A stretch of 64,000 nt of DNA from Armatimonadota bacterium (lineage in GTDB: Bacteria; Armatimonadota; Fimbriimonadia; Fimbriimonadales; Fimbriimonadaceae). The stretch is from contig JANYCU010000012.1 of NCBI GenBank assembly GCA_025360125.1, positions 25,445 through 89,444 on the forward strand, in the 5' to 3' direction. Shown piece by piece: positions 1-64,000 of this stretch. Every line of letters starts with the position of its first letter. Positions within the stretch are counted from its first letter, which is position 1. A program made the translations under genes and the position numbers. The notes under the pieces were generated by a model, which saw only the letters and a list, made by a program, of their open reading frames with translations, made no database searches and was not told the DNA's origin.

Positions 1-1
1 T

Positions 2-736
2 GGCGCTCCGCTCCACATTGTTCATGTCCCCAGCATGGCTCTTGGCAATACGTCGAAAGCGCTTGCAATGATTGAAAAGGCACAAAAGGCAATGGCAAAA
101 GGAGGCTTCCCGCCGCTTACCTGCGACTTCTATCCCTACACCGCGTTCGGAACGGGCATCAGCTCCGAGGTGTTTGCCGAAGGGTGGCAGCATCGTTTTG
201 GCATCGATTACAAAGACCTGGAATATGCCCCAACACACGAAAGGCTGACGGCTGAATCCTTTGAGCGGTACCGCAAAGACGGTGGAATGGTGATTGCTCA
301 TGCCATACCAGAAGCCGCGGTTCAGGCCGCGATAAAGAGTCCCGCAACTATGATTGGCAGCGACGGCGGACTGACCAAAGGGGTTGGACATCCCCGCTCG
401 GCGGGTACGTTTTGCCGAGTATTGGGGCATTACTCGCGCGATCTTCAATTGATTTCCCTTCCTGATGCCATTCGTAAAATGACCATCATGCAAGCGAAGC
501 GAATGGAACATCGTTGTGCCGAATTCCGGCGAAAAGGACGAGTTCAGGTCGGTGCTCATGCGGATATCGTCGTTTTCGATCCGCATACAGTTGTCGACCG
601 AGCCACTTTCGATCAACCAGCAACCCAGTCGTTCGGAATGCACCACGTTTTCGTGAATGGTATTGCTGCGGTCAAGAATGGAATCATCACCGACCAAAAG
701 CCTGGAACTGGCCTGCGTGCCATGCACCGAATATGA
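2..736 (+). CDS. N-acyl-D-amino-acid deacylase (D-aminoacylase) family amidohydrolase, C-terminal part; 5' end lies outside the window
   Basis: Reading frame is open from the window edge. GSDGG...GHPRSAGTFCRVLGHY and HADIVVFDP motifs are typical of the D-aminoacylase C-terminal region. Confidence 0.8.
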   Translation, partial: GAPLHIVHVPSMALGNTSKALAMIEKAQKAMAKGGFPPLTCDFYPYTAFGTGISSEVFAEGWQHRFGIDYKDLEYAPTHERLTAESFERYRKDGGMVIAHAIPEAAVQAAIKSPATMIGSDGGLTKGVGHPRSAGTFCRVLGHYSRDLQLISLPDAIRKMTIMQAKRMEHRCAEFRRKGRVQVGAHADIVVFDPHTVVDRATFDQPATQSFGMHHVFVNGIAAVKNGIITDQKPGTGLRAMHRI

Positions 737-1041
737 GCTTCGAGTCACATAAAGAGGTTTTCGAATTCGTCAAGACAATTCCGGTCGGGAAAGTCATGAA
801 CTACGGCGCGATTGGTCGCTTTGTGGGAATGACTGGGCGTCAAGTTGGCTCAATCATGGGAATGAGCACTCCGGATATCCCCTGGTGGCGGGTGGTTGGG
901 CACGATGGTGCTTTTTCGATCGCCAAGAAAGACCCGAGGCTTGAAAAAGAACAACGGGACCGCCTTATGAATGAGGGGGTCCCGATTAAAGAGAATGGAA
1001 AGGTCAATATGATGCTGTCCTTGTGGGACGGCGATTTCTAG
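733..1041 (+). CDS. Alkyltransferase-like (ATL) protein: MGMT-family DNA-binding domain with Trp in place of the active-site Cys
   Basis: ATG at 733 overlaps the upstream stop (ATGA). MGMT helix-turn-helix region is present (VMNYGAIGRFVG...RQVGSIM). IPWWRVV replaces the canonical IPCHRVV. Confidence 0.75.
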   Translation: MSFESHKEVFEFVKTIPVGKVMNYGAIGRFVGMTGRQVGSIMGMSTPDIPWWRVVGHDGAFSIAKKDPRLEKEQRDRLMNEGVPIKENGKVNMMLSLWDGDF

Positions 1042-2090
1042 CGGATTGAGAATCCGAGTCCGCGGAGAATTGGGTTCAACTCACCGTCATTCGAACCAAT
1101 TTGAACGTAAGTTGCTTCAGACTGATGATCGATGACATAAAGTGTCGGATACTTCGATATTCCGAAAAGGGCAGAAACGGAATCTTTGGCAAGTTCAGCG
1201 TCTTCGATAACGGTGAAGTTCAATCGTCCTTTCATCATCTTTCGCCAATTCTTGGTTCGGGCAACCCCAACAACGGCTACATCTTTTGGACAATGTTTTG
1301 AAATTTCGTGAAGCTTTTGCAGCATTTCTCCGCAAGGGGCGTTCTTATCATCGAAGAACAAGACGACAGCATTTTGCTTTCCAGCCATCGCACCTTCGAG
1401 TAATTTCATTGATTCCATGTTGCTAATTGGCATTCGCTGGCCGACCTTCAACATTCCTCGTTCAACCACTTTTATTTCGCTGAGATTGTCATTGGGACGA
1501 AAACTGAACATGTCGTCGTCAATCGCAACATCCGTCTTCACATGCGAGAACTTCATGATCGTTTGCTTTTTGTTCTCACCCATGAACTCGGCAGCGACTG
1601 GCATCAGGGTTGTGGAGTCGACAAATACGGTGCTTCCACCAACCATGTATGAAACAACGCTCTTCCCTTCAATCATCATCATGTGCACGTTTCGTGGCTC
1701 GACCGATCGACTTGAGTTAGCGGTTTCTGATTTGAACTTTTCGACCAACGACTTGCCGTTGTTCAACGTAAATCCTTCAAAGCCGGGCAGGTATGGAAGT
1801 TCGAAAACGCGAACGTCGCGTACGGTATAGGTGCCTTTATCTCGGTCAATCGATGTTCGGAACACTCCATCACAGATCTCCGAATTTCGCTTGCTGAAGA
1901 CGGCCAAGTTGGCATCTTTCTTGAGGTGAAATTCGCCTCGGGCCATGCCCGGTCGACCTGGGTTAGTCTGGGTAAACGTGCCAACGACACTTTTTGCCCG
2001 GTCCAACATCATAAGGCTTTTGGCCAGCACATCGCTCGCCTGATCTCTCTGAATCGCGTTTGCCGCGATGAATAGTCCAATTGTTACCAT
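1038..2090 (-). CDS. Thioredoxin-fold protein with an N-terminal LolA-like/unknown domain (monothiol site)
   Basis: 350-aa ORF. C-terminal ~110 aa has a thioredoxin-like layout (VVLFFDDKNAPCGEM...KYPTLYVID) but CGEM instead of CxxC. The 3' end overlaps the convergent ATL gene by 4 nt. Confidence 0.7.
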   Translation of the reverse strand: MVTIGLFIAANAIQRDQASDVLAKSLMMLDRAKSVVGTFTQTNPGRPGMARGEFHLKKDANLAVFSKRNSEICDGVFRTSIDRDKGTYTVRDVRVFELPYLPGFEGFTLNNGKSLVEKFKSETANSSRSVEPRNVHMMMIEGKSVVSYMVGGSTVFVDSTTLMPVAAEFMGENKKQTIMKFSHVKTDVAIDDDMFSFRPNDNLSEIKVVERGMLKVGQRMPISNMESMKLLEGAMAGKQNAVVLFFDDKNAPCGEMLQKLHEISKHCPKDVAVVGVARTKNWRKMMKGRLNFTVIEDAELAKDSVSALFGISKYPTLYVIDHQSEATYVQIGSNDGELNPILRGLGFSIR

Positions 2091-2256
2091 TTCTCTTTTC
2101 CCGTTTGGGACCTCGTTAGCTCAACCATTGGCTTGCGCGTTTGCGCAACCATGATTGATCCAAAGTCTTTCTTGCAATTCGTATGCCAACTCGGATTTCT
2201 GAGTCAAATTAGGTTAAAAATTCGTTCAAATTGAAACAGACTTTTACGAAATGGCG

Positions 2257-2283
2257 TTAGCACTCTCTGGGGTACACTGCTAA
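2257..2283 (+). promoter_or_regulatory. CIRCE-like HrcA operator upstream of groES
   Basis: TTAGCACTC-N9-CACTGCTAA versus consensus TTAGCACTC-N9-GAGTGCTAA (2 mismatches in the right arm), about 70 nt upstream of the groES ATG. Confidence 0.6.
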
Positions 2284-2352
2284 AATCTGCCTTCAAGCTG
2301 TCCCATTGCGGATACTTTAAGGCGACCCCAATTTTCTTTTAAAGAGATAACT

Positions 2353-2643
2353 ATGAAGATCAAACCACTTCACGACCGAATTATCGTGAAAGCCGCCGAA
2401 AAAGAGCAGACGACTGCTGGTGGCATCATCCTTCCTGACACCGCCCAAGAAAAGCCTCAGCGAGGCGAAGTATTGGCAGTTGGCCCCGGCAAGACGCTCG
2501 ACAGCGGCACCGTAGCCTCAATCGACGTAAAAGTCGGCGACCACGTTTATTACGGCAAGTACAGCGGTACCGAAGTGAAAGTTGATGGCGATGAATACAT
2601 CATCCTTCGCGCTGACGACGTGCTGGCAGTGGTGGAGAAATAA
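2353..2643 (+). CDS. groES: Co-chaperonin GroES
   Basis: 96 aa, [13 protein letters not shown]...GGIILPD...VGD.V.Y.KY.GTEV, a canonical Cpn10. Confidence 0.97.
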
Positions 2644-4257
<1,614 letters not shown>

Positions 4258-4281
4258 GAACGGTTGGTAAATGAAACAAAA

Positions 4282-4311
4282 AGCCCCATCGAATTTCGAT
4301 GGGGCTTTTTT
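4282..4311 (+). terminator. Rho-independent terminator after groEL
   Basis: AGCCCCATC-gaatttc-GATGGGGCT followed by TTTTTT. Confidence 0.85.
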
Positions 4312-4384
4312 GTCGCTAGAATGTAGCCAAAATTCAATTTCAATGCCACGCACAATTCATGAACGGTTTAGAATGGAATCTGGT

Positions 4385-5533
4385 ATGAAGGACTTGGCAA
4401 AATGGACAATTTTGGTCGTGGCTGTTCTGCCCACACAAGCATGCGGTCCCAAGAAGGCTCCGCTTGTTGATGACTCGCATTTTAATTCGGCCATGTATCA
4501 CTATGTAGACACAATATCGGACGCCTACTTGGCGGCGATGCTAGCTGAAGAAGAGCAAGCAGTCTCTCCCAATAAAATTCCATCCGAAAGCGCAAGAGAG
4601 CTTAATCGCCGGCTTGGGGCCCTGGAGCAATCCGAATCCTACTTGGCATCATCTCACTTCGCCGATCCGGTACGAGAGGGAGTGCGAAATCAACTGGTGA
4701 GTAGGTGGGCTAAGTCGGAGGCGAATTTTGAATATGTCAGAACTGCCCAACAGATAGCAATCAAGGACAAATCATGGTCCCAGGGTGCCAAAGAACAATT
4801 GAAGATGGCCCATGATGCCTTCAACCGAGAATCGATTGGATTGTTCCTTGAACCAGTTAAAGTCTTTGCGAAAACAAACCAGCAATTTCGGGAAGGATGC
4901 TCGCCAAGAAATTTTCTCTTTTTAGGATTCCAGCCCGAAATCGATTTCGGCCTGGGATTTATCAGTTTTAGCGACAAGTCCGATCTGACCTTCAGCATTT
5001 GCGAAAGGGGAACGCTCGTTGAATTTCTCGGATTCAAAACGGGGGATGTACTTCAGAGTTTTAATGGCGAGGCGATTTCAACTCTTTACGATTTGTACAA
5101 GGCATTCATCAAGAGTGCTGGCAAAAAGGCTTATGCGGGAGTAATTCGAGACGGCAAAGTGATCCGATTAGATTTCAAAGTTCCCGATGACATAAGGAAT
5201 CCAGATTTCCACCCAGCCACGACGGCTTCAACAAAAACCTTCATCCAATCACTTTGTGATAACAAACTATTGCGAACTTGGCTAACCGCCGACTTCAATG
5301 GGAAATTTACTAAAGAACGTGAAAAACAGATCGTAGATGAACTTCGGACGCTTGGGAAGCTAACTTCCATTAAGAGTGTGCATGCCAACATCGATTCGAA
5401 AATCCTTTATTTCGAATACGCGCTAACATTTGAACACGGAGCAACTCCTTTTGCCCTTTGGGTAGACCATAAAGGCTTAATCATCAGCTTCTCTTTTCAA
5501 AGCAATGAAAACATCCAAACGAAGAGTCCCTGA
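4385..5533 (+). CDS. Putative lipoprotein with a PDZ-like domain
   Basis: The ORF-track start at 4271 lies inside the groEL terminator. ATG 4385 gives MKDLAKWTILVVAVLPTQAC, a signal plus lipobox-like Cys. The GFKTGDVLQSFNGEAISTLYDLYKAF...VIRDGKVIRLDF segment resembles a PDZ domain. Confidence 0.65.
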   Translation: MKDLAKWTILVVAVLPTQACGPKKAPLVDDSHFNSAMYHYVDTISDAYLAAMLAEEEQAVSPNKIPSESARELNRRLGALEQSESYLASSHFADPVREGVRNQLVSRWAKSEANFEYVRTAQQIAIKDKSWSQGAKEQLKMAHDAFNRESIGLFLEPVKVFAKTNQQFREGCSPRNFLFLGFQPEIDFGLGFISFSDKSDLTFSICERGTLVEFLGFKTGDVLQSFNGEAISTLYDLYKAFIKSAGKKAYAGVIRDGKVIRLDFKVPDDIRNPDFHPATTASTKTFIQSLCDNKLLRTWLTADFNGKFTKEREKQIVDELRTLGKLTSIKSVHANIDSKILYFEYALTFEHGATPFALWVDHKGLIISFSFQSNENIQTKSP

Positions 5534-5736
5534 AGATTGATCCAGGGCTTTTTGTTAGGCAGGGAGTCGCTGAACTCAGCCACGCAGTCAATACGAATAA
5601 GGTCATCTGTGTTACCAAGCTCAATATTCCATACGCGCGGAGTGCCGTTTCTAACTTTGCCTCTGGCGCAACCATAGGACGGATCGTTTGGAACATGGAT
5701 TGCATTAGCCGAAGATTCCTCTGGATCGAAAACCAT
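5497..5736 (-). CDS. Hypothetical small protein (weak call)
   Basis: 79-aa ORF in an otherwise empty 273-bp gap with unremarkable amino-acid composition. It overlaps the convergent upstream gene by 37 nt. No recognisable motif. Confidence 0.3.
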   Translation of the reverse strand: MVFDPEESSANAIHVPNDPSYGCARGKVRNGTPRVWNIELGNTDDLIRIDCVAEFSDSLPNKKPWINLQGLFVWMFSLL

Positions 5737-5794
5737 TATTTCCGACTCAACTTCGTCTTGGCTAATTTCCCCTTTCTCCTGCTTCAGATTGACT

Positions 5795-5800
5795 TATAAT
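5795..5800 (+). promoter_or_regulatory. Candidate -10 box (TATAAT) placed for a leaderless transcript of the 5806 gene
   Basis: Perfect TATAAT ends 5 nt before the ATG at 5806. No Shine-Dalgarno in between. Confidence 0.35.
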
Positions 5801-5805
5801 AAGCT

Positions 5806-7062
5806 ATGAAACTCCGCACTTTGGCGTCCACTCATGGGCTATCCGTCCTCGCCTTAGCAATGCCTGCCTTGCCACGACACATTCCTGGTGATCGGCTGGT
5901 CGCGAATTTGACTCAGCGACTCAAGAGTGCGCCAAAGAGCGTCGAAATCTACTACCTGATTGGTCGCGCACACTACGCCACGTTCTCGAACACGGTCGAA
6001 TCCGAGTGGCTCAAGAAAGGCGAAGTTGAGTACTTCGATCAGGAGAATGGGTTGCCTAACCTCAGTGGGCATATATACCCGTGGGACAAAAAGACATTTG
6101 TCAAAGACACAGTCGATAATCGGCGACACGTCGAGGGTGCAATCCGAAACCTAAGAACCGCTCTCGACTTAATGGCACAAAAGTTCAATTCAACCCGAGC
6201 ACAGCCTAGCTCGGAACTAGCTCATCTCACCTTGGCATGCACGTTCGAATCAGCGGCTCTCCTTGCGGGAAAGGTAAACATCGGCGAACGATACAAAACA
6301 CTAACTACACCGAAGCAATGGCGTGAAATGGCCGCAAGCGAATACCTGTTAGCTTTCCAAAGAACGATTGCCACGGACTCCAAAATCGCGTACGAGCCAA
6401 TCTTTGGGCTAGAAGAATTGGTCTCATACGAGGCGGGTAAATCATTTTTGCGTCTCGCTCCCAAAGCTAATGAATCACCGAAGGTTCGGATCGCGATCAA
6501 GAAATTGGAGAAAGTGCCAAAGACAGGAATGGTCACTCCTCTCATCGTCGACCTTTCAGAAGGCAAGAGCTTGAACGACTTGCTAGAGCCGACAAACAAA
6601 GTTTCCTTTGACCTCGATGGCACCGCTCGCTCGCAATCCTACAGTTGGGTTAAACCATCCACAGCGTTCCTTGTCTGGGATCCAATGAACGATGGCAAAA
6701 TCACCTCGGGACGTCAACTCTTTGGCAACGCGACCTGGTGGATGCTGTGGGATAACGCTTACGCCGCGCTCGATGCCCTCGACGACAACCGCGACGGTTG
6801 GCTGTCGGGCAAAGAATTGAAAGGTCTCGCCCTTTGGTACGACCGGAATGGAAACGGCCGTTCGGACCCAGGTGAAGTAGTACCGATAGAAAAGACGCCC
6901 ATTCAGGCCCTGCGAACCCTTTTCGACGGACGAATTGGGGACTCGTATGTCAGCCGCAATGGAGTATTGCTGCGCAGTGGACAAACATTGCCGACGTACG
7001 ATTGGGTTACAACTTCCATTCAGCTGAAAGATGATCTCGGAAGTTCAGGCAAGAAGCTTTAG
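5806..7062 (+). CDS. Secreted protein with a C-terminal EF-hand-type calcium-binding module (paralog 1)
   Basis: Signal-like N-terminus. C-terminal FDLDG...LVWDP..GKITSGRQLFGN...DALDDNRDGWLSGKEL...DRNGNGRSDPGE contains two 12-residue EF-hand loops. Confidence 0.8.
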   Translation: MKLRTLASTHGLSVLALAMPALPRHIPGDRLVANLTQRLKSAPKSVEIYYLIGRAHYATFSNTVESEWLKKGEVEYFDQENGLPNLSGHIYPWDKKTFVKDTVDNRRHVEGAIRNLRTALDLMAQKFNSTRAQPSSELAHLTLACTFESAALLAGKVNIGERYKTLTTPKQWREMAASEYLLAFQRTIATDSKIAYEPIFGLEELVSYEAGKSFLRLAPKANESPKVRIAIKKLEKVPKTGMVTPLIVDLSEGKSLNDLLEPTNKVSFDLDGTARSQSYSWVKPSTAFLVWDPMNDGKITSGRQLFGNATWWMLWDNAYAALDALDDNRDGWLSGKELKGLALWYDRNGNGRSDPGEVVPIEKTPIQALRTLFDGRIGDSYVSRNGVLLRSGQTLPTYDWVTTSIQLKDDLGSSGKKL

Positions 7063-7155
7063 GAGCCCAAGGTTTTTACCGCGGGGCGAGGGATCCCGCA
7101 AATTGTGAATTGCGGTCCTCCCTGCTTCTTCCCCTTCCACCGCTTCTTTCTGCCC

Positions 7156-7161
7156 TATAAT
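7156..7161 (+). promoter_or_regulatory. Candidate -10 box (TATAAT) placed for a leaderless transcript of the 7170 gene
   Basis: Perfect TATAAT ends 8 nt before the ATG at 7170. No Shine-Dalgarno in between. Confidence 0.35.
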
Positions 7162-7169
7162 ATCCCTAC

Positions 7170-8399
7170 ATGAAACTACTCTTCGCCTCGGCGCTTACCG
7201 GAATGACACTTCTCGCTTTGGCAAAGCCGATGGCTCCCGGTCACATTCCCGGAGATCGCCTGGTGGCGAACTTGACTGCGCGCTTGCAAAAGGAACCGAA
7301 TAACCCGGCCATTTACTATCTGATCGGACGGGCGCACTATGCGATATTTTCGCGGGCCGTCGAATCGAGTTGGTCAAAAATGGGTGAAGTTGAAGTGTTT
7401 CAGCGTGAACCGGGCCTTCCCAGCCTATCCTCGATTAGTGGCAACATCTATCCTTGGGACAGTAAAACCGCGGTCAAAGACACTCCTACCAATCGGCGAC
7501 ACGTTACGGAGGCAATAAGGAATTTGCGTAAAGCCCTGGACCTGGCCGATCATCCGATCAATTCACAGCAACCAACAACCGATGTTGCCCTCGCCCATTT
7601 GACGTTGGGATGCGTTTTTGAGTGCGGCGCATTATTGGCACCCAATATTACGCTGGCTGATCCCTATAAAACCTTGACAAAAACCAATCAGTGGCGCTTG
7701 GCGGCCGCGAGCGAATACCTGTTGGCATACGAAGGGTCCATATCGGTTGATAGTAAGGAGGCGACAGAGCCGATGTTTGGCCTACAGACCTTGGTCGCGT
7801 ACGAATCTGGGGAGTCATTTCTACGAATATGTCCGAGTTCAAAAGAGTCGAAAAGTGTTCGAGATGGTGTCAGTAAGTTGAAGAGCCTTCCTCCTCCGAA
7901 CGCAATCACGCCATTGGTACTGGACCTAACTCAGAGAAAAAATCTGGACGATCTACTCCAACCTGCCACGAAAGTCAATTTTGACCTCGATGGTTCGGGG
8001 CGAGTTCAAACCTATGACTGGGTCAAACCGACGACAGCATTCTTAGTTTGGGACCCTGAACATGAAGGCAAAATCACCTCGGGCCGACAACTCTTTGGCA
8101 ATGCAACATGGTGGATGTTGTGGGACAACGCTTATGCGGCCCTCGACGCCCTGGACGATAATCGCGACGGTTGGCTATCGGGCAAAGAGCTCAGGGGTCT
8201 TGCCCTTTGGTACGACCGAAACGGAAACGGAAAGTCAGATCCCGGAGAAGTCATCCCCATCGAACAAGCTCAAATCACCGCACTAAATACCCACTCCGAT
8301 GGTCGAGATGGACTTTCGTTCTCCAGCAGCGAAGGGTTGAAGCTAAAGGACGGCCGAGTTCTGCCCACCTACGACTGGGTGACAAAAACCACCAAATAG
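7170..8399 (+). CDS. Secreted protein with a C-terminal EF-hand-type calcium-binding module (paralog 2)
   Basis: Collinear with the 5806 gene over its full length. It shares long identical blocks such as GKITSGRQLFGNATWWMLWDNAYAALDALDDNRDGWLSGKEL. Confidence 0.8.
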   Translation: MKLLFASALTGMTLLALAKPMAPGHIPGDRLVANLTARLQKEPNNPAIYYLIGRAHYAIFSRAVESSWSKMGEVEVFQREPGLPSLSSISGNIYPWDSKTAVKDTPTNRRHVTEAIRNLRKALDLADHPINSQQPTTDVALAHLTLGCVFECGALLAPNITLADPYKTLTKTNQWRLAAASEYLLAYEGSISVDSKEATEPMFGLQTLVAYESGESFLRICPSSKESKSVRDGVSKLKSLPPPNAITPLVLDLTQRKNLDDLLQPATKVNFDLDGSGRVQTYDWVKPTTAFLVWDPEHEGKITSGRQLFGNATWWMLWDNAYAALDALDDNRDGWLSGKELRGLALWYDRNGNGKSDPGEVIPIEQAQITALNTHSDGRDGLSFSSSEGLKLKDGRVLPTYDWVTKTTK

Positions 8400-8453
8400 T
8401 CATGAAAAAGCACGGTTACCAACGGGAGGCGACCGTGCTTCAGGATTCAATTT

Positions 8454-8480
8454 ACGCCCCGGAGATCAAACGGAGCGTGG
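8454..8480. repeat. Degenerate copy A of the intergenic hairpin repeat
   Basis: ACGCCCCGGAGATCAAACGGAGCGTGG aligns to copies B and C, but the stem is disrupted. Confidence 0.4.
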
Positions 8481-8544
8481 ATGGGATTGATTTCTGGAGG
8501 AAAATCTCACCTTCCAACTCTTTCTACGCCGAAAACGGAAGCGA

Positions 8545-8612
8545 AAAAGAGCCCCGTTGTTCAAGCGGGGCGGTGATTGTAGGAGATTCTTTCTGAGGGA
8601 AATGGTCTTCCT
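8545..8612. repeat. Copy B of the intergenic hairpin repeat (terminator-like on the minus strand)
   Basis: AAAAAGA-GCCCCG-ttgttcaag-CGGGGC-GGTGATTGTAGGAGA...GAGGGAAATGGTC. Read on the minus strand it is a GC stem followed by TCTTTTT. Confidence 0.6.
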
Positions 8613-8714
8613 AAATATTGAGACGTATCAAGTACCCCAGTAGTTCATCGGGAGTCGTATTTCGATGCGATTCTGGTCCATTTTGGGTTCTCCCCCATAA
8701 ACCTCAGGTTAGAC

Positions 8715-8790
8715 AAAAAAGAACGCCCCGGAGTTCAATCGGGGCGAGGTTATTGTAGGAGAACTAATTCAACAGAGGAATTGGTCCACT
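8715..8790. repeat. Copy C of the intergenic hairpin repeat (terminator-like on the minus strand)
   Basis: AAAAAAGAA-CGCCCCG-gagttcaat-CGGGGCG-AGGTTATTGTAGGAGA...GAGGAATTGGTC. Read on the minus strand it is a GC stem followed by TTCTTTTTT. Confidence 0.6.
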
Positions 8791-8906
8791 TATATAGAAG
8801 TCCTTACTTGAAAACCGTTTCATGGTTTCGAAAGAATTCATTGCTGAGCAATGGATTTGAGCCTAACTGGGAATTATTTAGACTAGATTCCTGTATATTG
8901 ACGTGT

Positions 8907-9980
8907 ATGAAGGTCTCACGCTTTTTGGCAATTTCGTCGCTCACTGTTCTGGCCGCACTTTCAACCGCTCAGGGACTTAACATTGGCGACAAGGCACCGA
9001 AACTGACCGTTACCAATTGGGTGAAGGGTAAGCCATTGTCGCTCGGAAACGGCCACGTCACGGTTGTTGAGTTTTGGGCAACTTGGTGCGGACCATGCAA
9101 AATGTCGATCCCACACCTGACGGAGCTGGCCCATAAATATAAAGGGAAAGTTGACTTTGTCGGAGTCAGTATTTCGGAGTTTAAGCCCGAGGACTACACG
9201 ACAAAGGTTCCGGCGTTCGTCAAGGAGTTTGGTGACAAAATGGACTACAACGTTGCGACCGAGGGGCCAAATAAATTTATGTCCACCAATTGGATGAAAG
9301 CAGCCAGTGAGGGCGGAATCCCCACCGCATTCCTTATCGATGGCTCGGGAAAAGTAGCCTGGATTGGGCACCCAATGGACGAAGAGTTCTCGGGTGTCAT
9401 TGACGCCGTTTTGGCTGGAAAAGCTGATCTCGCCGCCCTCCGCGATAAAAGATCTAAGGCAAAGGCCGAAGAAATGGCTCAACAAAAAGCAATGGAGAAA
9501 TTAAATCCAATTGTCGATGCCATTCGCGCCAAGAAATACGATGTGGCCGTTGAACAATGCGACAAGTTAGCCAAAAGTAATCCGGACCTTAAGTCAACAG
9601 TTTGCCAATACAAATTAATGGCAATGGCTCAAGGCAAACTTCCTGGCCTCAGCGAATATCTATCAAGTTTGGCCAGCGAACCGTTTGCAAAAGATCCAAT
9701 GCAATTGAATCAGATCATTTGGACGGTTATTGAATCTGACCTTGGACTTTCGCAGGAGACCTACGCTACTTGCGTGAATTTAGGCGAAAAAATGATGGCT
9801 CTTGATCCTAAAAGCGCGATGAATATGGATACCTTCGCCCTTGCCCTTTGGCGGGCAGGTGACAAAGCAAAAGCGCTCGCAACCCAAAAAATTGCGGTTG
9901 ATCTTGCGGTCAATGACAAAACTATCCCGGCCGATACGATCAAAGACTTGAAGGATCATTTGAAGCTCTTTGGCGGTTAG
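8907..9980 (+). CDS. TlpA-like periplasmic thiol:disulfide oxidoreductase with a C-terminal helical (TPR-like) extension
   Basis: ATG 8907 gives signal peptide MKVSRFLAISSLTVLAALSTAQG. FWATWCGPCKMSIPHL is a thioredoxin CxxC motif. A ~200-aa helical C-terminal region follows. Confidence 0.85.
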   Translation: MKVSRFLAISSLTVLAALSTAQGLNIGDKAPKLTVTNWVKGKPLSLGNGHVTVVEFWATWCGPCKMSIPHLTELAHKYKGKVDFVGVSISEFKPEDYTTKVPAFVKEFGDKMDYNVATEGPNKFMSTNWMKAASEGGIPTAFLIDGSGKVAWIGHPMDEEFSGVIDAVLAGKADLAALRDKRSKAKAEEMAQQKAMEKLNPIVDAIRAKKYDVAVEQCDKLAKSNPDLKSTVCQYKLMAMAQGKLPGLSEYLSSLASEPFAKDPMQLNQIIWTVIESDLGLSQETYATCVNLGEKMMALDPKSAMNMDTFALALWRAGDKAKALATQKIAVDLAVNDKTIPADTIKDLKDHLKLFGG

Positions 9981-10426
9981 TTCTTCGATTCGCTCTCGCT
10001 TTGCACGCTTGGTGCTGAGCGAGAGCTTTCATTGTCGACCGAGCCACATCCGCGGAACATGCCGATCACCATGGAACCGACGATTATGATTATCCAGATT
10101 CCGTAAGGCCCCATTCGACCGAGACCAAAAATCGTTCGCTTAGCCGAATGAACCACCGCCGCTGGTCGAAATTCAATGTTCTGCTTCGCACAGTCCGGAC
10201 AACGCGGACCAGCGGGGCCAATCGCCGCACATTTTGTGCAGATCGGTTTCAGGCACCGGCCGCACTTTAGGTTCGTCTGCTCCTTGGGATGCCGATAGCA
10301 AAATTGCTCATCATCACTCGATGGCCGACTTTGATGGCGCTCATATTCTACGGTATCGAGGCCGCACCGCCCACAGAATTGAACATCATCCTCGTTCTGC
10401 CGACCACATCGGGGACATGATTTCAT
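9977..10426 (-). CDS. Zinc-ribbon / B-box-like membrane-anchored protein
   Basis: Start chosen at MKSCPRCGRQN...FCGRCG (zinc ribbon). A second Cys cluster follows (CYRHP...CGRC..PICTKC...RCPDC), then one TM helix. Divergent from nuoE. Confidence 0.65.
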   Translation of the reverse strand: MKSCPRCGRQNEDDVQFCGRCGLDTVEYERHQSRPSSDDEQFCYRHPKEQTNLKCGRCLKPICTKCAAIGPAGPRCPDCAKQNIEFRPAAVVHSAKRTIFGLGRMGPYGIWIIIIVGSMVIGMFRGCGSVDNESSRSAPSVQSESESKN

Positions 10427-10462
10427 TGATTCGCTCAGTATAACTCCGGTACCCTTATCTTT

Positions 10463-11092
10463 GTGAGCGATCTCCTTCAAATCGGCAGTCCAAATGAGCG
10501 GCCCATGCCGCCGCGCGCCGAAGACCTGACCTTGCAATTTAGCGACCAGGCAATCTCTGAACTCGAAGCCCTGAAGACTCACTATCCAACTTTAAAATCC
10601 TGTATCTTGCCCGCCCTTTGGATCGCCCAGAGAGAATACGGCGGATTCTTGAGCGAAGAGGCAATTTCCGAAGTCGCTTTTCGCCTCAAACGCAGCCCAG
10701 CCGAAGTTCAAGGCGTCGCAACTTTTTACACGATGTACAACACCGAGCATAAGCCAGGCAAGCACAAGATCGAAGTTTGCACCTGCCTTTCGTGTCATTT
10801 CAACGGCGCATTTCGAGTTCGGGATTATATTTCCGAGAAGCTTGGGATCAAAAATCTCGAGACAACCGAGGACGGAATGTTTATGCTCGAAGAGGTCGAA
10901 TGCCTCAACGCTTGCAACCGAGCTCCAGTTGTCCAGGTTGGCGACCAATATTACGGACCTCTCGACGAGAAATCAATTGACGCCCTCCTCGAAAAGCTTC
11001 GCAACACCGACGAGAGTACGGTTACTCAAATGGCGGATCAAATCGTTCAGGTCCAGCTGATGGCTCCCGAGCGAATTGGCACGATTCAATAA
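10463..11092 (+). CDS. nuoE: NADH-quinone oxidoreductase subunit E (24-kDa, 2Fe-2S) homolog
   Basis: YP...S.ILPALWIAQREYG, GVATFYTMY and C.CLSC...VECLNACNRAPVVQV cysteine motifs. Start is uncertain (GTG 10463 or ATG 10505). Confidence 0.9.
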   Translation: MSDLLQIGSPNERPMPPRAEDLTLQFSDQAISELEALKTHYPTLKSCILPALWIAQREYGGFLSEEAISEVAFRLKRSPAEVQGVATFYTMYNTEHKPGKHKIEVCTCLSCHFNGAFRVRDYISEKLGIKNLETTEDGMFMLEEVECLNACNRAPVVQVGDQYYGPLDEKSIDALLEKLRNTDESTVTQMADQIVQVQLMAPERIGTIQ

Positions 11093-11119
11093 GCCCGCAG
11101 ATAGGTAGAATTAGTTCAG

Positions 11120-12424
11120 ATGGCAGAGCATAAGCTTCTTCTTAAACACGCCGACGACCCAGCGTATCAAACGCTGAATGGATACCAGTCAACGGGTGGA
11201 TACAAGAGCCTGGCCAAGGCTCTCAAAATGGAAAAGCAAGCCGTTATCGATGAGATCAAGGCTTCTGGCCTCCGCGGTCGAGGCGGAGCCGGGTTCCCTA
11301 CTTGGATTAAGTGGAATGGCCTGGCCAAAGAAAAAAAGACCGAACACTACGTTGTTTGTAACGCGGACGAAGGCGAACCTGGCACATTTAAAGATAAGCA
11401 GTTAATGGAAACCTGTCCTTTCCTGTTGGTCGAGGGCATGACCATTGCTGCCTACGCCGTTCAGGGCGATGTTGGTTACATCTACATTCGGGCTGAATTC
11501 ATGGATGCCGCCAAAGCTGTTCGCAAAGCCATCGACGAAGCCTACGCAAACAATTTGCTCGGTAAAAATATTTTGGGCTCTGGGTTTTCATTCGATCTCC
11601 ACATCCACCTCGGCGCAGGTTCGTACGAGTGTGGCGAAGAGTCGGCTTTGATGTCGAGCCTGATGGGCGAGCGCGGAATGCCACGCCTTAAGTTCCCCCA
11701 CGCGCCACTGCCAACCGTGAGCGGAGTTTGGGAAAAGCCAACCTTGCTAAACAACGTTGAGACCTTTGCCTGCGCTTGCCCAATCATAAGCGGTGGCGGC
11801 GAAGAGTACGCAAAGCTCGGAGCATCGACTAAGAACAGTCGTGGCACCAAGATTTTCTCGGTCAGCGGTCACGTCAACAAGCCGGGCAACTACGAAATTG
11901 AATTTGGCACTCCGCTCAAAGAGCTTTTGGAGCTCGCAGGCGGAATAAAGGGCGGAAAGATCAAGGCGTGTATTCCCGGTGGGTCGTCGATGCCAGTCAT
12001 CAAGCCCGATGAAATTGACCGCGCCATCATTGGCTACGAGGAATTTGGCGAGGTTGGTTCGATGGTTGGTTCGGGTGGCTGTATGTTCTTTAATGAGCAT
12101 ACCGACATCGTGATGCTCTGCTGGCGAACGGCCCAGTTCTACGCCAACGAATCGTGCGGAAAGTGCACCCCATGTCGGGAGGGTACGCGCTGGATGAATC
12201 AGATTCTCGATCGGATTGTCGCGGGCAACGGACAAAAAGGCGATAAAGAACTTTTGGTCGAAGTCGCGAGCCAGATCGAGGGTCGATCGTTTTGCGCCCT
12301 CGGCGAAGCGGCAGCATGGCCAGTCAAAGGGTTCATTCGACAATTCCCAGAAGAATTTGATTATTGGATCGAGCATGGCAAGAGCCCGGTGACGAGTAAA
12401 GAATCGTTTGCCTTAGTTCCTTAA
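11120..12424 (+). CDS. nuoF: NADH-quinone oxidoreductase subunit F (51-kDa, FMN/NADH/4Fe-4S) homolog
   Basis: GLRGRGGAGFPTW.KW, CNADEGEPGTFKD, GAGSYECGEESAL and ESCGKCTPCREG motifs. Confidence 0.95.
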   Translation: MAEHKLLLKHADDPAYQTLNGYQSTGGYKSLAKALKMEKQAVIDEIKASGLRGRGGAGFPTWIKWNGLAKEKKTEHYVVCNADEGEPGTFKDKQLMETCPFLLVEGMTIAAYAVQGDVGYIYIRAEFMDAAKAVRKAIDEAYANNLLGKNILGSGFSFDLHIHLGAGSYECGEESALMSSLMGERGMPRLKFPHAPLPTVSGVWEKPTLLNNVETFACACPIISGGGEEYAKLGASTKNSRGTKIFSVSGHVNKPGNYEIEFGTPLKELLELAGGIKGGKIKACIPGGSSMPVIKPDEIDRAIIGYEEFGEVGSMVGSGGCMFFNEHTDIVMLCWRTAQFYANESCGKCTPCREGTRWMNQILDRIVAGNGQKGDKELLVEVASQIEGRSFCALGEAAAWPVKGFIRQFPEEFDYWIEHGKSPVTSKESFALVP

Positions 12425-12425
12425 A

Positions 12426-12677
12426 GTGGATCGCTTCCCTATCCAAATCAAATCGCTGTCTGATTTTGAATCGGATCTTCATGATTTAGGTTGTCGAGTA
12501 ACGTCACGAACAACGCTCAAAGCCTATCCCGGCAGCACTCATTGGCACATCAAACGGGTCGAACCAGCAACTGGAACACTTGAATTGACCGTCGAAGCCA
12601 ATGGACAGGCTTGGTTATCGGTTCATTCGAACCGTCATTCGTCGTGGATTGACGATGTTGTGCGCCAGTTGACGTAG
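12426..12677 (+). CDS. Hypothetical 83-aa protein coupled to nuoF
   Basis: GTG start 1 nt after the nuoF stop. No recognisable domain. Confidence 0.5.
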   Translation: MDRFPIQIKSLSDFESDLHDLGCRVTSRTTLKAYPGSTHWHIKRVEPATGTLELTVEANGQAWLSVHSNRHSSWIDDVVRQLT

Positions 12678-12697
12678 ATGTTAGTGACTCCCAACTG

Positions 12698-13894
12698 ATG
12701 ACTACCGAAGCCCTAGAAGCAATCTCCAATATCCGAGAAAACTGGAAACGAGCGCTCCTTACCTCGAGCGGCGTCATGGCCGCAACCATTGCGATCATGC
12801 TGCTAGCGAGCATTGCGGTCGGCGTTAAAAAAGACTTCACAGACCAAGTAGAAGACCTCGGCGTAAACACGATCATCGTTATTCCGAGCAAGATTGGAAA
12901 CGGCTTTCCTAACATGAACCTGGGTGGCGCGAGCTACCTCAAAGAACAAGATACCGAAGCAATCGCAAAGATTCCCGGCGTCGTGCGCGTGGCCGCCTGG
13001 ACGTTCGTCGGTGGCGGGGCAAACTACAAGGATAAGATGGCCAGCAGCTTTTTGGTTGCCGCTACTCCCGAGTGGTTCCAAATCAAGAAATTCGACCTCG
13101 CAGCAGGACGCCTTTTGGAACCACGAGACAACACCCAAGATGTGTGCATCATAGGCTCAATTGCAAAAGAAAGCCTTTTTGCCACGAGCAACGCAATCGG
13201 CGAGAAGATCAAAATCAACGGGCGGAATTACGAAGTAGTAGGCGTCACTCACGATCAATCTCAAGAGTCCAGCATCATGTCTTTTGGTGGCTTTCAGAAT
13301 TTCATTTATGTTCCCTACGCGGGAATCCACCAACGCGAACCTACGAGCCAAACCGACCGAATCATGATCCAACTGGATCCCAATCGGGAGCCAAATCACA
13401 TTCTTGATGAAATCCGCAGGACGCTTCGGTCCCACCTCGATGAAGATCAATTCGACCTTCTGACCCAGAAGGACTTGCTCAAAATTGTCTTTCGGTTTAC
13501 AGACATTCTGCAGTGGCTCTTGATTGGCCTCACGGCAATCGCGCTCTTCATCGGCGGCATCGGAATAATGAACGTCATGTTGCTGAGTGTCGGCGAACGG
13601 ACGACCGAAATCGGTATCCGTAAAGCTACTGGTGCGAATCAAGCCGCCATTTTCCGACTATTTCTAGCTGAAAGTATCATGATCAGCCTTTTCGGCGTGG
13701 CTATCGGCCTCGGCTTTAGTCTTCTCGTTTGCAAAATGATCGACCGTTTCACTCCGGTCCATCCAATCATCACCGTCGTCACGGTTTTAGGAACGATCCT
13801 TTCCGGAATCCTGACCGGAACATTTTTTGGCATTTTGCCCGCTTCCCGAGCGGCCAAACTTGATCCTGTGCGAGCAATCCAAAATCCAAATTAG
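12698..13894 (+). CDS. ABC transporter permease, MacB/FtsX family
   Basis: N-terminal TM helix, a large periplasmic MacB-like domain, and a C-terminal FtsX region (ERT.EIGIRKA.GA....I...FL.E) with 3 TM helices. Confidence 0.9.
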   Translation: MTTEALEAISNIRENWKRALLTSSGVMAATIAIMLLASIAVGVKKDFTDQVEDLGVNTIIVIPSKIGNGFPNMNLGGASYLKEQDTEAIAKIPGVVRVAAWTFVGGGANYKDKMASSFLVAATPEWFQIKKFDLAAGRLLEPRDNTQDVCIIGSIAKESLFATSNAIGEKIKINGRNYEVVGVTHDQSQESSIMSFGGFQNFIYVPYAGIHQREPTSQTDRIMIQLDPNREPNHILDEIRRTLRSHLDEDQFDLLTQKDLLKIVFRFTDILQWLLIGLTAIALFIGGIGIMNVMLLSVGERTTEIGIRKATGANQAAIFRLFLAESIMISLFGVAIGLGFSLLVCKMIDRFTPVHPIITVVTVLGTILSGILTGTFFGILPASRAAKLDPVRAIQNPN

Positions 13895-13970
13895 TTCGAA
13901 CCAGTCTAAATTTGACTTTTGCGATCGTCCTCGCCAGTTATCCTTTCCCCCTGGGTAACATTCCCGCATC

Positions 13971-15797
13971 GTGAAACTTGCATTTATTACCCTAGCGACA
14001 CTGCTTTCCGTTTCGGCGGTGATGGCTCAACAGGTACGCCCGGCCAGCCCATTTGCCGATCAGTACGAACCTCACGAATACAACATTCCAATGCGCGACG
14101 GAGTGAAGCTGTACACCCTCGCCTGGGTTCCCAAAGGCGCCACCGGCAAAGAGCCAATGATCATGGAGCGAACCTGCTATGGTGCTGGGTCTCCCACCCA
14201 AGGCGTGCGCGTTCGCAACAAGTGGATGGGCGACGCAAAGTACATCTTCGTCTTTCAGGACGTGCGGGGCAAAGGCAAGAGTGAGGGCGATTTCGTCAAT
14301 GTGCGCCCCCTGAAATCGGGCACCGAGACCATCGATGAGACGACTGACACATGGGACACCTGCGAGGCTCTCACGAAACTTGTGCCCAACAACAACGGCA
14401 ACATTGGCCTGTGGGGCATTAGCTACCCAGGCTTTTACGCGGGAATCGGGGCCATTCACACCCATCCAGCTCTCAAGGCGGTTTCGCCCCAGGCTCCAGT
14501 CAGCGACTGGTTCATCGGCGACGACTGTCACCACAACGGCGCGTTGTACCTGCAAGAGTCGTTCGACTTTTCGTCCGGGTTCGACGTTCCGCGCGGCGGC
14601 ACTCGGCCGGTGGTCAGCAAGGGTGACAAGAGCGCGTATCAGTTCTATCTGGATGCAGGCGCGCTGCCCAACCTGGATAAGAATTACTACAAGGGCCTCA
14701 TTCCTTACTGGAACGAGCTGATTAGCCACGACACCTACGACCAATACTGGAAAGACCGATCTCTGCCTCGTCACTTTAGCGATGTGAAGTGCGCGGTACT
14801 GACGGTTGGCGGATTCTTTGACAAGGAAGATATGTGGGGGGCGCTGAACCTGTTCCAGGCCGGGCAGAAGTCGCACGTTCGGGATAACTTTATCGTCATG
14901 GGTCCGTGGCTGCATGGCGGATTTACACGAACTGGCGACGTGCTGGGCGAAGTGAAATTCGGGGCTCCGACTGGCGATTGGTATAAGGAAAAGATTGAGT
15001 TTCCGTTCTTCGAGCGGTATCTGAACGGGAAAGACGTAAAGGCTCCGGCAAAGGCGACGGTTTTTGAGACGGGCGTGAACCAGTGGCACGAGTTTGCCGA
15101 GTGGCCGCCACGTGGCCTGCGGGCTTCGTCGGTGTTTTTGGGCACTGGCGGTCAGCTACTGTCCAAGCCCGATGCGGCTGGTTCAGAGACTTCTTATGTG
15201 AATGATCCTTTACATCCTACTCCGTACCTTTGGGACTATGAGAACAGCAAACGGTCTCCCGGCGACTGGCTGATTTATGATCAGCGATTTGCCGAGAAAC
15301 GATCGGACGTTTTGACGTATCGCTCGGCGCCGATGGCGACCAATTTTCAGATTGTCGGCAAGATCGATGCGAACATGTTCATCAAGACCACCGGGACGGA
15401 TTGCGATTTGGTGGTAAAGGTGATCGACGAGTATCCCGCGGATTCTACAGAGACTTCCGCGACAGATGCCACAAAATCGATGGCTAATTTTCAGATGATG
15501 GTTAGGTCAGATATCTTCCGTTGCAAGTTTCGAGAAAGCTTTGAGATGCCTAAGCCGATCGTGCCGGGGCAGGTGACCAAGGTTGCGTTTAAGCTGAACG
15601 AGACGATACACATGTTCAAGAAGGGTCACCGAATCATGATTCAGGTGCAGAGCAACTGGTTCCCGATCGCGGATCGCAACCCGAACAAGTTCATGAAGAT
15701 TCAAGATGCGTTGGATTCGGATTTTCAGAAAGCAACCATCTCGATTGAGCAAGGTGGGAAGTCGGCAAGCAACGTGACGTTCTGGACAATCAAATAG
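13971..15797 (+). CDS. CocE/NonD family hydrolase (X-Pro dipeptidyl-peptidase S15-like), secreted
   Basis: GTG start with a signal peptide. Typical layout is DGVKLYT...P.I..RT.YG, GISYPG nucleophile elbow, and a C-terminal beta-sandwich with HRIMIQVQSNWFP. Confidence 0.85.
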   Translation: MKLAFITLATLLSVSAVMAQQVRPASPFADQYEPHEYNIPMRDGVKLYTLAWVPKGATGKEPMIMERTCYGAGSPTQGVRVRNKWMGDAKYIFVFQDVRGKGKSEGDFVNVRPLKSGTETIDETTDTWDTCEALTKLVPNNNGNIGLWGISYPGFYAGIGAIHTHPALKAVSPQAPVSDWFIGDDCHHNGALYLQESFDFSSGFDVPRGGTRPVVSKGDKSAYQFYLDAGALPNLDKNYYKGLIPYWNELISHDTYDQYWKDRSLPRHFSDVKCAVLTVGGFFDKEDMWGALNLFQAGQKSHVRDNFIVMGPWLHGGFTRTGDVLGEVKFGAPTGDWYKEKIEFPFFERYLNGKDVKAPAKATVFETGVNQWHEFAEWPPRGLRASSVFLGTGGQLLSKPDAAGSETSYVNDPLHPTPYLWDYENSKRSPGDWLIYDQRFAEKRSDVLTYRSAPMATNFQIVGKIDANMFIKTTGTDCDLVVKVIDEYPADSTETSATDATKSMANFQMMVRSDIFRCKFRESFEMPKPIVPGQVTKVAFKLNETIHMFKKGHRIMIQVQSNWFPIADRNPNKFMKIQDALDSDFQKATISIEQGGKSASNVTFWTIK

Positions 15798-15824
15798 CCA
15801 CGAACTTCAAGCTAAAATGGGGGA

Positions 15825-16424
15825 GTGAATCTCTATTTGATTCGTCACGGGCGGACGAGTAACAACCTTGAGCAAGTTGCTCAAGGTTGGGCCGATCCTG
15901 ACCTTGATGAAGTCGGTTTTCACCAAGCGGAAATGGTGGCCAATTATTTTGAAAGCATCCGACTCGACCAAATTTATTCCAGCGACCTTAAGCGCAGCGT
16001 CCAGACCGCAACGCCAACTTCCACCAAACAAGCCGTATCGATCATTACTTCTCAATTACTGCGGGAACGCTCAATGGGTGAACTCGAAAACGCGCCCATG
16101 GCCGAGCTAAGGCACGCCTTTGACACCGAAGTCCGGCGAACGGGTGAGAGTCGATTTCGATGTAGTCCCCACGGGGTTGAAAGTGCATACGACGTCATAA
16201 ATCGAGTCGCAGAATTCGCCCAATCACTTTCAACAGAGCAAGGTCACGTCGCGGTTTTTACCCACGGCATGGCCGAAGAGTGTTTGCTCTGCGCTTTGCT
16301 CGGTGCTCCAGTTGAATCCAGCCGGAGTTTCAATTTCGACAATGCATCAATTTCAACGCTCACTTGGCGCGTAGACGTCTGGCAATTAGAGACCTACAAT
16401 ACGACAGCTCATCTAGTGGGTTGA
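15825..16424 (+). CDS. Histidine phosphatase family protein (phosphoglycerate mutase-like)
   Basis: LYLIRHGRTSNN RHG motif and a downstream SDL.R motif. C-terminal HG motif present. Confidence 0.85.
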   Translation: MNLYLIRHGRTSNNLEQVAQGWADPDLDEVGFHQAEMVANYFESIRLDQIYSSDLKRSVQTATPTSTKQAVSIITSQLLRERSMGELENAPMAELRHAFDTEVRRTGESRFRCSPHGVESAYDVINRVAEFAQSLSTEQGHVAVFTHGMAEECLLCALLGAPVESSRSFNFDNASISTLTWRVDVWQLETYNTTAHLVG

Positions 16425-17678
16425 ACCGGGATTAATCAGCGCGAGGGGCGCCAACTCCATGTTCATCACATCTTGACCAATAGCCTTGCCGAGAGCCAAT
16501 CCCGCGATATTGTCGAATTGGAAATGAATTCCTCCGTAAATTCGACTTTGACCAGCTTCTTGGGCCGCTTGCCAAAAATTCTTAAACGTTCGAGGCTTGA
16601 CATCAAAATGCGGATCACCCTTATAGGTAAACGAAACTTTGTCGCCAAATAAGGCCGTCAAAATGGTTGCTCCGGCTGAACTAAATGTACTGTGACCACT
16701 GACGTACGATGGGAAATTGGGCGTATTCAACAATGGTCTCCAAGCTTTGTCTCCCGTTGTTTCGGCAATTCCGTCGTCGTCTGCGTTCGTAATGGCTGTA
16801 ATCGGTCGCCATACATTGTACGTGTACTTACATTCCCAAGCCGCGATACCGGCATCAGCCAGTGCAATATTGAGCAAAGCATAGGTTCTCGATGATTCGA
16901 GAAGGCTCAATTTCCTGGTCAGAATGACTCCAGCAGCAATTTGATTCCATGCACCGGGAGGTGTAATCGTGCCCCCACCAAATGCCCAAAATTTCGCGGT
17001 TTCACCTTGGTTTGGAGTTCGCTTGGTGCTCACCTTTCCGCCAAAATCCTTCACTTCGTTATAGTCATCAAGATAGGTCTTTGAATGAAGATCAATGTTG
17101 TGAGGACGCATCTCGTCGCCCTTCATTAAGCAAAAAGTAGTTACCCTACCCCAAAATGGCGTTGAGGCTTTTACGTCGGCTTGCACCGATTCTCGGTACA
17201 AACCAACCGCGTTGCTCACTGGGTTCTTCCCTTCCGACAAATACGTTCCGTCGTTGGCTCTGCCATCAATGATTGCCTTGGCGCTTTCTTCACCAATTCT
17301 CAATCCTTCTTGGACAGATTTCGAGTTCCCCAATTCAGCCATCGCCTGCTTAAGATACAAGGCGTAGCTCGTTCGGCGAGAATTACTGATGTCGCGTAAT
17401 ACTGCGACGCTGGCAGCAATGACTGCAGCTCGTTCAGAAGCACCGGGGGTCTTGTGAATCGGCGCATATTTGTATGGCTTGTAGTGGCCCGAGATGGCAT
17501 TGATGGCATCAAATTGGGCAATTGAAAGAACAGCCATGTTGCGCGACATATAAGGTGGTGGCGCCGAACCCAACCGGGTGAAATCGATGAGAACTGAATT
17601 CCAAAAGGCCACTTCGTTGGCATCAACTGGATCACCAACCGTACTGATCAAAAAACTAAATGCTGCAAGACCAATCAT
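16413..17678 (-). CDS. PAP2 superfamily / vanadium-dependent haloperoxidase-like protein
   Basis: PSYVSGHSTFSSAGA and SRIYGGIHFQFD motifs of the acid phosphatase/haloperoxidase fold. N-terminal signal-like segment. Confidence 0.8.
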   Translation of the reverse strand: MIGLAAFSFLISTVGDPVDANEVAFWNSVLIDFTRLGSAPPPYMSRNMAVLSIAQFDAINAISGHYKPYKYAPIHKTPGASERAAVIAASVAVLRDISNSRRTSYALYLKQAMAELGNSKSVQEGLRIGEESAKAIIDGRANDGTYLSEGKNPVSNAVGLYRESVQADVKASTPFWGRVTTFCLMKGDEMRPHNIDLHSKTYLDDYNEVKDFGGKVSTKRTPNQGETAKFWAFGGGTITPPGAWNQIAAGVILTRKLSLLESSRTYALLNIALADAGIAAWECKYTYNVWRPITAITNADDDGIAETTGDKAWRPLLNTPNFPSYVSGHSTFSSAGATILTALFGDKVSFTYKGDPHFDVKPRTFKNFWQAAQEAGQSRIYGGIHFQFDNIAGLALGKAIGQDVMNMELAPLALINPGSTH

Positions 17679-17920
17679 TGACTACTATCCTTGCTAAATT
17701 GTACATGAATGGACAATTTCCTAAATGAAAATGACTTGTGTGATCCGTATGAATACTGGAATATCGACAACATCATGCCTTTTTTAACTTGGCAGAATGT
17801 CATTCAGCCAAAATTGATCTGAAATACGCGAATCGTGCCGAACTTTGGACTCATTCATGCGTTAATCAAATCTGTCGAACAAGAGTATTCGTTGATGATT
17901 ATGAGGGAACCACTGCAACC

Positions 17921-19477
17921 ATGATTCAAACAAGTAACGGAGTTGCTTCTCCCTTTACAGCGGTGAACCTTGAGGGTCGCAAAATTGAAGATGCTCTGAT
18001 CGATCTGATTCCGGGCGAATTTGCAATCAAAAATCAGGTTTTACCTCTCACAAATGAACCCAACAAGCTGATCGTTGCAATTGGTTCATTGGATGCAATA
18101 CCCGCAATCCAAGACCTTGAAGTTCTTCTCCAAAAGCCCGTTGAGGCAATGATGGCCGACCCGGCCCAACTGAAGGACAAGATTGAAGAAGTCTTCCTTG
18201 AAAAGATTTTAAGTGGCATTTCTGGTGCTCAAGACAACGAATCCGCAATCGTCGATGCCGACGAGAACACGGACCTCGCCGACCTAACCAAGATGGCGGG
18301 CGAAACCGCCGTCGTGCAAATGATCAACCTGATCTTTGCCCAGGCTGTTCGCGACGGTGCGTCCGACATCCACATCGAGGCTTACGAAAAGGAAGTTAAG
18401 ATTCGATTCCGTGTTGACGGTATGTTGCATGAAATGATGCGGCCACCGAAGCGAATGCACGCCGCCCTGATTTCTCGTCTGAAAATTCTTGGTGAAATGA
18501 ACATTGCCGAGCGGCGACTGCCCCAAGATGGCCGAATCAAGATTAACATTGCTGGTCGCCAAGTTGACGTTCGCGTTTCGATTTTGCCGACGGTTTTTGG
18601 CGAGCGCGCAGTTATGCGTATTCTCGACAAGGGCACCGCGATGCTTGGCCTCGAAGAGTTGGGCGTCGCGCCAGACGTTTTGGCCCGCTACCGGAAAGTC
18701 ATCTCGCAACCTTACGGCATCATTTTGGCGACCGGACCAACTGGCGCCGGAAAGTCCACCACGCTTTATGCATCGCTCCAAGAGATCTGGTCTCCAACCA
18801 CCAACATCATCACGGTTGAAGATCCGGTCGAGTACCAAGTTGCGGGTATCAGTCAGATGCAAGTTCGAGCCAATATCGGTCTGACGTTTGCGTCCGGTTT
18901 GCGTTCCATCGTTCGTCAGGACCCTGACGTCATCATGGTTGGTGAAATCCGAGACCATGAAACGGCCGACATTGCCATCCACGCCTCCCTTACGGGTCAC
19001 TTGGTTTTCAGTACGCTTCATACTAACGATGCCGCTGGCGCGGTTACTCGACTGCTCGACATGGGCGTCGAACCGTTTCTCGTTTCTTCTTCGCTGATTG
19101 GGGTTATTGCTCAGCGACTCGTCCGCCGAAATTGTCCGTTCTGCTCGGTATTGGTCGGCCCGCCATCCGTTGAATTCATCGAAGCTCTCGGTATCACTCC
19201 CGAAGAAGCCGCGTCCGGTCAATTCAAAGAAGGCAAAGGCTGTCCAAAGTGCAATAACACTGGGTTCAAGGGGCGACAAGGATTGTACGAATTGTTCGTT
19301 GTTGATGAGCCACTGAAGAAGATGATTGTCGACCGACGATCGTCAAACGAATTGAAGCTTTACGCAATCAAGAACCAAGGGCTCAAATCCTTGCTATCCG
19401 ATGGAAAGTTGAACGTTTTGAACGGAAAGACCACGCCGAAAGAAATCCTCCGAGTAGTCCAGAGGGAGGAACTCTAA
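17921..19477 (+). CDS. gspE: Type II secretion / type IV pilus assembly ATPase (GspE/PilB family)
   Basis: T2SSE N-domain, Walker A GPTGAGKSTT, Asp/His boxes, and the tetracysteine CPFC...CPKC motif. ATG 17921 is preferred over the upstream 17789 start. Confidence 0.92.
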   Translation: MIQTSNGVASPFTAVNLEGRKIEDALIDLIPGEFAIKNQVLPLTNEPNKLIVAIGSLDAIPAIQDLEVLLQKPVEAMMADPAQLKDKIEEVFLEKILSGISGAQDNESAIVDADENTDLADLTKMAGETAVVQMINLIFAQAVRDGASDIHIEAYEKEVKIRFRVDGMLHEMMRPPKRMHAALISRLKILGEMNIAERRLPQDGRIKINIAGRQVDVRVSILPTVFGERAVMRILDKGTAMLGLEELGVAPDVLARYRKVISQPYGIILATGPTGAGKSTTLYASLQEIWSPTTNIITVEDPVEYQVAGISQMQVRANIGLTFASGLRSIVRQDPDVIMVGEIRDHETADIAIHASLTGHLVFSTLHTNDAAGAVTRLLDMGVEPFLVSSSLIGVIAQRLVRRNCPFCSVLVGPPSVEFIEALGITPEEAASGQFKEGKGCPKCNNTGFKGRQGLYELFVVDEPLKKMIVDRRSSNELKLYAIKNQGLKSLLSDGKLNVLNGKTTPKEILRVVQREEL

Positions 19478-20698
19478 TTGGCGACGTATGCCTATACGAT
19501 CTTAGAACCAACGGGCCAGCGCAAAACTGGATTCGTTGACGCCAAGACACGAGAGGGTGCGGTTGCTCAGCTGACAGCGGGTGGCAACTACCTGATCGAT
19601 ATTGATGAGCGGGCCGCACGAGAAGGCTTTAGTAAAGCAAGTGCCGAAAAGAAAGCGGGTGGCAGACCTAGCAAAGCCGATCTCGCAATGTTTTCTCGCC
19701 GAATGGCCGACCTCGCCGACGCTGGTCTTCCACTCGATCGAGTACTTCAAGTCGTATCAGAGCAATCGGAAAGCCTTGTTCTCACCGAAATCTCCGAGCA
19801 GGTACTCAAGGATGTCCGTGGTGGTTCAAGCGTCAGTGACGCCCTCGCTAAGCACCCGAAATACTTCCCAAACGTTTTTACATCAACGCTAAAAGCAGGC
19901 GAGCAGTCCGGTCAATTTGGTGAAGTCGCCGCACGACTCGCGGATTTTCAAGAAAACGAAGTAGCCCGAAAGAGTCAAGTTGTTTCGGCCCTCATTTATC
20001 CGGCAATCTTGTTAGTCGTTGCTCTTGGAGTCGTTTTCTTCATCCTCACGTTTGTTATTCCGAAACTTTCAGGAACCTTTGCCGCTCAAGGTGACAATTT
20101 GCCGGGATCAACGAAACTCTTGCTGGATATGTCCGACTTCCTCCAGAAGGATTGGCTGATCATCATTGGGTCCATCGTTGGAGTGGTGGTAGCCTACCGA
20201 ATCTGGGTGGCGACCCCATCCGGTGCTTACACTCGCGATGGACTGTTGCTTCGACTCCCAGTCGTCGGTAAGATTGCCGTCAAAGGCACTGTTTCTCGTT
20301 TCGCTCGAGTGCTTGGCACGTTGCTCTTTGGCGGAGTACCAATCCTAGATGCCATCGAACTTTCGGGAATAGCATCTGGAAATCGAGTCTTCCAAAAGAG
20401 CTCCGAGCAAGTTCGATCAGACGTTCGCGAAGGAAAGCCCATTGCGATCGCCATGAGAGATGCTGGAGCATTTCCACCAGTCCTTACCCATATGGTTGCC
20501 GTCGGAGAAGAAACTGGCGACCTCCCTCACATGCTCAAGCGAGTTTCGGATTCGCTCGACTTTGAGGTCGATAACGGTTTACGTCGTGCAACGGCTCTCG
20601 TCGAGCCGATCATCATCGTCGTCATGGGAGGGTTTGTCGCCTTTGTTGTCATCAGCGTTCTCCTTCCGATTCTTAACCAATCTTCTGCCATAAAGTGA
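19478..20698 (+). CDS. gspF: Type II secretion / type IV pilus platform protein (GspF/PilC family)
   Basis: Two repeated T2SSF domains and three TM segments. Starts immediately after the gspE stop. Confidence 0.92.
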   Translation: MATYAYTILEPTGQRKTGFVDAKTREGAVAQLTAGGNYLIDIDERAAREGFSKASAEKKAGGRPSKADLAMFSRRMADLADAGLPLDRVLQVVSEQSESLVLTEISEQVLKDVRGGSSVSDALAKHPKYFPNVFTSTLKAGEQSGQFGEVAARLADFQENEVARKSQVVSALIYPAILLVVALGVVFFILTFVIPKLSGTFAAQGDNLPGSTKLLLDMSDFLQKDWLIIIGSIVGVVVAYRIWVATPSGAYTRDGLLLRLPVVGKIAVKGTVSRFARVLGTLLFGGVPILDAIELSGIASGNRVFQKSSEQVRSDVREGKPIAIAMRDAGAFPPVLTHMVAVGEETGDLPHMLKRVSDSLDFEVDNGLRRATALVEPIIIVVMGGFVAFVVISVLLPILNQSSAIK

Positions 20699-20705
20699 TA
20701 TAAAC

Positions 20706-21137
20706 ATGAAAACCCACAAAACATTAAAACCAAGACGCGGTTTTACCCTCATCGAATTGATGGTCGTCGTCTTGATTATTGCTATTCTTGCTGCGCTCGT
20801 TGTCCCGAACGTCATCAAGAGACTCGACGAAGCGAAAATCAATGCGACAAAAGGCAATATCGGCCGGATTGCGTCGTTGGTTCAGGCGTTCCGATTGGAT
20901 TGTGATCGATATCCAACCACTGAAGAAGGGCTTGAATCCCTGTTGACGGCTCCCGCCGATGCCACAGGCTGGAAAGGACCGTACATCGATAACGGCAAGT
21001 TGCCTCTCGATGGCTACAATAACCCATTTACCTATCAATGCCCAGGGCCAAGCGGCGAAGATAGCTTCCTGATCATCAGCAACGGCAAGGACAACCAAGC
21101 CGGAACTGGGGACGACATTTCGAACATGGACATCTAA
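20706..21137 (+). CDS. gspG: Major pseudopilin GspG
   Basis: Prepilin leader plus GFTLIELMVVVLIIAILAALVVP. GspG core motifs include RYPTTEEGLESL, GWKGPY, DGYNNPFTY and GKDN..GTGDDI. Confidence 0.92.
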   Translation: MKTHKTLKPRRGFTLIELMVVVLIIAILAALVVPNVIKRLDEAKINATKGNIGRIASLVQAFRLDCDRYPTTEEGLESLLTAPADATGWKGPYIDNGKLPLDGYNNPFTYQCPGPSGEDSFLIISNGKDNQAGTGDDISNMDI

Positions 21138-21148
21138 ATATAATCGCC

Positions 21149-21748
21149 ATGCGTCTTAAGTTTTCTGTTGTTCGTCAAGGCTTCACCTTGATTGAGATGC
21201 TCACGGTTACGGCAATTATTGCAGTACTGGCAGCCATTGTCGTGGGTCGACTTCAGAATACGAGAGACGGAATTCAATTTAGAAAAGCAGTTCAAAATAT
21301 CGAATCGGCGGCGAATAAAGCAAAGAGTCAAGCGATTCAAACGGGCCAGACGACAGAACTAACCTTCGATAATTCGACCCAATCGCTGAAAGTAGCGGCG
21401 GTCGATACGACGAATTCAACCACGAGTGCCACGATTCCTTCGACGAAAACAAAAACGACGAATAATCCAACAACTCAGGATGGGCAATCCACGGATTCTG
21501 CCCTCGGAGCAGGTTGGACGGTTTCGGAAGTTAGAAAATCAGACGGAACCACCGATACGCAAATGGCAATTAAGTTTTACGCCGATGGTACTGCCGAGAC
21601 CAAATCAGTTGAATTTCACTCGGGGCAAACCCCGGTTTCGCTGATTGTGCGACAAAACGGAACGATCGAAGTCAAACGAGCGGCACTCGCCGACGAACAA
21701 AATCAAGAATGGGAGGCAGGCAACATTGAGCAACGCAGCAGTGGGTAA
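21149..21748 (+). CDS. Minor pseudopilin (GspH-like), prepilin-type N-terminal methylation domain
   Basis: QGFTLIEMLTVTAIIAVLAAIVVG N-terminus. Thr/Asn-rich linker. Confidence 0.75.
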   Translation: MRLKFSVVRQGFTLIEMLTVTAIIAVLAAIVVGRLQNTRDGIQFRKAVQNIESAANKAKSQAIQTGQTTELTFDNSTQSLKVAAVDTTNSTTSATIPSTKTKTTNNPTTQDGQSTDSALGAGWTVSEVRKSDGTTDTQMAIKFYADGTAETKSVEFHSGQTPVSLIVRQNGTIEVKRAALADEQNQEWEAGNIEQRSSG

Positions 21749-22139
21749 ACGAAGACTCGGCTTTACATTAGTTGAAGTTATGGTTGCCACCGTCCTCCTT
21801 GGCGTTGGTATTGCCATGGGTTTTGGGGCGCTTGGCGCAATGACACGGACCGAACTTCGAGTACGACAAGTTGAGAAGATGAATTTGCTGGCGGTCCAAA
21901 AGTTGAATGAAGTGTTAGCATATGGCAAAGTTGAGGGCCAACAAACGGAAGGGAGCTTTTCGGACTACGGCGAACCTGGATATAAGTGGACGTTAGAGAC
22001 GGGAGCATCCGGAACTGATAACGTTTCGACCGTTCGCATCACCGTTCAAACAAACGAAAATAAGACCACCGATCCTTCGTCATCGGCCAGCGGCCTGGTC
22101 TTTACTTCACCAAATGCGCAAAGCGGGGCGACGGGATGA
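21726..22139 (+). CDS. Minor pseudopilin (GspI-like)
   Basis: RRLGFTLVEVMVATVLLGVGIA prepilin signal. No in-frame ATG upstream, so the start is TTG 21726 or GTG 21741, overlapping the preceding gene. Confidence 0.7.
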   Translation: MSNAAVGKRRLGFTLVEVMVATVLLGVGIAMGFGALGAMTRTELRVRQVEKMNLLAVQKLNEVLAYGKVEGQQTEGSFSDYGEPGYKWTLETGASGTDNVSTVRITVQTNENKTTDPSSSASGLVFTSPNAQSGATG

Positions 22140-22870
22140 GAAAACGCGGACTGACCTTGCTTGAAATGATGATTGTGTCGGTCTGTATGGCCGTCATCCT
22201 CGCAGCGACTGTTTCATCGGTTTATACCGCCATTCAGCATACGGCCAAAGTAAAAGCATCTCGAACGGTCTATGACCGTAACGCAATTTTTGAAGATCGA
22301 TTGCGCGGAATCCTTGAAAACGCATACCTTTCGACAGTGGCTTCCGACACAAACTCCTATTTCTTGGGCGGATCGGGAGTCGTCCAATCTCCAACCAACT
22401 CGAACATGACGAGCAATAACAATCAAGCCGAATTGGTGTTTTCTGGTCTGAGTGCGCGAATTCCCTCCGAACTGATCGAGTCGAATGAAGACTTTTCGAC
22501 CCTGAATTCAAAATATGGTCCCAAAGGCGGATTGACTGAATATTCGCTCAGCTTAACGCCTGTCGGTCAAGCACCCGTCGAGCAAGCCCTCTTTCTTCGC
22601 CATCAGACTCCCGCCGACGGTGACCCAACTCAAGGCGGAATGGAAACAATTCTGGATCCCGACATCGACACCATTAGCTACGAATTTTATAACGGAACCG
22701 ACTGGGATGTTAGTTGGGACACAACGTCGATGGCAACACCACGACTTCCGGCTGCGGTCCGAATCACGTATCGTCGCAAGAACGACTCCGCTGATCACAT
22801 TTTCCTCGTCCGACTTATGCACAGCGATGTTACTTCCGACAACCCAGTTGTAACCGGAGCTCAAATATGA
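22136..22870 (+). CDS. Minor pseudopilin (GspJ-like)
   Basis: RGLTLLEMMIVSVCMAVILAA N-terminus. 4-nt overlap with the upstream gene. Confidence 0.7.
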   Translation: MRKRGLTLLEMMIVSVCMAVILAATVSSVYTAIQHTAKVKASRTVYDRNAIFEDRLRGILENAYLSTVASDTNSYFLGGSGVVQSPTNSNMTSNNNQAELVFSGLSARIPSELIESNEDFSTLNSKYGPKGGLTEYSLSLTPVGQAPVEQALFLRHQTPADGDPTQGGMETILDPDIDTISYEFYNGTDWDVSWDTTSMATPRLPAAVRITYRRKNDSADHIFLVRLMHSDVTSDNPVVTGAQI

Positions 22871-24135
22871 TGAGAAATCGCGGAGTAGTTTTAGTTGTGG
22901 TGTTGGCCGCCCTTGCCGGGGTCATGGCTGGAGTTGCAATTTATTCCATAAACCAGAACGACTCGGTTAAAACGTCTATCAACAGAAGCGAACAACGACG
23001 GGCTCGATTAGCCGCCGAAGCCGGAATCCAATACGCATTGGCTTCCCTCCAAGCGATCGCTGATACCCCCCAAAGCCCAGTAACGAATGATGGCGATTGG
23101 GCCAAACTTGGCACAAATGGTACCGACTCATTTATCGTCGGAAGCGAATCTTTCCGAGTCGAAATTCTCGACAATTCTGCCCGTCTTGACCTCAACACGA
23201 TTACTGAACAACAACTCGATAACCTTCCGCTAACCCAGGAGCAAATTGATAGCTTCCTTGATTGGAGAGAAGCTGGGTCAAATGCCCGCACGGAAGGTGG
23301 CAAAGACGAGTATTACAACGCACTCACGAAGCCGTACAACACGCGTGAAGGCAGACTTCAGACGGTTACCGAAGTGCTGCAAATTAAGGGCTGGACACCC
23401 GACGTTTTGTTCAATGTCCAATCAAACACGGTGATGAGCGGGCGAACCACAAATAACAATCAACCAGTACTTCCGATCTACGATCTCGTTAGTCTGGATT
23501 GCTTTAGTGGAGCTTATAACCCGGAAGGTAACGGTAAAACAAACGTCAATACGGCGACGTTGACTGCTCAGCAGCTCGCTCAAAACGCTCAAATTCCCAT
23601 TCAATCAGCCACCGTGATTATCAATTCTCGCAATACCCAGCCAAACCGACGATTTGTTCGGTTGAGCCAAGTGCTTACTTTGCCGGGAATTGCCAATAAT
23701 CAGCAGGTGCTTCGAAGTGTCTTAGACCGAATGACTATCGCGCCTGCAGATCGAATCGAAGGATTCATCAACATCAACACTGCAACCGCCGACGTGCTAA
23801 GCACCTTGCCTGGTCTGACCCAAGATATTGCCAACCAGATTGTTGACAGCAGGCCAACGAATGGCTATCAACTGTTGAGTGAACTCCTCACCGTTTCGAG
23901 TGACACTACTTTCCTTTCTACCGCAGTCGATACGCTGACAGTTAGCAGCCAGTCATTCCGAATCCGAGTACTTGGAAAGGCCGGATCCACAACGGTTGGC
24001 CTCGAAGCTATCGTCGCCATCACAAATACCATCCCGACAATCGTTCGGGTGGAAGAATCAAATTTTTCGAACTTGCCTGAAAAGTGGTCATGGACTGCTG
24101 AAGCAAACCAAACGACACTATTGGAGAATAAATGA
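22867..24135 (+). CDS. GspK-like minor pseudopilin
   Basis: N-terminal TM helix. Repeated helix-hairpin-helix-like motifs (VNTATLTAQQLA..., INTATADVLSTLPGLTQDIANQIV) are typical of GspK. Confidence 0.75.
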   Translation: MMRNRGVVLVVVLAALAGVMAGVAIYSINQNDSVKTSINRSEQRRARLAAEAGIQYALASLQAIADTPQSPVTNDGDWAKLGTNGTDSFIVGSESFRVEILDNSARLDLNTITEQQLDNLPLTQEQIDSFLDWREAGSNARTEGGKDEYYNALTKPYNTREGRLQTVTEVLQIKGWTPDVLFNVQSNTVMSGRTTNNNQPVLPIYDLVSLDCFSGAYNPEGNGKTNVNTATLTAQQLAQNAQIPIQSATVIINSRNTQPNRRFVRLSQVLTLPGIANNQQVLRSVLDRMTIAPADRIEGFININTATADVLSTLPGLTQDIANQIVDSRPTNGYQLLSELLTVSSDTTFLSTAVDTLTVSSQSFRIRVLGKAGSTTVGLEAIVAITNTIPTIVRVEESNFSNLPEKWSWTAEANQTTLLENK

Positions 24136-25382
24136 GCCAGAAACCGCAAGCTGCACAACTGTTAATTGAATGGGACCGAGAATGGGTTCGCGTGCATTTT
24201 GTCGAGTCATCAACTACAAAAGAAGGCACAAGCCTCAGCGAAATCGACGGGGTCAACGGCAAAACCGCCATCCTCCTCATGTCACGACGGCTAATCTTGC
24301 AGCGATCCATCGCTTTGCCAGATGCGCAAAAGGAAGACGTACTAGTTGCGCTAAAAATGAAGTTGGCGGATGTGTTCCCCATTCCTGCTTCGGAGTTGGC
24401 TTTCGACTTTATCCCGACGACCGAGCGAAACGACCAAGGCCGAATCTGTAACGTCTTTGCTGCCCGGAACGCCGATGTCGACGAAATTATTGCTATTTGC
24501 TCTAAGGCGAACATTGCGATTCATCAAATCGTGCCTGCCCAAGCATTGACAATCAAAGTAGCCGAGCAAAATGCAGTTTCGAATGGAATTTTCGTAGAGC
24601 GATTTGGCGACTTTGTGAACCTCGACGTTTTTCACTACGGAGACCTTGTTTCATCCAAGTTGGTCAGCCTTAATCTGCTCGACAACGAAATCGCGCGAAT
24701 GAAGGCGCTAACTGGCGACAGTACAAAGATGTTCGCCTACAACGTCAACCTTGACGGGCAAGAACAAAAGCTTGCTTCACCCTACATTAATGACTATTTC
24801 AAGTCAGGACTCACTCTTGATCTTGAGCCCGAAGATTATCGATCCGCTCGAACCGAAGCGATTCGAAAGACTCGCCACAAAAACTGCTATATGTTGTTCT
24901 TGGTTGGATTAGCGATTGCGGCATTCGTAGGCAACGACTATTCTGAGCGAATGTCAGAGATGGCCAAGCAAGAGCAGAAGTATAAAAAGCAGACCAAAAC
25001 GGCTTTGACCCAAACAGAGAACGATGAATCGAAGGCGAAAAAGCAGCAACCTGCCGCCGATCAATTGACGAAAGCCTTTCTGCCAGCCCAAAAATCAAGC
25101 GATATTTTAAAGATCGTTTCTTCCCTTTTGCCCACCGACACATGGCTCACGGGGGTGACCTTTGAAAGAGGGCGGACCATTCAAATTCGTGGAACGTCTA
25201 AGAGCCCAACTCTCGTATCAAATTTTGTATCTGGTTTAACTAAACAAAAGCGATTTCGTGACGTTCGACTTATGTACGCAAATGGAGGGGACATCCAGGG
25301 AATTCCAACGGTGCAATTTAGCATCAATGCGTTCCCAGTCGGCAACCTCCCGATCCTTGAAACAGGAAAGAAAAAGAAGTGA
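24132..25382 (+). CDS. PilM/PilN-like (GspL-like) inner-membrane assembly protein
   Basis: Cytoplasmic actin-like N-domain, a central TM helix (YMLFLVGLAIAAFVG), and a PilN-like periplasmic C-domain. Operon position matches gspL. Confidence 0.65.
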   Translation: MSQKPQAAQLLIEWDREWVRVHFVESSTTKEGTSLSEIDGVNGKTAILLMSRRLILQRSIALPDAQKEDVLVALKMKLADVFPIPASELAFDFIPTTERNDQGRICNVFAARNADVDEIIAICSKANIAIHQIVPAQALTIKVAEQNAVSNGIFVERFGDFVNLDVFHYGDLVSSKLVSLNLLDNEIARMKALTGDSTKMFAYNVNLDGQEQKLASPYINDYFKSGLTLDLEPEDYRSARTEAIRKTRHKNCYMLFLVGLAIAAFVGNDYSERMSEMAKQEQKYKKQTKTALTQTENDESKAKKQQPAADQLTKAFLPAQKSSDILKIVSSLLPTDTWLTGVTFERGRTIQIRGTSKSPTLVSNFVSGLTKQKRFRDVRLMYANGGDIQGIPTVQFSINAFPVGNLPILETGKKKK

Positions 25383-25999
25383 TTAATTTTAAAGACCCGA
25401 AAGATCAGACTTCCAGCGCGTTTGCCGTGTTGGGCATGATCCTTATTGGGGTTGCGGTTGTCGTTTCACTCTTTTTCAACCGTTCAGTCGATGCAAAAGC
25501 GTACGCCCGAAATGCTCGAAAGGATTTAGTCGCGTTTAAAACTCGAACTGATTCGGCGAAAGAAAGCCTTTCGGGGTACGAGGATACGATCGGCAAGTAT
25601 CTTTGGACCGAAAAAGAAGATTCCGTGACTCCGGCCGCGCTCGAACTTATCAGTCAAAAGACTCAAGAGAATCACTTGAAGTTGGTGAGTTTCCGCCCCC
25701 TCAAGAGTTTCGAAGGTGCCTCCCTTATTCAACTTCCCCTGCAGTTTACGGTTGATGGGTCCTTTGCCAGCGTTGCGGCAATGCTTCAGTCATTCGAGAC
25801 CACTGACTCGAAACTGGCCGTTCAACAAGTTCAATTTGCATCACAAGAAGGTGAGACCGACCTGGTTAGCGCCAATGTTAGTCTCGTCGCCTTCCTTGCT
25901 AAACCTATGCCCGTCAAAAAAGGCAGCAAAACCTCTACGACTTCTTCCGCTCCGGCGGGAACCAATACATCTCCACGCGGAGCAACCACTAAATCCTAA
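25379..25999 (+). CDS. PilO/GspM-like assembly protein
   Basis: Single N-terminal TM helix, a coiled segment, and a ferredoxin-like C-domain (LPLQFTVDGSFASVAAMLQSFE). Overlapping start (GTGA). Confidence 0.55.
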   Translation: MINFKDPKDQTSSAFAVLGMILIGVAVVVSLFFNRSVDAKAYARNARKDLVAFKTRTDSAKESLSGYEDTIGKYLWTEKEDSVTPAALELISQKTQENHLKLVSFRPLKSFEGASLIQLPLQFTVDGSFASVAAMLQSFETTDSKLAVQQVQFASQEGETDLVSANVSLVAFLAKPMPVKKGSKTSTTSSAPAGTNTSPRGATTKS

Positions 26000-26787
26000 T
26001 GGCTACTCAAAAAAATCAATCATCCTCGAATCTCAAAAAATACGCTGTGATCGGCGGAATCTTGCTCGTAATCGCCGTTGTCGCTTTTCCATCTTCCGAG
26101 CCTCCAAAGGATGGGCCAAAGAACAAATTCCAATTTGGTGCAGGGGATAAGGCCGCGAAAAAGAAGGTCGATGAGTACACCGAAGAAGACGTTCACGCCA
26201 AGTTTGAGTCGATCAACGCGACGATCAAGAACGGTTTCGTTCCATTGGTAACGAAGGGTGATGGTCCAAAATCGAATAAAGCTGGCATCCCGTCTGGTTG
26301 GGCAAACGGCGAAGGAAACTGGACCTACACCGGAAACATGGTCGTGGACGGAACGCCAAACGCTTTACTTGAAAATAGCTCAAACGGCGAAGGAGTCTTC
26401 CTTCGACCCGGACAACATTGGAAGAGCCTGCGACTCGTTGCCGTGAAAGAAAACTCGATCGAAATCGAAGGGCCAAACCATGAAATGAAAACAATTTCGT
26501 TTGATGACCGAGGCACTGCCCTTCCAAGTGGCAATGCTCCGATGTCGTTGCCACCAGCTGCTATTCAAGGAAACCTTCCCCAAGGCGCAAACCCGCAGCT
26601 TAATCAACCAGGTAATGGCGGTCGTCGTAATCGTGGTCAACAAGCGAATCAAGGTGACCAAACGAATGCGGATATCCTTTCTGGCCCAATTGGTGCCCAG
26701 AGCGACCTAGAATCGTCTGTCGATGCACCGATTCAAGCCAACAATGTGAATACCACAGGAATTAATCGTAGAATAAGAGGAAATTAA
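25999..26787 (+). CDS. PilP/GspC-like periplasmic protein with a low-complexity C-terminus
   Basis: N-terminal TM helix and a small beta-rich domain (ALLENSSNGEGVFLRPGQHWKSLRLVAVKENSIEIEG). TAATG overlap with the upstream gene. Confidence 0.45.
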   Translation: MATQKNQSSSNLKKYAVIGGILLVIAVVAFPSSEPPKDGPKNKFQFGAGDKAAKKKVDEYTEEDVHAKFESINATIKNGFVPLVTKGDGPKSNKAGIPSGWANGEGNWTYTGNMVVDGTPNALLENSSNGEGVFLRPGQHWKSLRLVAVKENSIEIEGPNHEMKTISFDDRGTALPSGNAPMSLPPAAIQGNLPQGANPQLNQPGNGGRRNRGQQANQGDQTNADILSGPIGAQSDLESSVDAPIQANNVNTTGINRRIRGN

Positions 26788-29273
26788 TGAAAATCGTCTC
26801 AATTAGTGCACTTGCTTTAACCTTCGGGTTTATGCTGCCGACCATATCGATGGCCCAGGGAGCCAATCCGTTTATTGGTGGAGATTTTGGGGGCGGTGAA
26901 GCTTCGTGGAAAGATACGAAGTTTAATCCGAAAACGAAAATTAAGCTCGATTTCCGCAATGCCAATATCGACCTCGTCATTTCTATGTTCATGAAGACGA
27001 GCGGGATCAATATTGTCAAGGATCCAGCTTTGATTGGCGGAATTACGCTCACCAGCGCAACTCCAGTTTCTCTGAAGACTGGTTTTCAAATTCTCGAAAA
27101 GACACTCAACCTCAAAGGCTATGACCTGAAGAAGGACGGAGAACTTTTTGTAATCCAAAAGCAAGACCAAGGTCGGGGCGGTAGAGGCGGTAGTTTCGGA
27201 GGCGGAAACGTAGACATGGGCGCGATCATGAGCGCAATGGGTGGCGGGCAACCTCAGTCGGTCCTTAAAATGTACTCGATCAAGTTTGCTAATGCAACTT
27301 CAGTGGCCAGAGTTGTCAACGAAGCATTTTCCGGTTCGGGACAATCTAACTCAAATCCGTTTGCATCGATGTTTGGAGGAGGCGGAGTTCAGTTCGGCGG
27401 TGGTCGAGGTGGAAACGCATTTGGTGGTCAAAATAACCGAGGTAGAGGCAACAATGGAGCAGCCGCGAGTCCTTTTGCAAGTCTTTTTGGTGGTGGAAAC
27501 CAGCAAGGTTCATCTGTTCGAGCTTCGTCGGATGACTTTAGCAATTCGGTCATTGTCAATGCTCCTGACAAAGAGCAAAAGGAAGTCGAGCGGGTCATCA
27601 AAGCCATCGACAAAGAAACGAGCGCCCCTCAGCACACCAAGGTTTACAAACTGGAGTATGCGACTTCGGCTGAAGTTGCCCCAACGATTCAAAACGTTTT
27701 GACGAATAACGCGCCACGAGGCGTGGGAGGCGTCACTAATTCGGGTGCTAATCCGCAGGATCGATTCCAACAGGCAATTCGATTTGGCTCAACTCAAGCT
27801 TCATTTGGTACAGTCGCAGCTGATGCTCGAACTAACTCCTTGGTCGTTACGGCGACTGACGAGAGTCTGCTTATCGTTGAAACAGTTATCAAGAGCCTCG
27901 ACAAGCCGATTGACTTTGCTAGTACAACATTTGTTTTCCCGTTGAACAATGCAAAAGCGGACGATGTTGCTACTTTGCTCAGAAACACGTTCGGAACTCG
28001 ACAAGGTTTGAACGGCGGAGGTAACAATCGTAACACTCAAAATCAGGGCCAGCAGCGACAAACCGTGAACACAGGTGGTGCAGGTGGTGCGGGTACCCGA
28101 TTGGGTGGGTTGATCGAAGATCCAAACGATCCAAAGAATCTGTATATGCAAATGCAGAATCCAAATGGTGTTGACGGAGAACTTCTTACGAATATCTACG
28201 CTCAAGGCGGAGGCGGATTCCAGTTCGGTGGCGGACAGGGTCGGGGCGGACAAGGAACTCAACAAAACCAGACACCAGTCGGACGAAATGCAGACGGTAA
28301 GTTGACTCCAGTTCAAGATTTGACTGGTCAAGTGACCGCAATTCCGGATCCAAATACGAACTCGATCATCATCGTAGCCAATCCTGACTACGCTGCTCTT
28401 ATCAAGAGCATTTTGGCTCAGCTCGATAAGATTCCAGAGCAGGTCATGATCGAAACGATCATCGTAGAAGCAAACTTGGATAACTCAGAAAAGCTGGGAA
28501 TCGAGTGGAACTATCTTGACAAAGGGGCCCTTGGGGTTTCTGGTCAAAATGGCAACTCGGGAACAGTCTTCAATTTGAACCCGTCAACATCGCCAGCCCA
28601 AGGCTTCAAGTACACGATTGGTGGCAAGAACCTTTCGGTGTTCATGAACGCGATCCAAACGGATAGCAAGTTCAGTATCCTTTCAACGCCACGAATCTTT
28701 ACATCGAACAACGTCCAGGGTCAGATCAATATCAGCCAATCTATCCCTTATGTTACGAACAGCCGAACTGACACAAGCGGAGCGGTTACTTTCAACTATC
28801 AATCGGTTGACGTTGGTATCGTCTTGACCGTCACCCCGCGGATCACCGCGAATGGTTACGTCACGATGGACATAAGCCAAACGGCAAACGATTTGCAGGG
28901 CTACACGAACTTTAATGCGCCGATCGTCAACAAGCGAGAAGCCAATACAATCGTGAGCGTCAAGAACGGTGAAACGATCATCCTGGGTGGCATTATTCGA
29001 AACAGCATCACTGCAACAACGAATAAGGTTCCAATTCTTGGCGACCTTCCCATCCTTGGCAACCTATTCAAGAGCAATTCGAAAGAAAAGCACAAGACCG
29101 AGCTGATGATCTTGCTGAGACCTAGAATTGTTAAGGACGAGAATGAAGCCCGATCGTTGAGGCTCGACGAAACAAAGGAACTTTCACCAGAAACCCAAGG
29201 ACAGCTCAAAAAGGTTGTTCCACCGGAAAGCACTAAGGTAGAAATTAAAGACAAGAAAAACGGAGGAAATTAA
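26787..29273 (+). CDS. gspD: Secretin (GspD/PilQ family) with Gly/Arg/Gln-rich inserts
   Basis: Signal peptide and N0/N1-like domains. C-terminal secretin domain with IVSVKNGETIILGGI and VPILGDLPILGNLF motifs. Confidence 0.92.
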   Translation: MKIVSISALALTFGFMLPTISMAQGANPFIGGDFGGGEASWKDTKFNPKTKIKLDFRNANIDLVISMFMKTSGINIVKDPALIGGITLTSATPVSLKTGFQILEKTLNLKGYDLKKDGELFVIQKQDQGRGGRGGSFGGGNVDMGAIMSAMGGGQPQSVLKMYSIKFANATSVARVVNEAFSGSGQSNSNPFASMFGGGGVQFGGGRGGNAFGGQNNRGRGNNGAAASPFASLFGGGNQQGSSVRASSDDFSNSVIVNAPDKEQKEVERVIKAIDKETSAPQHTKVYKLEYATSAEVAPTIQNVLTNNAPRGVGGVTNSGANPQDRFQQAIRFGSTQASFGTVAADARTNSLVVTATDESLLIVETVIKSLDKPIDFASTTFVFPLNNAKADDVATLLRNTFGTRQGLNGGGNNRNTQNQGQQRQTVNTGGAGGAGTRLGGLIEDPNDPKNLYMQMQNPNGVDGELLTNIYAQGGGGFQFGGGQGRGGQGTQQNQTPVGRNADGKLTPVQDLTGQVTAIPDPNTNSIIIVANPDYAALIKSILAQLDKIPEQVMIETIIVEANLDNSEKLGIEWNYLDKGALGVSGQNGNSGTVFNLNPSTSPAQGFKYTIGGKNLSVFMNAIQTDSKFSILSTPRIFTSNNVQGQINISQSIPYVTNSRTDTSGAVTFNYQSVDVGIVLTVTPRITANGYVTMDISQTANDLQGYTNFNAPIVNKREANTIVSVKNGETIILGGIIRNSITATTNKVPILGDLPILGNLFKSNSKEKHKTELMILLRPRIVKDENEARSLRLDETKELSPETQGQLKKVVPPESTKVEIKDKKNGGN

Positions 29274-29960
29274 ATGAAGAAGTTATTATTTGCAGTAGCA
29301 ATCTTGACGATTGCAGTGATGTCACAAGCTCAACGCGGTGGCGGATTCGGCGGAATGATGGGTGGCGGCGGTGCCGCAGGACTATTGACTCGAGAAGATG
29401 TCAAAGAAGACCTGAAATTGACCGATGATCAGAAAGAAAAGCTCACGGCATTGATGCCAAATATGCAAGACCGTGAAGCAATGACGGCTATGTTCCAAGA
29501 GCTCATGAAGGAAGCAGGCATTACTGACATGCAAGAAATGCAGACTCCTGAAGGGCAAAAGAAAATGGCTCCAGTCATTGCCAAACGCGCTGCGGACATG
29601 AAGAAGAAGCAAGATGCCATTCTTACTCCCGAGCAAACCAAGCGACTGGCCGAGATTAACGTTCAATTCAATGGTAACCGAGTTGTTACTCAACCCGACA
29701 TTGCCAAAGAGATCGGGATGACCGAAGACCAAAACAAGGCGATCGCTGACCTCAACAAAAAGCAAAATGCTGCAATGAGAGGACTTTTCCAACAAATGCA
29801 AAATGGTGAAATTACCATGGAAGATGTCACTGCCAAGAGAAAGGCAAATGACGAAATCCTTAATGGAGAAATCGGCAAGCTTTTGACGGACAAACAGAAA
29901 GAGCAGCTGAAGACCATGGCGGGTACGAAGAAATTCGTTCGAAAAGACGAGCCTGGCTAA
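29274..29960 (+). CDS. Periplasmic LTXXQ-motif (Spy/CpxP-like) protein
   Basis: Signal peptide followed by a Gly-rich stretch. Four LTXXQ-type motifs (LTDDQKEKL, LTPEQTKRL, MTEDQNKAI, LTDKQKEQL). Starts directly after the secretin stop. Confidence 0.7.
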   Translation: MKKLLFAVAILTIAVMSQAQRGGGFGGMMGGGGAAGLLTREDVKEDLKLTDDQKEKLTALMPNMQDREAMTAMFQELMKEAGITDMQEMQTPEGQKKMAPVIAKRAADMKKKQDAILTPEQTKRLAEINVQFNGNRVVTQPDIAKEIGMTEDQNKAIADLNKKQNAAMRGLFQQMQNGEITMEDVTAKRKANDEILNGEIGKLLTDKQKEQLKTMAGTKKFVRKDEPG

Positions 29961-29980
29961 GTCCATTCATTGATTAAACA

Positions 29981-30020
29981 AAAAAGCCCTAGTCAATGAC
30001 TAAGGCTTTTTTGTTTTTTG
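29981..30020. terminator. Bidirectional rho-independent terminator closing the secretion operon
   Basis: AAAAAAGCCCTAGTCAATGACTAAGGCTTTTTTGTTTTTT: A-run, imperfect stem, T-run. Confidence 0.8.
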
Positions 30021-30036
30021 GCGCAATATTGTTCGG

Positions 30037-30297
30037 TTAATAACCAGGTCGTAATTCGATGGATACTCGATGTGTCGGCTTGGGGGTCATAAACATGACG
30101 CCTTCGCTGAAGTCGATTCCGGGAATGTCTGTCGGTCCTCCTTCACAACAAGCCTCGATGATTCCGCAGAACTCGCACCTCATGTGCGACCGCTCCGGTC
30201 GAGTGGGCATCCCACATCGGGGACATTGATAATCGCTGGGGTTTGCGCTATCCATATTCACTATGACGACTCGCGACCAGAAATGTTGCTTTAACAT
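30037..30297 (-). CDS. Small zinc-ribbon protein (hypothetical)
   Basis: CPRCG...CEFCG Cys pairs. Start may instead be the internal Met (MDSANPSDYQCPRCG). Confidence 0.45.
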   Translation of the reverse strand: MLKQHFWSRVVIVNMDSANPSDYQCPRCGMPTRPERSHMRCEFCGIIEACCEGGPTDIPGIDFSEGVMFMTPKPTHRVSIELRPGY

Positions 30298-30325
30298 TTG
30301 ATTAAGCAGGCCCTACGGCTCAAAT

Positions 30326-30622
30326 CTATTTCTTCTTTTTCTTCTTCTTCTTGTAACTGGCACCCGTCGGCGCCTTCTTGCTTGCGGGTGCCTTCGAGCG
30401 GCTTGCCGGGACTTGGCCAGACTGCTTATCCATTACCCAACTAACAAGCGCAAAGCCAAGCGCGACAATGCCAATTAGCACCGCAACTGCGGGCGCAATC
30501 ATCGTCGCCGCTTCCATCGACGTAACCTTTGGGTCACGAGGCTTCATCACAATTGCAATGACGATCATCAGCGGAATATAGAGCGCAGCGAACAGCCCCG
30601 CAAAAGTCTTAAGATATTTCAA
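30326..30622 (-). CDS. Small membrane protein with a poly-lysine C-terminus
   Basis: Three predicted TM helices and a tail ending YKKKKKKKK. The start overlaps the mnmG stop by 14 nt. Confidence 0.55.
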   Translation of the reverse strand: MKYLKTFAGLFAALYIPLMIVIAIVMKPRDPKVTSMEAATMIAPAVAVLIGIVALGFALVSWVMDKQSGQVPASRSKAPASKKAPTGASYKKKKKKKK

Positions 30623-32504
30623 CCGTCGGCCTCCCCATCTTCCCTTTCAAATATCCGATTACCATCGCAATGTCGGTTGGCCTCACGCCCGGAATTCTCG
30701 AGGCCTGACCAATGGTTGTCGGTCGAATCCGGCTCAGCTTTTCCTTGCTCTCGTAGCTCAGGCCAGCCATTGCCTCGTAATCCCAGTCGGCCGGAATCTT
30801 CATCGTGTCAAGCTTTGTCGCATTGTCGACCAATCGCTGCTGCTGGACGATATAGCCAGCGTACATTGCCTTGAGGGCGATCTGCTCTCTTGCGTCCCCT
30901 TTCGCGGGGAGGTCAAGCGTGATGCCAATTTTAGCCGCGATTTGCTCGATCATATCGAGCGAGACGTCGGGACGACGCATGAGTTCGAAGAGCGACATGC
31001 GATTCTTCGATGGCTTAATTCCGAACGAGGCGAGATCGATGTCGTGAGCAGGCGAGACGTTAGCGATCTCCAGCGATGTGAGTCCGCGAGTAATTTCGTC
31101 CTGTTTTGCTTCAAATCTGGCCCATCGCTCGTCGGTTACGAGGCCGACTTCTCTTCCCATCGGAGTCAAGCGCTCGTCAGCGTTGTCGTGCCGCAACAAG
31201 AGGCGATGTTCGGCTCTTGCGGTCAGCATCCTATACGGATCCTCAACGCCTTTGGTCGTCAGGTCGTCGACCATGACCCCGATGAACGAATTAGTGCGAG
31301 AAAAAGGCATCGGCTCGTCTTCGCGGGCATATCTGGCGGCGTTAATCCCGGCAACGATTCCCTGCCCCGCCGCTTCTTCGTATCCACTGGTTCCGTTGAG
31401 CTGACCCGCCAGGAACATACCCGGGACAAACTTCGACATCAACTCAGGAGTCAGCTGAAGCGGGTCGGCCATGTCGTACTCAACCGCATAGCCGGGTCGA
31501 AGCAGTTCAACATTCTCTAGTCCTTCAACTGTCTTAAGGAGCTCAATCTGGACCCAAGCCGGGAGCGAAGTCGAAACTCCCTGGACGTAGACATCTTGGC
31601 CCGTCCACGTTTCCTGTTCAAGAAAAATTGGGTGCGAATCCTTATCGGCGAACTTAACAATCTTGTCTTCGATGCTCGGACAGTAGCGAGGTCCCACGCC
31701 CGCAATTTGCCCCGAATACATCGCCGATTCGTTTAAGTTTGCGCTGATCACGTCGTGGGTTCGATGGTTCGTATGCGTTTGCCAGCAAGGAAGCAGGTCG
31801 TGGAGCGGGTGAAAGTTGTCGTGGAGGAAGGACATCGGTCCAGCTTCGAGCTCGCTTTCCATTTCAAGGGTCTTTGAGAAGTCAATCGAGCGCAGTGCGA
31901 TTCGTGGCGTTGTACCTGTCTTAAATCGCCGAAGCCGGATTCCGAAACCTGCCAGCGAACCTGACAAGCCTATCGAGGCTTCGTCACCGTGCCGGGCCGC
32001 TACGGTTTGCTTTTTGCCCTCATGACACAGGCCGTTGAGGAATGTTCCGGTCGTCAGGACGACGCTTCGGGAGAAAATTTCGGTTCCGTCGGATAGCTCA
32101 ACCCCGGTGACGCCGTACGAATTGGAAAGAACTCGCTCGACACTTGCCTGGATAAGGGTTAGGTTTTCCTGTTCGCTCAATGTTTTTTGCATCAGAACGG
32201 GATAAAGATCTTTGCAGACATGAGCCCGTAGCGTTTGAACTGCCGGACCGCGCCCCGTGCCAACCCGGCGAATATGAGTCATCGCGTAGTCGGTCGTCAC
32301 CGCCATTTGTCCGCCTAGCGCGTCGACTTCCCGAGCCATATGCCCTTTTGCGGGTCCGCCGATGCTGCAGTTGCACGGCAAGTGACCAATACGGTCGAGT
32401 CGCATGGTGATGCAAGCGGTTGTTAGCCCCATTCGAGCGCACGCAAGGGCTGCCTCGATTCCGGCATGTCCGGCACCGACGACGATCACATCAAACCTAG
32501 TCAT
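30609..32504 (-). CDS. mnmG: tRNA uridine 5-carboxymethylaminomethyl modification enzyme MnmG (GidA)
   Basis: FDVIVVGAGHAGIEAA FAD motif with GidA-specific blocks throughout. ATG 32504 is preferred over the upstream 32573 start. Confidence 0.96.
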   Translation of the reverse strand: MTRFDVIVVGAGHAGIEAALACARMGLTTACITMRLDRIGHLPCNCSIGGPAKGHMAREVDALGGQMAVTTDYAMTHIRRVGTGRGPAVQTLRAHVCKDLYPVLMQKTLSEQENLTLIQASVERVLSNSYGVTGVELSDGTEIFSRSVVLTTGTFLNGLCHEGKKQTVAARHGDEASIGLSGSLAGFGIRLRRFKTGTTPRIALRSIDFSKTLEMESELEAGPMSFLHDNFHPLHDLLPCWQTHTNHRTHDVISANLNESAMYSGQIAGVGPRYCPSIEDKIVKFADKDSHPIFLEQETWTGQDVYVQGVSTSLPAWVQIELLKTVEGLENVELLRPGYAVEYDMADPLQLTPELMSKFVPGMFLAGQLNGTSGYEEAAGQGIVAGINAARYAREDEPMPFSRTNSFIGVMVDDLTTKGVEDPYRMLTARAEHRLLLRHDNADERLTPMGREVGLVTDERWARFEAKQDEITRGLTSLEIANVSPAHDIDLASFGIKPSKNRMSLFELMRRPDVSLDMIEQIAAKIGITLDLPAKGDAREQIALKAMYAGYIVQQQRLVDNATKLDTMKIPADWDYEAMAGLSYESKEKLSRIRPTTIGQASRIPGVRPTDIAMVIGYLKGKMGRPTVEIS

Positions 32505-32961
32505 CCCACCTCTCAGCGAGAACCTTCGCCATCGTCTCCAGCATGGCTTCATCGCTGGCATCGAAGGCACCAACCGTGTGGCCGTCGATATCGATCTGAC
32601 CTAAGATTTCGTGTTCGGGGCTGAAGATCAAGACTACGAGTTCAGCGCGAGTCTCTATCGAACACGCTAAATAGTTGTCCAAGGTTCGAACGTCATCAAT
32701 CACTTGGTTCTTTCGTTGGGCAACGGCCGTGCCACAGACCCCGACGCCAACCGCTATCCGCGTGTGATCCGTCACTGCTCCGACGTACTCGTCGAGAACT
32801 AGCGTGTCGCCCTCTAGCCGATAGATTCCCGACCAGTTATAGGCGTCCAGGGTGTCTAGCTGCTCCATCGAGAATCGACGCAACGCAGCTCCAGTCAACG
32901 GCGATGTGTTGACGGCGTCAAGAATACGATTCGAATCGATGGAGGAAACCACTCCCTTCAT
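32497..32961 (-). CDS. GAF domain protein (free methionine-R-sulfoxide reductase-like)
   Basis: WSGIYR...L.L..Y.G......I..G.GVCG.A......V.DV.....Y.AC pattern of fRMsr-type GAF proteins. The stop overlaps the mnmG start by 8 nt. Confidence 0.85.
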   Translation of the reverse strand: MKGVVSSIDSNRILDAVNTSPLTGAALRRFSMEQLDTLDAYNWSGIYRLEGDTLVLDEYVGAVTDHTRIAVGVGVCGTAVAQRKNQVIDDVRTLDNYLACSIETRAELVVLIFSPEHEILGQIDIDGHTVGAFDASDEAMLETMAKVLAERWDD

Positions 32962-32979
32962 TTTGGCATTTAATTGATG

Positions 32980-33618
32980 CTACGCGTACCGCTCATCATC
33001 CATTGGATACTGGCTTCCGGCCGAAAGCGTTGGGCTGGGCGGAATGATTCGAGCCCCTATTCCGGCTGGGTCGAAGTCGTCAGGAGGTTCATCATTCGGT
33101 CTGCCCGGCGGGTTATGTTTTGGCCGTTGCTGCCCAAACCCCCGACCAAATATAAAGCACAACGAACCTATTAGAAACGAGAAACAAAGATACAACGGCC
33201 AAACTTTGCCTAATTGAGGGGCATATTCGGGGTATCTCCATGTTTCAAAGACACATGTTAGGCAAAGGGCAATAAACCCGCCAATGATTGCTTGCAGAGT
33301 TCGCCACTCTTCACCTTGGTTCAATCCGAAATGGTAAGCATGCCTGATCCACTGCCACTGCCATTGATCGGGAAAATCACCCCTTCGCCTAATCTTTGAG
33401 ATAGGAAAATAGAAATACCAAGTCTTGTAGGTGTTAATCCAAGAAGCTATGGTCGCGAGGGCGGAAAAGCCACAAATGGCAACGGCGATGCTCCAACCAA
33501 GCCACTTTGGATACAGGAAAAGCAGGAACGAACTCAGGCCAAACGCAACCAATCCGCCGCTGATGATGTTGCACATCCGCGTTATGAACAGTCCGACTTT
33601 CGAGGGATAACGCTCCAC
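32980..33618 (-). CDS. Hypothetical multi-pass membrane protein
   Basis: 212-aa ORF with 4-5 hydrophobic helices and a Pro-rich tail. No recognised domain. Confidence 0.55.
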   Translation of the reverse strand: MERYPSKVGLFITRMCNIISGGLVAFGLSSFLLFLYPKWLGWSIAVAICGFSALATIASWINTYKTWYFYFPISKIRRRGDFPDQWQWQWIRHAYHFGLNQGEEWRTLQAIIGGFIALCLTCVFETWRYPEYAPQLGKVWPLYLCFSFLIGSLCFIFGRGFGQQRPKHNPPGRPNDEPPDDFDPAGIGARIIPPSPTLSAGSQYPMDDERYA

Positions 33619-33670
33619 GCTTACACCTTTAACGTATTCTAAACCAGTTTGGTTTCTTCTTGGCGACGAA

Positions 33671-33904
33671 TTAGCGACGCCGGTTCGACGACTTCCAAAC
33701 CTTCACGAAGATGACGTAAAAGACAACGCAAACCGCCAAGACCAGGTAAGTCGTGATGTGGGTGTAGAGAACCATTTGTCCCGTTGTCGGTTTCGTTGAA
33801 CCGTCCATGGGATCGACATACGGTTGACGAACCACAAACCACGAACAAATGAGTGAAAAAACCTCAAACCCAACCAACCAAACAATCGCGGACAAGAGCT
33901 TCAT
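33671..33904 (-). CDS. Hypothetical small two-helix membrane protein
   Basis: 77 aa, two hydrophobic segments, basic C-terminus. Confidence 0.45.
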   Translation of the reverse strand: MKLLSAIVWLVGFEVFSLICSWFVVRQPYVDPMDGSTKPTTGQMVLYTHITTYLVLAVCVVFYVIFVKVWKSSNRRR

Positions 33905-33913
33905 TTCTGCAGG

Positions 33914-34243
33914 TTACTCGGGATCGACAAGGATCAAAATGCCATCGGTATCGCGGACAAATGTTTCACCCGTCCGCTCGGTAATCGCCCGGTCGATTGG
34001 AAAGCCCATTTTCGCCCATTCGCCGAGGCTATTTTGAAACTCGCCACCCGGAACTTCGACCGCAAAGGCAATATCGCTGGTCCCGTCTTCGACAAAGTAG
34101 AAGGTAAATGGCGGGGCCGATACCTCTACCCAATTCGTCGATTGCGCCGTAATTTCGGCCTCAAAACACGCCACGAACCGTTGGGCAGCCGCCTCTTTGT
34201 TGGCGACGCCGATCGCGATATTATTGCTAAATTTGGCTCTCAT
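33914..34243 (-). CDS. Glyoxalase/VOC-fold-like small protein
   Basis: 109 aa with a beta-alpha-beta-beta-beta-like pattern (IAIGVAN...AAAQRF...F.F.VE). Weak family assignment. Confidence 0.6.
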   Translation of the reverse strand: MRAKFSNNIAIGVANKEAAAQRFVACFEAEITAQSTNWVEVSAPPFTFYFVEDGTSDIAFAVEVPGGEFQNSLGEWAKMGFPIDRAITERTGETFVRDTDGILILVDPE

Positions 34244-34249
34244 ACTTTC

Positions 34250-36373
34250 TTACCGAAACGCCTGTAACTCCCCGCACGACGCAAACGCCTGCCTGGGGTT
34301 GTCTCCCGTGGATGGCACCCCTTGAATCCGAATCCCGTAAACCTTTTGAGCATTCGGCATCTGATATTCGAACACTTCTCCACCCTTCAGTCCGCGACGA
34401 TTCTCTCCCGTCGTTTCCGGATAGCCTTCAAGCGACCCGAGGACCTTCCACGGACCGTCTTTCACCATTTGAATCTGGACAATAGGCTTTCCTTTTGATG
34501 AATCGAACCACCCACCATCGTGAAACACTGGCCCTTGAGTAAACGTGACTCGCCCAATCGAAACCGGATTTGCCACGGTGGCCGCAAACCAAGCAACCGA
34601 TTGACGAGCACCGTTAAAAGTCACCGTGTACGATTCGGGATCATCATCCACGATCGAACCGTCAGAATTGCCAATTTGAGACCGAGATTCCATGGTTCCA
34701 GAGAACAGGGACACCGTCGATGACGCGGTTGGCAGCCACACTTTAAATCGATCACCGTTGGCGCCAACTTCGGCGAACGGAACAAGCCCGGTTACCTCTT
34801 TGGCCATTTGCGAAGTCACAGCGACCTTGAGCCAGGGCCAAATCTTCGTGCTTTTTTCATCTTTTGCCAAGACGAAGGGACCATAAGTCCAGGCCACACG
34901 TCCAAGGTTGCTTCCGGTCCCGTCCACTTTTCGCAACGACAGCGGAGCGCTGCAATCGAAACTCTCTGACTTCCAAACCTTAGCCGGAATGAATTGCCAA
35001 CCGACTTCGTTCAGATCCGGTCTGCCCCCCGCAAACTTGATTGTTCCATTCGAATGGCGAATCTGGATTCCAAAACGCTTTCCGCTCTTCGAGATGATCT
35101 TCATTTTCTTCGTCCCCGAATTCGGAAAATCGGACATTTGTTGGATGGTCACCGGACTACCAGCGACAATCAAAGTCGCGCTCGACGTCTCCGGAGTGTT
35201 CACGACAATGAATGGGACACCTTTGATGGTCGTGGTCATATACGCTGTTTCAGGGATGATCGCCATTCCTCGCGGGCCCGATGATAGGCAGCAGCATGTC
35301 TCGTTCGTGTACGGCTTCTTCCCTTGCAGCGAGGTGTAATAGCACCAAGCGGTGCCGTCGGGCATTTGGGCGGCGGCCAGGTGATTATATTCAGACCGCT
35401 CGAATTCTGAGGCGTATTTGGCCTCACCAGTCAGGCGTAGCAACTGCTCCGATAACTGCATCCACGTAACGGTAACGCACGTCTCACCGACATTCTTGCT
35501 GGTCTGATTGGGAAGGTCGTCACCTGGGTGAAAATGTTCGTAGTAACTCGCGCTTCCGGTGATGTACAGTTCATGCTTTACAACATCACTCCATGCTCGC
35601 TTCGCAGTATCGAGATATTCGGTTCCGCCCGTGGCACGGGCCAGCTCACATAATCCAACGAGGTTGGAAAGCATTTCGTATGCCTTGCCGTTACCAACTT
35701 GGTCGATGGGACGATTTTCGGACAAAGTTGAGATAATGCGCGGTCCATCCTTCTCGTTCCAAGACTTGACAATGGTCTTGGCAAAATCGAGATATTTCGT
35801 TTGGCCCGTCGAACGATACAAAAGCACCATTGGCTCAAGCACGCTGGTCGACGCCATTCCCATGTGAGTCCCCGCCGATCGAATGCTGCGCTTCCCGTCG
35901 CCAAAAGTGTTAATCAGGAGGTCGCCGACTCGCGCCGAGCATTGCAGGGCAGACGGATTACCCGTAAATCGATAATAGGTCAGCAGGCCAAGCAAGTCAT
36001 ATTTGTGGGTCCAAACATCCCAGTCGGCACCTTCGAATAATCCGAAACGCTTGTCGGGCGTGTAAGTTCCGAGATAGCCATCACTTTGCTGGCAAGAAAT
36101 AAGCTCGGCGACGGCAGCATCGAGCTTGGCTTTCAGCTTTGAATCGCGCGAATTTGCCCAAGCGAGCGTCGCTGCATGAATCCATTTTCCGATATGCTCG
36201 CCAATCCACGGATGGCTGCCGGGTTGATGGTGGAAACCTTTGAGCAAGGGTTCGAGATCGACGTTGCGAAGGCGACCTTGTTCATTGAGCTGAATTCGCT
36301 TTCCAATGTATCCGCCAAGCTTCACACTTGCAGGTGACGACGGCACCATGACATCAGGCATTTTTGCCGCCAC
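34250..36373 (-). CDS. Glycoside hydrolase family 127 (DUF1680, beta-L-arabinofuranosidase-like) with an extra C-terminal beta-domain
   Basis: GETCVTVTW (Glu/Cys of the GH127 Zn site) and the CCCLSSGPRG Cys pair. Characteristic N-terminal (alpha/alpha)6 blocks. Confidence 0.85.
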   Translation of the reverse strand: MAAKMPDVMVPSSPASVKLGGYIGKRIQLNEQGRLRNVDLEPLLKGFHHQPGSHPWIGEHIGKWIHAATLAWANSRDSKLKAKLDAAVAELISCQQSDGYLGTYTPDKRFGLFEGADWDVWTHKYDLLGLLTYYRFTGNPSALQCSARVGDLLINTFGDGKRSIRSAGTHMGMASTSVLEPMVLLYRSTGQTKYLDFAKTIVKSWNEKDGPRIISTLSENRPIDQVGNGKAYEMLSNLVGLCELARATGGTEYLDTAKRAWSDVVKHELYITGSASYYEHFHPGDDLPNQTSKNVGETCVTVTWMQLSEQLLRLTGEAKYASEFERSEYNHLAAAQMPDGTAWCYYTSLQGKKPYTNETCCCLSSGPRGMAIIPETAYMTTTIKGVPFIVVNTPETSSATLIVAGSPVTIQQMSDFPNSGTKKMKIISKSGKRFGIQIRHSNGTIKFAGGRPDLNEVGWQFIPAKVWKSESFDCSAPLSLRKVDGTGSNLGRVAWTYGPFVLAKDEKSTKIWPWLKVAVTSQMAKEVTGLVPFAEVGANGDRFKVWLPTASSTVSLFSGTMESRSQIGNSDGSIVDDDPESYTVTFNGARQSVAWFAATVANPVSIGRVTFTQGPVFHDGGWFDSSKGKPIVQIQMVKDGPWKVLGSLEGYPETTGENRRGLKGGEVFEYQMPNAQKVYGIRIQGVPSTGDNPRQAFASCGELQAFR

Positions 36374-36485
36374 CGGATACGGCGTTTCGGGTTGAAAGAG
36401 AATCGCTAGAAAAGCCGAAAGGATTACAGCGTTATTCTATCCCGCTCTTACGAGCAGCTTGAAGCTAGCAGCAAAAGCTTCCCAC

Positions 36486-36947
36486 TTAAATACCGTCGAG
36501 TCCCATCACGATATCCCATTCCGCCTTCGTAACTGGCATCACGCTCAATCGCTGGCCTTTTCGCACCACAAACATTTCTTCTAGCCCGGCGATGGTTCTT
36601 AACTCGGCCAGGGTAACGACCCGGTTAAACTTGCTCACAAACTCAACATCTCGCAAGAGCCAGCGCGATCCATCCTTGGGAGCCTTTTCGTCGTAATAGT
36701 CGCTTAGTGGGTCGAACTGGGTCGGGTCGGGATAGGCGTCACCGACGATTCGCATCGTGCCGACGATTCCGGTTGGATCGGCGATTGAATGGTAGAAAAA
36801 TGCCATGTCGCCGTCAGCCATCGAGTCGCGGAAGAAGTTGCGGACAGTATAGTTTCGGCACCCTTCCCACATCGCTGGCTTCCCGGCACGCGCCAAATCG
36901 TCAATCGAATAAGTCTCAGGCTCGGACTTGAAAAGCCAGTAGTTCAT
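36486..36947 (-). CDS. EVE (PUA-like) domain protein
   Basis: MNYWLFKSEPETYSIDDL...W.G.RNY..RNF...M..GD..FFYHS, a canonical EVE domain. Confidence 0.88.
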   Translation of the reverse strand: MNYWLFKSEPETYSIDDLARAGKPAMWEGCRNYTVRNFFRDSMADGDMAFFYHSIADPTGIVGTMRIVGDAYPDPTQFDPLSDYYDEKAPKDGSRWLLRDVEFVSKFNRVVTLAELRTIAGLEEMFVVRKGQRLSVMPVTKAEWDIVMGLDGI

Positions 36948-36973
36948 GTGCGGCAGTTTACTTCAGGCCGGGT

Positions 36974-37020
36974 CCAACTCCAAACGCCAAACACCAAACT
37001 CCAAGCTTCCCGACTCCATC
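36974..37020. repeat. C/A-rich heptamer-type repeat block 1
   Basis: CCAACTCCAAACGCCAAACACCAAACTCCAAGCTTCCCGACTCCATC. Confidence 0.5.
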
Positions 37021-37143
37021 CCCCCGCGAAGCGGAATGCTTCTTTGGACAGAGAAGCCAGTGAGCCAATTCCGCATGATCGCTAAATGTCATTTGGCGAA
37101 CTGGATGAGTCGATTGAGCGAAGCGAATTATCTTAACGTCTTT

Positions 37144-37180
37144 CTCCAAACTCCAAACTCCAAACTCCCAACTCCATCCT
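37144..37180. repeat. C/A-rich heptamer repeat block 2, (CTCCAAA)x3
   Basis: CTCCAAACTCCAAACTCCAAACTCCCAACTCCATCC. Its last ~27 nt align to the end of block 1. Confidence 0.5.
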
Positions 37181-37265
37181 GAATCGCTCTCGAAACAATC
37201 CGACATCCATCAAAAACACGCGTACTATTCGCCGAATCAAGGAGGTACATTCTATGCCTTAAGGA

Positions 37266-38000
37266 ATGAGACAAACCATACTTGATATCAGCGACGCCAA
37301 GGAGATTTTTGAGGGCATCGCAAAGCATTGGCGGAACTCAAACCAATCCCTTTCTGGCCCCGGAATCGTTCTCAAAGGAGACTTTACCGTCGCAGCTTTC
37401 GAGCAAGCCGTCGAATACTTTGACCAGCTCGGTGCCGCTATTGATGCCACCGTCGACCAGCGCGACCGCGCCAGCGAAAATCTGTGGCTCTACAAAACAA
37501 ACATGCGGGCAATCATGCAGCGGTTTGCTTTCCTCGTGCGAGGCCTTCACCCTGACTACGCCAAGGACCTCCCCGCTCTACCCGACGTACGGTCGCACGA
37601 AGCCAAGTTTATGGCGTCAGTCGACAAGACCTTTTTAGTGTGGAAACGCATCAACCGGGTCAGTCCGATCATCATGCCTGAAGGCACAACTCTCGAAGCG
37701 TTTGGTCAAGGAATCACCGTGATTCGAGCGGCATTCAAGTCCCGCGAACGAGCGTTCGCCCACGAGCGGCATCAACGCTCAGTCCGCAGGCAACACCACC
37801 AAGCCCTGATTAACCGAGCGGTGCAATATCGGTCCCTGGTGCTCGGAACCTTTGGCGAAGAAAGCGTGCTTTCCAAGACCCTTCCCTACCTTTGGCCCAA
37901 GCAAGATCGCTCGAAGAAGCCAAAGGAAGTCGTCGAGCAGAAGCTGGAAATTGTTTCCGGCGATCAAGGACTTGACATTCAAAATTTACAAGCAATCTAA
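37266..38000 (+). CDS. Hypothetical protein (244 aa)
   Basis: Long ORF with ordinary composition. No motif recognised. Confidence 0.6.
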   Translation: MRQTILDISDAKEIFEGIAKHWRNSNQSLSGPGIVLKGDFTVAAFEQAVEYFDQLGAAIDATVDQRDRASENLWLYKTNMRAIMQRFAFLVRGLHPDYAKDLPALPDVRSHEAKFMASVDKTFLVWKRINRVSPIIMPEGTTLEAFGQGITVIRAAFKSRERAFAHERHQRSVRRQHHQALINRAVQYRSLVLGTFGEESVLSKTLPYLWPKQDRSKKPKEVVEQKLEIVSGDQGLDIQNLQAI

Positions 38001-38186
38001 GCGCCCGCCAATTGCCTCTCCGCACGGCGGAGAGGCACGCTTCAATCTATTTCTTAAGCACGGTAGAGACCATGATGGCGGTCTTGCCGTCTTTCTTCGT
38101 TGCGACTAACGAGAACGTGGCGCCAGAGTCAGTGGTTCCCTTAACCATCATCGTATCTCCTCCGCCCATTGCCTTGCCGCCTTTGA

Positions 38187-38402
38187 CTTTGCCTGTGTAA
38201 AATTCGGCAACCTGCTTCGGAGAATCAGTGGTCGTTCGGCACCAGCGGCCAGGCTGTGGGTCACTTCTACACTGGTATTAGCGGACAAGGAACCATCACC
38301 CCAGCCTCGACAGTGCCTGAGTCTGCCTCGCTGGCCGTCCTTGGCCTCGGCGCGGTCGATCTGATTCGACAAGAAAACGAGCATAAAATAGGCAACCTAT
38401 AA
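38187..38402 (+). pseudogene. 3' remnant of a PEP-CTERM-anchored protein gene
   Basis: The frame ends ...TPASTVPESASLAVLGLGAVDLIRQENEHKIGNL*, i.e. VPEx, a hydrophobic helix and a charged tail. No plausible start or body lies upstream. Confidence 0.4.
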
Positions 38403-38434
38403 GGCCCCGAGAACGAAGTTCTCGGGGCCTTTTT
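38403..38434 (+). terminator. Strong rho-independent terminator
   Basis: GGCCCCGAGAAC-gaa-GTTCTCGGGGCC (perfect 12-bp stem) followed by TTTTT. Confidence 0.85.
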
Positions 38435-38590
38435 GCGTGTAGGGCGGAGTAAAGCAACTCGATCACCGCTATTAAGCTGCAATGACAATGATTTGTCCGA
38501 CCGATAGATTTTCGTGAGCTTCCAAGACTTAGTTGGACAAAGGCACGATCCCCGGACACTCGGCGACTCCAGATTCTCAATATTCACCTG

Positions 38591-38721
38591 AACCTTAACA
38601 CGTGGTTAGAGGTTTGTCGGCAGTTCGGGCACGGGGTGTGCCCGGAGTATTTCCGGTTCCTACCGTGGTATTCCTTCTGCTCGCTTTCTGATCCGCCCCG
38701 AGGATCTCGTTCCGCGACAGC
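38591..38721 (+). pseudogene. Truncated duplicate of the 5' end of the DUF2723 gene at 44552 (left arm of the island-flanking direct repeat)
   Basis: Positions 38601-38721 align to 44551-44698 at about 76% identity by hand alignment. Translates MVRGLSAVRARGVPGVFPVPTVVFLLLAF* versus MVRGLSAVRAGVVPKVLAVPAVAV... Confidence 0.7.
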
Positions 38722-38725
38722 AGAT

Positions 38726-39055
38726 CTAACTTTTCGGTTCAATCACGATGATTTTGCCCTGCGGTAGTGTTTCCAAAGTCTCTAAGACCTGATCGGCTAA
38801 GGGGGCGATTCCTGGGTAGTCGGTCAAGATTGAATTCAAAACGAGCACACTAATTGTACTTCCTGACATATTCTGTTGATGGCGCATTTGTTTGTCCGCC
38901 GTAATCATCACTGGAAAGCCGTACTCTTCTGACGCACTAAGTAGGCTCCCATTCTTATATTCGGCCCAGCTCAAAGTGAATGTCGCCTTTACTTCGTGAC
39001 CGACCAGCAGCTTTGCAAATCGCCAATCGACGTTATTGTCAAACAGGACCTGCAT
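38726..39055 (-). CDS. DUF5615-like (Mut7-C/PIN-like) putative toxin
   Basis: MQVLFDNNV...LLVGHEV...GFPVMITADKQM layout matches DUF5615. Internal ATG 39055 chosen, giving a 17-nt overlap with the DUF433 gene. Confidence 0.7.
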   Translation of the reverse strand: MQVLFDNNVDWRFAKLLVGHEVKATFTLSWAEYKNGSLLSASEEYGFPVMITADKQMRHQQNMSGSTISVLVLNSILTDYPGIAPLADQVLETLETLPQGKIIVIEPKS

Positions 39056-39296
39056 AGACCACCGGTTCGACGCCAAAGGTTCGACGAGCTTGATTTTGCT
39101 CCCAACGCACAACTGCGTATGCGTGATCTGGAGTTACGTTTGGAAATCCTTCGAGAAAGTCTGAAACTGGTAAGCCGCGAGTCAAGGTATCGAGCAGAGC
39201 CTGGACTGGCACGCGCGTGCCAACAAACCGCACCGCTCCGTGCAATGTATCGGGCGTCGCAATCAAAATTCCTTCCAGTTCCTTTGGGATCGTCAC
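39039..39296 (-). CDS. DUF433 putative antitoxin
   Basis: G.VRFVGTRVPVQALLDTLTRGLPVSDFLEGFPNVTPDHAYAVV matches the DUF433 signature (GTR.pv..l...l..G.s...fl..fP.vt). Confidence 0.75.
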   Translation of the reverse strand: MTIPKELEGILIATPDTLHGAVRFVGTRVPVQALLDTLTRGLPVSDFLEGFPNVTPDHAYAVVRWEQNQARRTFGVEPVVYAGPV

Positions 39297-40248
39297 AGCC
39301 CGTGTACCTCTTCATATGTATTATGCTATGAATTCGGCAAGGAATCAGCAGTTAGCTTCAAGTCGAGAGGCTCAAGTTCTGCCGAATTCGCCCGATATCT
39401 AGAACATAGTGTCAGGTTTATCCGCCGTTCGTGAACGCGTATTGAGTCCGTTCCTGCCGTCGCGGTGTAGTTCCCCAAGAAGTACCGCGACAAGCCAGTC
39501 GAGGGGACCGCGGCAGATGGTGTTTATGATTGGATGCGGCGATAGGACGAACATGTGGGGGCGGAGTCGGAGCATAGGTGTCTCGCCAGTGGAAAAGCCG
39601 AATCGCAAAAGTCCATTGAACTGATCCGGAGGATCGCATATAGTTGCCAGGGGTCATTTGTCGTTTCAGCGACATATGACCCCTGGAAAGGTCCATATCA
39701 GCCAAAAGTCCATGGAGCGGTGAAGTCTCAACTGCGTGGAGCAAGGGATAACCAGCGACCCTAAAAAAAAGAGCAAAGATATTGAGAATGAATTTCGATT
39801 TGTTCAAACTTTAGATTGGAGTTCCTTACCGCCATAATGGCGGGGTCGCTACGCTCCTCGGACTTCGAAATGATCCGTTCTTTCCAGGGGTCTACGTTCG
39901 TTCCACTCACTACGACACCCTGGCTACTTTCTTTGACCCTCCGGGTCAGGAAAACAAAATTGTTAAAAGTCCGAGGAGCGACGAACACCCACCACACACA
40001 AATGTCAAGAACAAAGCGACCCGGCGATTATCGCCGTAATGAGAACTACGAAATTCCCTTTCGAGGGGTTTGGACCTGGAGAGGCGGGCTGCGGTTTCAG
40101 CCGCATTCCGGAAGGTGGAGCCGCATCGGGACGCCGTGCAGTTCGCTCCAGACTTTTGGGTTCACGTTGACCAGTTTGGTTTGATTGGCCAGCATGAATT
40201 GGCGGGCTATCTCCCTCTGGCGAGAGGGAGCGGTGAGTTCAGTCCATT

Positions 40249-40758
40249 TCAAACCAACCTGAACTGCTGGACGAACCGAGGGAGTCGAATCATCAGAGCG
40301 CGTTTGCCGCTTGATGCCGCGGACTTGATGTTGAAGCTGTAGGTGAATCCATACCATTTATGAAACTTCACCGCCTTGCCTGGAGTCGTGCAACTCGACG
40401 AGCATCCGGCTTTGGCGGCTCTGTAGACCAGCGCCGCAATTGGCCACAGAATCGTGATGCACATAACCGCAATCCCGATTCCCAATGGCTGGCTGCCGGT
40501 TTTCCACCAGCAGAACAAATAAGAGAATCCGGCGAGGAACAGGCTCAGCCCAAACACTCCTTCTGCCATGGCCACTTTGCCAACGTGGGACTTGCATTGC
40601 GCACAATATGGGAAATCGAACGTCATGGTTTTGGTTTTGCCATTCTCAGACTTCGGGGGTCGAGTCGCGACGATCGGTACCGACGTCGTCGCCTCTTCGC
40701 CGCAGCAGGCGCATTGGGCGGGAAAGTTGAACTTCTGGCCGTTAATCTCGACTTTCAT
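40249..40758 (-). CDS. Hypothetical Cys-rich membrane protein
   Basis: N-terminal CACCG...CAQC zinc-ribbon-like pairs, two TM helices, and a C-terminal CSSSC motif. Confidence 0.55.
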   Translation of the reverse strand: MKVEINGQKFNFPAQCACCGEEATTSVPIVATRPPKSENGKTKTMTFDFPYCAQCKSHVGKVAMAEGVFGLSLFLAGFSYLFCWWKTGSQPLGIGIAVMCITILWPIAALVYRAAKAGCSSSCTTPGKAVKFHKWYGFTYSFNIKSAASSGKRALMIRLPRFVQQFRLV

Positions 40759-41035
40759 GATTGATAATATTATTGGAAAGTTGACGCTGAAGGCACAGCC
40801 AATTCCTTGCTATTCGACTGTGCACTGAGAAGTCGCAGTTCAGCAGGTTTTCATTACCTGCCATACAGGTTCTAAACCAGCTAGGAGAACCATTCGGCCC
40901 ATAACGTAAGTCCCAGGCACAACTGTGGTAGACTATCGTCTACTCTGTTGAAAAATTGGTCTCTTCGATCTCCCAATTTCACGGTAACCTTCCCCTTGAA
41001 ATTGGGAAAGAAAAACTGCAGGAGCTTGAGCAAGA

Positions 41036-42013
41036 ATGTCCAGAATATATGAACTTTTACTGGAATTGACTGAGCCAGGGACTCCCGTCAATCAACTACA
41101 CCTAAGAGAATTTTCTCGCCTCCTCGGCTGGCAGCCAACGGACAATTTTACCGTGCCAAACTTGAGTGTAACGGCGAAGGCTCACTTAATGGTCGAGCAC
41201 GGACTTGAGAATGCCGCCGTAATCAGCTTTCTTGGTCGACGCTCCTATAACGATCTAAGTTCGGAAGAAACCAGGGCCCTTCTTGGGGTCTCATACAATA
41301 ATCTAGTTGACTGGCATGTGGGCGTTAACCAAAACGAAGTAGTCTACATTTACAATCGGATGGAGTCTCCGAAAGTCGTGCATCGGTCAGAAATAGCCCG
41401 ATCAAACACTGATGCTCTTACGAATGAAGCATTTGAAAGAATTGTAGGTAGGCGCCCGAACCCAAATGTCCCAGCCCTCGATTCCGCCCTAATTGATACA
41501 ATCTCCATTTGGAAAAGAGAGCTATCTACGGCTCTTAACTATCAAGTCGACAATAATGAACTTTCGGCACTATTTAACAAAGTAATCTTTGTCAGAGCTG
41601 CCGAAGACCATGCAAAAAATAATAGGCAAGTTCAGATTGAGACTCTCCGATCGATCTGGTACCAGTCTGACAAAACCGATCTTCCCAACTACATTGCAAA
41701 GCCTTCAGTTCTAGAGAAATTCAAAGGCGTCGATAGTGTTCTATTGTCATCAATGATTGAAGATTTTTACGAAAATCGATACGCTCGTTTTTATAGTTAT
41801 GACTTTTCAGTAATGTCTAAACACGCACTTAGTCGCATTTACGAACATTATGTCAGTCTACTTAGCGTTGAGCAATCCTCTCAAGATACACTTTTTCCTA
41901 AACTTCCAAATGAAGAAAGAAATAAAGCATTCGGGAGTTTTTATACGCCTCAGTATATATCTAGATTCTTTGCTCGATATATTGCAAGATCGAATTCCAC
42001 CGAGCGCCTTTAG
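41036..42013 (+). CDS. N-terminal fragment of a frameshifted gamma-class N6-adenine DNA methyltransferase (Eco57I/type IIG-like architecture)
   Basis: Helical N-domain with VIFVRAAEDH. Ends with FGSFYTPQYISRFFARYI (the FYTP motif preceding the SAM site) and then a premature stop. Confidence 0.8.
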   Translation: MSRIYELLLELTEPGTPVNQLHLREFSRLLGWQPTDNFTVPNLSVTAKAHLMVEHGLENAAVISFLGRRSYNDLSSEETRALLGVSYNNLVDWHVGVNQNEVVYIYNRMESPKVVHRSEIARSNTDALTNEAFERIVGRRPNPNVPALDSALIDTISIWKRELSTALNYQVDNNELSALFNKVIFVRAAEDHAKNNRQVQIETLRSIWYQSDKTDLPNYIAKPSVLEKFKGVDSVLLSSMIEDFYENRYARFYSYDFSVMSKHALSRIYEHYVSLLSVEQSSQDTLFPKLPNEERNKAFGSFYTPQYISRFFARYIARSNSTERL

Positions 42014-43616
42014 GACATTAAAATCTTTAGATCCTGCCTGCGGTTCGGGAATATTTCTTCGCACTCTCTTAGAGATGCAGTGTGATCCAATGTTGAACAA
42101 TGTTACAGAGCAGACAGTTACCAGCTCTGTCGAAAATGTGATGGGATGGGATATTGACCCTAATGCTTGCCAAGCTACAGAGCTGTCATTAGCATTGCTT
42201 CACCTAGTTTTACTTAATAAACTCCCCGACAACCTACCAATTCTGGTCACAGAGAGCCTGCAGCATTTTCTCGATCACCCAGAGGTTCACGATACTCTTG
42301 ATGTTGTTCTGGCCAATCCACCATTTGTTCGTTATGAGCTTCTCTCGAATGATCTCAAAGAACGAATGGGCTTGGTTTTGGGTCAATATGGTCAGGGGCG
42401 CTCCGATTTATATTTAGCATTTCTTATGCTCGGCTTAAAGCTCTTGAAACCTGGAGGAATTGCTTGCTTTGTTGTGCCACAAAGTTTCCTTACTGGCAAA
42501 AGCTCGGGAGAAATGAGAAAGCTTATTATAGAATCAGCTTGGGTCCTATGCCTAGCAGATTTGACAAATATTCGAGTCTTTCCTGGGGTAAGCGCTTACG
42601 TATCCTTAGTCATTTTTCAGAAAAAATTTGATGGTAGCCCTGCACCTAAAGCAACATTGGTTCGCGCCCAAGATTTGGCTGGCAAAGCTTTGATGGATGC
42701 GGTAATCGGCAGAACTATTGACAATAACTATTACAGCGTGTTTCCCGTTGAGCAAAGGTTTTTTCACGACAATCCGGCTTGGATAGTTTTAAGGCCCGGT
42801 GAAGAGAGGTTAAAAGAACGATTGTCAAGCTTCCCTCATGTGGGAGAATTTCTTGAGATTAATCAAGGATTTATAACGGGTTTAGATCGCGTATTTATTC
42901 GGCCCAAAAGCGAAGTTTCGAAATCGGAAAGATCGATTTATCGTCAATACCTGCCTGATAGGCAAATGAAAAAGTATGCTTCACCCAAGGCAGTAGAAGA
43001 CCTCGTCTTCTACCCGTTTAATGAGGACGGCGATAAGATAACCGAGGAACAACTGATTAAAGCATATCCCGACACATGGAGATATTTGACCAGCCACCGG
43101 GCTCAACTTGAAAAGAGGTCCGGCAAGAGAGCCCATTGGTGGGAGCCCACGCGATCACGATCTCCGCGAAATATGATGCGACCTAAGATCATGACTCCTC
43201 ACTTGACCTTAGAACCAAGGTTTTCGATCGATATGTCAGGTCAATACGCCGTATCGAGATCTCCTTTTCTCTATCCCAAGGATCATCAATTTGAAGAGCA
43301 GTATCTTCTTTTCTTCGCTGCTGTCTTGAATTCACCAGTGGCCTACTGGTTTATGAAAATAAACTCGACTAATTTTGACAAGGGTTATTCGATGCTGGAG
43401 GGTCCTTCTATAAAGTCAACTCCAGTTCCTGATCCAAGAACAGTACCTCCCACCCAAATGAGCAAGATTTTGAATCTGGTTAGGGCAAGATGTAACGAGT
43501 TCAATGATCAGAAACTCATGGAATTAGACCGTCAGATTGACTCTGCGATTGGTGAATTGTACGGCTTGTCAGTCGAAGAACAGGTTATGCTCGGTTATCA
43601 ACATGCCTCAGATTGA
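41850..43616 (+). CDS. C-terminal fragment of the same methyltransferase (SAM-binding, catalytic NPPF and target-recognition domains)
   Basis: In the +1 frame relative to the N-fragment. LDPACGSGIFL (motif I) and VLANPPFVRYE (motif IV). TaqI/Eco57I-type C-terminal TRD. Confidence 0.85.
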   Translation: MSVYLALSNPLKIHFFLNFQMKKEIKHSGVFIRLSIYLDSLLDILQDRIPPSAFRTLKSLDPACGSGIFLRTLLEMQCDPMLNNVTEQTVTSSVENVMGWDIDPNACQATELSLALLHLVLLNKLPDNLPILVTESLQHFLDHPEVHDTLDVVLANPPFVRYELLSNDLKERMGLVLGQYGQGRSDLYLAFLMLGLKLLKPGGIACFVVPQSFLTGKSSGEMRKLIIESAWVLCLADLTNIRVFPGVSAYVSLVIFQKKFDGSPAPKATLVRAQDLAGKALMDAVIGRTIDNNYYSVFPVEQRFFHDNPAWIVLRPGEERLKERLSSFPHVGEFLEINQGFITGLDRVFIRPKSEVSKSERSIYRQYLPDRQMKKYASPKAVEDLVFYPFNEDGDKITEEQLIKAYPDTWRYLTSHRAQLEKRSGKRAHWWEPTRSRSPRNMMRPKIMTPHLTLEPRFSIDMSGQYAVSRSPFLYPKDHQFEEQYLLFFAAVLNSPVAYWFMKINSTNFDKGYSMLEGPSIKSTPVPDPRTVPPTQMSKILNLVRARCNEFNDQKLMELDRQIDSAIGELYGLSVEEQVMLGYQHASD

Positions 43617-44139
43617 AATTACAATTAATGACCTTACGCTCAGGATGAAATCTGCCAAGAACCTGCTAAAACCCATAGCGGATTCCTTTTCAAGTGTTAT
43701 GTCTGTCAACAGATCTTACAATGGATATTTGGCTATTGGTGCTTATTCCGGTGGTGCTGTCGGCATTCCTGCGTCTTGGAGAGTGAAATGCGAAAAAGGC
43801 ATATATGTAAATTACTATGAGTTATGGCAAGAATTCGGTCAAAAAGGCAACTACTTCCTAAGTACAGTTTGTCTAAATTTCTACCGACTCGACGGATTCT
43901 CCGGCACAGAAGAAGAATTATTTATGATCCATGCGGATCCCGACTGGTTATCTACTAGACCGCACGGCGTCTACAAAAAAGGTCCCCACCTCCATGTTAT
44001 TTCCGGAGATTGGGCTCATGTACATATCGGCCTAAATGTCGGTCATCTCAGCCAAGTACTCAAATCGCCGAGTAGCCTGAGTCTAGCCCTGGCCTCCGGC
44101 GTGGACTTAGTTGCGAATCAAATTCTTCCCGTGTTGTAA
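43603..44139 (+). CDS. Hypothetical 178-aa protein translationally coupled to the methyltransferase
   Basis: ATG 43603 lies 14 nt inside the methyltransferase 3' end. His-rich motifs IHADPDW, GPHLHV and HVHIG. No family recognised. Confidence 0.6.
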   Translation: MPQIEITINDLTLRMKSAKNLLKPIADSFSSVMSVNRSYNGYLAIGAYSGGAVGIPASWRVKCEKGIYVNYYELWQEFGQKGNYFLSTVCLNFYRLDGFSGTEEELFMIHADPDWLSTRPHGVYKKGPHLHVISGDWAHVHIGLNVGHLSQVLKSPSSLSLALASGVDLVANQILPVL

Positions 44140-44551
44140 ATATCTTAGATTTTGGTTCACGTTTGTCAAACAATAGTCGGGTATTTCCTAAATGCAAACG
44201 GTTGGCAAGATGCCCGTGCCTTAAATACATTCCCCAGAACTTTCGGAGACTTAACACGAAGCCAGCGCTGCTCGCCCTCACCCCTGCGCCCCCCTTGGGA
44301 CTTCGTTCCGTCATCCATGGCCTCAACCGAACCCCCATCCCTCACCCTTCCCCCTCTGCAAAGCCCGACAAGGGGAAGGGAATATAGGCTCATGTTCCAC
44401 CAGATTCGCCCGCCCCGGTTCGCTTCGCTCACTTCCCTCGTCCCGTCAGGTCGGGATTTCCCCATTGCTGCTTCGCAGCTCCTCTCAACTAGCTCGGCGG
44501 GACGTCGGAAATTGGACTGAAGTTCCACCAATTCGAACCGAAACCTAAAGT

Positions 44552-46630
44552 GTGGTAAGAGGTTTGTCGGCAGTTCGCGCAGGGGTAGTGCCCAAGGTTT
44601 TGGCGGTTCCCGCCGTAGCGGTCACGCTCGCCGTCTTCGCCGTCGCCTTCCCCCTCCTCGCTTTCTTCTCCGCTCCCGGAATCTCCTTTCACGACAGCGG
44701 TGAGTTCGCCCTCGCCCTCGCCTCCAACGGACTTCCCCATTCGCCCGGAGCGCCGACCTGGGCGATCCTCAACCAGCTTTTCCACCTCCTCACCTTCAAC
44801 GCAGAGGCCGCCAGAAGCGCCAACCTGTTCAGCGCATTCTGCGGAGCCGCCACCGCCGCATTCGCCAGCGCATTCGTCTTCCGACATTTTAGCGACCGCA
44901 CCAAACCCACTCAATGGCTTGCGGCCAGCATCACCGCCTTAAGCATCCTCTGCACCGGCGCGTTCCTCGAACAGTCGTTCATCGCCGAGCAATACACCCT
45001 CATGACGATGTTCATGAGCGCCATTTTGCTAGTGGTGCAGACCAACGATTCGAACCCGAAAGCGTCGTGGTTCTACCTGATGGGCCTGTTGTGGGGGCTC
45101 GCGCTCGGCAACCACCCCAGCCAAGTCATCCTCGGTTTCCTGATGCTGCTTCCCGTGCTCCAAAGCCGAAAATCAGTGCCCATTTTAAAGTCCATCCCGA
45201 TGGGAATTGTCGGAATTCTTACCGGACTTCTCGTCTTTGTTTGGCTACCCATAAGGGCAGCGGCCCACCCAACTCTCGCATGGGGTCACCCAGACAACTG
45301 GACCCGCTTCCTATGGAACATCGGCCGCGAACAATGGCCCACTCGGGCCATGTCCACCGCCCCAATGGGGTTCACGAAGGCCTGGTTTAATTCGTACAAT
45401 CTTTTCGGCGAGATGGGCTTCATCAGCACGATTCTGGCCGTTTTCGGCACCGTTCTTGGCCTGCGACGGGCCATCAAGCCACTTGGTTGGATCGCGTTTC
45501 TCGTGATTCCCTACACCCTATTGATGCTCGCTGGCCACCTTCGCCAAAGCGGAATGGACCTCATCTATCTCCGATTCTATGGCGTGCGCGACTGGCACAT
45601 CCCGGTCTACATGGGCCTATCGATCTTGGGTGGAATGGGCGCAGTCTGGCTCGTCGATCTCCGTCACAAATGCACCGAGCGGGTCCGAATCGGAACGCTC
45701 AGCACAGCAGCGCTAGCCCTTGGCGGCTGGATGCCTTTCCAAATTTCTCGAGAATCGATGCAGGGCTACGACCAGGGCAGAAACTACGCCCATGCGTACC
45801 TTGATTCACTTCCCAGCGACGCCATTCTTGCCACTTTCAGCGACGACACTTCACACATCATCGGCTACGAGCACTACGCGAACAAATTGGCCCCGAGCAT
45901 TTACTTCACATTCGGGATGCCGCAAAACGTATACGAGCAGGATCCCGCCAAAGGTTGGAACCTAGAATCCAAACGAGCATTCCTGACTGATTACATCTTT
46001 CGAGCATCGCTTAACCCTCTCTGTCTTCCCCGAATATTGACCGAGGACGAGATAAAGAATCGACCACTGTTTACCGAGTACACATCGAGCGAAGTAGGCG
46101 ATATTAGCCAGTACTGTTTGCCGCACGGCTACACACTACAGCTACTTGAGCGCAAGACTACCGACGACGAAGTCATCGCCGCCGACAACCAATTTAAAGC
46201 TCAGCACCCCGAGCTGTTTATCAAACCGACCACCTCCCAGCACCGCCTAACTCGGGAGGGTTTTAGCTACGCCCACCTTCGCCGTGGGCTCTTCTTCATG
46301 AAACGCAAAATGTGGCAACAGGTGAAAGATGAGCTCGAAATCGCATTAGCGTGGGAACCCGAAAATCCGCAAATCATGTTTCCTTACGGGGCCGCTCTCG
46401 AAGAACTCAAAGACTACCGTGGAGCCGAAAAGGCGTACCTAACCTGCATTGATGTCATGCCCGATTATCCGACTGCCCGGCAGAATCTAGCTTTGCTCTA
46501 TCTATACGCAGGTCGCGACGACTTGGCGATGAAATATGCCCAGGAAGAACTTGTCCTCACTCGCGGGGCCAAGAATACGAAAGATCTGATCTCATTGCTT
46601 GAGAAGAAGTCGAAAACTACAAGTCGGTAA
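44552..46630 (+). CDS. DUF2723 (TMEM260-like glycosyltransferase-fold) multi-pass membrane protein with C-terminal TPR repeats
   Basis: SFHDSGEFALALASNGLPHSPGAPTW signature, about 10 TM helices, and a TPR-like C-terminus. GTG start. Confidence 0.85.
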   Translation: MVRGLSAVRAGVVPKVLAVPAVAVTLAVFAVAFPLLAFFSAPGISFHDSGEFALALASNGLPHSPGAPTWAILNQLFHLLTFNAEAARSANLFSAFCGAATAAFASAFVFRHFSDRTKPTQWLAASITALSILCTGAFLEQSFIAEQYTLMTMFMSAILLVVQTNDSNPKASWFYLMGLLWGLALGNHPSQVILGFLMLLPVLQSRKSVPILKSIPMGIVGILTGLLVFVWLPIRAAAHPTLAWGHPDNWTRFLWNIGREQWPTRAMSTAPMGFTKAWFNSYNLFGEMGFISTILAVFGTVLGLRRAIKPLGWIAFLVIPYTLLMLAGHLRQSGMDLIYLRFYGVRDWHIPVYMGLSILGGMGAVWLVDLRHKCTERVRIGTLSTAALALGGWMPFQISRESMQGYDQGRNYAHAYLDSLPSDAILATFSDDTSHIIGYEHYANKLAPSIYFTFGMPQNVYEQDPAKGWNLESKRAFLTDYIFRASLNPLCLPRILTEDEIKNRPLFTEYTSSEVGDISQYCLPHGYTLQLLERKTTDDEVIAADNQFKAQHPELFIKPTTSQHRLTREGFSYAHLRRGLFFMKRKMWQQVKDELEIALAWEPENPQIMFPYGAALEELKDYRGAEKAYLTCIDVMPDYPTARQNLALLYLYAGRDDLAMKYAQEELVLTRGAKNTKDLISLLEKKSKTTSR

Positions 46631-47987
46631 GTAGCCCGCCAAGGATCCGAATGCCTTCGTCGATTCTCGATTCGGTCTGATTGCCAAAACACACTCGAAT
46701 GCAACGGGATTGTTCAGACTCGCCAAAAAGCATTGCACCTGGCGTAAACGCAACCCCGCATTCGACCGCCCGGTCATACATCGCCCGCTGATCAAAGTCA
46801 TGCCCCAAATCGACTTTGCACCCAAACCCGGCCATCGGCACCGACCATGTGACGCCCTTGGGAAAGTGCTTCGCCATGGCCGACATCAAGGCATCCCGAC
46901 GCTTCCGATATCGAGGGGTACACCGTGTGATTTGGTCTTGAAACATTCCCTTACGCATATAACTCGCCATCGCGATCTGCGTGGGCAAGCCCAATCCGCC
47001 CGTTTCAAGTTGCTGAATCGCGGCCAAATCTCGGCAAACGTGGGCCTCCGCTGCGATATAGCCTAACCGAACTCCCGGGGCGAGTGAATTGGCAAAGGAT
47101 CCAACTTGAATGATTCCATCACCCGAAGCGATGAGGTCACGCGGACGTTCTCCATAGACGATTGCCGAGTTTGACGCATCTTCAACAATCGTGATTCCCG
47201 TTTCCTTCGCCATGGAAACCAGGTCCTTTCGTTTAGCCGGAGTCATGACTCGACCAGACGCGCCACAACCAGTCGGCGAAACCACTAAAACTTTTGCCTC
47301 GACGTTGGCCAACCCGTTCAAATCCGGTTCCTCCTCTGCCAAGCGAGGTACCACGTGACGTTCCAGCCCCAACGCGGCCCACCGCCGATCGCCACCCAAA
47401 TGGTCAGCCCCTTCGATCGCCACCTTGTCTCCTGGCTGCATCAAATACCGCCCCAACATGCTCAGCCCTTGCTGAGACCCCAGCGTCACGACAATATTGT
47501 CCGCCGACGCTGGCGTACCAAGTCGATTAAGCCACTCCGCAATAGCATGCCGAAGACCTAAATCACCCTCAGGTGGAGCGTAGTAAAATCCCCAAGGCGC
47601 TCGGCTGGCCACGTCCCGCATCTCGGCCAGAAACTCATCATCCCGAAAGAATCGGGGGTCAGCCACGTTGGTCGCAAACGACCGAACGTTCGACGATTCG
47701 CTCAAAGCCTCATAGTCATTTAATGGGCCATCACCGATGACCCGGCGCAAGACTAGCGCCCCCGCCTGACCCGGCAAAGGATTCGCGACCGACGTGTGGG
47801 CTCCCTGCTTCATATCCAGTAGGCCAGTCTCGGCCAGGTACTTATAAGCTCGAAAAATTGTGTCAGACGAAACTCCCTGCAAGGTCGCCATTTGCCGAAC
47901 CGTTGGCATTCTCTGCCCCGCGATGAGCTCACCGTGAATAACCTTTGACCGCAGAGATTCAGTGATTTGGCGGGCAGTTTGTTTCAT
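46617..47987 (-). CDS. MocR/PdxR-type GntR-family regulator with a PLP aminotransferase-like domain
   Basis: N-terminal winged HTH (LPTVRQMATLQGVSSDTIFRAYKYL). C-terminal class-I aminotransferase fold. Confidence 0.92.
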   Translation of the reverse strand: MKQTARQITESLRSKVIHGELIAGQRMPTVRQMATLQGVSSDTIFRAYKYLAETGLLDMKQGAHTSVANPLPGQAGALVLRRVIGDGPLNDYEALSESSNVRSFATNVADPRFFRDDEFLAEMRDVASRAPWGFYYAPPEGDLGLRHAIAEWLNRLGTPASADNIVVTLGSQQGLSMLGRYLMQPGDKVAIEGADHLGGDRRWAALGLERHVVPRLAEEEPDLNGLANVEAKVLVVSPTGCGASGRVMTPAKRKDLVSMAKETGITIVEDASNSAIVYGERPRDLIASGDGIIQVGSFANSLAPGVRLGYIAAEAHVCRDLAAIQQLETGGLGLPTQIAMASYMRKGMFQDQITRCTPRYRKRRDALMSAMAKHFPKGVTWSVPMAGFGCKVDLGHDFDQRAMYDRAVECGVAFTPGAMLFGESEQSRCIRVCFGNQTESRIDEGIRILGGLLTDL

Positions 47988-48003
47988 GCTTCTATCCTAT
48001 TCG

Positions 48004-48034
48004 ATTGTTAGAACTTAAATCAATAATTGTTAGA
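48004..48034. promoter_or_regulatory. Candidate MocR operator: two perfect ATTGTTAGA direct repeats 22 bp apart
   Basis: ATTGTTAGA occurs at 48004-48012 and 48026-48034, in the divergent region next to the MocR gene. Confidence 0.4.
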
Positions 48035-48106
48035 TTCCTAGTTCTTTTGACCGGCGTATATTCAACTGTGATTACTCTTCTCGCCTTCGCCACCATTGTG
48101 AAAAAT

Positions 48107-48550
48107 ATGCAAATTGACCCAACAAAGCAGTTCGACTTCTGGCTCGGAAACTGGACCATGGAGACCGAAACTCGCCCAGACCCTCGCGCCGATAACTGGA
48201 AAAAAAGCCAGAGCAAGAACAAAATTGAACGAGTTATGGACGGAAAAGTCATCCAAGAAAACTTCTCTGGGGTCGGCCTCGTCGGCAAAAGTTGGTCCGT
48301 GTATGACCCGACGGCAAAGCTTTGGCGACAAACGTGGGTGGACAACCAATCGAGTTATATTTCTCTAACTGGAAAATGGGAAGGCGACAAAATGGTGCTG
48401 CTCAGCATCCCGCAAAACCCTGGCGCAAAAGTCCACCGAATGGTTTTTCAAGACATCACGCCAAATTCATTTTTGTGGAAGTGGGAAGTCCAAATGAAAG
48501 ATGGCAATTGGGGCGCGATGTTTGTCTGCCACTACAAACGGGCAAAGTAA
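48107..48550 (+). CDS. Hypothetical protein
   Basis: ATG 48107 is preferred. The TTG 48005 start would lie only 17 nt from the divergent MocR start and would cover the repeat operator. No family assigned. Confidence 0.6.
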   Translation: MQIDPTKQFDFWLGNWTMETETRPDPRADNWKKSQSKNKIERVMDGKVIQENFSGVGLVGKSWSVYDPTAKLWRQTWVDNQSSYISLTGKWEGDKMVLLSIPQNPGAKVHRMVFQDITPNSFLWKWEVQMKDGNWGAMFVCHYKRAK

Positions 48551-48662
48551 GAGACTTCAAGGACCTACTTGACACGCTAGGCAGATAGCAACTTCGTCAA
48601 GTAGGTTCAAATGTAGTTGCTTTCAATGAGCAATGAAAGTTCGACCGGCTTCGTAGTACACT

Positions 48663-49763
48663 ATGATGACCATGGCGACCCTCACCCCTGAAGCAGCTCC
48701 GATTTCGATTGAAACGATTGCCGACAAGGTGTACGCTAACCAACGAATCTCGGTCGCCGAAGCCAAATTTTTGTTCGATCATCCGAACCCGCTTGAGGTT
48801 GCAGCCCTGGCTAACTTTCGTCGAGAACAGCGAACCGATCCCAATGTTGTGACCTATATCGTGGGTCGGATTCTCAACTACACCAACGTCTGCTGGGTCC
48901 GCTGCAAGTTCTGCGCGTTCTACCGAACTCCTGGAAACGAAGAAGGCTACACTCACTCGGACGAGGAAATCCTGGCCAAGGTCCAAGACACGGTCGACAA
49001 AGGCGGTGTCGAAATCCTATTTCAGGGCGGTCTGAATCCGAAGCTAAAGATCGACTATTATGAGAATATTTTCCGCAAGATCATGGCGCAGTTTCCCAAC
49101 GTCATTCTCCATGCCCTCAGCCCTGCGGAAATCATCTACATTGCCCACATTTCGAAACTAAAGCTACCTGAAACACTCAAGCGCCTTCACGCCGCCGGAC
49201 TACATTCCATTCCCGGTGCAGGCGGAGAGATCCTCGTTGATCGAGTCCGAAACATCATCGCCCCTTACAAGGATAAGACCGAAGACTGGCTCGCCTGCAT
49301 GCGTACAGCCGCAGCAATGGGCCTCAAAGGCACCGCTTCCATGATGTTCGGCCATATCGAAACGATCGATGACCGAATCGAACACTTGCTGCGGATTCGT
49401 GACTTGCAAGATGAATGTCAGCCGTTCCGCGCCTTTGTCACTTGGAACTTTCAACCGGAAGACACCATGCTCCAAATTCCGCAAAAGGCCTCTGCCGCGG
49501 ACTATCTGCGTACTTTGGCGGTCTCTCGGATCTTCCTAGATAACTTTGACAATATTCAGCTTTCGATTCTCACTCAGGGTCCGAAGATCGCTCAAATGGG
49601 CCTCAAGTATGGAGCGAACGATTTTGGCAGCGTGATGATTGAAGAAAACGTCGTTTCAGCGGCGGGAAATAAGTTCATCCTGAACTCGGAAGAGTTTGAA
49701 CGATTGATCAAAGACGCCGGGTATGAGCCACGAAGACGTAATACTCGCTACGAATTGATTTAG
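48663..49763 (+). CDS. Radical SAM enzyme of the futalosine menaquinone pathway (MqnC/MqnE family, MqnC-like)
   Basis: NYTNVCWVRCKFCAFYR CxxxCxxC cluster. GGLNP, HALSPAEI, SIPGAGGEIL and MMFGHIET blocks are typical of MqnC/MqnE/CofH. Confidence 0.88.
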   Translation: MMTMATLTPEAAPISIETIADKVYANQRISVAEAKFLFDHPNPLEVAALANFRREQRTDPNVVTYIVGRILNYTNVCWVRCKFCAFYRTPGNEEGYTHSDEEILAKVQDTVDKGGVEILFQGGLNPKLKIDYYENIFRKIMAQFPNVILHALSPAEIIYIAHISKLKLPETLKRLHAAGLHSIPGAGGEILVDRVRNIIAPYKDKTEDWLACMRTAAAMGLKGTASMMFGHIETIDDRIEHLLRIRDLQDECQPFRAFVTWNFQPEDTMLQIPQKASAADYLRTLAVSRIFLDNFDNIQLSILTQGPKIAQMGLKYGANDFGSVMIEENVVSAAGNKFILNSEEFERLIKDAGYEPRRRNTRYELI

Positions 49764-49803
49764 TCGCCAGTTAGCTGGAGTTGAGTAGCTATAATTTGGC
49801 AAC

Positions 49804-52137
49804 GTGTTGTTGCCATTCATGACCTTTCTTCAGTTTGCAAAATTTGATATCCGGGGTCCGATTCTTGCCTATCAAAAACCCGCCGTCATTGGCAAACAAT
49901 CCGTCCAAGTTGGTGAGCCTCCGAGATCAATATCCGAGTCTGAGCAGGGCTCAAATATTGGCCAATGGATTTGGTGTTCCGACGCCAAAGCTAATGTGCC
50001 TGCTCGGTTCCGCCGAGTACTAACCCTCAAAGAAGCACCCAAATCAGTCCGAAGTTGGATCACGGCCGAGGTGCGCTACCGAATGTGGATCAACGGCAGG
50101 CTCGCGGCCCGAGGTCCAGCAGATAGCGGTCGAGACTACGATTCAGGTCCCTGTGGTCCTTGGCTCGAAGACGTTCGCGACCTTAGCTCGTTCTTTACTA
50201 AGGGCGAAAACGTTGTGGCGGTAGAAGTTATTGCCAACCCAATCGTTGGCTATGACGCATCGACGGGACAACCTGGGTTGAAAGTTGACTTCAAAATTCA
50301 AGACCGAAGAGGATCTTTCCAGACAGTTGGAACCGACACCAACTGGTCTACGGCTCCAGCCAAGGACTTAGACCAAACTGGGGCAAAGAACGGATATCGC
50401 ATTGACTTAACAGCCGAGCCAGATGGATGGCAATTTGGGAAGATAGACGCTAAGACTTGGCGACCCGCCACTATCGCAAAACGAAAAAAGCCCGAAACGC
50501 TTGCGAGCGAACTAGCTCCCGCCCTTGAAGCCATCCTTCCTAGCGTTGGATTCACGCGTGTCTCGACCAGCGTGACGCCAAACAAGCAAACCAACGGCGC
50601 GACCTTTGCCCAAGATGGCTCCTATTCGGTTCAATACGGCCATGTGCTTTCGGGATATGTGGGTATGAAAGTCCGCGGCCACAAGGGAGCAAAGCTCATC
50701 TTGACGCCAAACGAACACGACGCGCCAGGCGCCAATCGACAATCCGAAATTGTCCTTCGAGACGGAATCCAAACCTTTGAATTGCCCTATTACGATAGTT
50801 TCTCGGTCATTAACATTAGAGCTGAAGGCGTGACCGAACCAATTGAAATTGAAGATGTCCGCTGCGTCTTTACTTCCTACCCCGTTCGGTATTTAGGTTC
50901 TTTTGAGTGTAACAATTCAAACTACGATCAAATATGGGATGTCTGCCGATGGGTGACCCAAATCTGCATGCAGACCCACCATCTTGACTCCCCCCACCAC
51001 CAAGAGCCGATTTCGGATGCGGGCGATTACCTCATCGAATCGTTGAATTCGTTTTATGCGTTTGGAGAAGGCACCCTTGCCCGGCAGGACCTCAAGAAGA
51101 TTGCGCGAACTCTCGAGCAACGTAACTACCAGAGCTTCCACACCAGCTATTCCCTGCTTTGGCTCCGGATGTTGGTTCAATACTACGAATATACAGGCGA
51201 TGTCACTCCGCTCAAGCAATTGGCACATCATGTTGAACGACTGATGGATCGATTCGAAGGCTATCTTGGACCTAACGGCTTGGTTTCGCAAGCCCCCAAC
51301 TATATGTTCCTGGACTGGGTCGAGATCGAAGGATTTAACCTTCATCACCCTCCTGCGGTCATCGGACAAGGATACATGACTGCCCTCTTCTACCAAGCTT
51401 TGGGCGATGCCATCACCATCTCGAAAATCACTAAATCGCCTAGCCGCTCGACCCACTATCAGACATTGAGAAAGCAGATATCCAAATCTTTTGAATCTGA
51501 ATTGTGGAATTCAGCCCAAGGACTGTATCGAGACGGAAAGCCTTTTCAGACGTCGATTCAGCCAAACCAGTGGTTGCCAGCGGACAAGGACATCGAGACT
51601 TTTTCGACCCAGGTTAATACCCTTGCCGTATCATGCGGAATTACCAATCCTGAGCGAGCCAAACTCGTAATGAAGTCCATTCTTGCTCGGCAAGACATGA
51701 ATTGCCAACCCTACTTCATGCACTTCGTTTTCGATGCCATGGTTAAAGCCGAGCTATTTCAAGCTGAGGCAGTTAAACAACTCGACCGATGGAAAATCGT
51801 GCCTGACACCCAGTCTTTTCACGAAATGTGGACAGTCGGTGATCTTAGCCATGCTTGGAACGCTACGCCAATGACTCAAATGTCGGGCCGAATATTGGGT
51901 GTCGTCCCAACCAAACCAGGGTTTAAGGAATTCACCATTGATCCTCATCCTGTCGGTTTGACGTGGGCAAAAGGAAAAGTCCCGACTCCGCACGGATCAA
52001 TTTCCGTCGAATGGAAGCACGTGGGTAATCGGTTGGAAACCAGTTTTACTGTGCCAAAGAACACGACGGCAATCGTGGACGGGACTTCGTATGGAGTTGG
52101 GAGCTACAAAGCCTTCATCACAATTCACCCTCATTAA
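49804..52137 (+). CDS. Six-hairpin glycoside hydrolase-like protein, distantly alpha-L-rhamnosidase (GH78)-like
   Basis: 777 aa with an N-terminal beta-sandwich followed by an (alpha/alpha)6-like region. HLDSPHHQEPISDAGD resembles the GH78 DCP.RE..GW.GD block only loosely. Confidence 0.55.
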   Translation: MLLPFMTFLQFAKFDIRGPILAYQKPAVIGKQSVQVGEPPRSISESEQGSNIGQWIWCSDAKANVPARFRRVLTLKEAPKSVRSWITAEVRYRMWINGRLAARGPADSGRDYDSGPCGPWLEDVRDLSSFFTKGENVVAVEVIANPIVGYDASTGQPGLKVDFKIQDRRGSFQTVGTDTNWSTAPAKDLDQTGAKNGYRIDLTAEPDGWQFGKIDAKTWRPATIAKRKKPETLASELAPALEAILPSVGFTRVSTSVTPNKQTNGATFAQDGSYSVQYGHVLSGYVGMKVRGHKGAKLILTPNEHDAPGANRQSEIVLRDGIQTFELPYYDSFSVINIRAEGVTEPIEIEDVRCVFTSYPVRYLGSFECNNSNYDQIWDVCRWVTQICMQTHHLDSPHHQEPISDAGDYLIESLNSFYAFGEGTLARQDLKKIARTLEQRNYQSFHTSYSLLWLRMLVQYYEYTGDVTPLKQLAHHVERLMDRFEGYLGPNGLVSQAPNYMFLDWVEIEGFNLHHPPAVIGQGYMTALFYQALGDAITISKITKSPSRSTHYQTLRKQISKSFESELWNSAQGLYRDGKPFQTSIQPNQWLPADKDIETFSTQVNTLAVSCGITNPERAKLVMKSILARQDMNCQPYFMHFVFDAMVKAELFQAEAVKQLDRWKIVPDTQSFHEMWTVGDLSHAWNATPMTQMSGRILGVVPTKPGFKEFTIDPHPVGLTWAKGKVPTPHGSISVEWKHVGNRLETSFTVPKNTTAIVDGTSYGVGSYKAFITIHPH

Positions 52138-52197
52138 CCTCGTTGAATAGGGCGATCCGGACTAACTTTTTCGCCCAAAACCGTCTATTATTAAGCT

Positions 52198-52614
52198 GTG
52201 CAGATTCCTTCCTGGTGGCTAATCCTTTCTGGATTGTTCTTCTTTATTAACGCAGTTTTCTTCTGCGTGCTCATCTTCGCCATGATAAAGCTGCTCGAAG
52301 TCGCCAAGGAATTGAAGCCAAAAATAGATCGCATTTCGGATCGAGTCGATTCCATCTCGGAAAAAGTTGACGGAATCGCTTCCGATGTCCAGGGCCGAGT
52401 GAAGGTCTTTGGCGACACATCCAACAAGCTCGCATCCTCAGCCGATCTGCTCAACACGATTGCGAATCAAGGCGTTCAGAAATTCGCACCGTATCTCGCG
52501 GCTTTTGGCCTCGTGCTGAAGGGTTACCAAATGATGAAGCAGCACGGCGTGACGTTCCCGCAGAAAAAGAAGCAGGTCCCCAGCAAGGCAATCGAGAAGT
52601 CGAGCGGCAAATAA
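52198..52614 (+). CDS. DUF948-like small membrane protein
   Basis: N-terminal TM helix followed by a repetitive coiled segment (DRISDRVDSISEKVDGIASDVQ). GTG start. Confidence 0.5.
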   Translation: MQIPSWWLILSGLFFFINAVFFCVLIFAMIKLLEVAKELKPKIDRISDRVDSISEKVDGIASDVQGRVKVFGDTSNKLASSADLLNTIANQGVQKFAPYLAAFGLVLKGYQMMKQHGVTFPQKKKQVPSKAIEKSSGK

Positions 52615-52617
52615 GCA

Positions 52618-53052
52618 CTAAGCGTTCAAGCCTTTCCGCATTTTTCGATGCGGAATTCCCACTTCGACAAACGGCTCATCATAAAGTTCGTAGCCGAGCC
52701 TTAGGTAAAAATCCACCACCGCGGCTCGTGCATGTAATATCGCCGTGTGAAACCCTCGCTGGCGTCCAATTCCCTCGGCAAACAGCATGATCTCTCGGCC
52801 ATAGCCCTTTCCTTGTAGCTGATTAGTCACCGCAACTTGCCGAATCTTTACTGAGCCATCGCCAAAGTCGGTTCCCGTGGCGGTCGCAACGACCCCTTCG
52901 TCGTCGATCAACACACAATGGATGTAGTCGCCCTCGGCGGCCAATTCCTCGGGAGTAAAGTCCAACCCCAAGGGCTGGCGAAGGACCTTCCTCCGCAGTT
53001 CAACCGCGGACCAAAACTCTGGCGAATTGTGGTCGACAACTTTCAGGATCAT
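52618..53052 (-). CDS. GNAT family N-acetyltransferase
   Basis: RQVAV....QGKGYGREIM acetyl-CoA binding motif. The start overlaps the topA stop by 4 nt. Confidence 0.85.
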   Translation of the reverse strand: MILKVVDHNSPEFWSAVELRRKVLRQPLGLDFTPEELAAEGDYIHCVLIDDEGVVATATGTDFGDGSVKIRQVAVTNQLQGKGYGREIMLFAEGIGRQRGFHTAILHARAAVVDFYLRLGYELYDEPFVEVGIPHRKMRKGLNA

Positions 53053-55700
53053 TTCTTCTTCGGTGCGGCTCGCTTTGTTGTAGGTGCTTTCTTTTTAAAC
53101 GCTCCGCGCTTCTTTGTCGATGGTGGAGCGTCTCGTTTCTTCTGAAGCATCTCTGCCGCCTGCTCGTTCGTAAGTGAGAGCGGGTCAATTGACTTAGGAA
53201 TGGTTGCGTTTGTGACACCATCGGTCACGTAGGGACCGTAAAAGCCCGTCATGACTCTGACCGGACCAACACATCCCGCAATTTCTCCCATTTCTTTCAG
53301 TGCACCCTTCTTGGCGCCTCCGCCCGAGGTTTTTGGTTGGGCCAAAATCGCCTGAGCTTCTTCAAGGGTCATCGAGCCACCTTTGCGCCAATCTTCGACC
53401 GTCCGACGCTCCGTTCCGGCTTCAACATACGGGCCAAATTTGCCCATTTTGAACCAGACTTCGCTTGATCCGTCCTTGCCAATAAGGCGCGGATATCGAC
53501 AAAGCATGTCAATTTCAGCGGGAGTCAAATCCTGCGGAGCGATAGCGGGCGGAAGGGAAACCCATGTTGGCTTAACTTTCTTTTCGATCTCTTCAGGAGT
53601 CCGTTCGACCTCGATGTAATAACCTTGCCGGTGCTTCAGCAAGAGATTTCTGCCGGAATCAGGATGAACGCCGATCGTCTCGGAAGCTGGGGCCTTTTGG
53701 GCAAATAGCTCGTGAGCTTTCGCCAAGGTGAGGTCCGCCGGAGCCAAATCGTCCGGAATGTTCGCGTAAACCTTCTGTTCGCCAAGCTGGAGGAACGGGC
53801 TACCATCCTTTCCAGTTCGGACCCGAATATCTTCACCTGTTGCCTCATCCTTCCCAATTTGAAGATTAGGGAATGGAATTTGTAGCTTTCGCTCCTCAAC
53901 CATCGGCTTCAGTCCAGGTTTCGCGGCATCACCAATAAAGAATTCCTTAAGGTAATCCTTCGAATTTGATTTACCTTCGGAGATTTCGTCGAGCGTATCA
54001 TCCAGTCGTGCGGTGAATCCAAAGTCCATCAGCTCGTGGAAATGGACATCCAGGACTTCCATCGCCATGAAAGCTCGCCAGGTCGGTACCAGTTGTTTAC
54101 CTGCCTTGCGAACATAACCACGATCGACAATGACCGAAATGATCGAAGCGTAGGTTGACGGGCGACCAATGCCCAGTTCTTCAAGTTTTCGAATCAACGT
54201 GGCGTCATTGTAACGAGCGGGTGGCATCGTGTTGTGTTGAGACGGGTCGAGTTCGATAAGGTCAACTTCTTGCTTAGCCGTCATTCTTGGTAAGATTCGA
54301 TCGCCCTCGTCTTCCTCATCTTTGCCTTCCAAGTAAACGCTCAGATAACCCGGATCCAGCACTTGGCTTCCGTTGGCTTGGAACGTTAACTTCCCTTCGC
54401 TCGATTGAGATGTAATCTTTGCTTCGGTCCGCAAAAGCCGGGCTGGCTTCATTTGACAGGCAACTGTGCGTTGCCAAATTAGCGAGTAAATCTTATATTG
54501 GTCATCGGTCAAAAATCCCCGAATTTTGTCCGGAGATCGTGCCGCATCGGTGGGGCGAATTGCTTCGTGAGCCTCCTGGGCATTTTTGACTTTACTGGTG
54601 TACTTAACTGGCTTTTCGGTCTGCGCGTCTGGGTAATGCTTAGCAATATAACCTCGGACCGACCGTAGGGCATCTTCGGATAAGGTCAGGGAGTCCGTTC
54701 TCATATAAGAAATGAGACCAACCGTTTCGCCGCCAAGCTCAACGCCTTCGTAGAGGGTTTGGGCAATCCGCATCGTGCGGTCCGCGGCATACGAAAACTT
54801 TCGGTTCGCGTCCTGCTGCAAGGTCGTCGTCATAAACGGTGCTTGCGGCTTTTGTTGAGCTTCCTTTTCGGTCAGCGATTCAACAACATATGGTTTAGCC
54901 GCCTTAGCAGCGGTTGCCAATCCGGCAGCGGTTTTGCCATCAATCCACAATACATCGGACTTGCCGTGAAGCTTTCCGGTGTTCTCGTCAAAATCTCGGC
55001 CCAAAGCAACTCGTTGCCCGTCAACCTCAGTCAAATCTGCCTGAAACAAACCCGCCAAAACCTGAAACTTGGCCCGCAAGTCCCAATACTCAGCCGAGAC
55101 AAAATCTCGTCGCGCTTTTTCACGCTCAACGACGAGCTTCACGGCCGGGCTCTGGACTCGCCCCGCCGACAAATTCTTGGTAACTTTCGACCACAAGACT
55201 GGCGACAGTGTATAGCCGTACAGCCGATCGAGCATCCGCCTTGTTTCTTGGGCTTCGACCAAATCCAGATCAATATTCCGGGGCGAATTGATCGCCTTTT
55301 GAATCGCTTCCTTGGTGATTTCGTGGAAGGCGATACGAGACACTTTGACCTTTTTCGAAGGTTTGAGAATTTCGAGAAGGTGCCACGAAATGGCCTCTCC
55401 CTCTCGGTCTTCGTCAGTCGCGAGTACCAATTCCTCCTTGCCCTTCATTGCAGCCCGAAGTTTCGCGACCTGCGCCGCTTTCTCCTTTGGCACTTCGTAA
55501 AACGGCTCAAAGTTATTGTCAACGTCGATGCCAAAATCGGACCACCACATCTTCTTTATTTCAGGTGGAAGGTTCTTTCCGTTGGGTACTAAGTCCCGGA
55601 TGTGACCAATACTGGCCAGAACTTCATAGTCCTTGCCCAAATAGCTCCCAATTGTCTTAGCTTTGGCGGGTGATTCTACAATGACGAGTTTTGAAGCCAT
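53049..55700 (-). CDS. topA: DNA topoisomerase I with Cys-free C-terminal repeats and a Lys-rich tail
   Basis: TOPRIM (LVIVESPAKAKTI, ATDEDREGE) and the active-site region SYMRTDS. C-terminal GxxGPY repeats (KFGPYVE, FYGPYVT) and a KKRGAFKKKAPTTKRAAPKKK tail. Confidence 0.97.
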   Translation of the reverse strand: MASKLVIVESPAKAKTIGSYLGKDYEVLASIGHIRDLVPNGKNLPPEIKKMWWSDFGIDVDNNFEPFYEVPKEKAAQVAKLRAAMKGKEELVLATDEDREGEAISWHLLEILKPSKKVKVSRIAFHEITKEAIQKAINSPRNIDLDLVEAQETRRMLDRLYGYTLSPVLWSKVTKNLSAGRVQSPAVKLVVEREKARRDFVSAEYWDLRAKFQVLAGLFQADLTEVDGQRVALGRDFDENTGKLHGKSDVLWIDGKTAAGLATAAKAAKPYVVESLTEKEAQQKPQAPFMTTTLQQDANRKFSYAADRTMRIAQTLYEGVELGGETVGLISYMRTDSLTLSEDALRSVRGYIAKHYPDAQTEKPVKYTSKVKNAQEAHEAIRPTDAARSPDKIRGFLTDDQYKIYSLIWQRTVACQMKPARLLRTEAKITSQSSEGKLTFQANGSQVLDPGYLSVYLEGKDEEDEGDRILPRMTAKQEVDLIELDPSQHNTMPPARYNDATLIRKLEELGIGRPSTYASIISVIVDRGYVRKAGKQLVPTWRAFMAMEVLDVHFHELMDFGFTARLDDTLDEISEGKSNSKDYLKEFFIGDAAKPGLKPMVEERKLQIPFPNLQIGKDEATGEDIRVRTGKDGSPFLQLGEQKVYANIPDDLAPADLTLAKAHELFAQKAPASETIGVHPDSGRNLLLKHRQGYYIEVERTPEEIEKKVKPTWVSLPPAIAPQDLTPAEIDMLCRYPRLIGKDGSSEVWFKMGKFGPYVEAGTERRTVEDWRKGGSMTLEEAQAILAQPKTSGGGAKKGALKEMGEIAGCVGPVRVMTGFYGPYVTDGVTNATIPKSIDPLSLTNEQAAEMLQKKRDAPPSTKKRGAFKKKAPTTKRAAPKKK

Positions 55701-55836
55701 AAATAATCCAACAAGACAATACTTATCTTATCCAGGTAAATAATGCCCGTTCGAATTGGCAACTGTACCGCTTTTTCCTAAAACTTACCAAAAAAGTATT
55801 GAATGACAGGACTCCAATATACGTCTTACTTAAGGA

Positions 55837-57237
55837 ATGCTTCTCGCTGCTGTCCTTCCATTCGTGCCTATCTTCACATTCGAGGAGTCCTATTTCACGA
55901 TCTGGATGCAAGGCTCAAAGATCGGATATTCCGCTTTCTCAAGTTCACCAACAACCTTTAAAGGGTCGCCCGCAGAGAAAGCAACGACCCGAACCGAGAT
56001 CGATATTGAGCTCCTTGGCACGAGCGTCAAGATGTCTATCAACTCAGAAACCATTACGGTAAAAGGCAAACCTGTTCAAATGCACTTTGCTCAATCAAGT
56101 GCAGGAAGAACTCAAATTGTCGATGCCTGGTTCTCACCCGCTTCCATTCGAGTTGAAGCGAACAACAATGGAGCAAAGTCCAAAAAAATAATCACAACAC
56201 CAAAAGATGGCAACGTCGTGGACGACCCAGTCGCCGAATTTGCGCTTAAACCTCAAAAAGCTGGATCATCGATGGTGTTTTACGTGCTTGACCCTTCGAC
56301 CGTCACCCTCGTTCGCAACACCGCCAAGATGATCGGCAAGAAAGAAGTCGAAATCAAAGGTGTCAAAACGTCCGCCAACGCTTTCTCAATCGATGACAAG
56401 CGAATGAACACGACGGTGTATACCAGCGGAAAAGGCGATGTGATCCTTGTCCGTACCGCGCTTGCCTCCATCGATATGGATATGATGCCGTCAACCAAGG
56501 AAGAAGCCCTTGAGAAGTCGAACGGTACAGTTCCTGACATTGCGGACATGACTAGCGTCAAACCAGATCGCCCCATTAATCAGCCGCTCCACTTATCCAA
56601 GCTCAAATTGAAACTCAGCGGCGACAACTTGCCGACCATTCCCAGCGATTCGCAACAATCGGCTACCAAAACAAACGGCGAATGGACAATCGATATTAAT
56701 CCAACGCAACTGTCGACAGTCAAACCGATCAGCATTGCCAAGGCCAAACAGCAGAAACCCGAATGGGTCAAGCCGAGCATGTTGATCCCCGCTAACTCGC
56801 CCCGATTCATTGTGCTCGCTAAAGAAATCACGAAGGGAAAAACCGATGTAGCTTCGGCCGCCCTCGCTATCCGAGCGTATGTCAACACGAAAATGAAACC
56901 GAATGCGGGAATTGGAATTCTGAGAGATGCCTCAGAAGTTTTAGATGCAAAGGAAGGAGTTTGCCGGGATTACGCAATTCTAACTACATCCTTATGTCGA
57001 GCGGCCAATATTCCAGCGAGATTAGCCAGCGGTCTGGTTAACTTTGAAGGAAACTTTTATTATCACGCGTGGGTTGAAGTTTGGGCAGGACACGACTGGC
57101 TAGGATTGGATAGTGTGCCTCCTTCAGACTTTTTCTCGGCATCTCACGTAAAGTTAAGTCATGGGAACGTTGATGAGGCGTTTTCATTTACGATACTTGC
57201 AAACGCCCGAATGAAAGTAATCGAACAAAGGAATTAG
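55837..57237 (+). CDS. Transglutaminase-like domain protein
   Basis: GVCRDYAILTTSLCRAANIPARL...YHAWVEVW...D Cys-His-Asp core. Confidence 0.8.
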   Translation: MLLAAVLPFVPIFTFEESYFTIWMQGSKIGYSAFSSSPTTFKGSPAEKATTRTEIDIELLGTSVKMSINSETITVKGKPVQMHFAQSSAGRTQIVDAWFSPASIRVEANNNGAKSKKIITTPKDGNVVDDPVAEFALKPQKAGSSMVFYVLDPSTVTLVRNTAKMIGKKEVEIKGVKTSANAFSIDDKRMNTTVYTSGKGDVILVRTALASIDMDMMPSTKEEALEKSNGTVPDIADMTSVKPDRPINQPLHLSKLKLKLSGDNLPTIPSDSQQSATKTNGEWTIDINPTQLSTVKPISIAKAKQQKPEWVKPSMLIPANSPRFIVLAKEITKGKTDVASAALAIRAYVNTKMKPNAGIGILRDASEVLDAKEGVCRDYAILTTSLCRAANIPARLASGLVNFEGNFYYHAWVEVWAGHDWLGLDSVPPSDFFSASHVKLSHGNVDEAFSFTILANARMKVIEQRN

Positions 57238-57244
57238 GACCAAG

Positions 57245-58387
57245 ATGGAAAAACAAAAGCCGCGAACAAAGAATAGTAAAACAAAGAGTCTGTTCCAGAT
57301 TCTCATTTGCGGCGTTTTTGCAATTTTCGCAGCAACCATTTTAGGGCTTTCCGCTCCGACAATCGTCAATAATATAGGCCGACAGACCGTCGCAGACTTT
57401 GTCTTCGTTCCGCAGAGTGTCGGCACTTCCCTTCCATTTATAATTGCAGGAATTGTTGGCGGATGGTTCCTTGGATCGCTCCTCATTCGAGCTACTGAAA
57501 AATTTGGCAATCGCTGGGATCGAACCGATGATTCGGAAAAAATTACTTGGTTTGTGGGAATTCTGCTCGGTTTCATCGTCGCCACATTCTTCATTACGTT
57601 CCTCAATCAGTTCCCATTGTCGAAAACTATCGTTGCTCTCTTGGTCTTTGGCATAGCGATTCTATTTTCAACCTTCACAATTTACGCACTGCACTCTATG
57701 AAGGAGTCTTTGCCTTGGTACCGAGGAAAAATTAGAGCACGAAGAACGGGTCTGAAGATTCTTGACACCAACGTAATCATCGATGGCCGAGTTTATGACG
57801 TGGCCCGATCTGGGTTCATCGAAGGAAACGTTTACGTTCCTAAGTTCGTACTCGAGGAACTCCAATATATTGCGGATAGTCACGATGGCCTTCGCCGTCA
57901 ACGCGGAAAGCGAGGACTCGACATCCTCAAGCTCATGCAAGCAGAATTCGAAATCGAAGTTGGTATTCACGACCACTTGGCACCAGAGCAAGGCGATGGC
58001 GTCGATTCACGATTGGTCCGGCTAGCGATCGCGCTTGGCGGAGACCTTGTTACGAACGACCATAACCTTAACCGAGTTGCAACCCTCCAGGATGTCCGAG
58101 TATTGAATATCAACGACTTGGCTCTGTCGCTTCGCCCCAACGTTTTGCCCCAAGAGCATATGGAAATCTATATTGCTCGTGAAGGCAACCAAGGCGGACA
58201 AGGCGTCGGCTACCTCGAAGATGGCACCATGGTCATCGTCGAAAATGGTCGCGAACACATTGGTGAAACCATGGATGTCATGGTCACTCAGGTTATTCAA
58301 ACCGAACGAGGCAAGCTCATCTTTGCGGAAGTTGACGCGGTTGAGCCGACCAAAGCTCGTGTGAGTCCGCGAAAACCGAACCTATGA
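57245..58387 (+). CDS. PIN/TRAM domain membrane protein (YacL-like)
   Basis: Four N-terminal TM helices, a PIN domain (KILDTNVIIDGR...VPKFVLEELQ), and a C-terminal TRAM-like domain. Confidence 0.85.
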   Translation: MEKQKPRTKNSKTKSLFQILICGVFAIFAATILGLSAPTIVNNIGRQTVADFVFVPQSVGTSLPFIIAGIVGGWFLGSLLIRATEKFGNRWDRTDDSEKITWFVGILLGFIVATFFITFLNQFPLSKTIVALLVFGIAILFSTFTIYALHSMKESLPWYRGKIRARRTGLKILDTNVIIDGRVYDVARSGFIEGNVYVPKFVLEELQYIADSHDGLRRQRGKRGLDILKLMQAEFEIEVGIHDHLAPEQGDGVDSRLVRLAIALGGDLVTNDHNLNRVATLQDVRVLNINDLALSLRPNVLPQEHMEIYIAREGNQGGQGVGYLEDGTMVIVENGREHIGETMDVMVTQVIQTERGKLIFAEVDAVEPTKARVSPRKPNL

Positions 58388-59511
58388 AATTCGGAGCTGT
58401 CATCCTAGCTGCAGGCTCTGGCTCACGGTTTGGTCGTGACAAACTCGCGGTAAAACTTCGGGGAATTCCAGTTTGGAAACGCAGCTATCTCGCCTTCAAA
58501 GAGCATCCTGCCGTCGACCAGATGGTCATCGTCTGCTCCGAAAATAATTTCGCCGAAATCAAAAGCGAAGTCGGCGAAGATGCTGATGTGATCATGGGTG
58601 GAGACACCCGAACAGCAAGCACCATCGCGGGGCTCTGGAAGGCGTCACAAGTTGGATGTGACGCGGTCCTCTTTCATGATGCCGCGCGTCCGTTTGTCTC
58701 CAGCGAAGTCATTTCCCGTGTCATTGATGGAGTTAAGAATGGTAACGCAGTGGCGGCAGCGATTCCTTGTTCTGACACAATCAAGCTGAGTTCGAATACA
58801 AGAATTCAATCCCACCTCCGTCGGGATCAAGCAATTGCGATGCAGACACCGCAAGGGGGGCCAGTTTCGATCTTCGCCGATGCTTTTTCAAAAATCCACG
58901 AACCGACGACCGATGATATGGAACTCGTTAGCAAAGCCGGATACACTACCCATTGGGTGCCCGGGGACCCCAAGAACTTCAAAATCACTACCCCCGACGA
59001 CCTGGCCCGAGCAATTGTAATGATGGGATATGAACACCGAAGTGGAATTGGCTACGACATTCATCGGTTTTCAACCGATGCTTCCCGCCCCTGTTGGCTG
59101 GGCGGGGTTCTGTTCCCCGGCGAAGTTGGTCTCGATGGCCACTCCGATGCCGATGTTGTACTTCATGCGGCTGTAGACGCGCTACTGGGGGCAATCTCGG
59201 CGGGAGACATCGGTCAACTCTTCCCCAACACCGACATGGCCCACAGGGATCGGGCGTCTTCTGACTTTCTGATCGAAGCCGGACGATTGGTCGCCGAAGG
59301 TGGCTGGCAGATCGAAAACCTTGATATTGCAATCCAAGCAGAGAAACCAAAGATCATGCCGCGAGCATTCGAAATTCGGACCCGAATTGCTGAACTATTG
59401 AATATCGACCTCGACCGGGTGAGCGTTAAGGCGACCACGAACGAACGGATGGGTTCAATCGGTCGCGAAGAAGGCATTGCCGCATTCGCTATTTGTTCGA
59501 TTTCACGATAA
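58384..59511 (+). CDS. ispDF: Bifunctional IspD/IspF (MEP cytidylyltransferase / MEcPP synthase)
   Basis: N-terminal AVILAAGSGSRFG. C-terminal IGYDIHRF...GHSDADV.LHA..DA.LGA IspF motifs. Confidence 0.95.
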   Translation: MKFGAVILAAGSGSRFGRDKLAVKLRGIPVWKRSYLAFKEHPAVDQMVIVCSENNFAEIKSEVGEDADVIMGGDTRTASTIAGLWKASQVGCDAVLFHDAARPFVSSEVISRVIDGVKNGNAVAAAIPCSDTIKLSSNTRIQSHLRRDQAIAMQTPQGGPVSIFADAFSKIHEPTTDDMELVSKAGYTTHWVPGDPKNFKITTPDDLARAIVMMGYEHRSGIGYDIHRFSTDASRPCWLGGVLFPGEVGLDGHSDADVVLHAAVDALLGAISAGDIGQLFPNTDMAHRDRASSDFLIEAGRLVAEGGWQIENLDIAIQAEKPKIMPRAFEIRTRIAELLNIDLDRVSVKATTNERMGSIGREEGIAAFAICSISR

Positions 59512-59633
59512 ACGGGTGGCACTGATACGCGGCTAATTTCTATGCTCTATGAGCATTTCCGCCGAGCTTATCAGTGTTAAATCGACCTAGATACTCCTGG
59601 CGATGCGATTGGAACGCGTATCAGGGCCACCTA

Positions 59634-60236
59634 CTACGTAAAATCTTCTTGGCGCTCCAATACATGTTCAACCACTTGATCCATTATCCAATGATTGAGC
59701 TCCCCAGGATTCCTGAACAAGATCACATCGAATTCATTGTTGGCTTGATGCCATTGCCGCATCCGAACCCGCTTCCTGGCGAACGACTGACAGTGCCAAA
59801 CCAGGATCGACTTTCGCGAGAAGATCATTCGAAAAGATTCGACATTGCCGTTGCAGACCTCTTGCTTGTCGATCGCCCTCGCTAGAGTTCTCTTGAGGAG
59901 TTGCCAGAAGGTACGGCTGCGCGAATAATCCAGGCAAACAATCAGATCAACCCTTGGCAACACCAAATCCATCCACTTGGCATAGCCCGCATCCAATATC
60001 CACTCACTGCGACCGCAAATAGCTTCGATTCGCTCGCGCTGAACATCCAACGAAACAAAATCCCAGCCGGGATTCCACATCAAGGTGTCGACTTCGGTCC
60101 AAGCGATTCCGGTTAGATCGGACAGTCGACAAGCCGTGGTCGTCTTTCCTGAACCAGTTACGCCATATATAAGAATTCTTCGATAGGGACCCCGAACACC
60201 ACCAAGTTGCAACTGTTTTAGTGATTCGACCTCCAT
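59634..60236 (-). CDS. P-loop NTPase, adenylate-kinase-like (topology-modulation/FlaR-like)
   Basis: ILIYGVTGSGKTT Walker A. ATG 60236 is preferred, but the upstream 60320 start cannot be excluded. Confidence 0.7.
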   Translation of the reverse strand: MEVESLKQLQLGGVRGPYRRILIYGVTGSGKTTTACRLSDLTGIAWTEVDTLMWNPGWDFVSLDVQRERIEAICGRSEWILDAGYAKWMDLVLPRVDLIVCLDYSRSRTFWQLLKRTLARAIDKQEVCNGNVESFRMIFSRKSILVWHCQSFARKRVRMRQWHQANNEFDVILFRNPGELNHWIMDQVVEHVLERQEDFT

Positions 60237-60259
60237 ATCGACATATATAATACGATGCA

Positions 60260-60625
60260 ATGGACGCCCAAGCCGAAAAAGCTCTCGAAATCGCACGACG
60301 ATGCGCGATGGCCCTCCCATGCGCGACCGAAAAACTCAGTCACGGCGAGCCAACATGGTTTGTTGACGGCAAAAAATCGTTTGCATTGTTCTGCAATTAC
60401 CATCACGGCATGCGGCTGGGAATCTGGATGGCCGCTCCTCCAGGGATTCAAGAAATGCTGATCAAAAGCGACTCCGAGAGGTTCTATCGACCACCCTATG
60501 TCGGCCCTCGTGGCTGGATTGGCGTGAACTTGGACTCCGAAATCGACACTGAAGAACTCGCAGAATTACTCAAGGAAGCCTATCGCCACGTCGCTCCGCC
60601 GAAATATTTGAAAATGTTGGAGTAG
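60260..60625 (+). CDS. MmcQ/YjbR family DNA-binding protein
   Basis: About 120 aa with the characteristic LP.A.E....G.PTW.V.GK.FA pattern. Confidence 0.8.
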   Translation: MDAQAEKALEIARRCAMALPCATEKLSHGEPTWFVDGKKSFALFCNYHHGMRLGIWMAAPPGIQEMLIKSDSERFYRPPYVGPRGWIGVNLDSEIDTEELAELLKEAYRHVAPPKYLKMLE

Positions 60626-60691
60626 CTGGGTGGCTCAAAGCTCCCGATCTCTGGTCTCCGATCCCCCATCTCTATCCAAGTACAATAAGAC

Positions 60692-61168
60692 ATGAGCGAA
60701 GAACCGGAAAAGCCAAATCTGCCAACCGACGAGGAAATCGAAGCCCGATTTTCCAAGATTCGCGAAAACCTAACCGCGGACGTTGACGATGTCGACGACA
60801 AGTTAGAAGGAATCCTCAAGAACACCAAGGTAGATCGCCTCGACGAAAGTGAGCACGACGAATACTTATCAAAGCTTGACGAGATGGACGCCAAGCTCAA
60901 GCATGCCCGCGAAACTCAACAGAAGGCTCAGCCAAAGCACAACACCTTATCTGGCTCATTGGACCCAAAGTCAAGCGTCGCGATGGGAATGGGTCTATCG
61001 CTGGCATACACCATCATTGGCTCACCGATCGTCGGCTTCGGTGCCGGGCTCCTGATCAACAAAGCAACTGGTACCCAAGGCTGGCAGATCTGGATGACTT
61101 TAATCGGCTTCATGATCGGAATGGGCTATGTAGTGATGGTCCAAAAAAGACACGGAGACCGTTTCTAA
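60692..61168 (+). CDS. AtpZ-like (ATPase_gene1) membrane protein with a long acidic N-terminal extension
   Basis: The C-terminal two-helix hairpin (GMGLSLAYTIIGSPIVGFGAGLLIN...WMTLIGFMIGMGY) is typical of AtpZ. It sits at the head of the atp operon. Confidence 0.6.
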   Translation: MSEEPEKPNLPTDEEIEARFSKIRENLTADVDDVDDKLEGILKNTKVDRLDESEHDEYLSKLDEMDAKLKHARETQQKAQPKHNTLSGSLDPKSSVAMGMGLSLAYTIIGSPIVGFGAGLLINKATGTQGWQIWMTLIGFMIGMGYVVMVQKRHGDRF

Positions 61169-61170
61169 GT

Positions 61171-61488
61171 TTGCCAACCTTCAGCGTGCCATTTTTCTTG
61201 ATTGGACTACTGACCACGTCTTTGTTCGTCGCTGGAACCTGGCGAATGATATGTGCTCTTGGCAGTGCCAGCAAAAATCTTCCGGTTGAAGCCGCTCTCA
61301 ACTTCGTAATCGGCCTCAGCCTTAAGTTTCCCGCCGCATTCTTTGTCGTAAAAATCATAAAAACAACAAATACAGGGGAGCGTGATGGCGCAATTGCTGC
61401 GGCTTGCTTGGTATACTTCACCACCGTTGTTGGACTGGTATTTAACGGTTTTCGACAAAACAGCAAGATCGATGACGGACCTCTTTAA
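61171..61488 (+). CDS. atpI: ATP synthase protein I-like hydrophobic protein
   Basis: 105 aa with 3-4 TM helices, located between atpZ-like and atpB. TTG start. Confidence 0.5.
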   Translation: MPTFSVPFFLIGLLTTSLFVAGTWRMICALGSASKNLPVEAALNFVIGLSLKFPAAFFVVKIIKTTNTGERDGAIAAACLVYFTTVVGLVFNGFRQNSKIDDGPL

Positions 61489-62206
61489 ACCGACAAACCT
61501 GCCACTCGCGGAAGTACAATATGTATCTTTCTGGGGTTGGTTTATCTATTTGGCTTTTGTTCTGATTGTCATTTGGAGTTTCCTCTTCGCCGCGAAAAAG
61601 GGATACAACGGACGAGTTTTCGTTTCAATCTGGTCGCGACTTGCCGAACAGCTTTTCTTGTTCCTCGAATCGATGGTCCTTGGTGCGATCGGTCCTCACG
61701 GTCGAAAATATCTTCCGCTTGCCGCTGGATTCTGGACCCTCATCTTTGTCAGCAACGTGCTGGCTCTCTTCGCACCGGTTTCCCCCACGGTCGTCCTTAG
61801 CTTTAACCTAGGGCTGGCGCTTACTTCCATCGGTTACGTTCAATACGAAGGTATTCGAGCGAACGGCTTGTTTGGTCACGTTTCGCACTTTGCTGGTCCT
61901 AAACTGGGTGTCTGGTTGATTCCGATCACGTTGATGATCTTCGTCATCGAAATCTTCTCGGAGATCATGAAGAACATGTCGCTCAGTATTCGAATCTTTG
62001 CGAACATGAGTGGTGGCCACGCGGCAGTCGAATCGATGAACGAATTGATCAAGGTCGGTGGAATGGGCATCCCTCTTGGCGAATTCTTACTTCCTCTCAA
62101 GGTCTTGACGTGTGTCGTTCAAGCCCTGGTATTTACGCTTCTAACCTGCGTTTACCTCGGACTGGTCACCAGCCACGCTCATGACGAAGAGGCACACGCC
62201 CACTAA
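61472..62206 (+). CDS. atpB: F-type ATP synthase subunit a
   Basis: SLSIRIFANMSGGH (essential Arg region) plus the LLTCVYL helix. ATG 61472 is preferred over 61382. Confidence 0.93.
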   Translation: MTDLFKPTNLPLAEVQYVSFWGWFIYLAFVLIVIWSFLFAAKKGYNGRVFVSIWSRLAEQLFLFLESMVLGAIGPHGRKYLPLAAGFWTLIFVSNVLALFAPVSPTVVLSFNLGLALTSIGYVQYEGIRANGLFGHVSHFAGPKLGVWLIPITLMIFVIEIFSEIMKNMSLSIRIFANMSGGHAAVESMNELIKVGGMGIPLGEFLLPLKVLTCVVQALVFTLLTCVYLGLVTSHAHDEEAHAH

Positions 62207-62251
62207 AACGCTTTATAACTGCAGAACATATTTGGAGAAAACAAACAGAAA

Positions 62252-62452
62252 ATGAACCTAGTCGGAGTTGGAATTGGAATCGCTGGCGTCGGTATCGGTC
62301 TTGGATTGATCGGTAACGGTGCTCTGCAAGGAATGGCTCGACAGCCTGAGGCTATCGGAAAGCTTCAAGTTCAGATGCTGATCGCGCTCGCATTCGTCGA
62401 GCTGATGGGCTTCTTGACTATCTTTGCAACCAGCGGCTTCGTAGTCAAATAA
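62252..62452 (+). CDS. atpE: F-type ATP synthase subunit c
   Basis: 66-aa hairpin with GLIGNG...ARQPE loop and the AFVELMGF carboxylate helix. Confidence 0.95.
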   Translation: MNLVGVGIGIAGVGIGLGLIGNGALQGMARQPEAIGKLQVQMLIALAFVELMGFLTIFATSGFVVK

Positions 62453-62470
62453 GACCCTCAATCACTTTAT

Positions 62471-62497
62471 GCTGTCTCGATCTTTGGTCGAGACAGC
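62471..62497 (+). other. Intra-operon stem-loop between atpE and atpF
   Basis: GCTGTCTCGA-tctttgg-TCGAGACAGC is a perfect 10-bp stem. There is no T-tract, so it is more likely a processing/stability element than a full terminator. Confidence 0.4.
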
Positions 62498-62518
62498 ATC
62501 CTAACCTATTAACAGAAA

Positions 62519-63232
62519 ATGTCTCAAGATAACTCGAAATCGAAAGGAAGCGCTCTGATTGGCCTGATCGTTGGCATCGTCCTTATGGTCGGTGGCATGG
62601 TTGTCGACAAATCGTTGCACTTGCCGGAAGAAGAGTACAAAGCCAAAGTAGCGACCGCGGCTAAGGAAGCCAAGGAAACTGGTAAACCTGCCGAAAAGGT
62701 TGGTCGTTGGTCTCTTGCTCAGTTGAATGCTTTAGATGAGCAGGGTCTGCCAATCAACCCTGGTATTACCCTGGCGACGATCGGCGTTTTGCTGATTACG
62801 TTCCCTGCAATCGCAGCATTCTATACGGGACCATTGAAAGCATCTCTCGACGAGCGAAACGGCAATTTGGAATCAACGTTCCAAGAAGTCGAGTCGCTTC
62901 GAAATGAAATGACCGCAATGAAGTCCGATTACGAGAAGAAGCTCGCCACCAGCGAAGCAGACGCTCGTGAAAAGATCAATGCCCAAATCAAAGAGGCTCA
63001 AGCTCTTCGACAATCATTGATGGCCGAAGCTGCTTCCAAGTCAGACGCTCTGATCAAACAAGCTCAAGAAGAAATTGCCGGAGAGAAATCGAAAGCGCTT
63101 CGAGAGATTCAAGTTCACGTTACGGATATGGCCCTGCTCGCCGCCGAAAAGGTAGTTGGCAAGAACATGGACAACGACACGAACCGAAAGCTTGTCGCTG
63201 ACTTTATTAAAGATCTTGAGGTTGCGAAGTAA
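62519..63232 (+). CDS. atpF: F-type ATP synthase subunit b (long form)
   Basis: TM segments followed by a long charged coiled coil typical of subunit b. Operon position supports the call. Confidence 0.85.
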   Translation: MSQDNSKSKGSALIGLIVGIVLMVGGMVVDKSLHLPEEEYKAKVATAAKEAKETGKPAEKVGRWSLAQLNALDEQGLPINPGITLATIGVLLITFPAIAAFYTGPLKASLDERNGNLESTFQEVESLRNEMTAMKSDYEKKLATSEADAREKINAQIKEAQALRQSLMAEAASKSDALIKQAQEEIAGEKSKALREIQVHVTDMALLAAEKVVGKNMDNDTNRKLVADFIKDLEVAK

Positions 63233-63787
63233 ATGGCTGAGGATCGCGTAAGTCGTCGTTATGCAACTGCACTTTTCGAGTCTGCAAAGGCCGAAGATGT
63301 AGTCAGCAGTGTTGAATCTGACCTCGTCACGATTGAAAACCTGCTCGCAAATGACGGAGATTTTCGCGCATTCATCCTAAGCCCAAATCGCGATCGAACT
63401 GAAAAGATCGGTCTCTTCGACAAAGTCTTTAGCGACCGAGTCACGGCTCTCACCAGTCGTTTCGTCAAGCTCATGCTTGAGAAGCGGCGTGAAGAAGAGC
63501 TGCCGACCATTCGGGGCGACTTTAGTGAACTCCGACGAGCTGCCGAAGGCACCATCAGTGCCACCGTCACCAGCGCAATCGAACTCACCAAAGACGAGCG
63601 AAAGCAGATCGAAGACAACCTGAGCAAAAAGCTTGGCAAAAAGCTCGAAACTCAATATTTTGTAGATCCTAGTCTCATCGGCGGCGTCCGAGTAGCCTAT
63701 GGAGATTTTATTATCGACGGTAGCGTCCGCGGGTCTCTCACCAGACTCCGGGAATCGCTTCGACAAGACACCCTTAAACAGGCATAA
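63233..63787 (+). CDS. atpH: F-type ATP synthase subunit delta
   Basis: RYA.ALF..A, then C-terminal VDPSLIGGVRV..GD..IDGSV.G.L OSCP motif. Confidence 0.88.
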   Translation: MAEDRVSRRYATALFESAKAEDVVSSVESDLVTIENLLANDGDFRAFILSPNRDRTEKIGLFDKVFSDRVTALTSRFVKLMLEKRREEELPTIRGDFSELRRAAEGTISATVTSAIELTKDERKQIEDNLSKKLGKKLETQYFVDPSLIGGVRVAYGDFIIDGSVRGSLTRLRESLRQDTLKQA

Positions 63788-63792
63788 GACAA

Positions 63793-64000
63793 ATGGCCAT
63801 TCGACCAGAAGAAATTACCGACATCCTCCGACAACAACTCGAGCAGTTTGACAAATCTGCCAAAAAAGAGCACGTTGGAACCGTTATCCAAGTTGGAGAC
63901 GGCATTGCCCGTATTTACGGACTGCCAAACTGCCAAATGGGAGAAATTCTCGAATTTCCTCATGGCGTAGTTGGACTCGCGCTCAACTTGGAAGAAGAAT
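63793..64000 (+). CDS. atpA: F-type ATP synthase subunit alpha, N-terminal part; continues beyond the window
   Basis: MAIRPEEITDILRQQLEQF...GTVIQVGDGIARIYGL...GE.LEF is a canonical AtpA N-terminus. Confidence 0.95.
   Translation, partial: MAIRPEEITDILRQQLEQFDKSAKKEHVGTVIQVGDGIARIYGLPNCQMGEILEFPHGVVGLALNLEEE

Follow-up and report, generated by a model that had tools for sequence, protein, structure and literature searches.

Why does the start of an intact DUF2723 gene recur several times upstream of that gene, and was the DNA between the copies brought in by one integrating element? In the 64-kb stretch analysed here (the window, to whose positions all numbering refers), an earlier sequence-only reading had seen two such copies bracketing an AT-richer island, and had taken them for the attL/attR footprint of a single element. 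We found the repeat observation partly confirmed and its interpretation partly supported. The best reading of the region is that it is an ordinary decaying hotspot, in which the gene start underwent repeated duplication and unrelated DNA accumulated between the resulting copies. We lean toward regarding the 6.5 kb from 38040 to 44552 as a fragile intergenic junction where material accumulated in several events rather than as one integrated element.

Copies of the DUF2723 leader

By leader we mean the upstream region together with the 5' end of the DUF2723 gene. The features of the region are as follows.

38001-38040, no strand: hairpin terminator after a 244-aa gene (inverted repeat gcctctccgc/gcggagaggc), the last stretch collinear with the related genome L022
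38256-38431, plus strand: relic of a PEP-CTERM protein gene, its translation showing the C-terminal sorting signal VPESASLAVLGLGAV, with an intrinsic terminator (38401-38431)
38472-38575, minus strand: pseudogene remnant of a second DUF5615 toxin gene that keeps just the 3' end and contains an in-frame stop
38565-38721, plus strand: left leader copy (WinL), which spans DUF2723 from about -37 to +147, lacks 27 nt and stops prematurely
38726-39296, minus strand: intact two-gene DUF433-DUF5615 TA-like module (DUF5615, 38726-39112; DUF433, 39039-39296)
39368-39466, plus strand: newly found leader copy (WinM), about -45 to +55; translation VSGLSAVRERVLSPFLP
39619-40039, no strand: cluster of three structured intergenic repeats of about 130 nt in alternating orientation
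40249-40758, minus strand: putative Cys-rich (CxxC...CxxC) two-TM membrane protein, 169 aa
40761-44228, no strand: the sole block foreign by composition
41036-43616, plus strand: Eco57I-family, type IIG-like R-M pseudogene with one frameshift near 41982
43603-44139, plus strand: 178-aa ORF whose family is widespread though unannotated, in the same AT-rich block as the R-M gene
44229-44258, plus strand: newly found leader copy (U5), upstream part only (-29 to -1), breaking exactly at the start-codon position
44386-44412, plus strand: possible further partial leader copy (Win4), weak
44515-44698, plus strand: right leader copy (WinR), made up of the functional upstream region plus codons 1-49 of the intact DUF2723/TMEM260-like gene (44552-46630)

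The direct repeat between WinL and WinR is real (blastn, E about 1e-12), and the likeness begins about 37 nt 5' of the GTG at 44552. Positions 38565-38666 match 44515-44616 with 71% identity over 102 nt (E 1.8e-12), including a 65-nt core that is 80% identical (E 3e-11), and 38663-38721 match 44640-44698 with 75% identity (E 2.6e-6). An nhmmer profile drawn from six other genomes alone found WinL at E 1.9e-13, WinM at E 1.9e-6 and WinR at E 1.8e-52. As had been reported, the copies differ by 27 in-frame nucleotides, absent from WinL, and WinL translates as VVRGLSAVRARGVPGVFPVPTVVFLLLAF and then stops; reading its GTG start as M gives the MVRGL... of the earlier translation. The 3' end of WinL does lie beside the DUF5615 stop codon at 38726, at a distance of 4 nt and not 5. 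WinL truly derives from the DUF2723 5' end and is non-functional. Because the copies are short and no more than 64-80% identical, and the source is a metagenome-assembled genome, chance similarity or an assembly artefact could be envisioned. We regard this as extremely improbable; it is already refuted by the E values (about 1e-12 within the window, 2e-13 with the independent profile) and by Logan assemblies of two further runs, SRR23617199 and SRR23617308, which are 100% identical to the window over 32090-44373 and 44351-56630.

The two bracketing copies are accompanied by others that the sequence-only reading had missed. WinM aligned locally with WinR, L024 and L004 at z 8-11; its core is of the GGTTTATCCGCC type, as in L024, L015 and L059b, and departs at 3 of 18 positions from the AGAGGTTTGTCGGCAGTTCG-type core, a 20-nt stretch that is exact in WinL, WinR and L022. 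U5 is the copy closest to the native upstream region of the sister genome L022 (26/30 identity to L022 1720-1749, z 10.7; score 22 against 8.9±1.2 for shuffles, with 0 of 500 as high). Win4 reached an nhmmer E of only 3.8, with 81% identity to 39368-39394 (z 5.9, local alignment). There are at least four leader copies, which split the region into blocks of different age. The four robust ones (WinL, WinM, U5 and WinR) are all co-oriented, and U5, Win4 and WinR are spaced by 157 and 129 nt. The copies are 57-66% identical over 90-200 nt. Downstream of the core WinR is 82% identical to L022, and the downstream part of WinL is equally far from WinR and L022 (about 64%); upstream, L022 is matched at 27/45 positions by WinL and at 21/45 by WinR. 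Twice, in one orientation, a DUF5615 3' end is followed by a leader copy: at 38472-38575 with 38565-38721 and at 38726-39296 with 39368-39466.

Host-like relics and a foreign block

The DNA left of WinL consists of relics. The PEP-CTERM remnant was detected with the 241-aa PEP-CTERM proteins of L059/L061 (tblastn, E 1.4e-4), genomes in which this gene stands directly 3' of the 244-aa gene; the relic agrees with the older gene order. Its terminator combines a perfect inverted repeat of 14 bp with a trailing T-run. A second DUF5615 3' fragment (38480-38575) had previously escaped notice: 38480-38563 is 64% identical to 38740-38823 (score 24 against 8.6±1.2 for shuffles, 0 of 300 as high), and its peptide reads PGIVPLSN*VLEAHENLSVGQIIVIAA (asterisk, stop), as compared with PGIAPLADQVLETLETLPQGKIIVIEPKS in the other DUF5615.

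The gene content given earlier was borne out by Pfam: DUF433, DUF5615 (marginally), Eco57I/N6_Mtase and a TMEM260-like (DUF2723) domain. DUF433 scored 45.7 bits (cut-off 23.6) and DUF5615 23.0 bits, just below its cut-off of 23.8; homologs of the latter (54-64% identity) carry PF18480 and adjoin DUF433 genes, and the public gene call places its ATG at 39055. Judged by sequence, the pair at 38726-39296 appears to fit the description of a DUF433-DUF5615 toxin-antitoxin-like module, namely adjacent, overlapping small genes of both Pfam families. Its composition is host-like. The stretch formerly described as debris is the cluster of 130-nt repeats, with nhmmer matches at 39816-39951 (plus, E 1e-34) and 39619-39749 (minus, E 3e-26), which are themselves rows of the profile's training alignment, and at 39949-40039 (minus, E 4e-6). 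The motif is also present in L062, L056 and L024; the cluster had no Rfam match, and the frames scanned gave only chance-level Pfam matches at E≤1 (E 0.08-0.8). The neighbouring membrane protein, predicted from its ORF and translation, is host-like in composition, with a GC3 of 0.68 on the minus strand against 0.46 for the overlapping plus-strand ORF, and had no match in Pfam, NCBIfam or PADLOC.

The proposed AT-richer island holds for 40761-44228 (GC 0.435 versus 0.507) and not for 38.0-40.76 kb. The GC of the former is lower than that of every same-length window in the rest of the sequence, its dinucleotide distance of 101 compares with 37±9 in the null (0 of 300 as high), and its genes have GC z-scores of -2.3 to -3.2. 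Enclosed genes no different from their flanks in GC and codon statistics had been named as evidence that would speak against an island; this outcome applies to 38.0-40.76 kb (38041-40760 in the composition analysis) and not to 40761-44228. The foreign block sits left of U5, hence 5' of the most native-like leader copy, and it is therefore upstream of the leader and not within the 5' end of the gene. The methyltransferase gene noted earlier is present, as the C-terminal part of a broken, approximately 880-aa type IIG-like gene. The frameshift near 41982, found also in two other assemblies, divides the frame into a 325-aa and a 508/588-aa ORF, which match positions 198-368 and 534-935 of the PADLOC REase_MTase_IIG profile. 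Over two frames the gene is collinear with 881-887-aa homologs (tblastn), and it has Pfam matches to Eco57I, N6_Mtase and TaqI_C. An intact type IIG enzyme would combine an N-terminal region, a gamma-class N6-adenine MTase domain and a TaqI_C-like specificity domain in one polypeptide of about 880 aa; here the domains are present and the frame is broken, so the gene is a pseudogene or a split gene. The 178-aa ORF matches 304 cluster representatives at E≤1e-3, with no match in Pfam, NCBIfam, PADLOC or PDB.

Empty sites, recombinases and the origin of the copies

The suggested search for an empty site in related genomes was successful. In the closest relative, L022 (GCA_037144295.1), EVE and the 244-aa gene are followed after 82 nt by DUF2723, an uninterrupted site with a single leader copy, and in L015, L002 and L028 the gap between the 244-aa gene and DUF2723 is 157-350 nt; the sites of these four relatives are empty or nearly so. 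Compared with related Armatimonadota genomes, about 6.5 kb (38041-44551) is lineage-specific. L022 832-1700 is 90% identical to window 37165-38035 (blastn), and collinearity reaches no further than 38035, some 530 nt short of WinL; the extra DNA in between consists of the PEP-CTERM gene tail, the terminator and the DUF5615 fragment, with no native upstream sequence. The left boundary of the extra DNA thus does not coincide with a repeat copy. In L024, moreover, the leader forms an in-phase tandem array free of cargo (11218-11687; 71% over 343 nt, E 8e-37; periods about 129-152 nt), which the U5/Win4/WinR spacing resembles; because this array has no cargo, the leader duplicates without any element.

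As the sequence-only reading had stated, no integrase or transposase is present: Pfam revealed no integrase, transposase or excisionase domain, even fragmentary, in the island or elsewhere in the 64 kb. The search covered about 50 window ORFs and, at E≤1, the stop-to-stop frames of 70 aa or longer in 39.4-40.3 kb, about where a search for integrase remnants had been proposed, and no integrase domain appeared there; the remaining right-flank genes were covered by Pfam annotation already computed for the identical contig. There was no likeness to phage or plasmid records, and a metagenome scan for the core gave chance matches alone. A single island bracketed by attL and attR is not supported: its left boundary is off any copy, there are at least four leader copies, the foreign block lies left of U5, 38.0-40.76 kb is host-like, the L024 array lacks cargo, and the Pfam search brought up no integrase remnants.

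A weaker alternative is that elements integrated one after another, by a site-specific or Campbell-type route, at an att site overlapping the DUF2723 leader and start codon. Each element would have brought a replacement leader and 5' end, as SXT/R391 does at prfC, and tandem accretion followed by internal deletions removing the integrases would have left att-flanked remnants resembling cis-mobilisable elements (CIMEs), namely the TA block from WinL to WinM and the 4.8-kb block from WinM to the U5-WinR array. The direct, co-oriented copies do part blocks that differ in content and composition, relatives have a single-copy empty site, and the gene is still intact despite 6.5 kb placed before it. 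The 20-nt exact core in WinL, WinR and L022, the weak hybrid identity pattern of WinL and the TA and R-M genes, which are typical island cargo, point the same way, as does the junction of WinM at 39467, which plain tandem duplication does not easily produce. Nevertheless, we consider this alternative doubtful. Besides the lack of recombinase fragments, the off-copy boundary at 38035, the native composition of the 38.0-40.76-kb blocks and the chance-level core scan, no att copy stands left of the DUF5615 relic, the expected place of an older attL, and U5 lies right of the foreign block, not left. Integration and excision do not produce an array such as that of L024, nor an in-frame insert of 63-81 nt after the DUF2723 start codon as in L028, L024, L015 and L002, whose likeness to a degenerate leader copy was judged by eye.

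Alternatively, WinL and WinM might be what is left of full-length tandem DUF2723 paralogs that lost their bodies to deletion or overwriting. L059/L060 have two full-length tandem genes, of 691 and 672 aa, and both show the conserved upstream region and the core; in the window, both stumps keep the 5' end, their 3' cut positions differ, and the core of WinM belongs to a type that is older or from another lineage. We think this quite improbable. The L059 duplicates are 69% identical to each other, 77% (a) to L062 and 71.5% (b) to L004, and just 61-64% to the window protein, and the duplication is confined to the L059/L062/L004 clade. A separate paralog had been named as a finding that would count against an integrated element; none was found at the locus in the window's own clade as sampled (L022, L028, L024, L015 and L002, one gene each). 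Two independent deletions would also be required, one ending 4 nt from the toxin gene stop codon.

Returning to the decaying hotspot, from the observed copies, relics, empty sites, composition and relatives' arrays and inversions we infer the following order of events and mechanism. Inversion of the EVE/244-aa/PEP-CTERM module would have put the DUF2723 leader beside the PEP-CTERM gene, which later decayed to a tail and terminator; in L056, L059 and L062, inversions and indels end at the 244-aa/DUF2723 junction. The DUF433-DUF5615 pair may then have stood divergently upstream of DUF2723, and a segmental tandem duplication of the TA pair, the leader and the first approximately 147 nt of the gene would have yielded "DUF5615 relic-WinL" and "DUF5615-DUF433-WinM", joined 4 nt from the DUF5615 stop codon, with a later deletion trimming the left unit. 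One such duplication explains both the twice-repeated order and the 4-nt joint, and the co-oriented copies with the same internal order, as well as the duplication without cargo in L024, are what tandem duplication predicts. Further leader duplications could have produced the U5/Win4/WinR mini-array (periods 157 and 129 nt) by the same process as the L024 array and the in-frame inserts of L028, L015 and L002; in L002, 75 nt from the 3' end of the upstream gene are also duplicated within the same spacer. Unrelated DNA would have been inserted into, or have replaced, dispensable copies: the 130-nt repeat cluster, the orphan membrane-protein gene and, most recently, the horizontally acquired 3.5-kb AT-rich block with the since-frameshifted type IIG-like R-M gene and the 178-aa ORF. 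The duplications may be ascribed to illegitimate or unequal recombination, with no dedicated integrase. Against this, copies that are 57-66% identical over 90-200 nt are too diverged to reconstruct the order of events, and the hybrid identity pattern of WinL is one that an att crossover would give. Simple tandem duplication also fails for the loss of the WinM gene body at +55 with the intact gene 5 kb downstream, which needs replacement or insertion plus another duplicate.

Comparison with known systems

The SXT element reportedly supplies a replacement promoter and N-terminus. A review (PMC5812530), citing Hochhut & Waldor 1999 and Hochhut et al. 2001, describes SXT/R391 ICEs as integrating into the 5' end of prfC and as forming tandem arrays. 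The present locus is similar in that DNA was inserted at the 5' end of a protein gene that stays intact through an adjacent replacement upstream region and start, and in that direct target repeats flank the insert and several copies can stand in tandem. It differs from SXT/R391, with its tyrosine integrase, short identical core and sharp boundaries, in having no integrase, copies of 57-80% identity, an off-copy left boundary and a foreign block 5' of the native-like leader copy.

Genomic islands are also said to evolve by deletion and tandem accretion, with CIMEs derived from ICESt1/ICESt3. Like CIMEs, the locus has blocks without recombination genes between repeated att-like sequences at one chromosomal site, with mosaic contents of different ages; CIMEs, however, keep att sites identical to those of the cognate ICE and are found beside that ICE in related strains, whereas here neither a cognate element nor an integrase was found.

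In bacterial genome evolution generally, unequal or illegitimate recombination gives rise to segmental or tandem duplications, of which the redundant copy then degenerates. The co-oriented copies, the toxin fragment-then-leader order seen twice, the in-phase array of L024 and the decaying stumps fit this process, although plain duplication neither brings in an AT-rich R-M block nor explains the junction of WinM at 39467. Finally, hotspots of horizontal transfer, including chromosomal integration hotspots and defence islets, reportedly lie between conserved core genes. Although descriptions of such sites do not usually include repeats of a 5' end from the flanking gene, the locus shares with them a single intergenic interval that is empty in some genomes and holds TA, R-M and unknown genes in others, with rapid decay.

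Copies of the DUF2723 leader and start region

The sequence-only reading had aligned by hand an imperfect direct repeat, built from the 5' end of the DUF2723 gene, and had taken its two copies as attL/attR-like ends of a single island of ~5.8 kb. The repeat was confirmed by two matches inside the window, one of 38565-38666 to 44515-44616 (E 1.8e-12) and one of 38663-38721 to 44640-44698 (E 2.6e-6). The locus holds four or more copies of the leader.

38565-38721: left copy (WinL)
39368-39466: third copy, from −45 to about +55 (WinM)
44229-44258: fourth copy (U5)
44386-44412: fifth copy, weak (Win4)
44515-44698: functional copy (WinR), with the gene's GTG at 44552

WinL and WinR are 80% identical over a 65-nt core that contains an exact shared stretch of 20 nt, AGAGGTTTGTCGGCAGTTCG. 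Because the similarity starts ~37 nt upstream of the GTG, the repeat takes in the upstream region and not coding sequence alone. The 27-nt in-frame deletion in WinL was confirmed, as was its translation, VVRGLSAVRARGVPGVFPVPTVVFLLLAF followed by a stop codon (with the GTG start read as M), and a profile made solely from orthologous 5' sequences of six further genomes recovered WinL at E 1.9e-13. The conserved leader/start region of DUF2723, roughly 75 nt long, reads CTCCAGATTC...CTTAACACGTGG..AGAGGTTTGTC. WinM and U5 had been overlooked. WinM translates to VSGLSAVRERVLSPFLP; its alignments with WinR and with two related loci (L024 and L004) give z 8-11, and the six-genome profile found it at E 1.9e-6. 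U5 matches the native upstream region of the closest relative, L022, at 26 of 30 positions (z 10.7) and ends exactly at the start-codon position. The identity pattern of WinL is weakly hybrid, with 27/45 to L022 as against 21/45 for WinR in the upstream part and ~64% to both downstream.

Pairwise identities of the 5' copies, compared with eleven orthologous sequences, pointed to no lineage as the donor of WinL or WinM. The leader inserts of L024 and L028 showed no significant similarity to 44259-44514 (z 0.2-3), and alignment and inspection revealed no att copy above chance in 38432-38479, left of the DUF5615 relic. The core AGAGGTTTGTCNGCNGTTCG was found at 16 loci in JGI metagenome contigs, all of them chance matches and none homologous to this locus. 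Chance similarity and assembly artefact are both excluded as the source of the repeat; over this region, the Logan assemblies of two further runs match the window at 100% identity, which argues against an artefact.

In both of these runs one Logan contig stops at 44373 and the next begins at 44351. No 25-mer of this interval is repeated in the window, and a local inverted repeat (CCCTTCCCC...GGGGAAGGG) lies there; strain heterogeneity is possible at this point. A leader RNA or riboswitch was considered and dropped, as RNAalifold gave no convincing structure for the leader of six orthologs (−3 kcal/mol). Integron attC-like motifs seen by eye in the leader (ACTTAAC and GTTAGAG) were rejected because they are wrongly spaced, L022 lacks the motif and there is no IntI.

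Empty and filled sites in related genomes

Relatives were gathered through the DUF2723 protein and the lineage-specific 244-aa protein encoded upstream of it. In the closest relative (L022, GCA_037144295.1) the 244-aa protein shows 99% amino acid and 90% nucleotide identity and DUF2723 86%, and the order is EVE gene, 244-aa gene, 82 nt, DUF2723, aminotransferase. The gap before DUF2723 is 157 nt in L028, ~265 nt in L015, ~350 nt in L002, ~1 kb in L024 and 6.5 kb in the window. The predicted empty site thus exists, and 38041-44551 is lineage-specific. The repeat copies are nevertheless not the boundaries of the extra DNA: the window is collinear with L022 up to 38035, where a conserved terminator hairpin ends, and then again only at the leader copies, which leaves WinL 530 nt inside.

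The near-complete amino acid identity of the 244-aa protein (37266-38000), despite only 90% nucleotide identity, indicates that it is under very strong purifying selection; it has no match in Pfam, NCBIfam or PADLOC. Its gene is usually the divergent neighbour of the EVE-domain gene, except in L024 and L028. A 2.5-kb segment (33936-36486), with a 109-aa ORF and a GH127 beta-L-arabinofuranosidase gene, is missing from L022, so that the EVE/244-aa module is variable on both sides. Downstream of DUF2723, the GntR-family aminotransferase and DUF1579 genes (46617-48550) are missing from L002 and L003, in which a CofH-like radical SAM gene directly follows DUF2723.

Composition and content of the 6.5 kb

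The island was said to be AT-richer than its flanks. This holds for 40761-44228, whose GC content (0.435 vs 0.507) is below that of every same-length window elsewhere, with a dinucleotide distance of 101 against a null of 37±9 and gene GC z-scores of −2.3 to −3.2. It does not hold for the rest, since the TA pair (a DUF433-DUF5615 module, 38726-39296, minus strand), 39.5-40.76 kb and 38.0-38.56 kb are host-like; the AT-richer island is therefore a 3.5-kb block within the 6.5 kb.

Pfam identified EVE (36486-36947), DUF5615 (marginal score), DUF433, one Eco57I/N6_Mtase/TaqI_C protein and a TMEM260-like (DUF2723) glycosyltransferase with TPRs. What had been read as a methyltransferase does carry methyltransferase domains, but it is the distal part of a type IIG-like enzyme of ~880 aa. 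The 588-aa ORF and the 325-aa ORF upstream of it match consecutive parts of one PADLOC profile (REase_MTase_IIG), and three homologs of 881-887 aa are collinear with the R-M gene across a frame change near 41982. Its best relatives, at ≤50% identity, are scattered over many phyla. The 178-aa ORF adjoining the broken gene (43603-44139) belongs to an unannotated family whose members are ~180 aa long, with 304 cluster representatives at E≤1e-3 and 92 at E≤1e-10.

Two relics had escaped notice. Directly left of WinL lies a 3' pseudogene fragment of DUF5615 (38472-38575; score 24 vs 8.6±1.2 for shuffles), so the order toxin 3' end, leader copy is present twice. The second, 38256-38431, comprises the end of a gene for a PEP-CTERM protein together with its terminator. 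In L056, L059 and L061 the gene immediately after the 244-aa gene encodes a 241-aa PEP-CTERM protein, and the fragment is left over from an earlier gene order and was not imported.

The stretch dismissed as debris (39.6-40.04 kb) consists of three alternately oriented copies of a ~130-nt repeat, which within the window is confined to the island.

Copies of the ~130-nt repeat
39619-39749, minus strand, window
39816-39951, plus strand, window
39949-40039, minus strand, window
10695-10835, L062, intergenic
7687-7848, L056, intergenic
16494-16599, L024, intergenic

Three hairpins are predicted in it (CCGCCATAATGGCGG; CCAGGGGTC...GACACCCTGG, in which L062 has a compensatory change; and GACCC..GGGTC), and five predicted pairs keep pairing despite changes on both sides. 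Its copies in relatives sit close to breaks in synteny: the one in L056 immediately 3' of EVE, the one in L062 flanked by acetyltransferase and topoisomerase genes. Rfam contains no match to it; a MITE and a small RNA are both possible identities.

As the sequence-only reading had stated, no integrase or transposase domain was found, either in the ~50 window ORFs scanned with Pfam or in 39.6-40.04 kb; the remaining right-flank genes, judged from the precomputed annotation of the identical contig, hold housekeeping-type Pfam families only. No integrase remnant was found in 39.4-40.3 kb (Pfam at E≤1, stop-to-stop frames of at least 70 aa), Rfam gave nothing meaningful over 37900-44800, and the whole 6.5 kb had no match in phage and plasmid collections (blastn, distant mode). 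Close homologs of the DUF5615 toxin occur elsewhere in varying contexts, not adjacent to DUF2723, and these contexts give no hint that DUF2723 is the target of a TA-bearing element.

Rearrangement at the junction and origin of the locus

The "165-aa ORF" of L024 (11218-11687) is an in-phase tandem array of the leader unit, free of cargo (71% over 343 nt, E 8e-37, periods of ~129-152 nt). Four relatives carry an in-frame insert of 63-81 nt right after the DUF2723 GTG, encoding the peptide PRLRQINPHRFEDSATPPSG.

Inserts at the DUF2723 start codon
10439-10522, L028
11638-11706, L024
2891-2959, L015
~1231-1300, L002

Because the insert length is always a multiple of three, the data support the GTG as the true start of a protein that would gain a variable N-terminal extension. 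By eye, the insert appears to be a degenerate copy of the upstream region. In L002, moreover, 75 nt from the 3' end of the 244-aa gene are present twice as direct repeats (921-995 and 1101-1174, on either side of ~105 nt of spacer), a second kind of gene-end-built repeat in the same intergenic region. From lineage to lineage, the EVE/244-aa (/PEP-CTERM) module occurs in opposite orientations relative to its flanks, and the DUF2723 leader marks one of the breakpoints; DUF2723 faces the EVE gene in L062 and the 244-aa gene in the window. Given these arrays, inserts, duplications and inversions, the junction before DUF2723 is a recurrent site of duplications, inversions and indels. Two full-length tandem DUF2723 genes in L059 raise the question of whether WinL and WinM are stumps of lost paralogs; we consider this improbable, as that duplication is proper to the L059/L062/L004 clade and not to that of the window.

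A single integrase-mediated attL/attR island agrees with the empty site and fails on integrase, boundaries and composition alike; the shared core, with 20 exact nt in WinL and WinR but four or more leader copies in all, points neither way. Best supported, and in our view slightly more probable than not, is a layered, decaying hotspot, for which we infer the following order of events and mechanism. Segmental duplication of the TA pair, the leader and ~147 nt of the gene, followed by one deletion, would give two toxin-then-leader units, a joint 4 nt from the toxin stop codon and no leader copy farther left. Leader-only duplications of the L024 type would account for the distances of 157 and 129 nt that separate U5, Win4 and WinR. 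The AT-rich R-M block would have been acquired horizontally in a separate event, and has since been frameshifted; because U5, which of all copies most resembles the L022 native upstream region, lies downstream of the block, the block would not have integrated into the gene's 5' end.

Alternatively, one could envision that elements integrated one after another by an att-type or Campbell-type route, accreted in tandem and later lost their integrases (SXT/prfC-like, CIME-like). The exact 20-nt core, the hybrid pattern of WinL and the WinM/39467 junction, which plain duplication does not explain, are consistent with this history, but it is made unlikely by the lack of a recombinase, by an insertion boundary that does not coincide with a repeat copy, by where U5 lies and by the arrays without cargo in relatives. 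Still less probable, in our view quite improbable, is that the ~75-nt leader/start region is a dedicated site for a recombinase encoded elsewhere in the genome, with repeated insertion at the start codon, a replacement start supplied each time and leader-scar arrays throughout one Armatimonadota lineage; such recombination might also involve the ~130-nt repeat, which occurs at several synteny breakpoints. If the leader were a true recombination target, it would add a rare case beyond the SXT/R391 family in which insertion targets a gene's 5' end and replaces its start codon; the evidence does not favor this.

Both the sequence-only observation and its interpretation hold up in part. The locus behaves most like an integration/rearrangement hotspot with duplication and degeneration and is, for all its unusually clear layering, an ordinary variable region of an uncultured lineage. 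Its lesson is mainly cautionary: gene-end direct repeats around TA and R-M genes mimic attL/attR, and comparison with sister genomes reveals instead a layered junkyard with several copies of the repeat and remnants of earlier gene arrangements. It also documents one well-resolved hotspot in Armatimonadota, with states that are empty or of 157 nt, ~350 nt, ~1 kb and 6.5 kb, and shows that a gene's leader can duplicate repeatedly while the gene survives. SXT/R391 elements use a 5'-end target in prfC and form tandem arrays (PMC5812530); the present locus resembles them in outcome only, in that the gene is preserved behind the insert and copies of the target are repeated.
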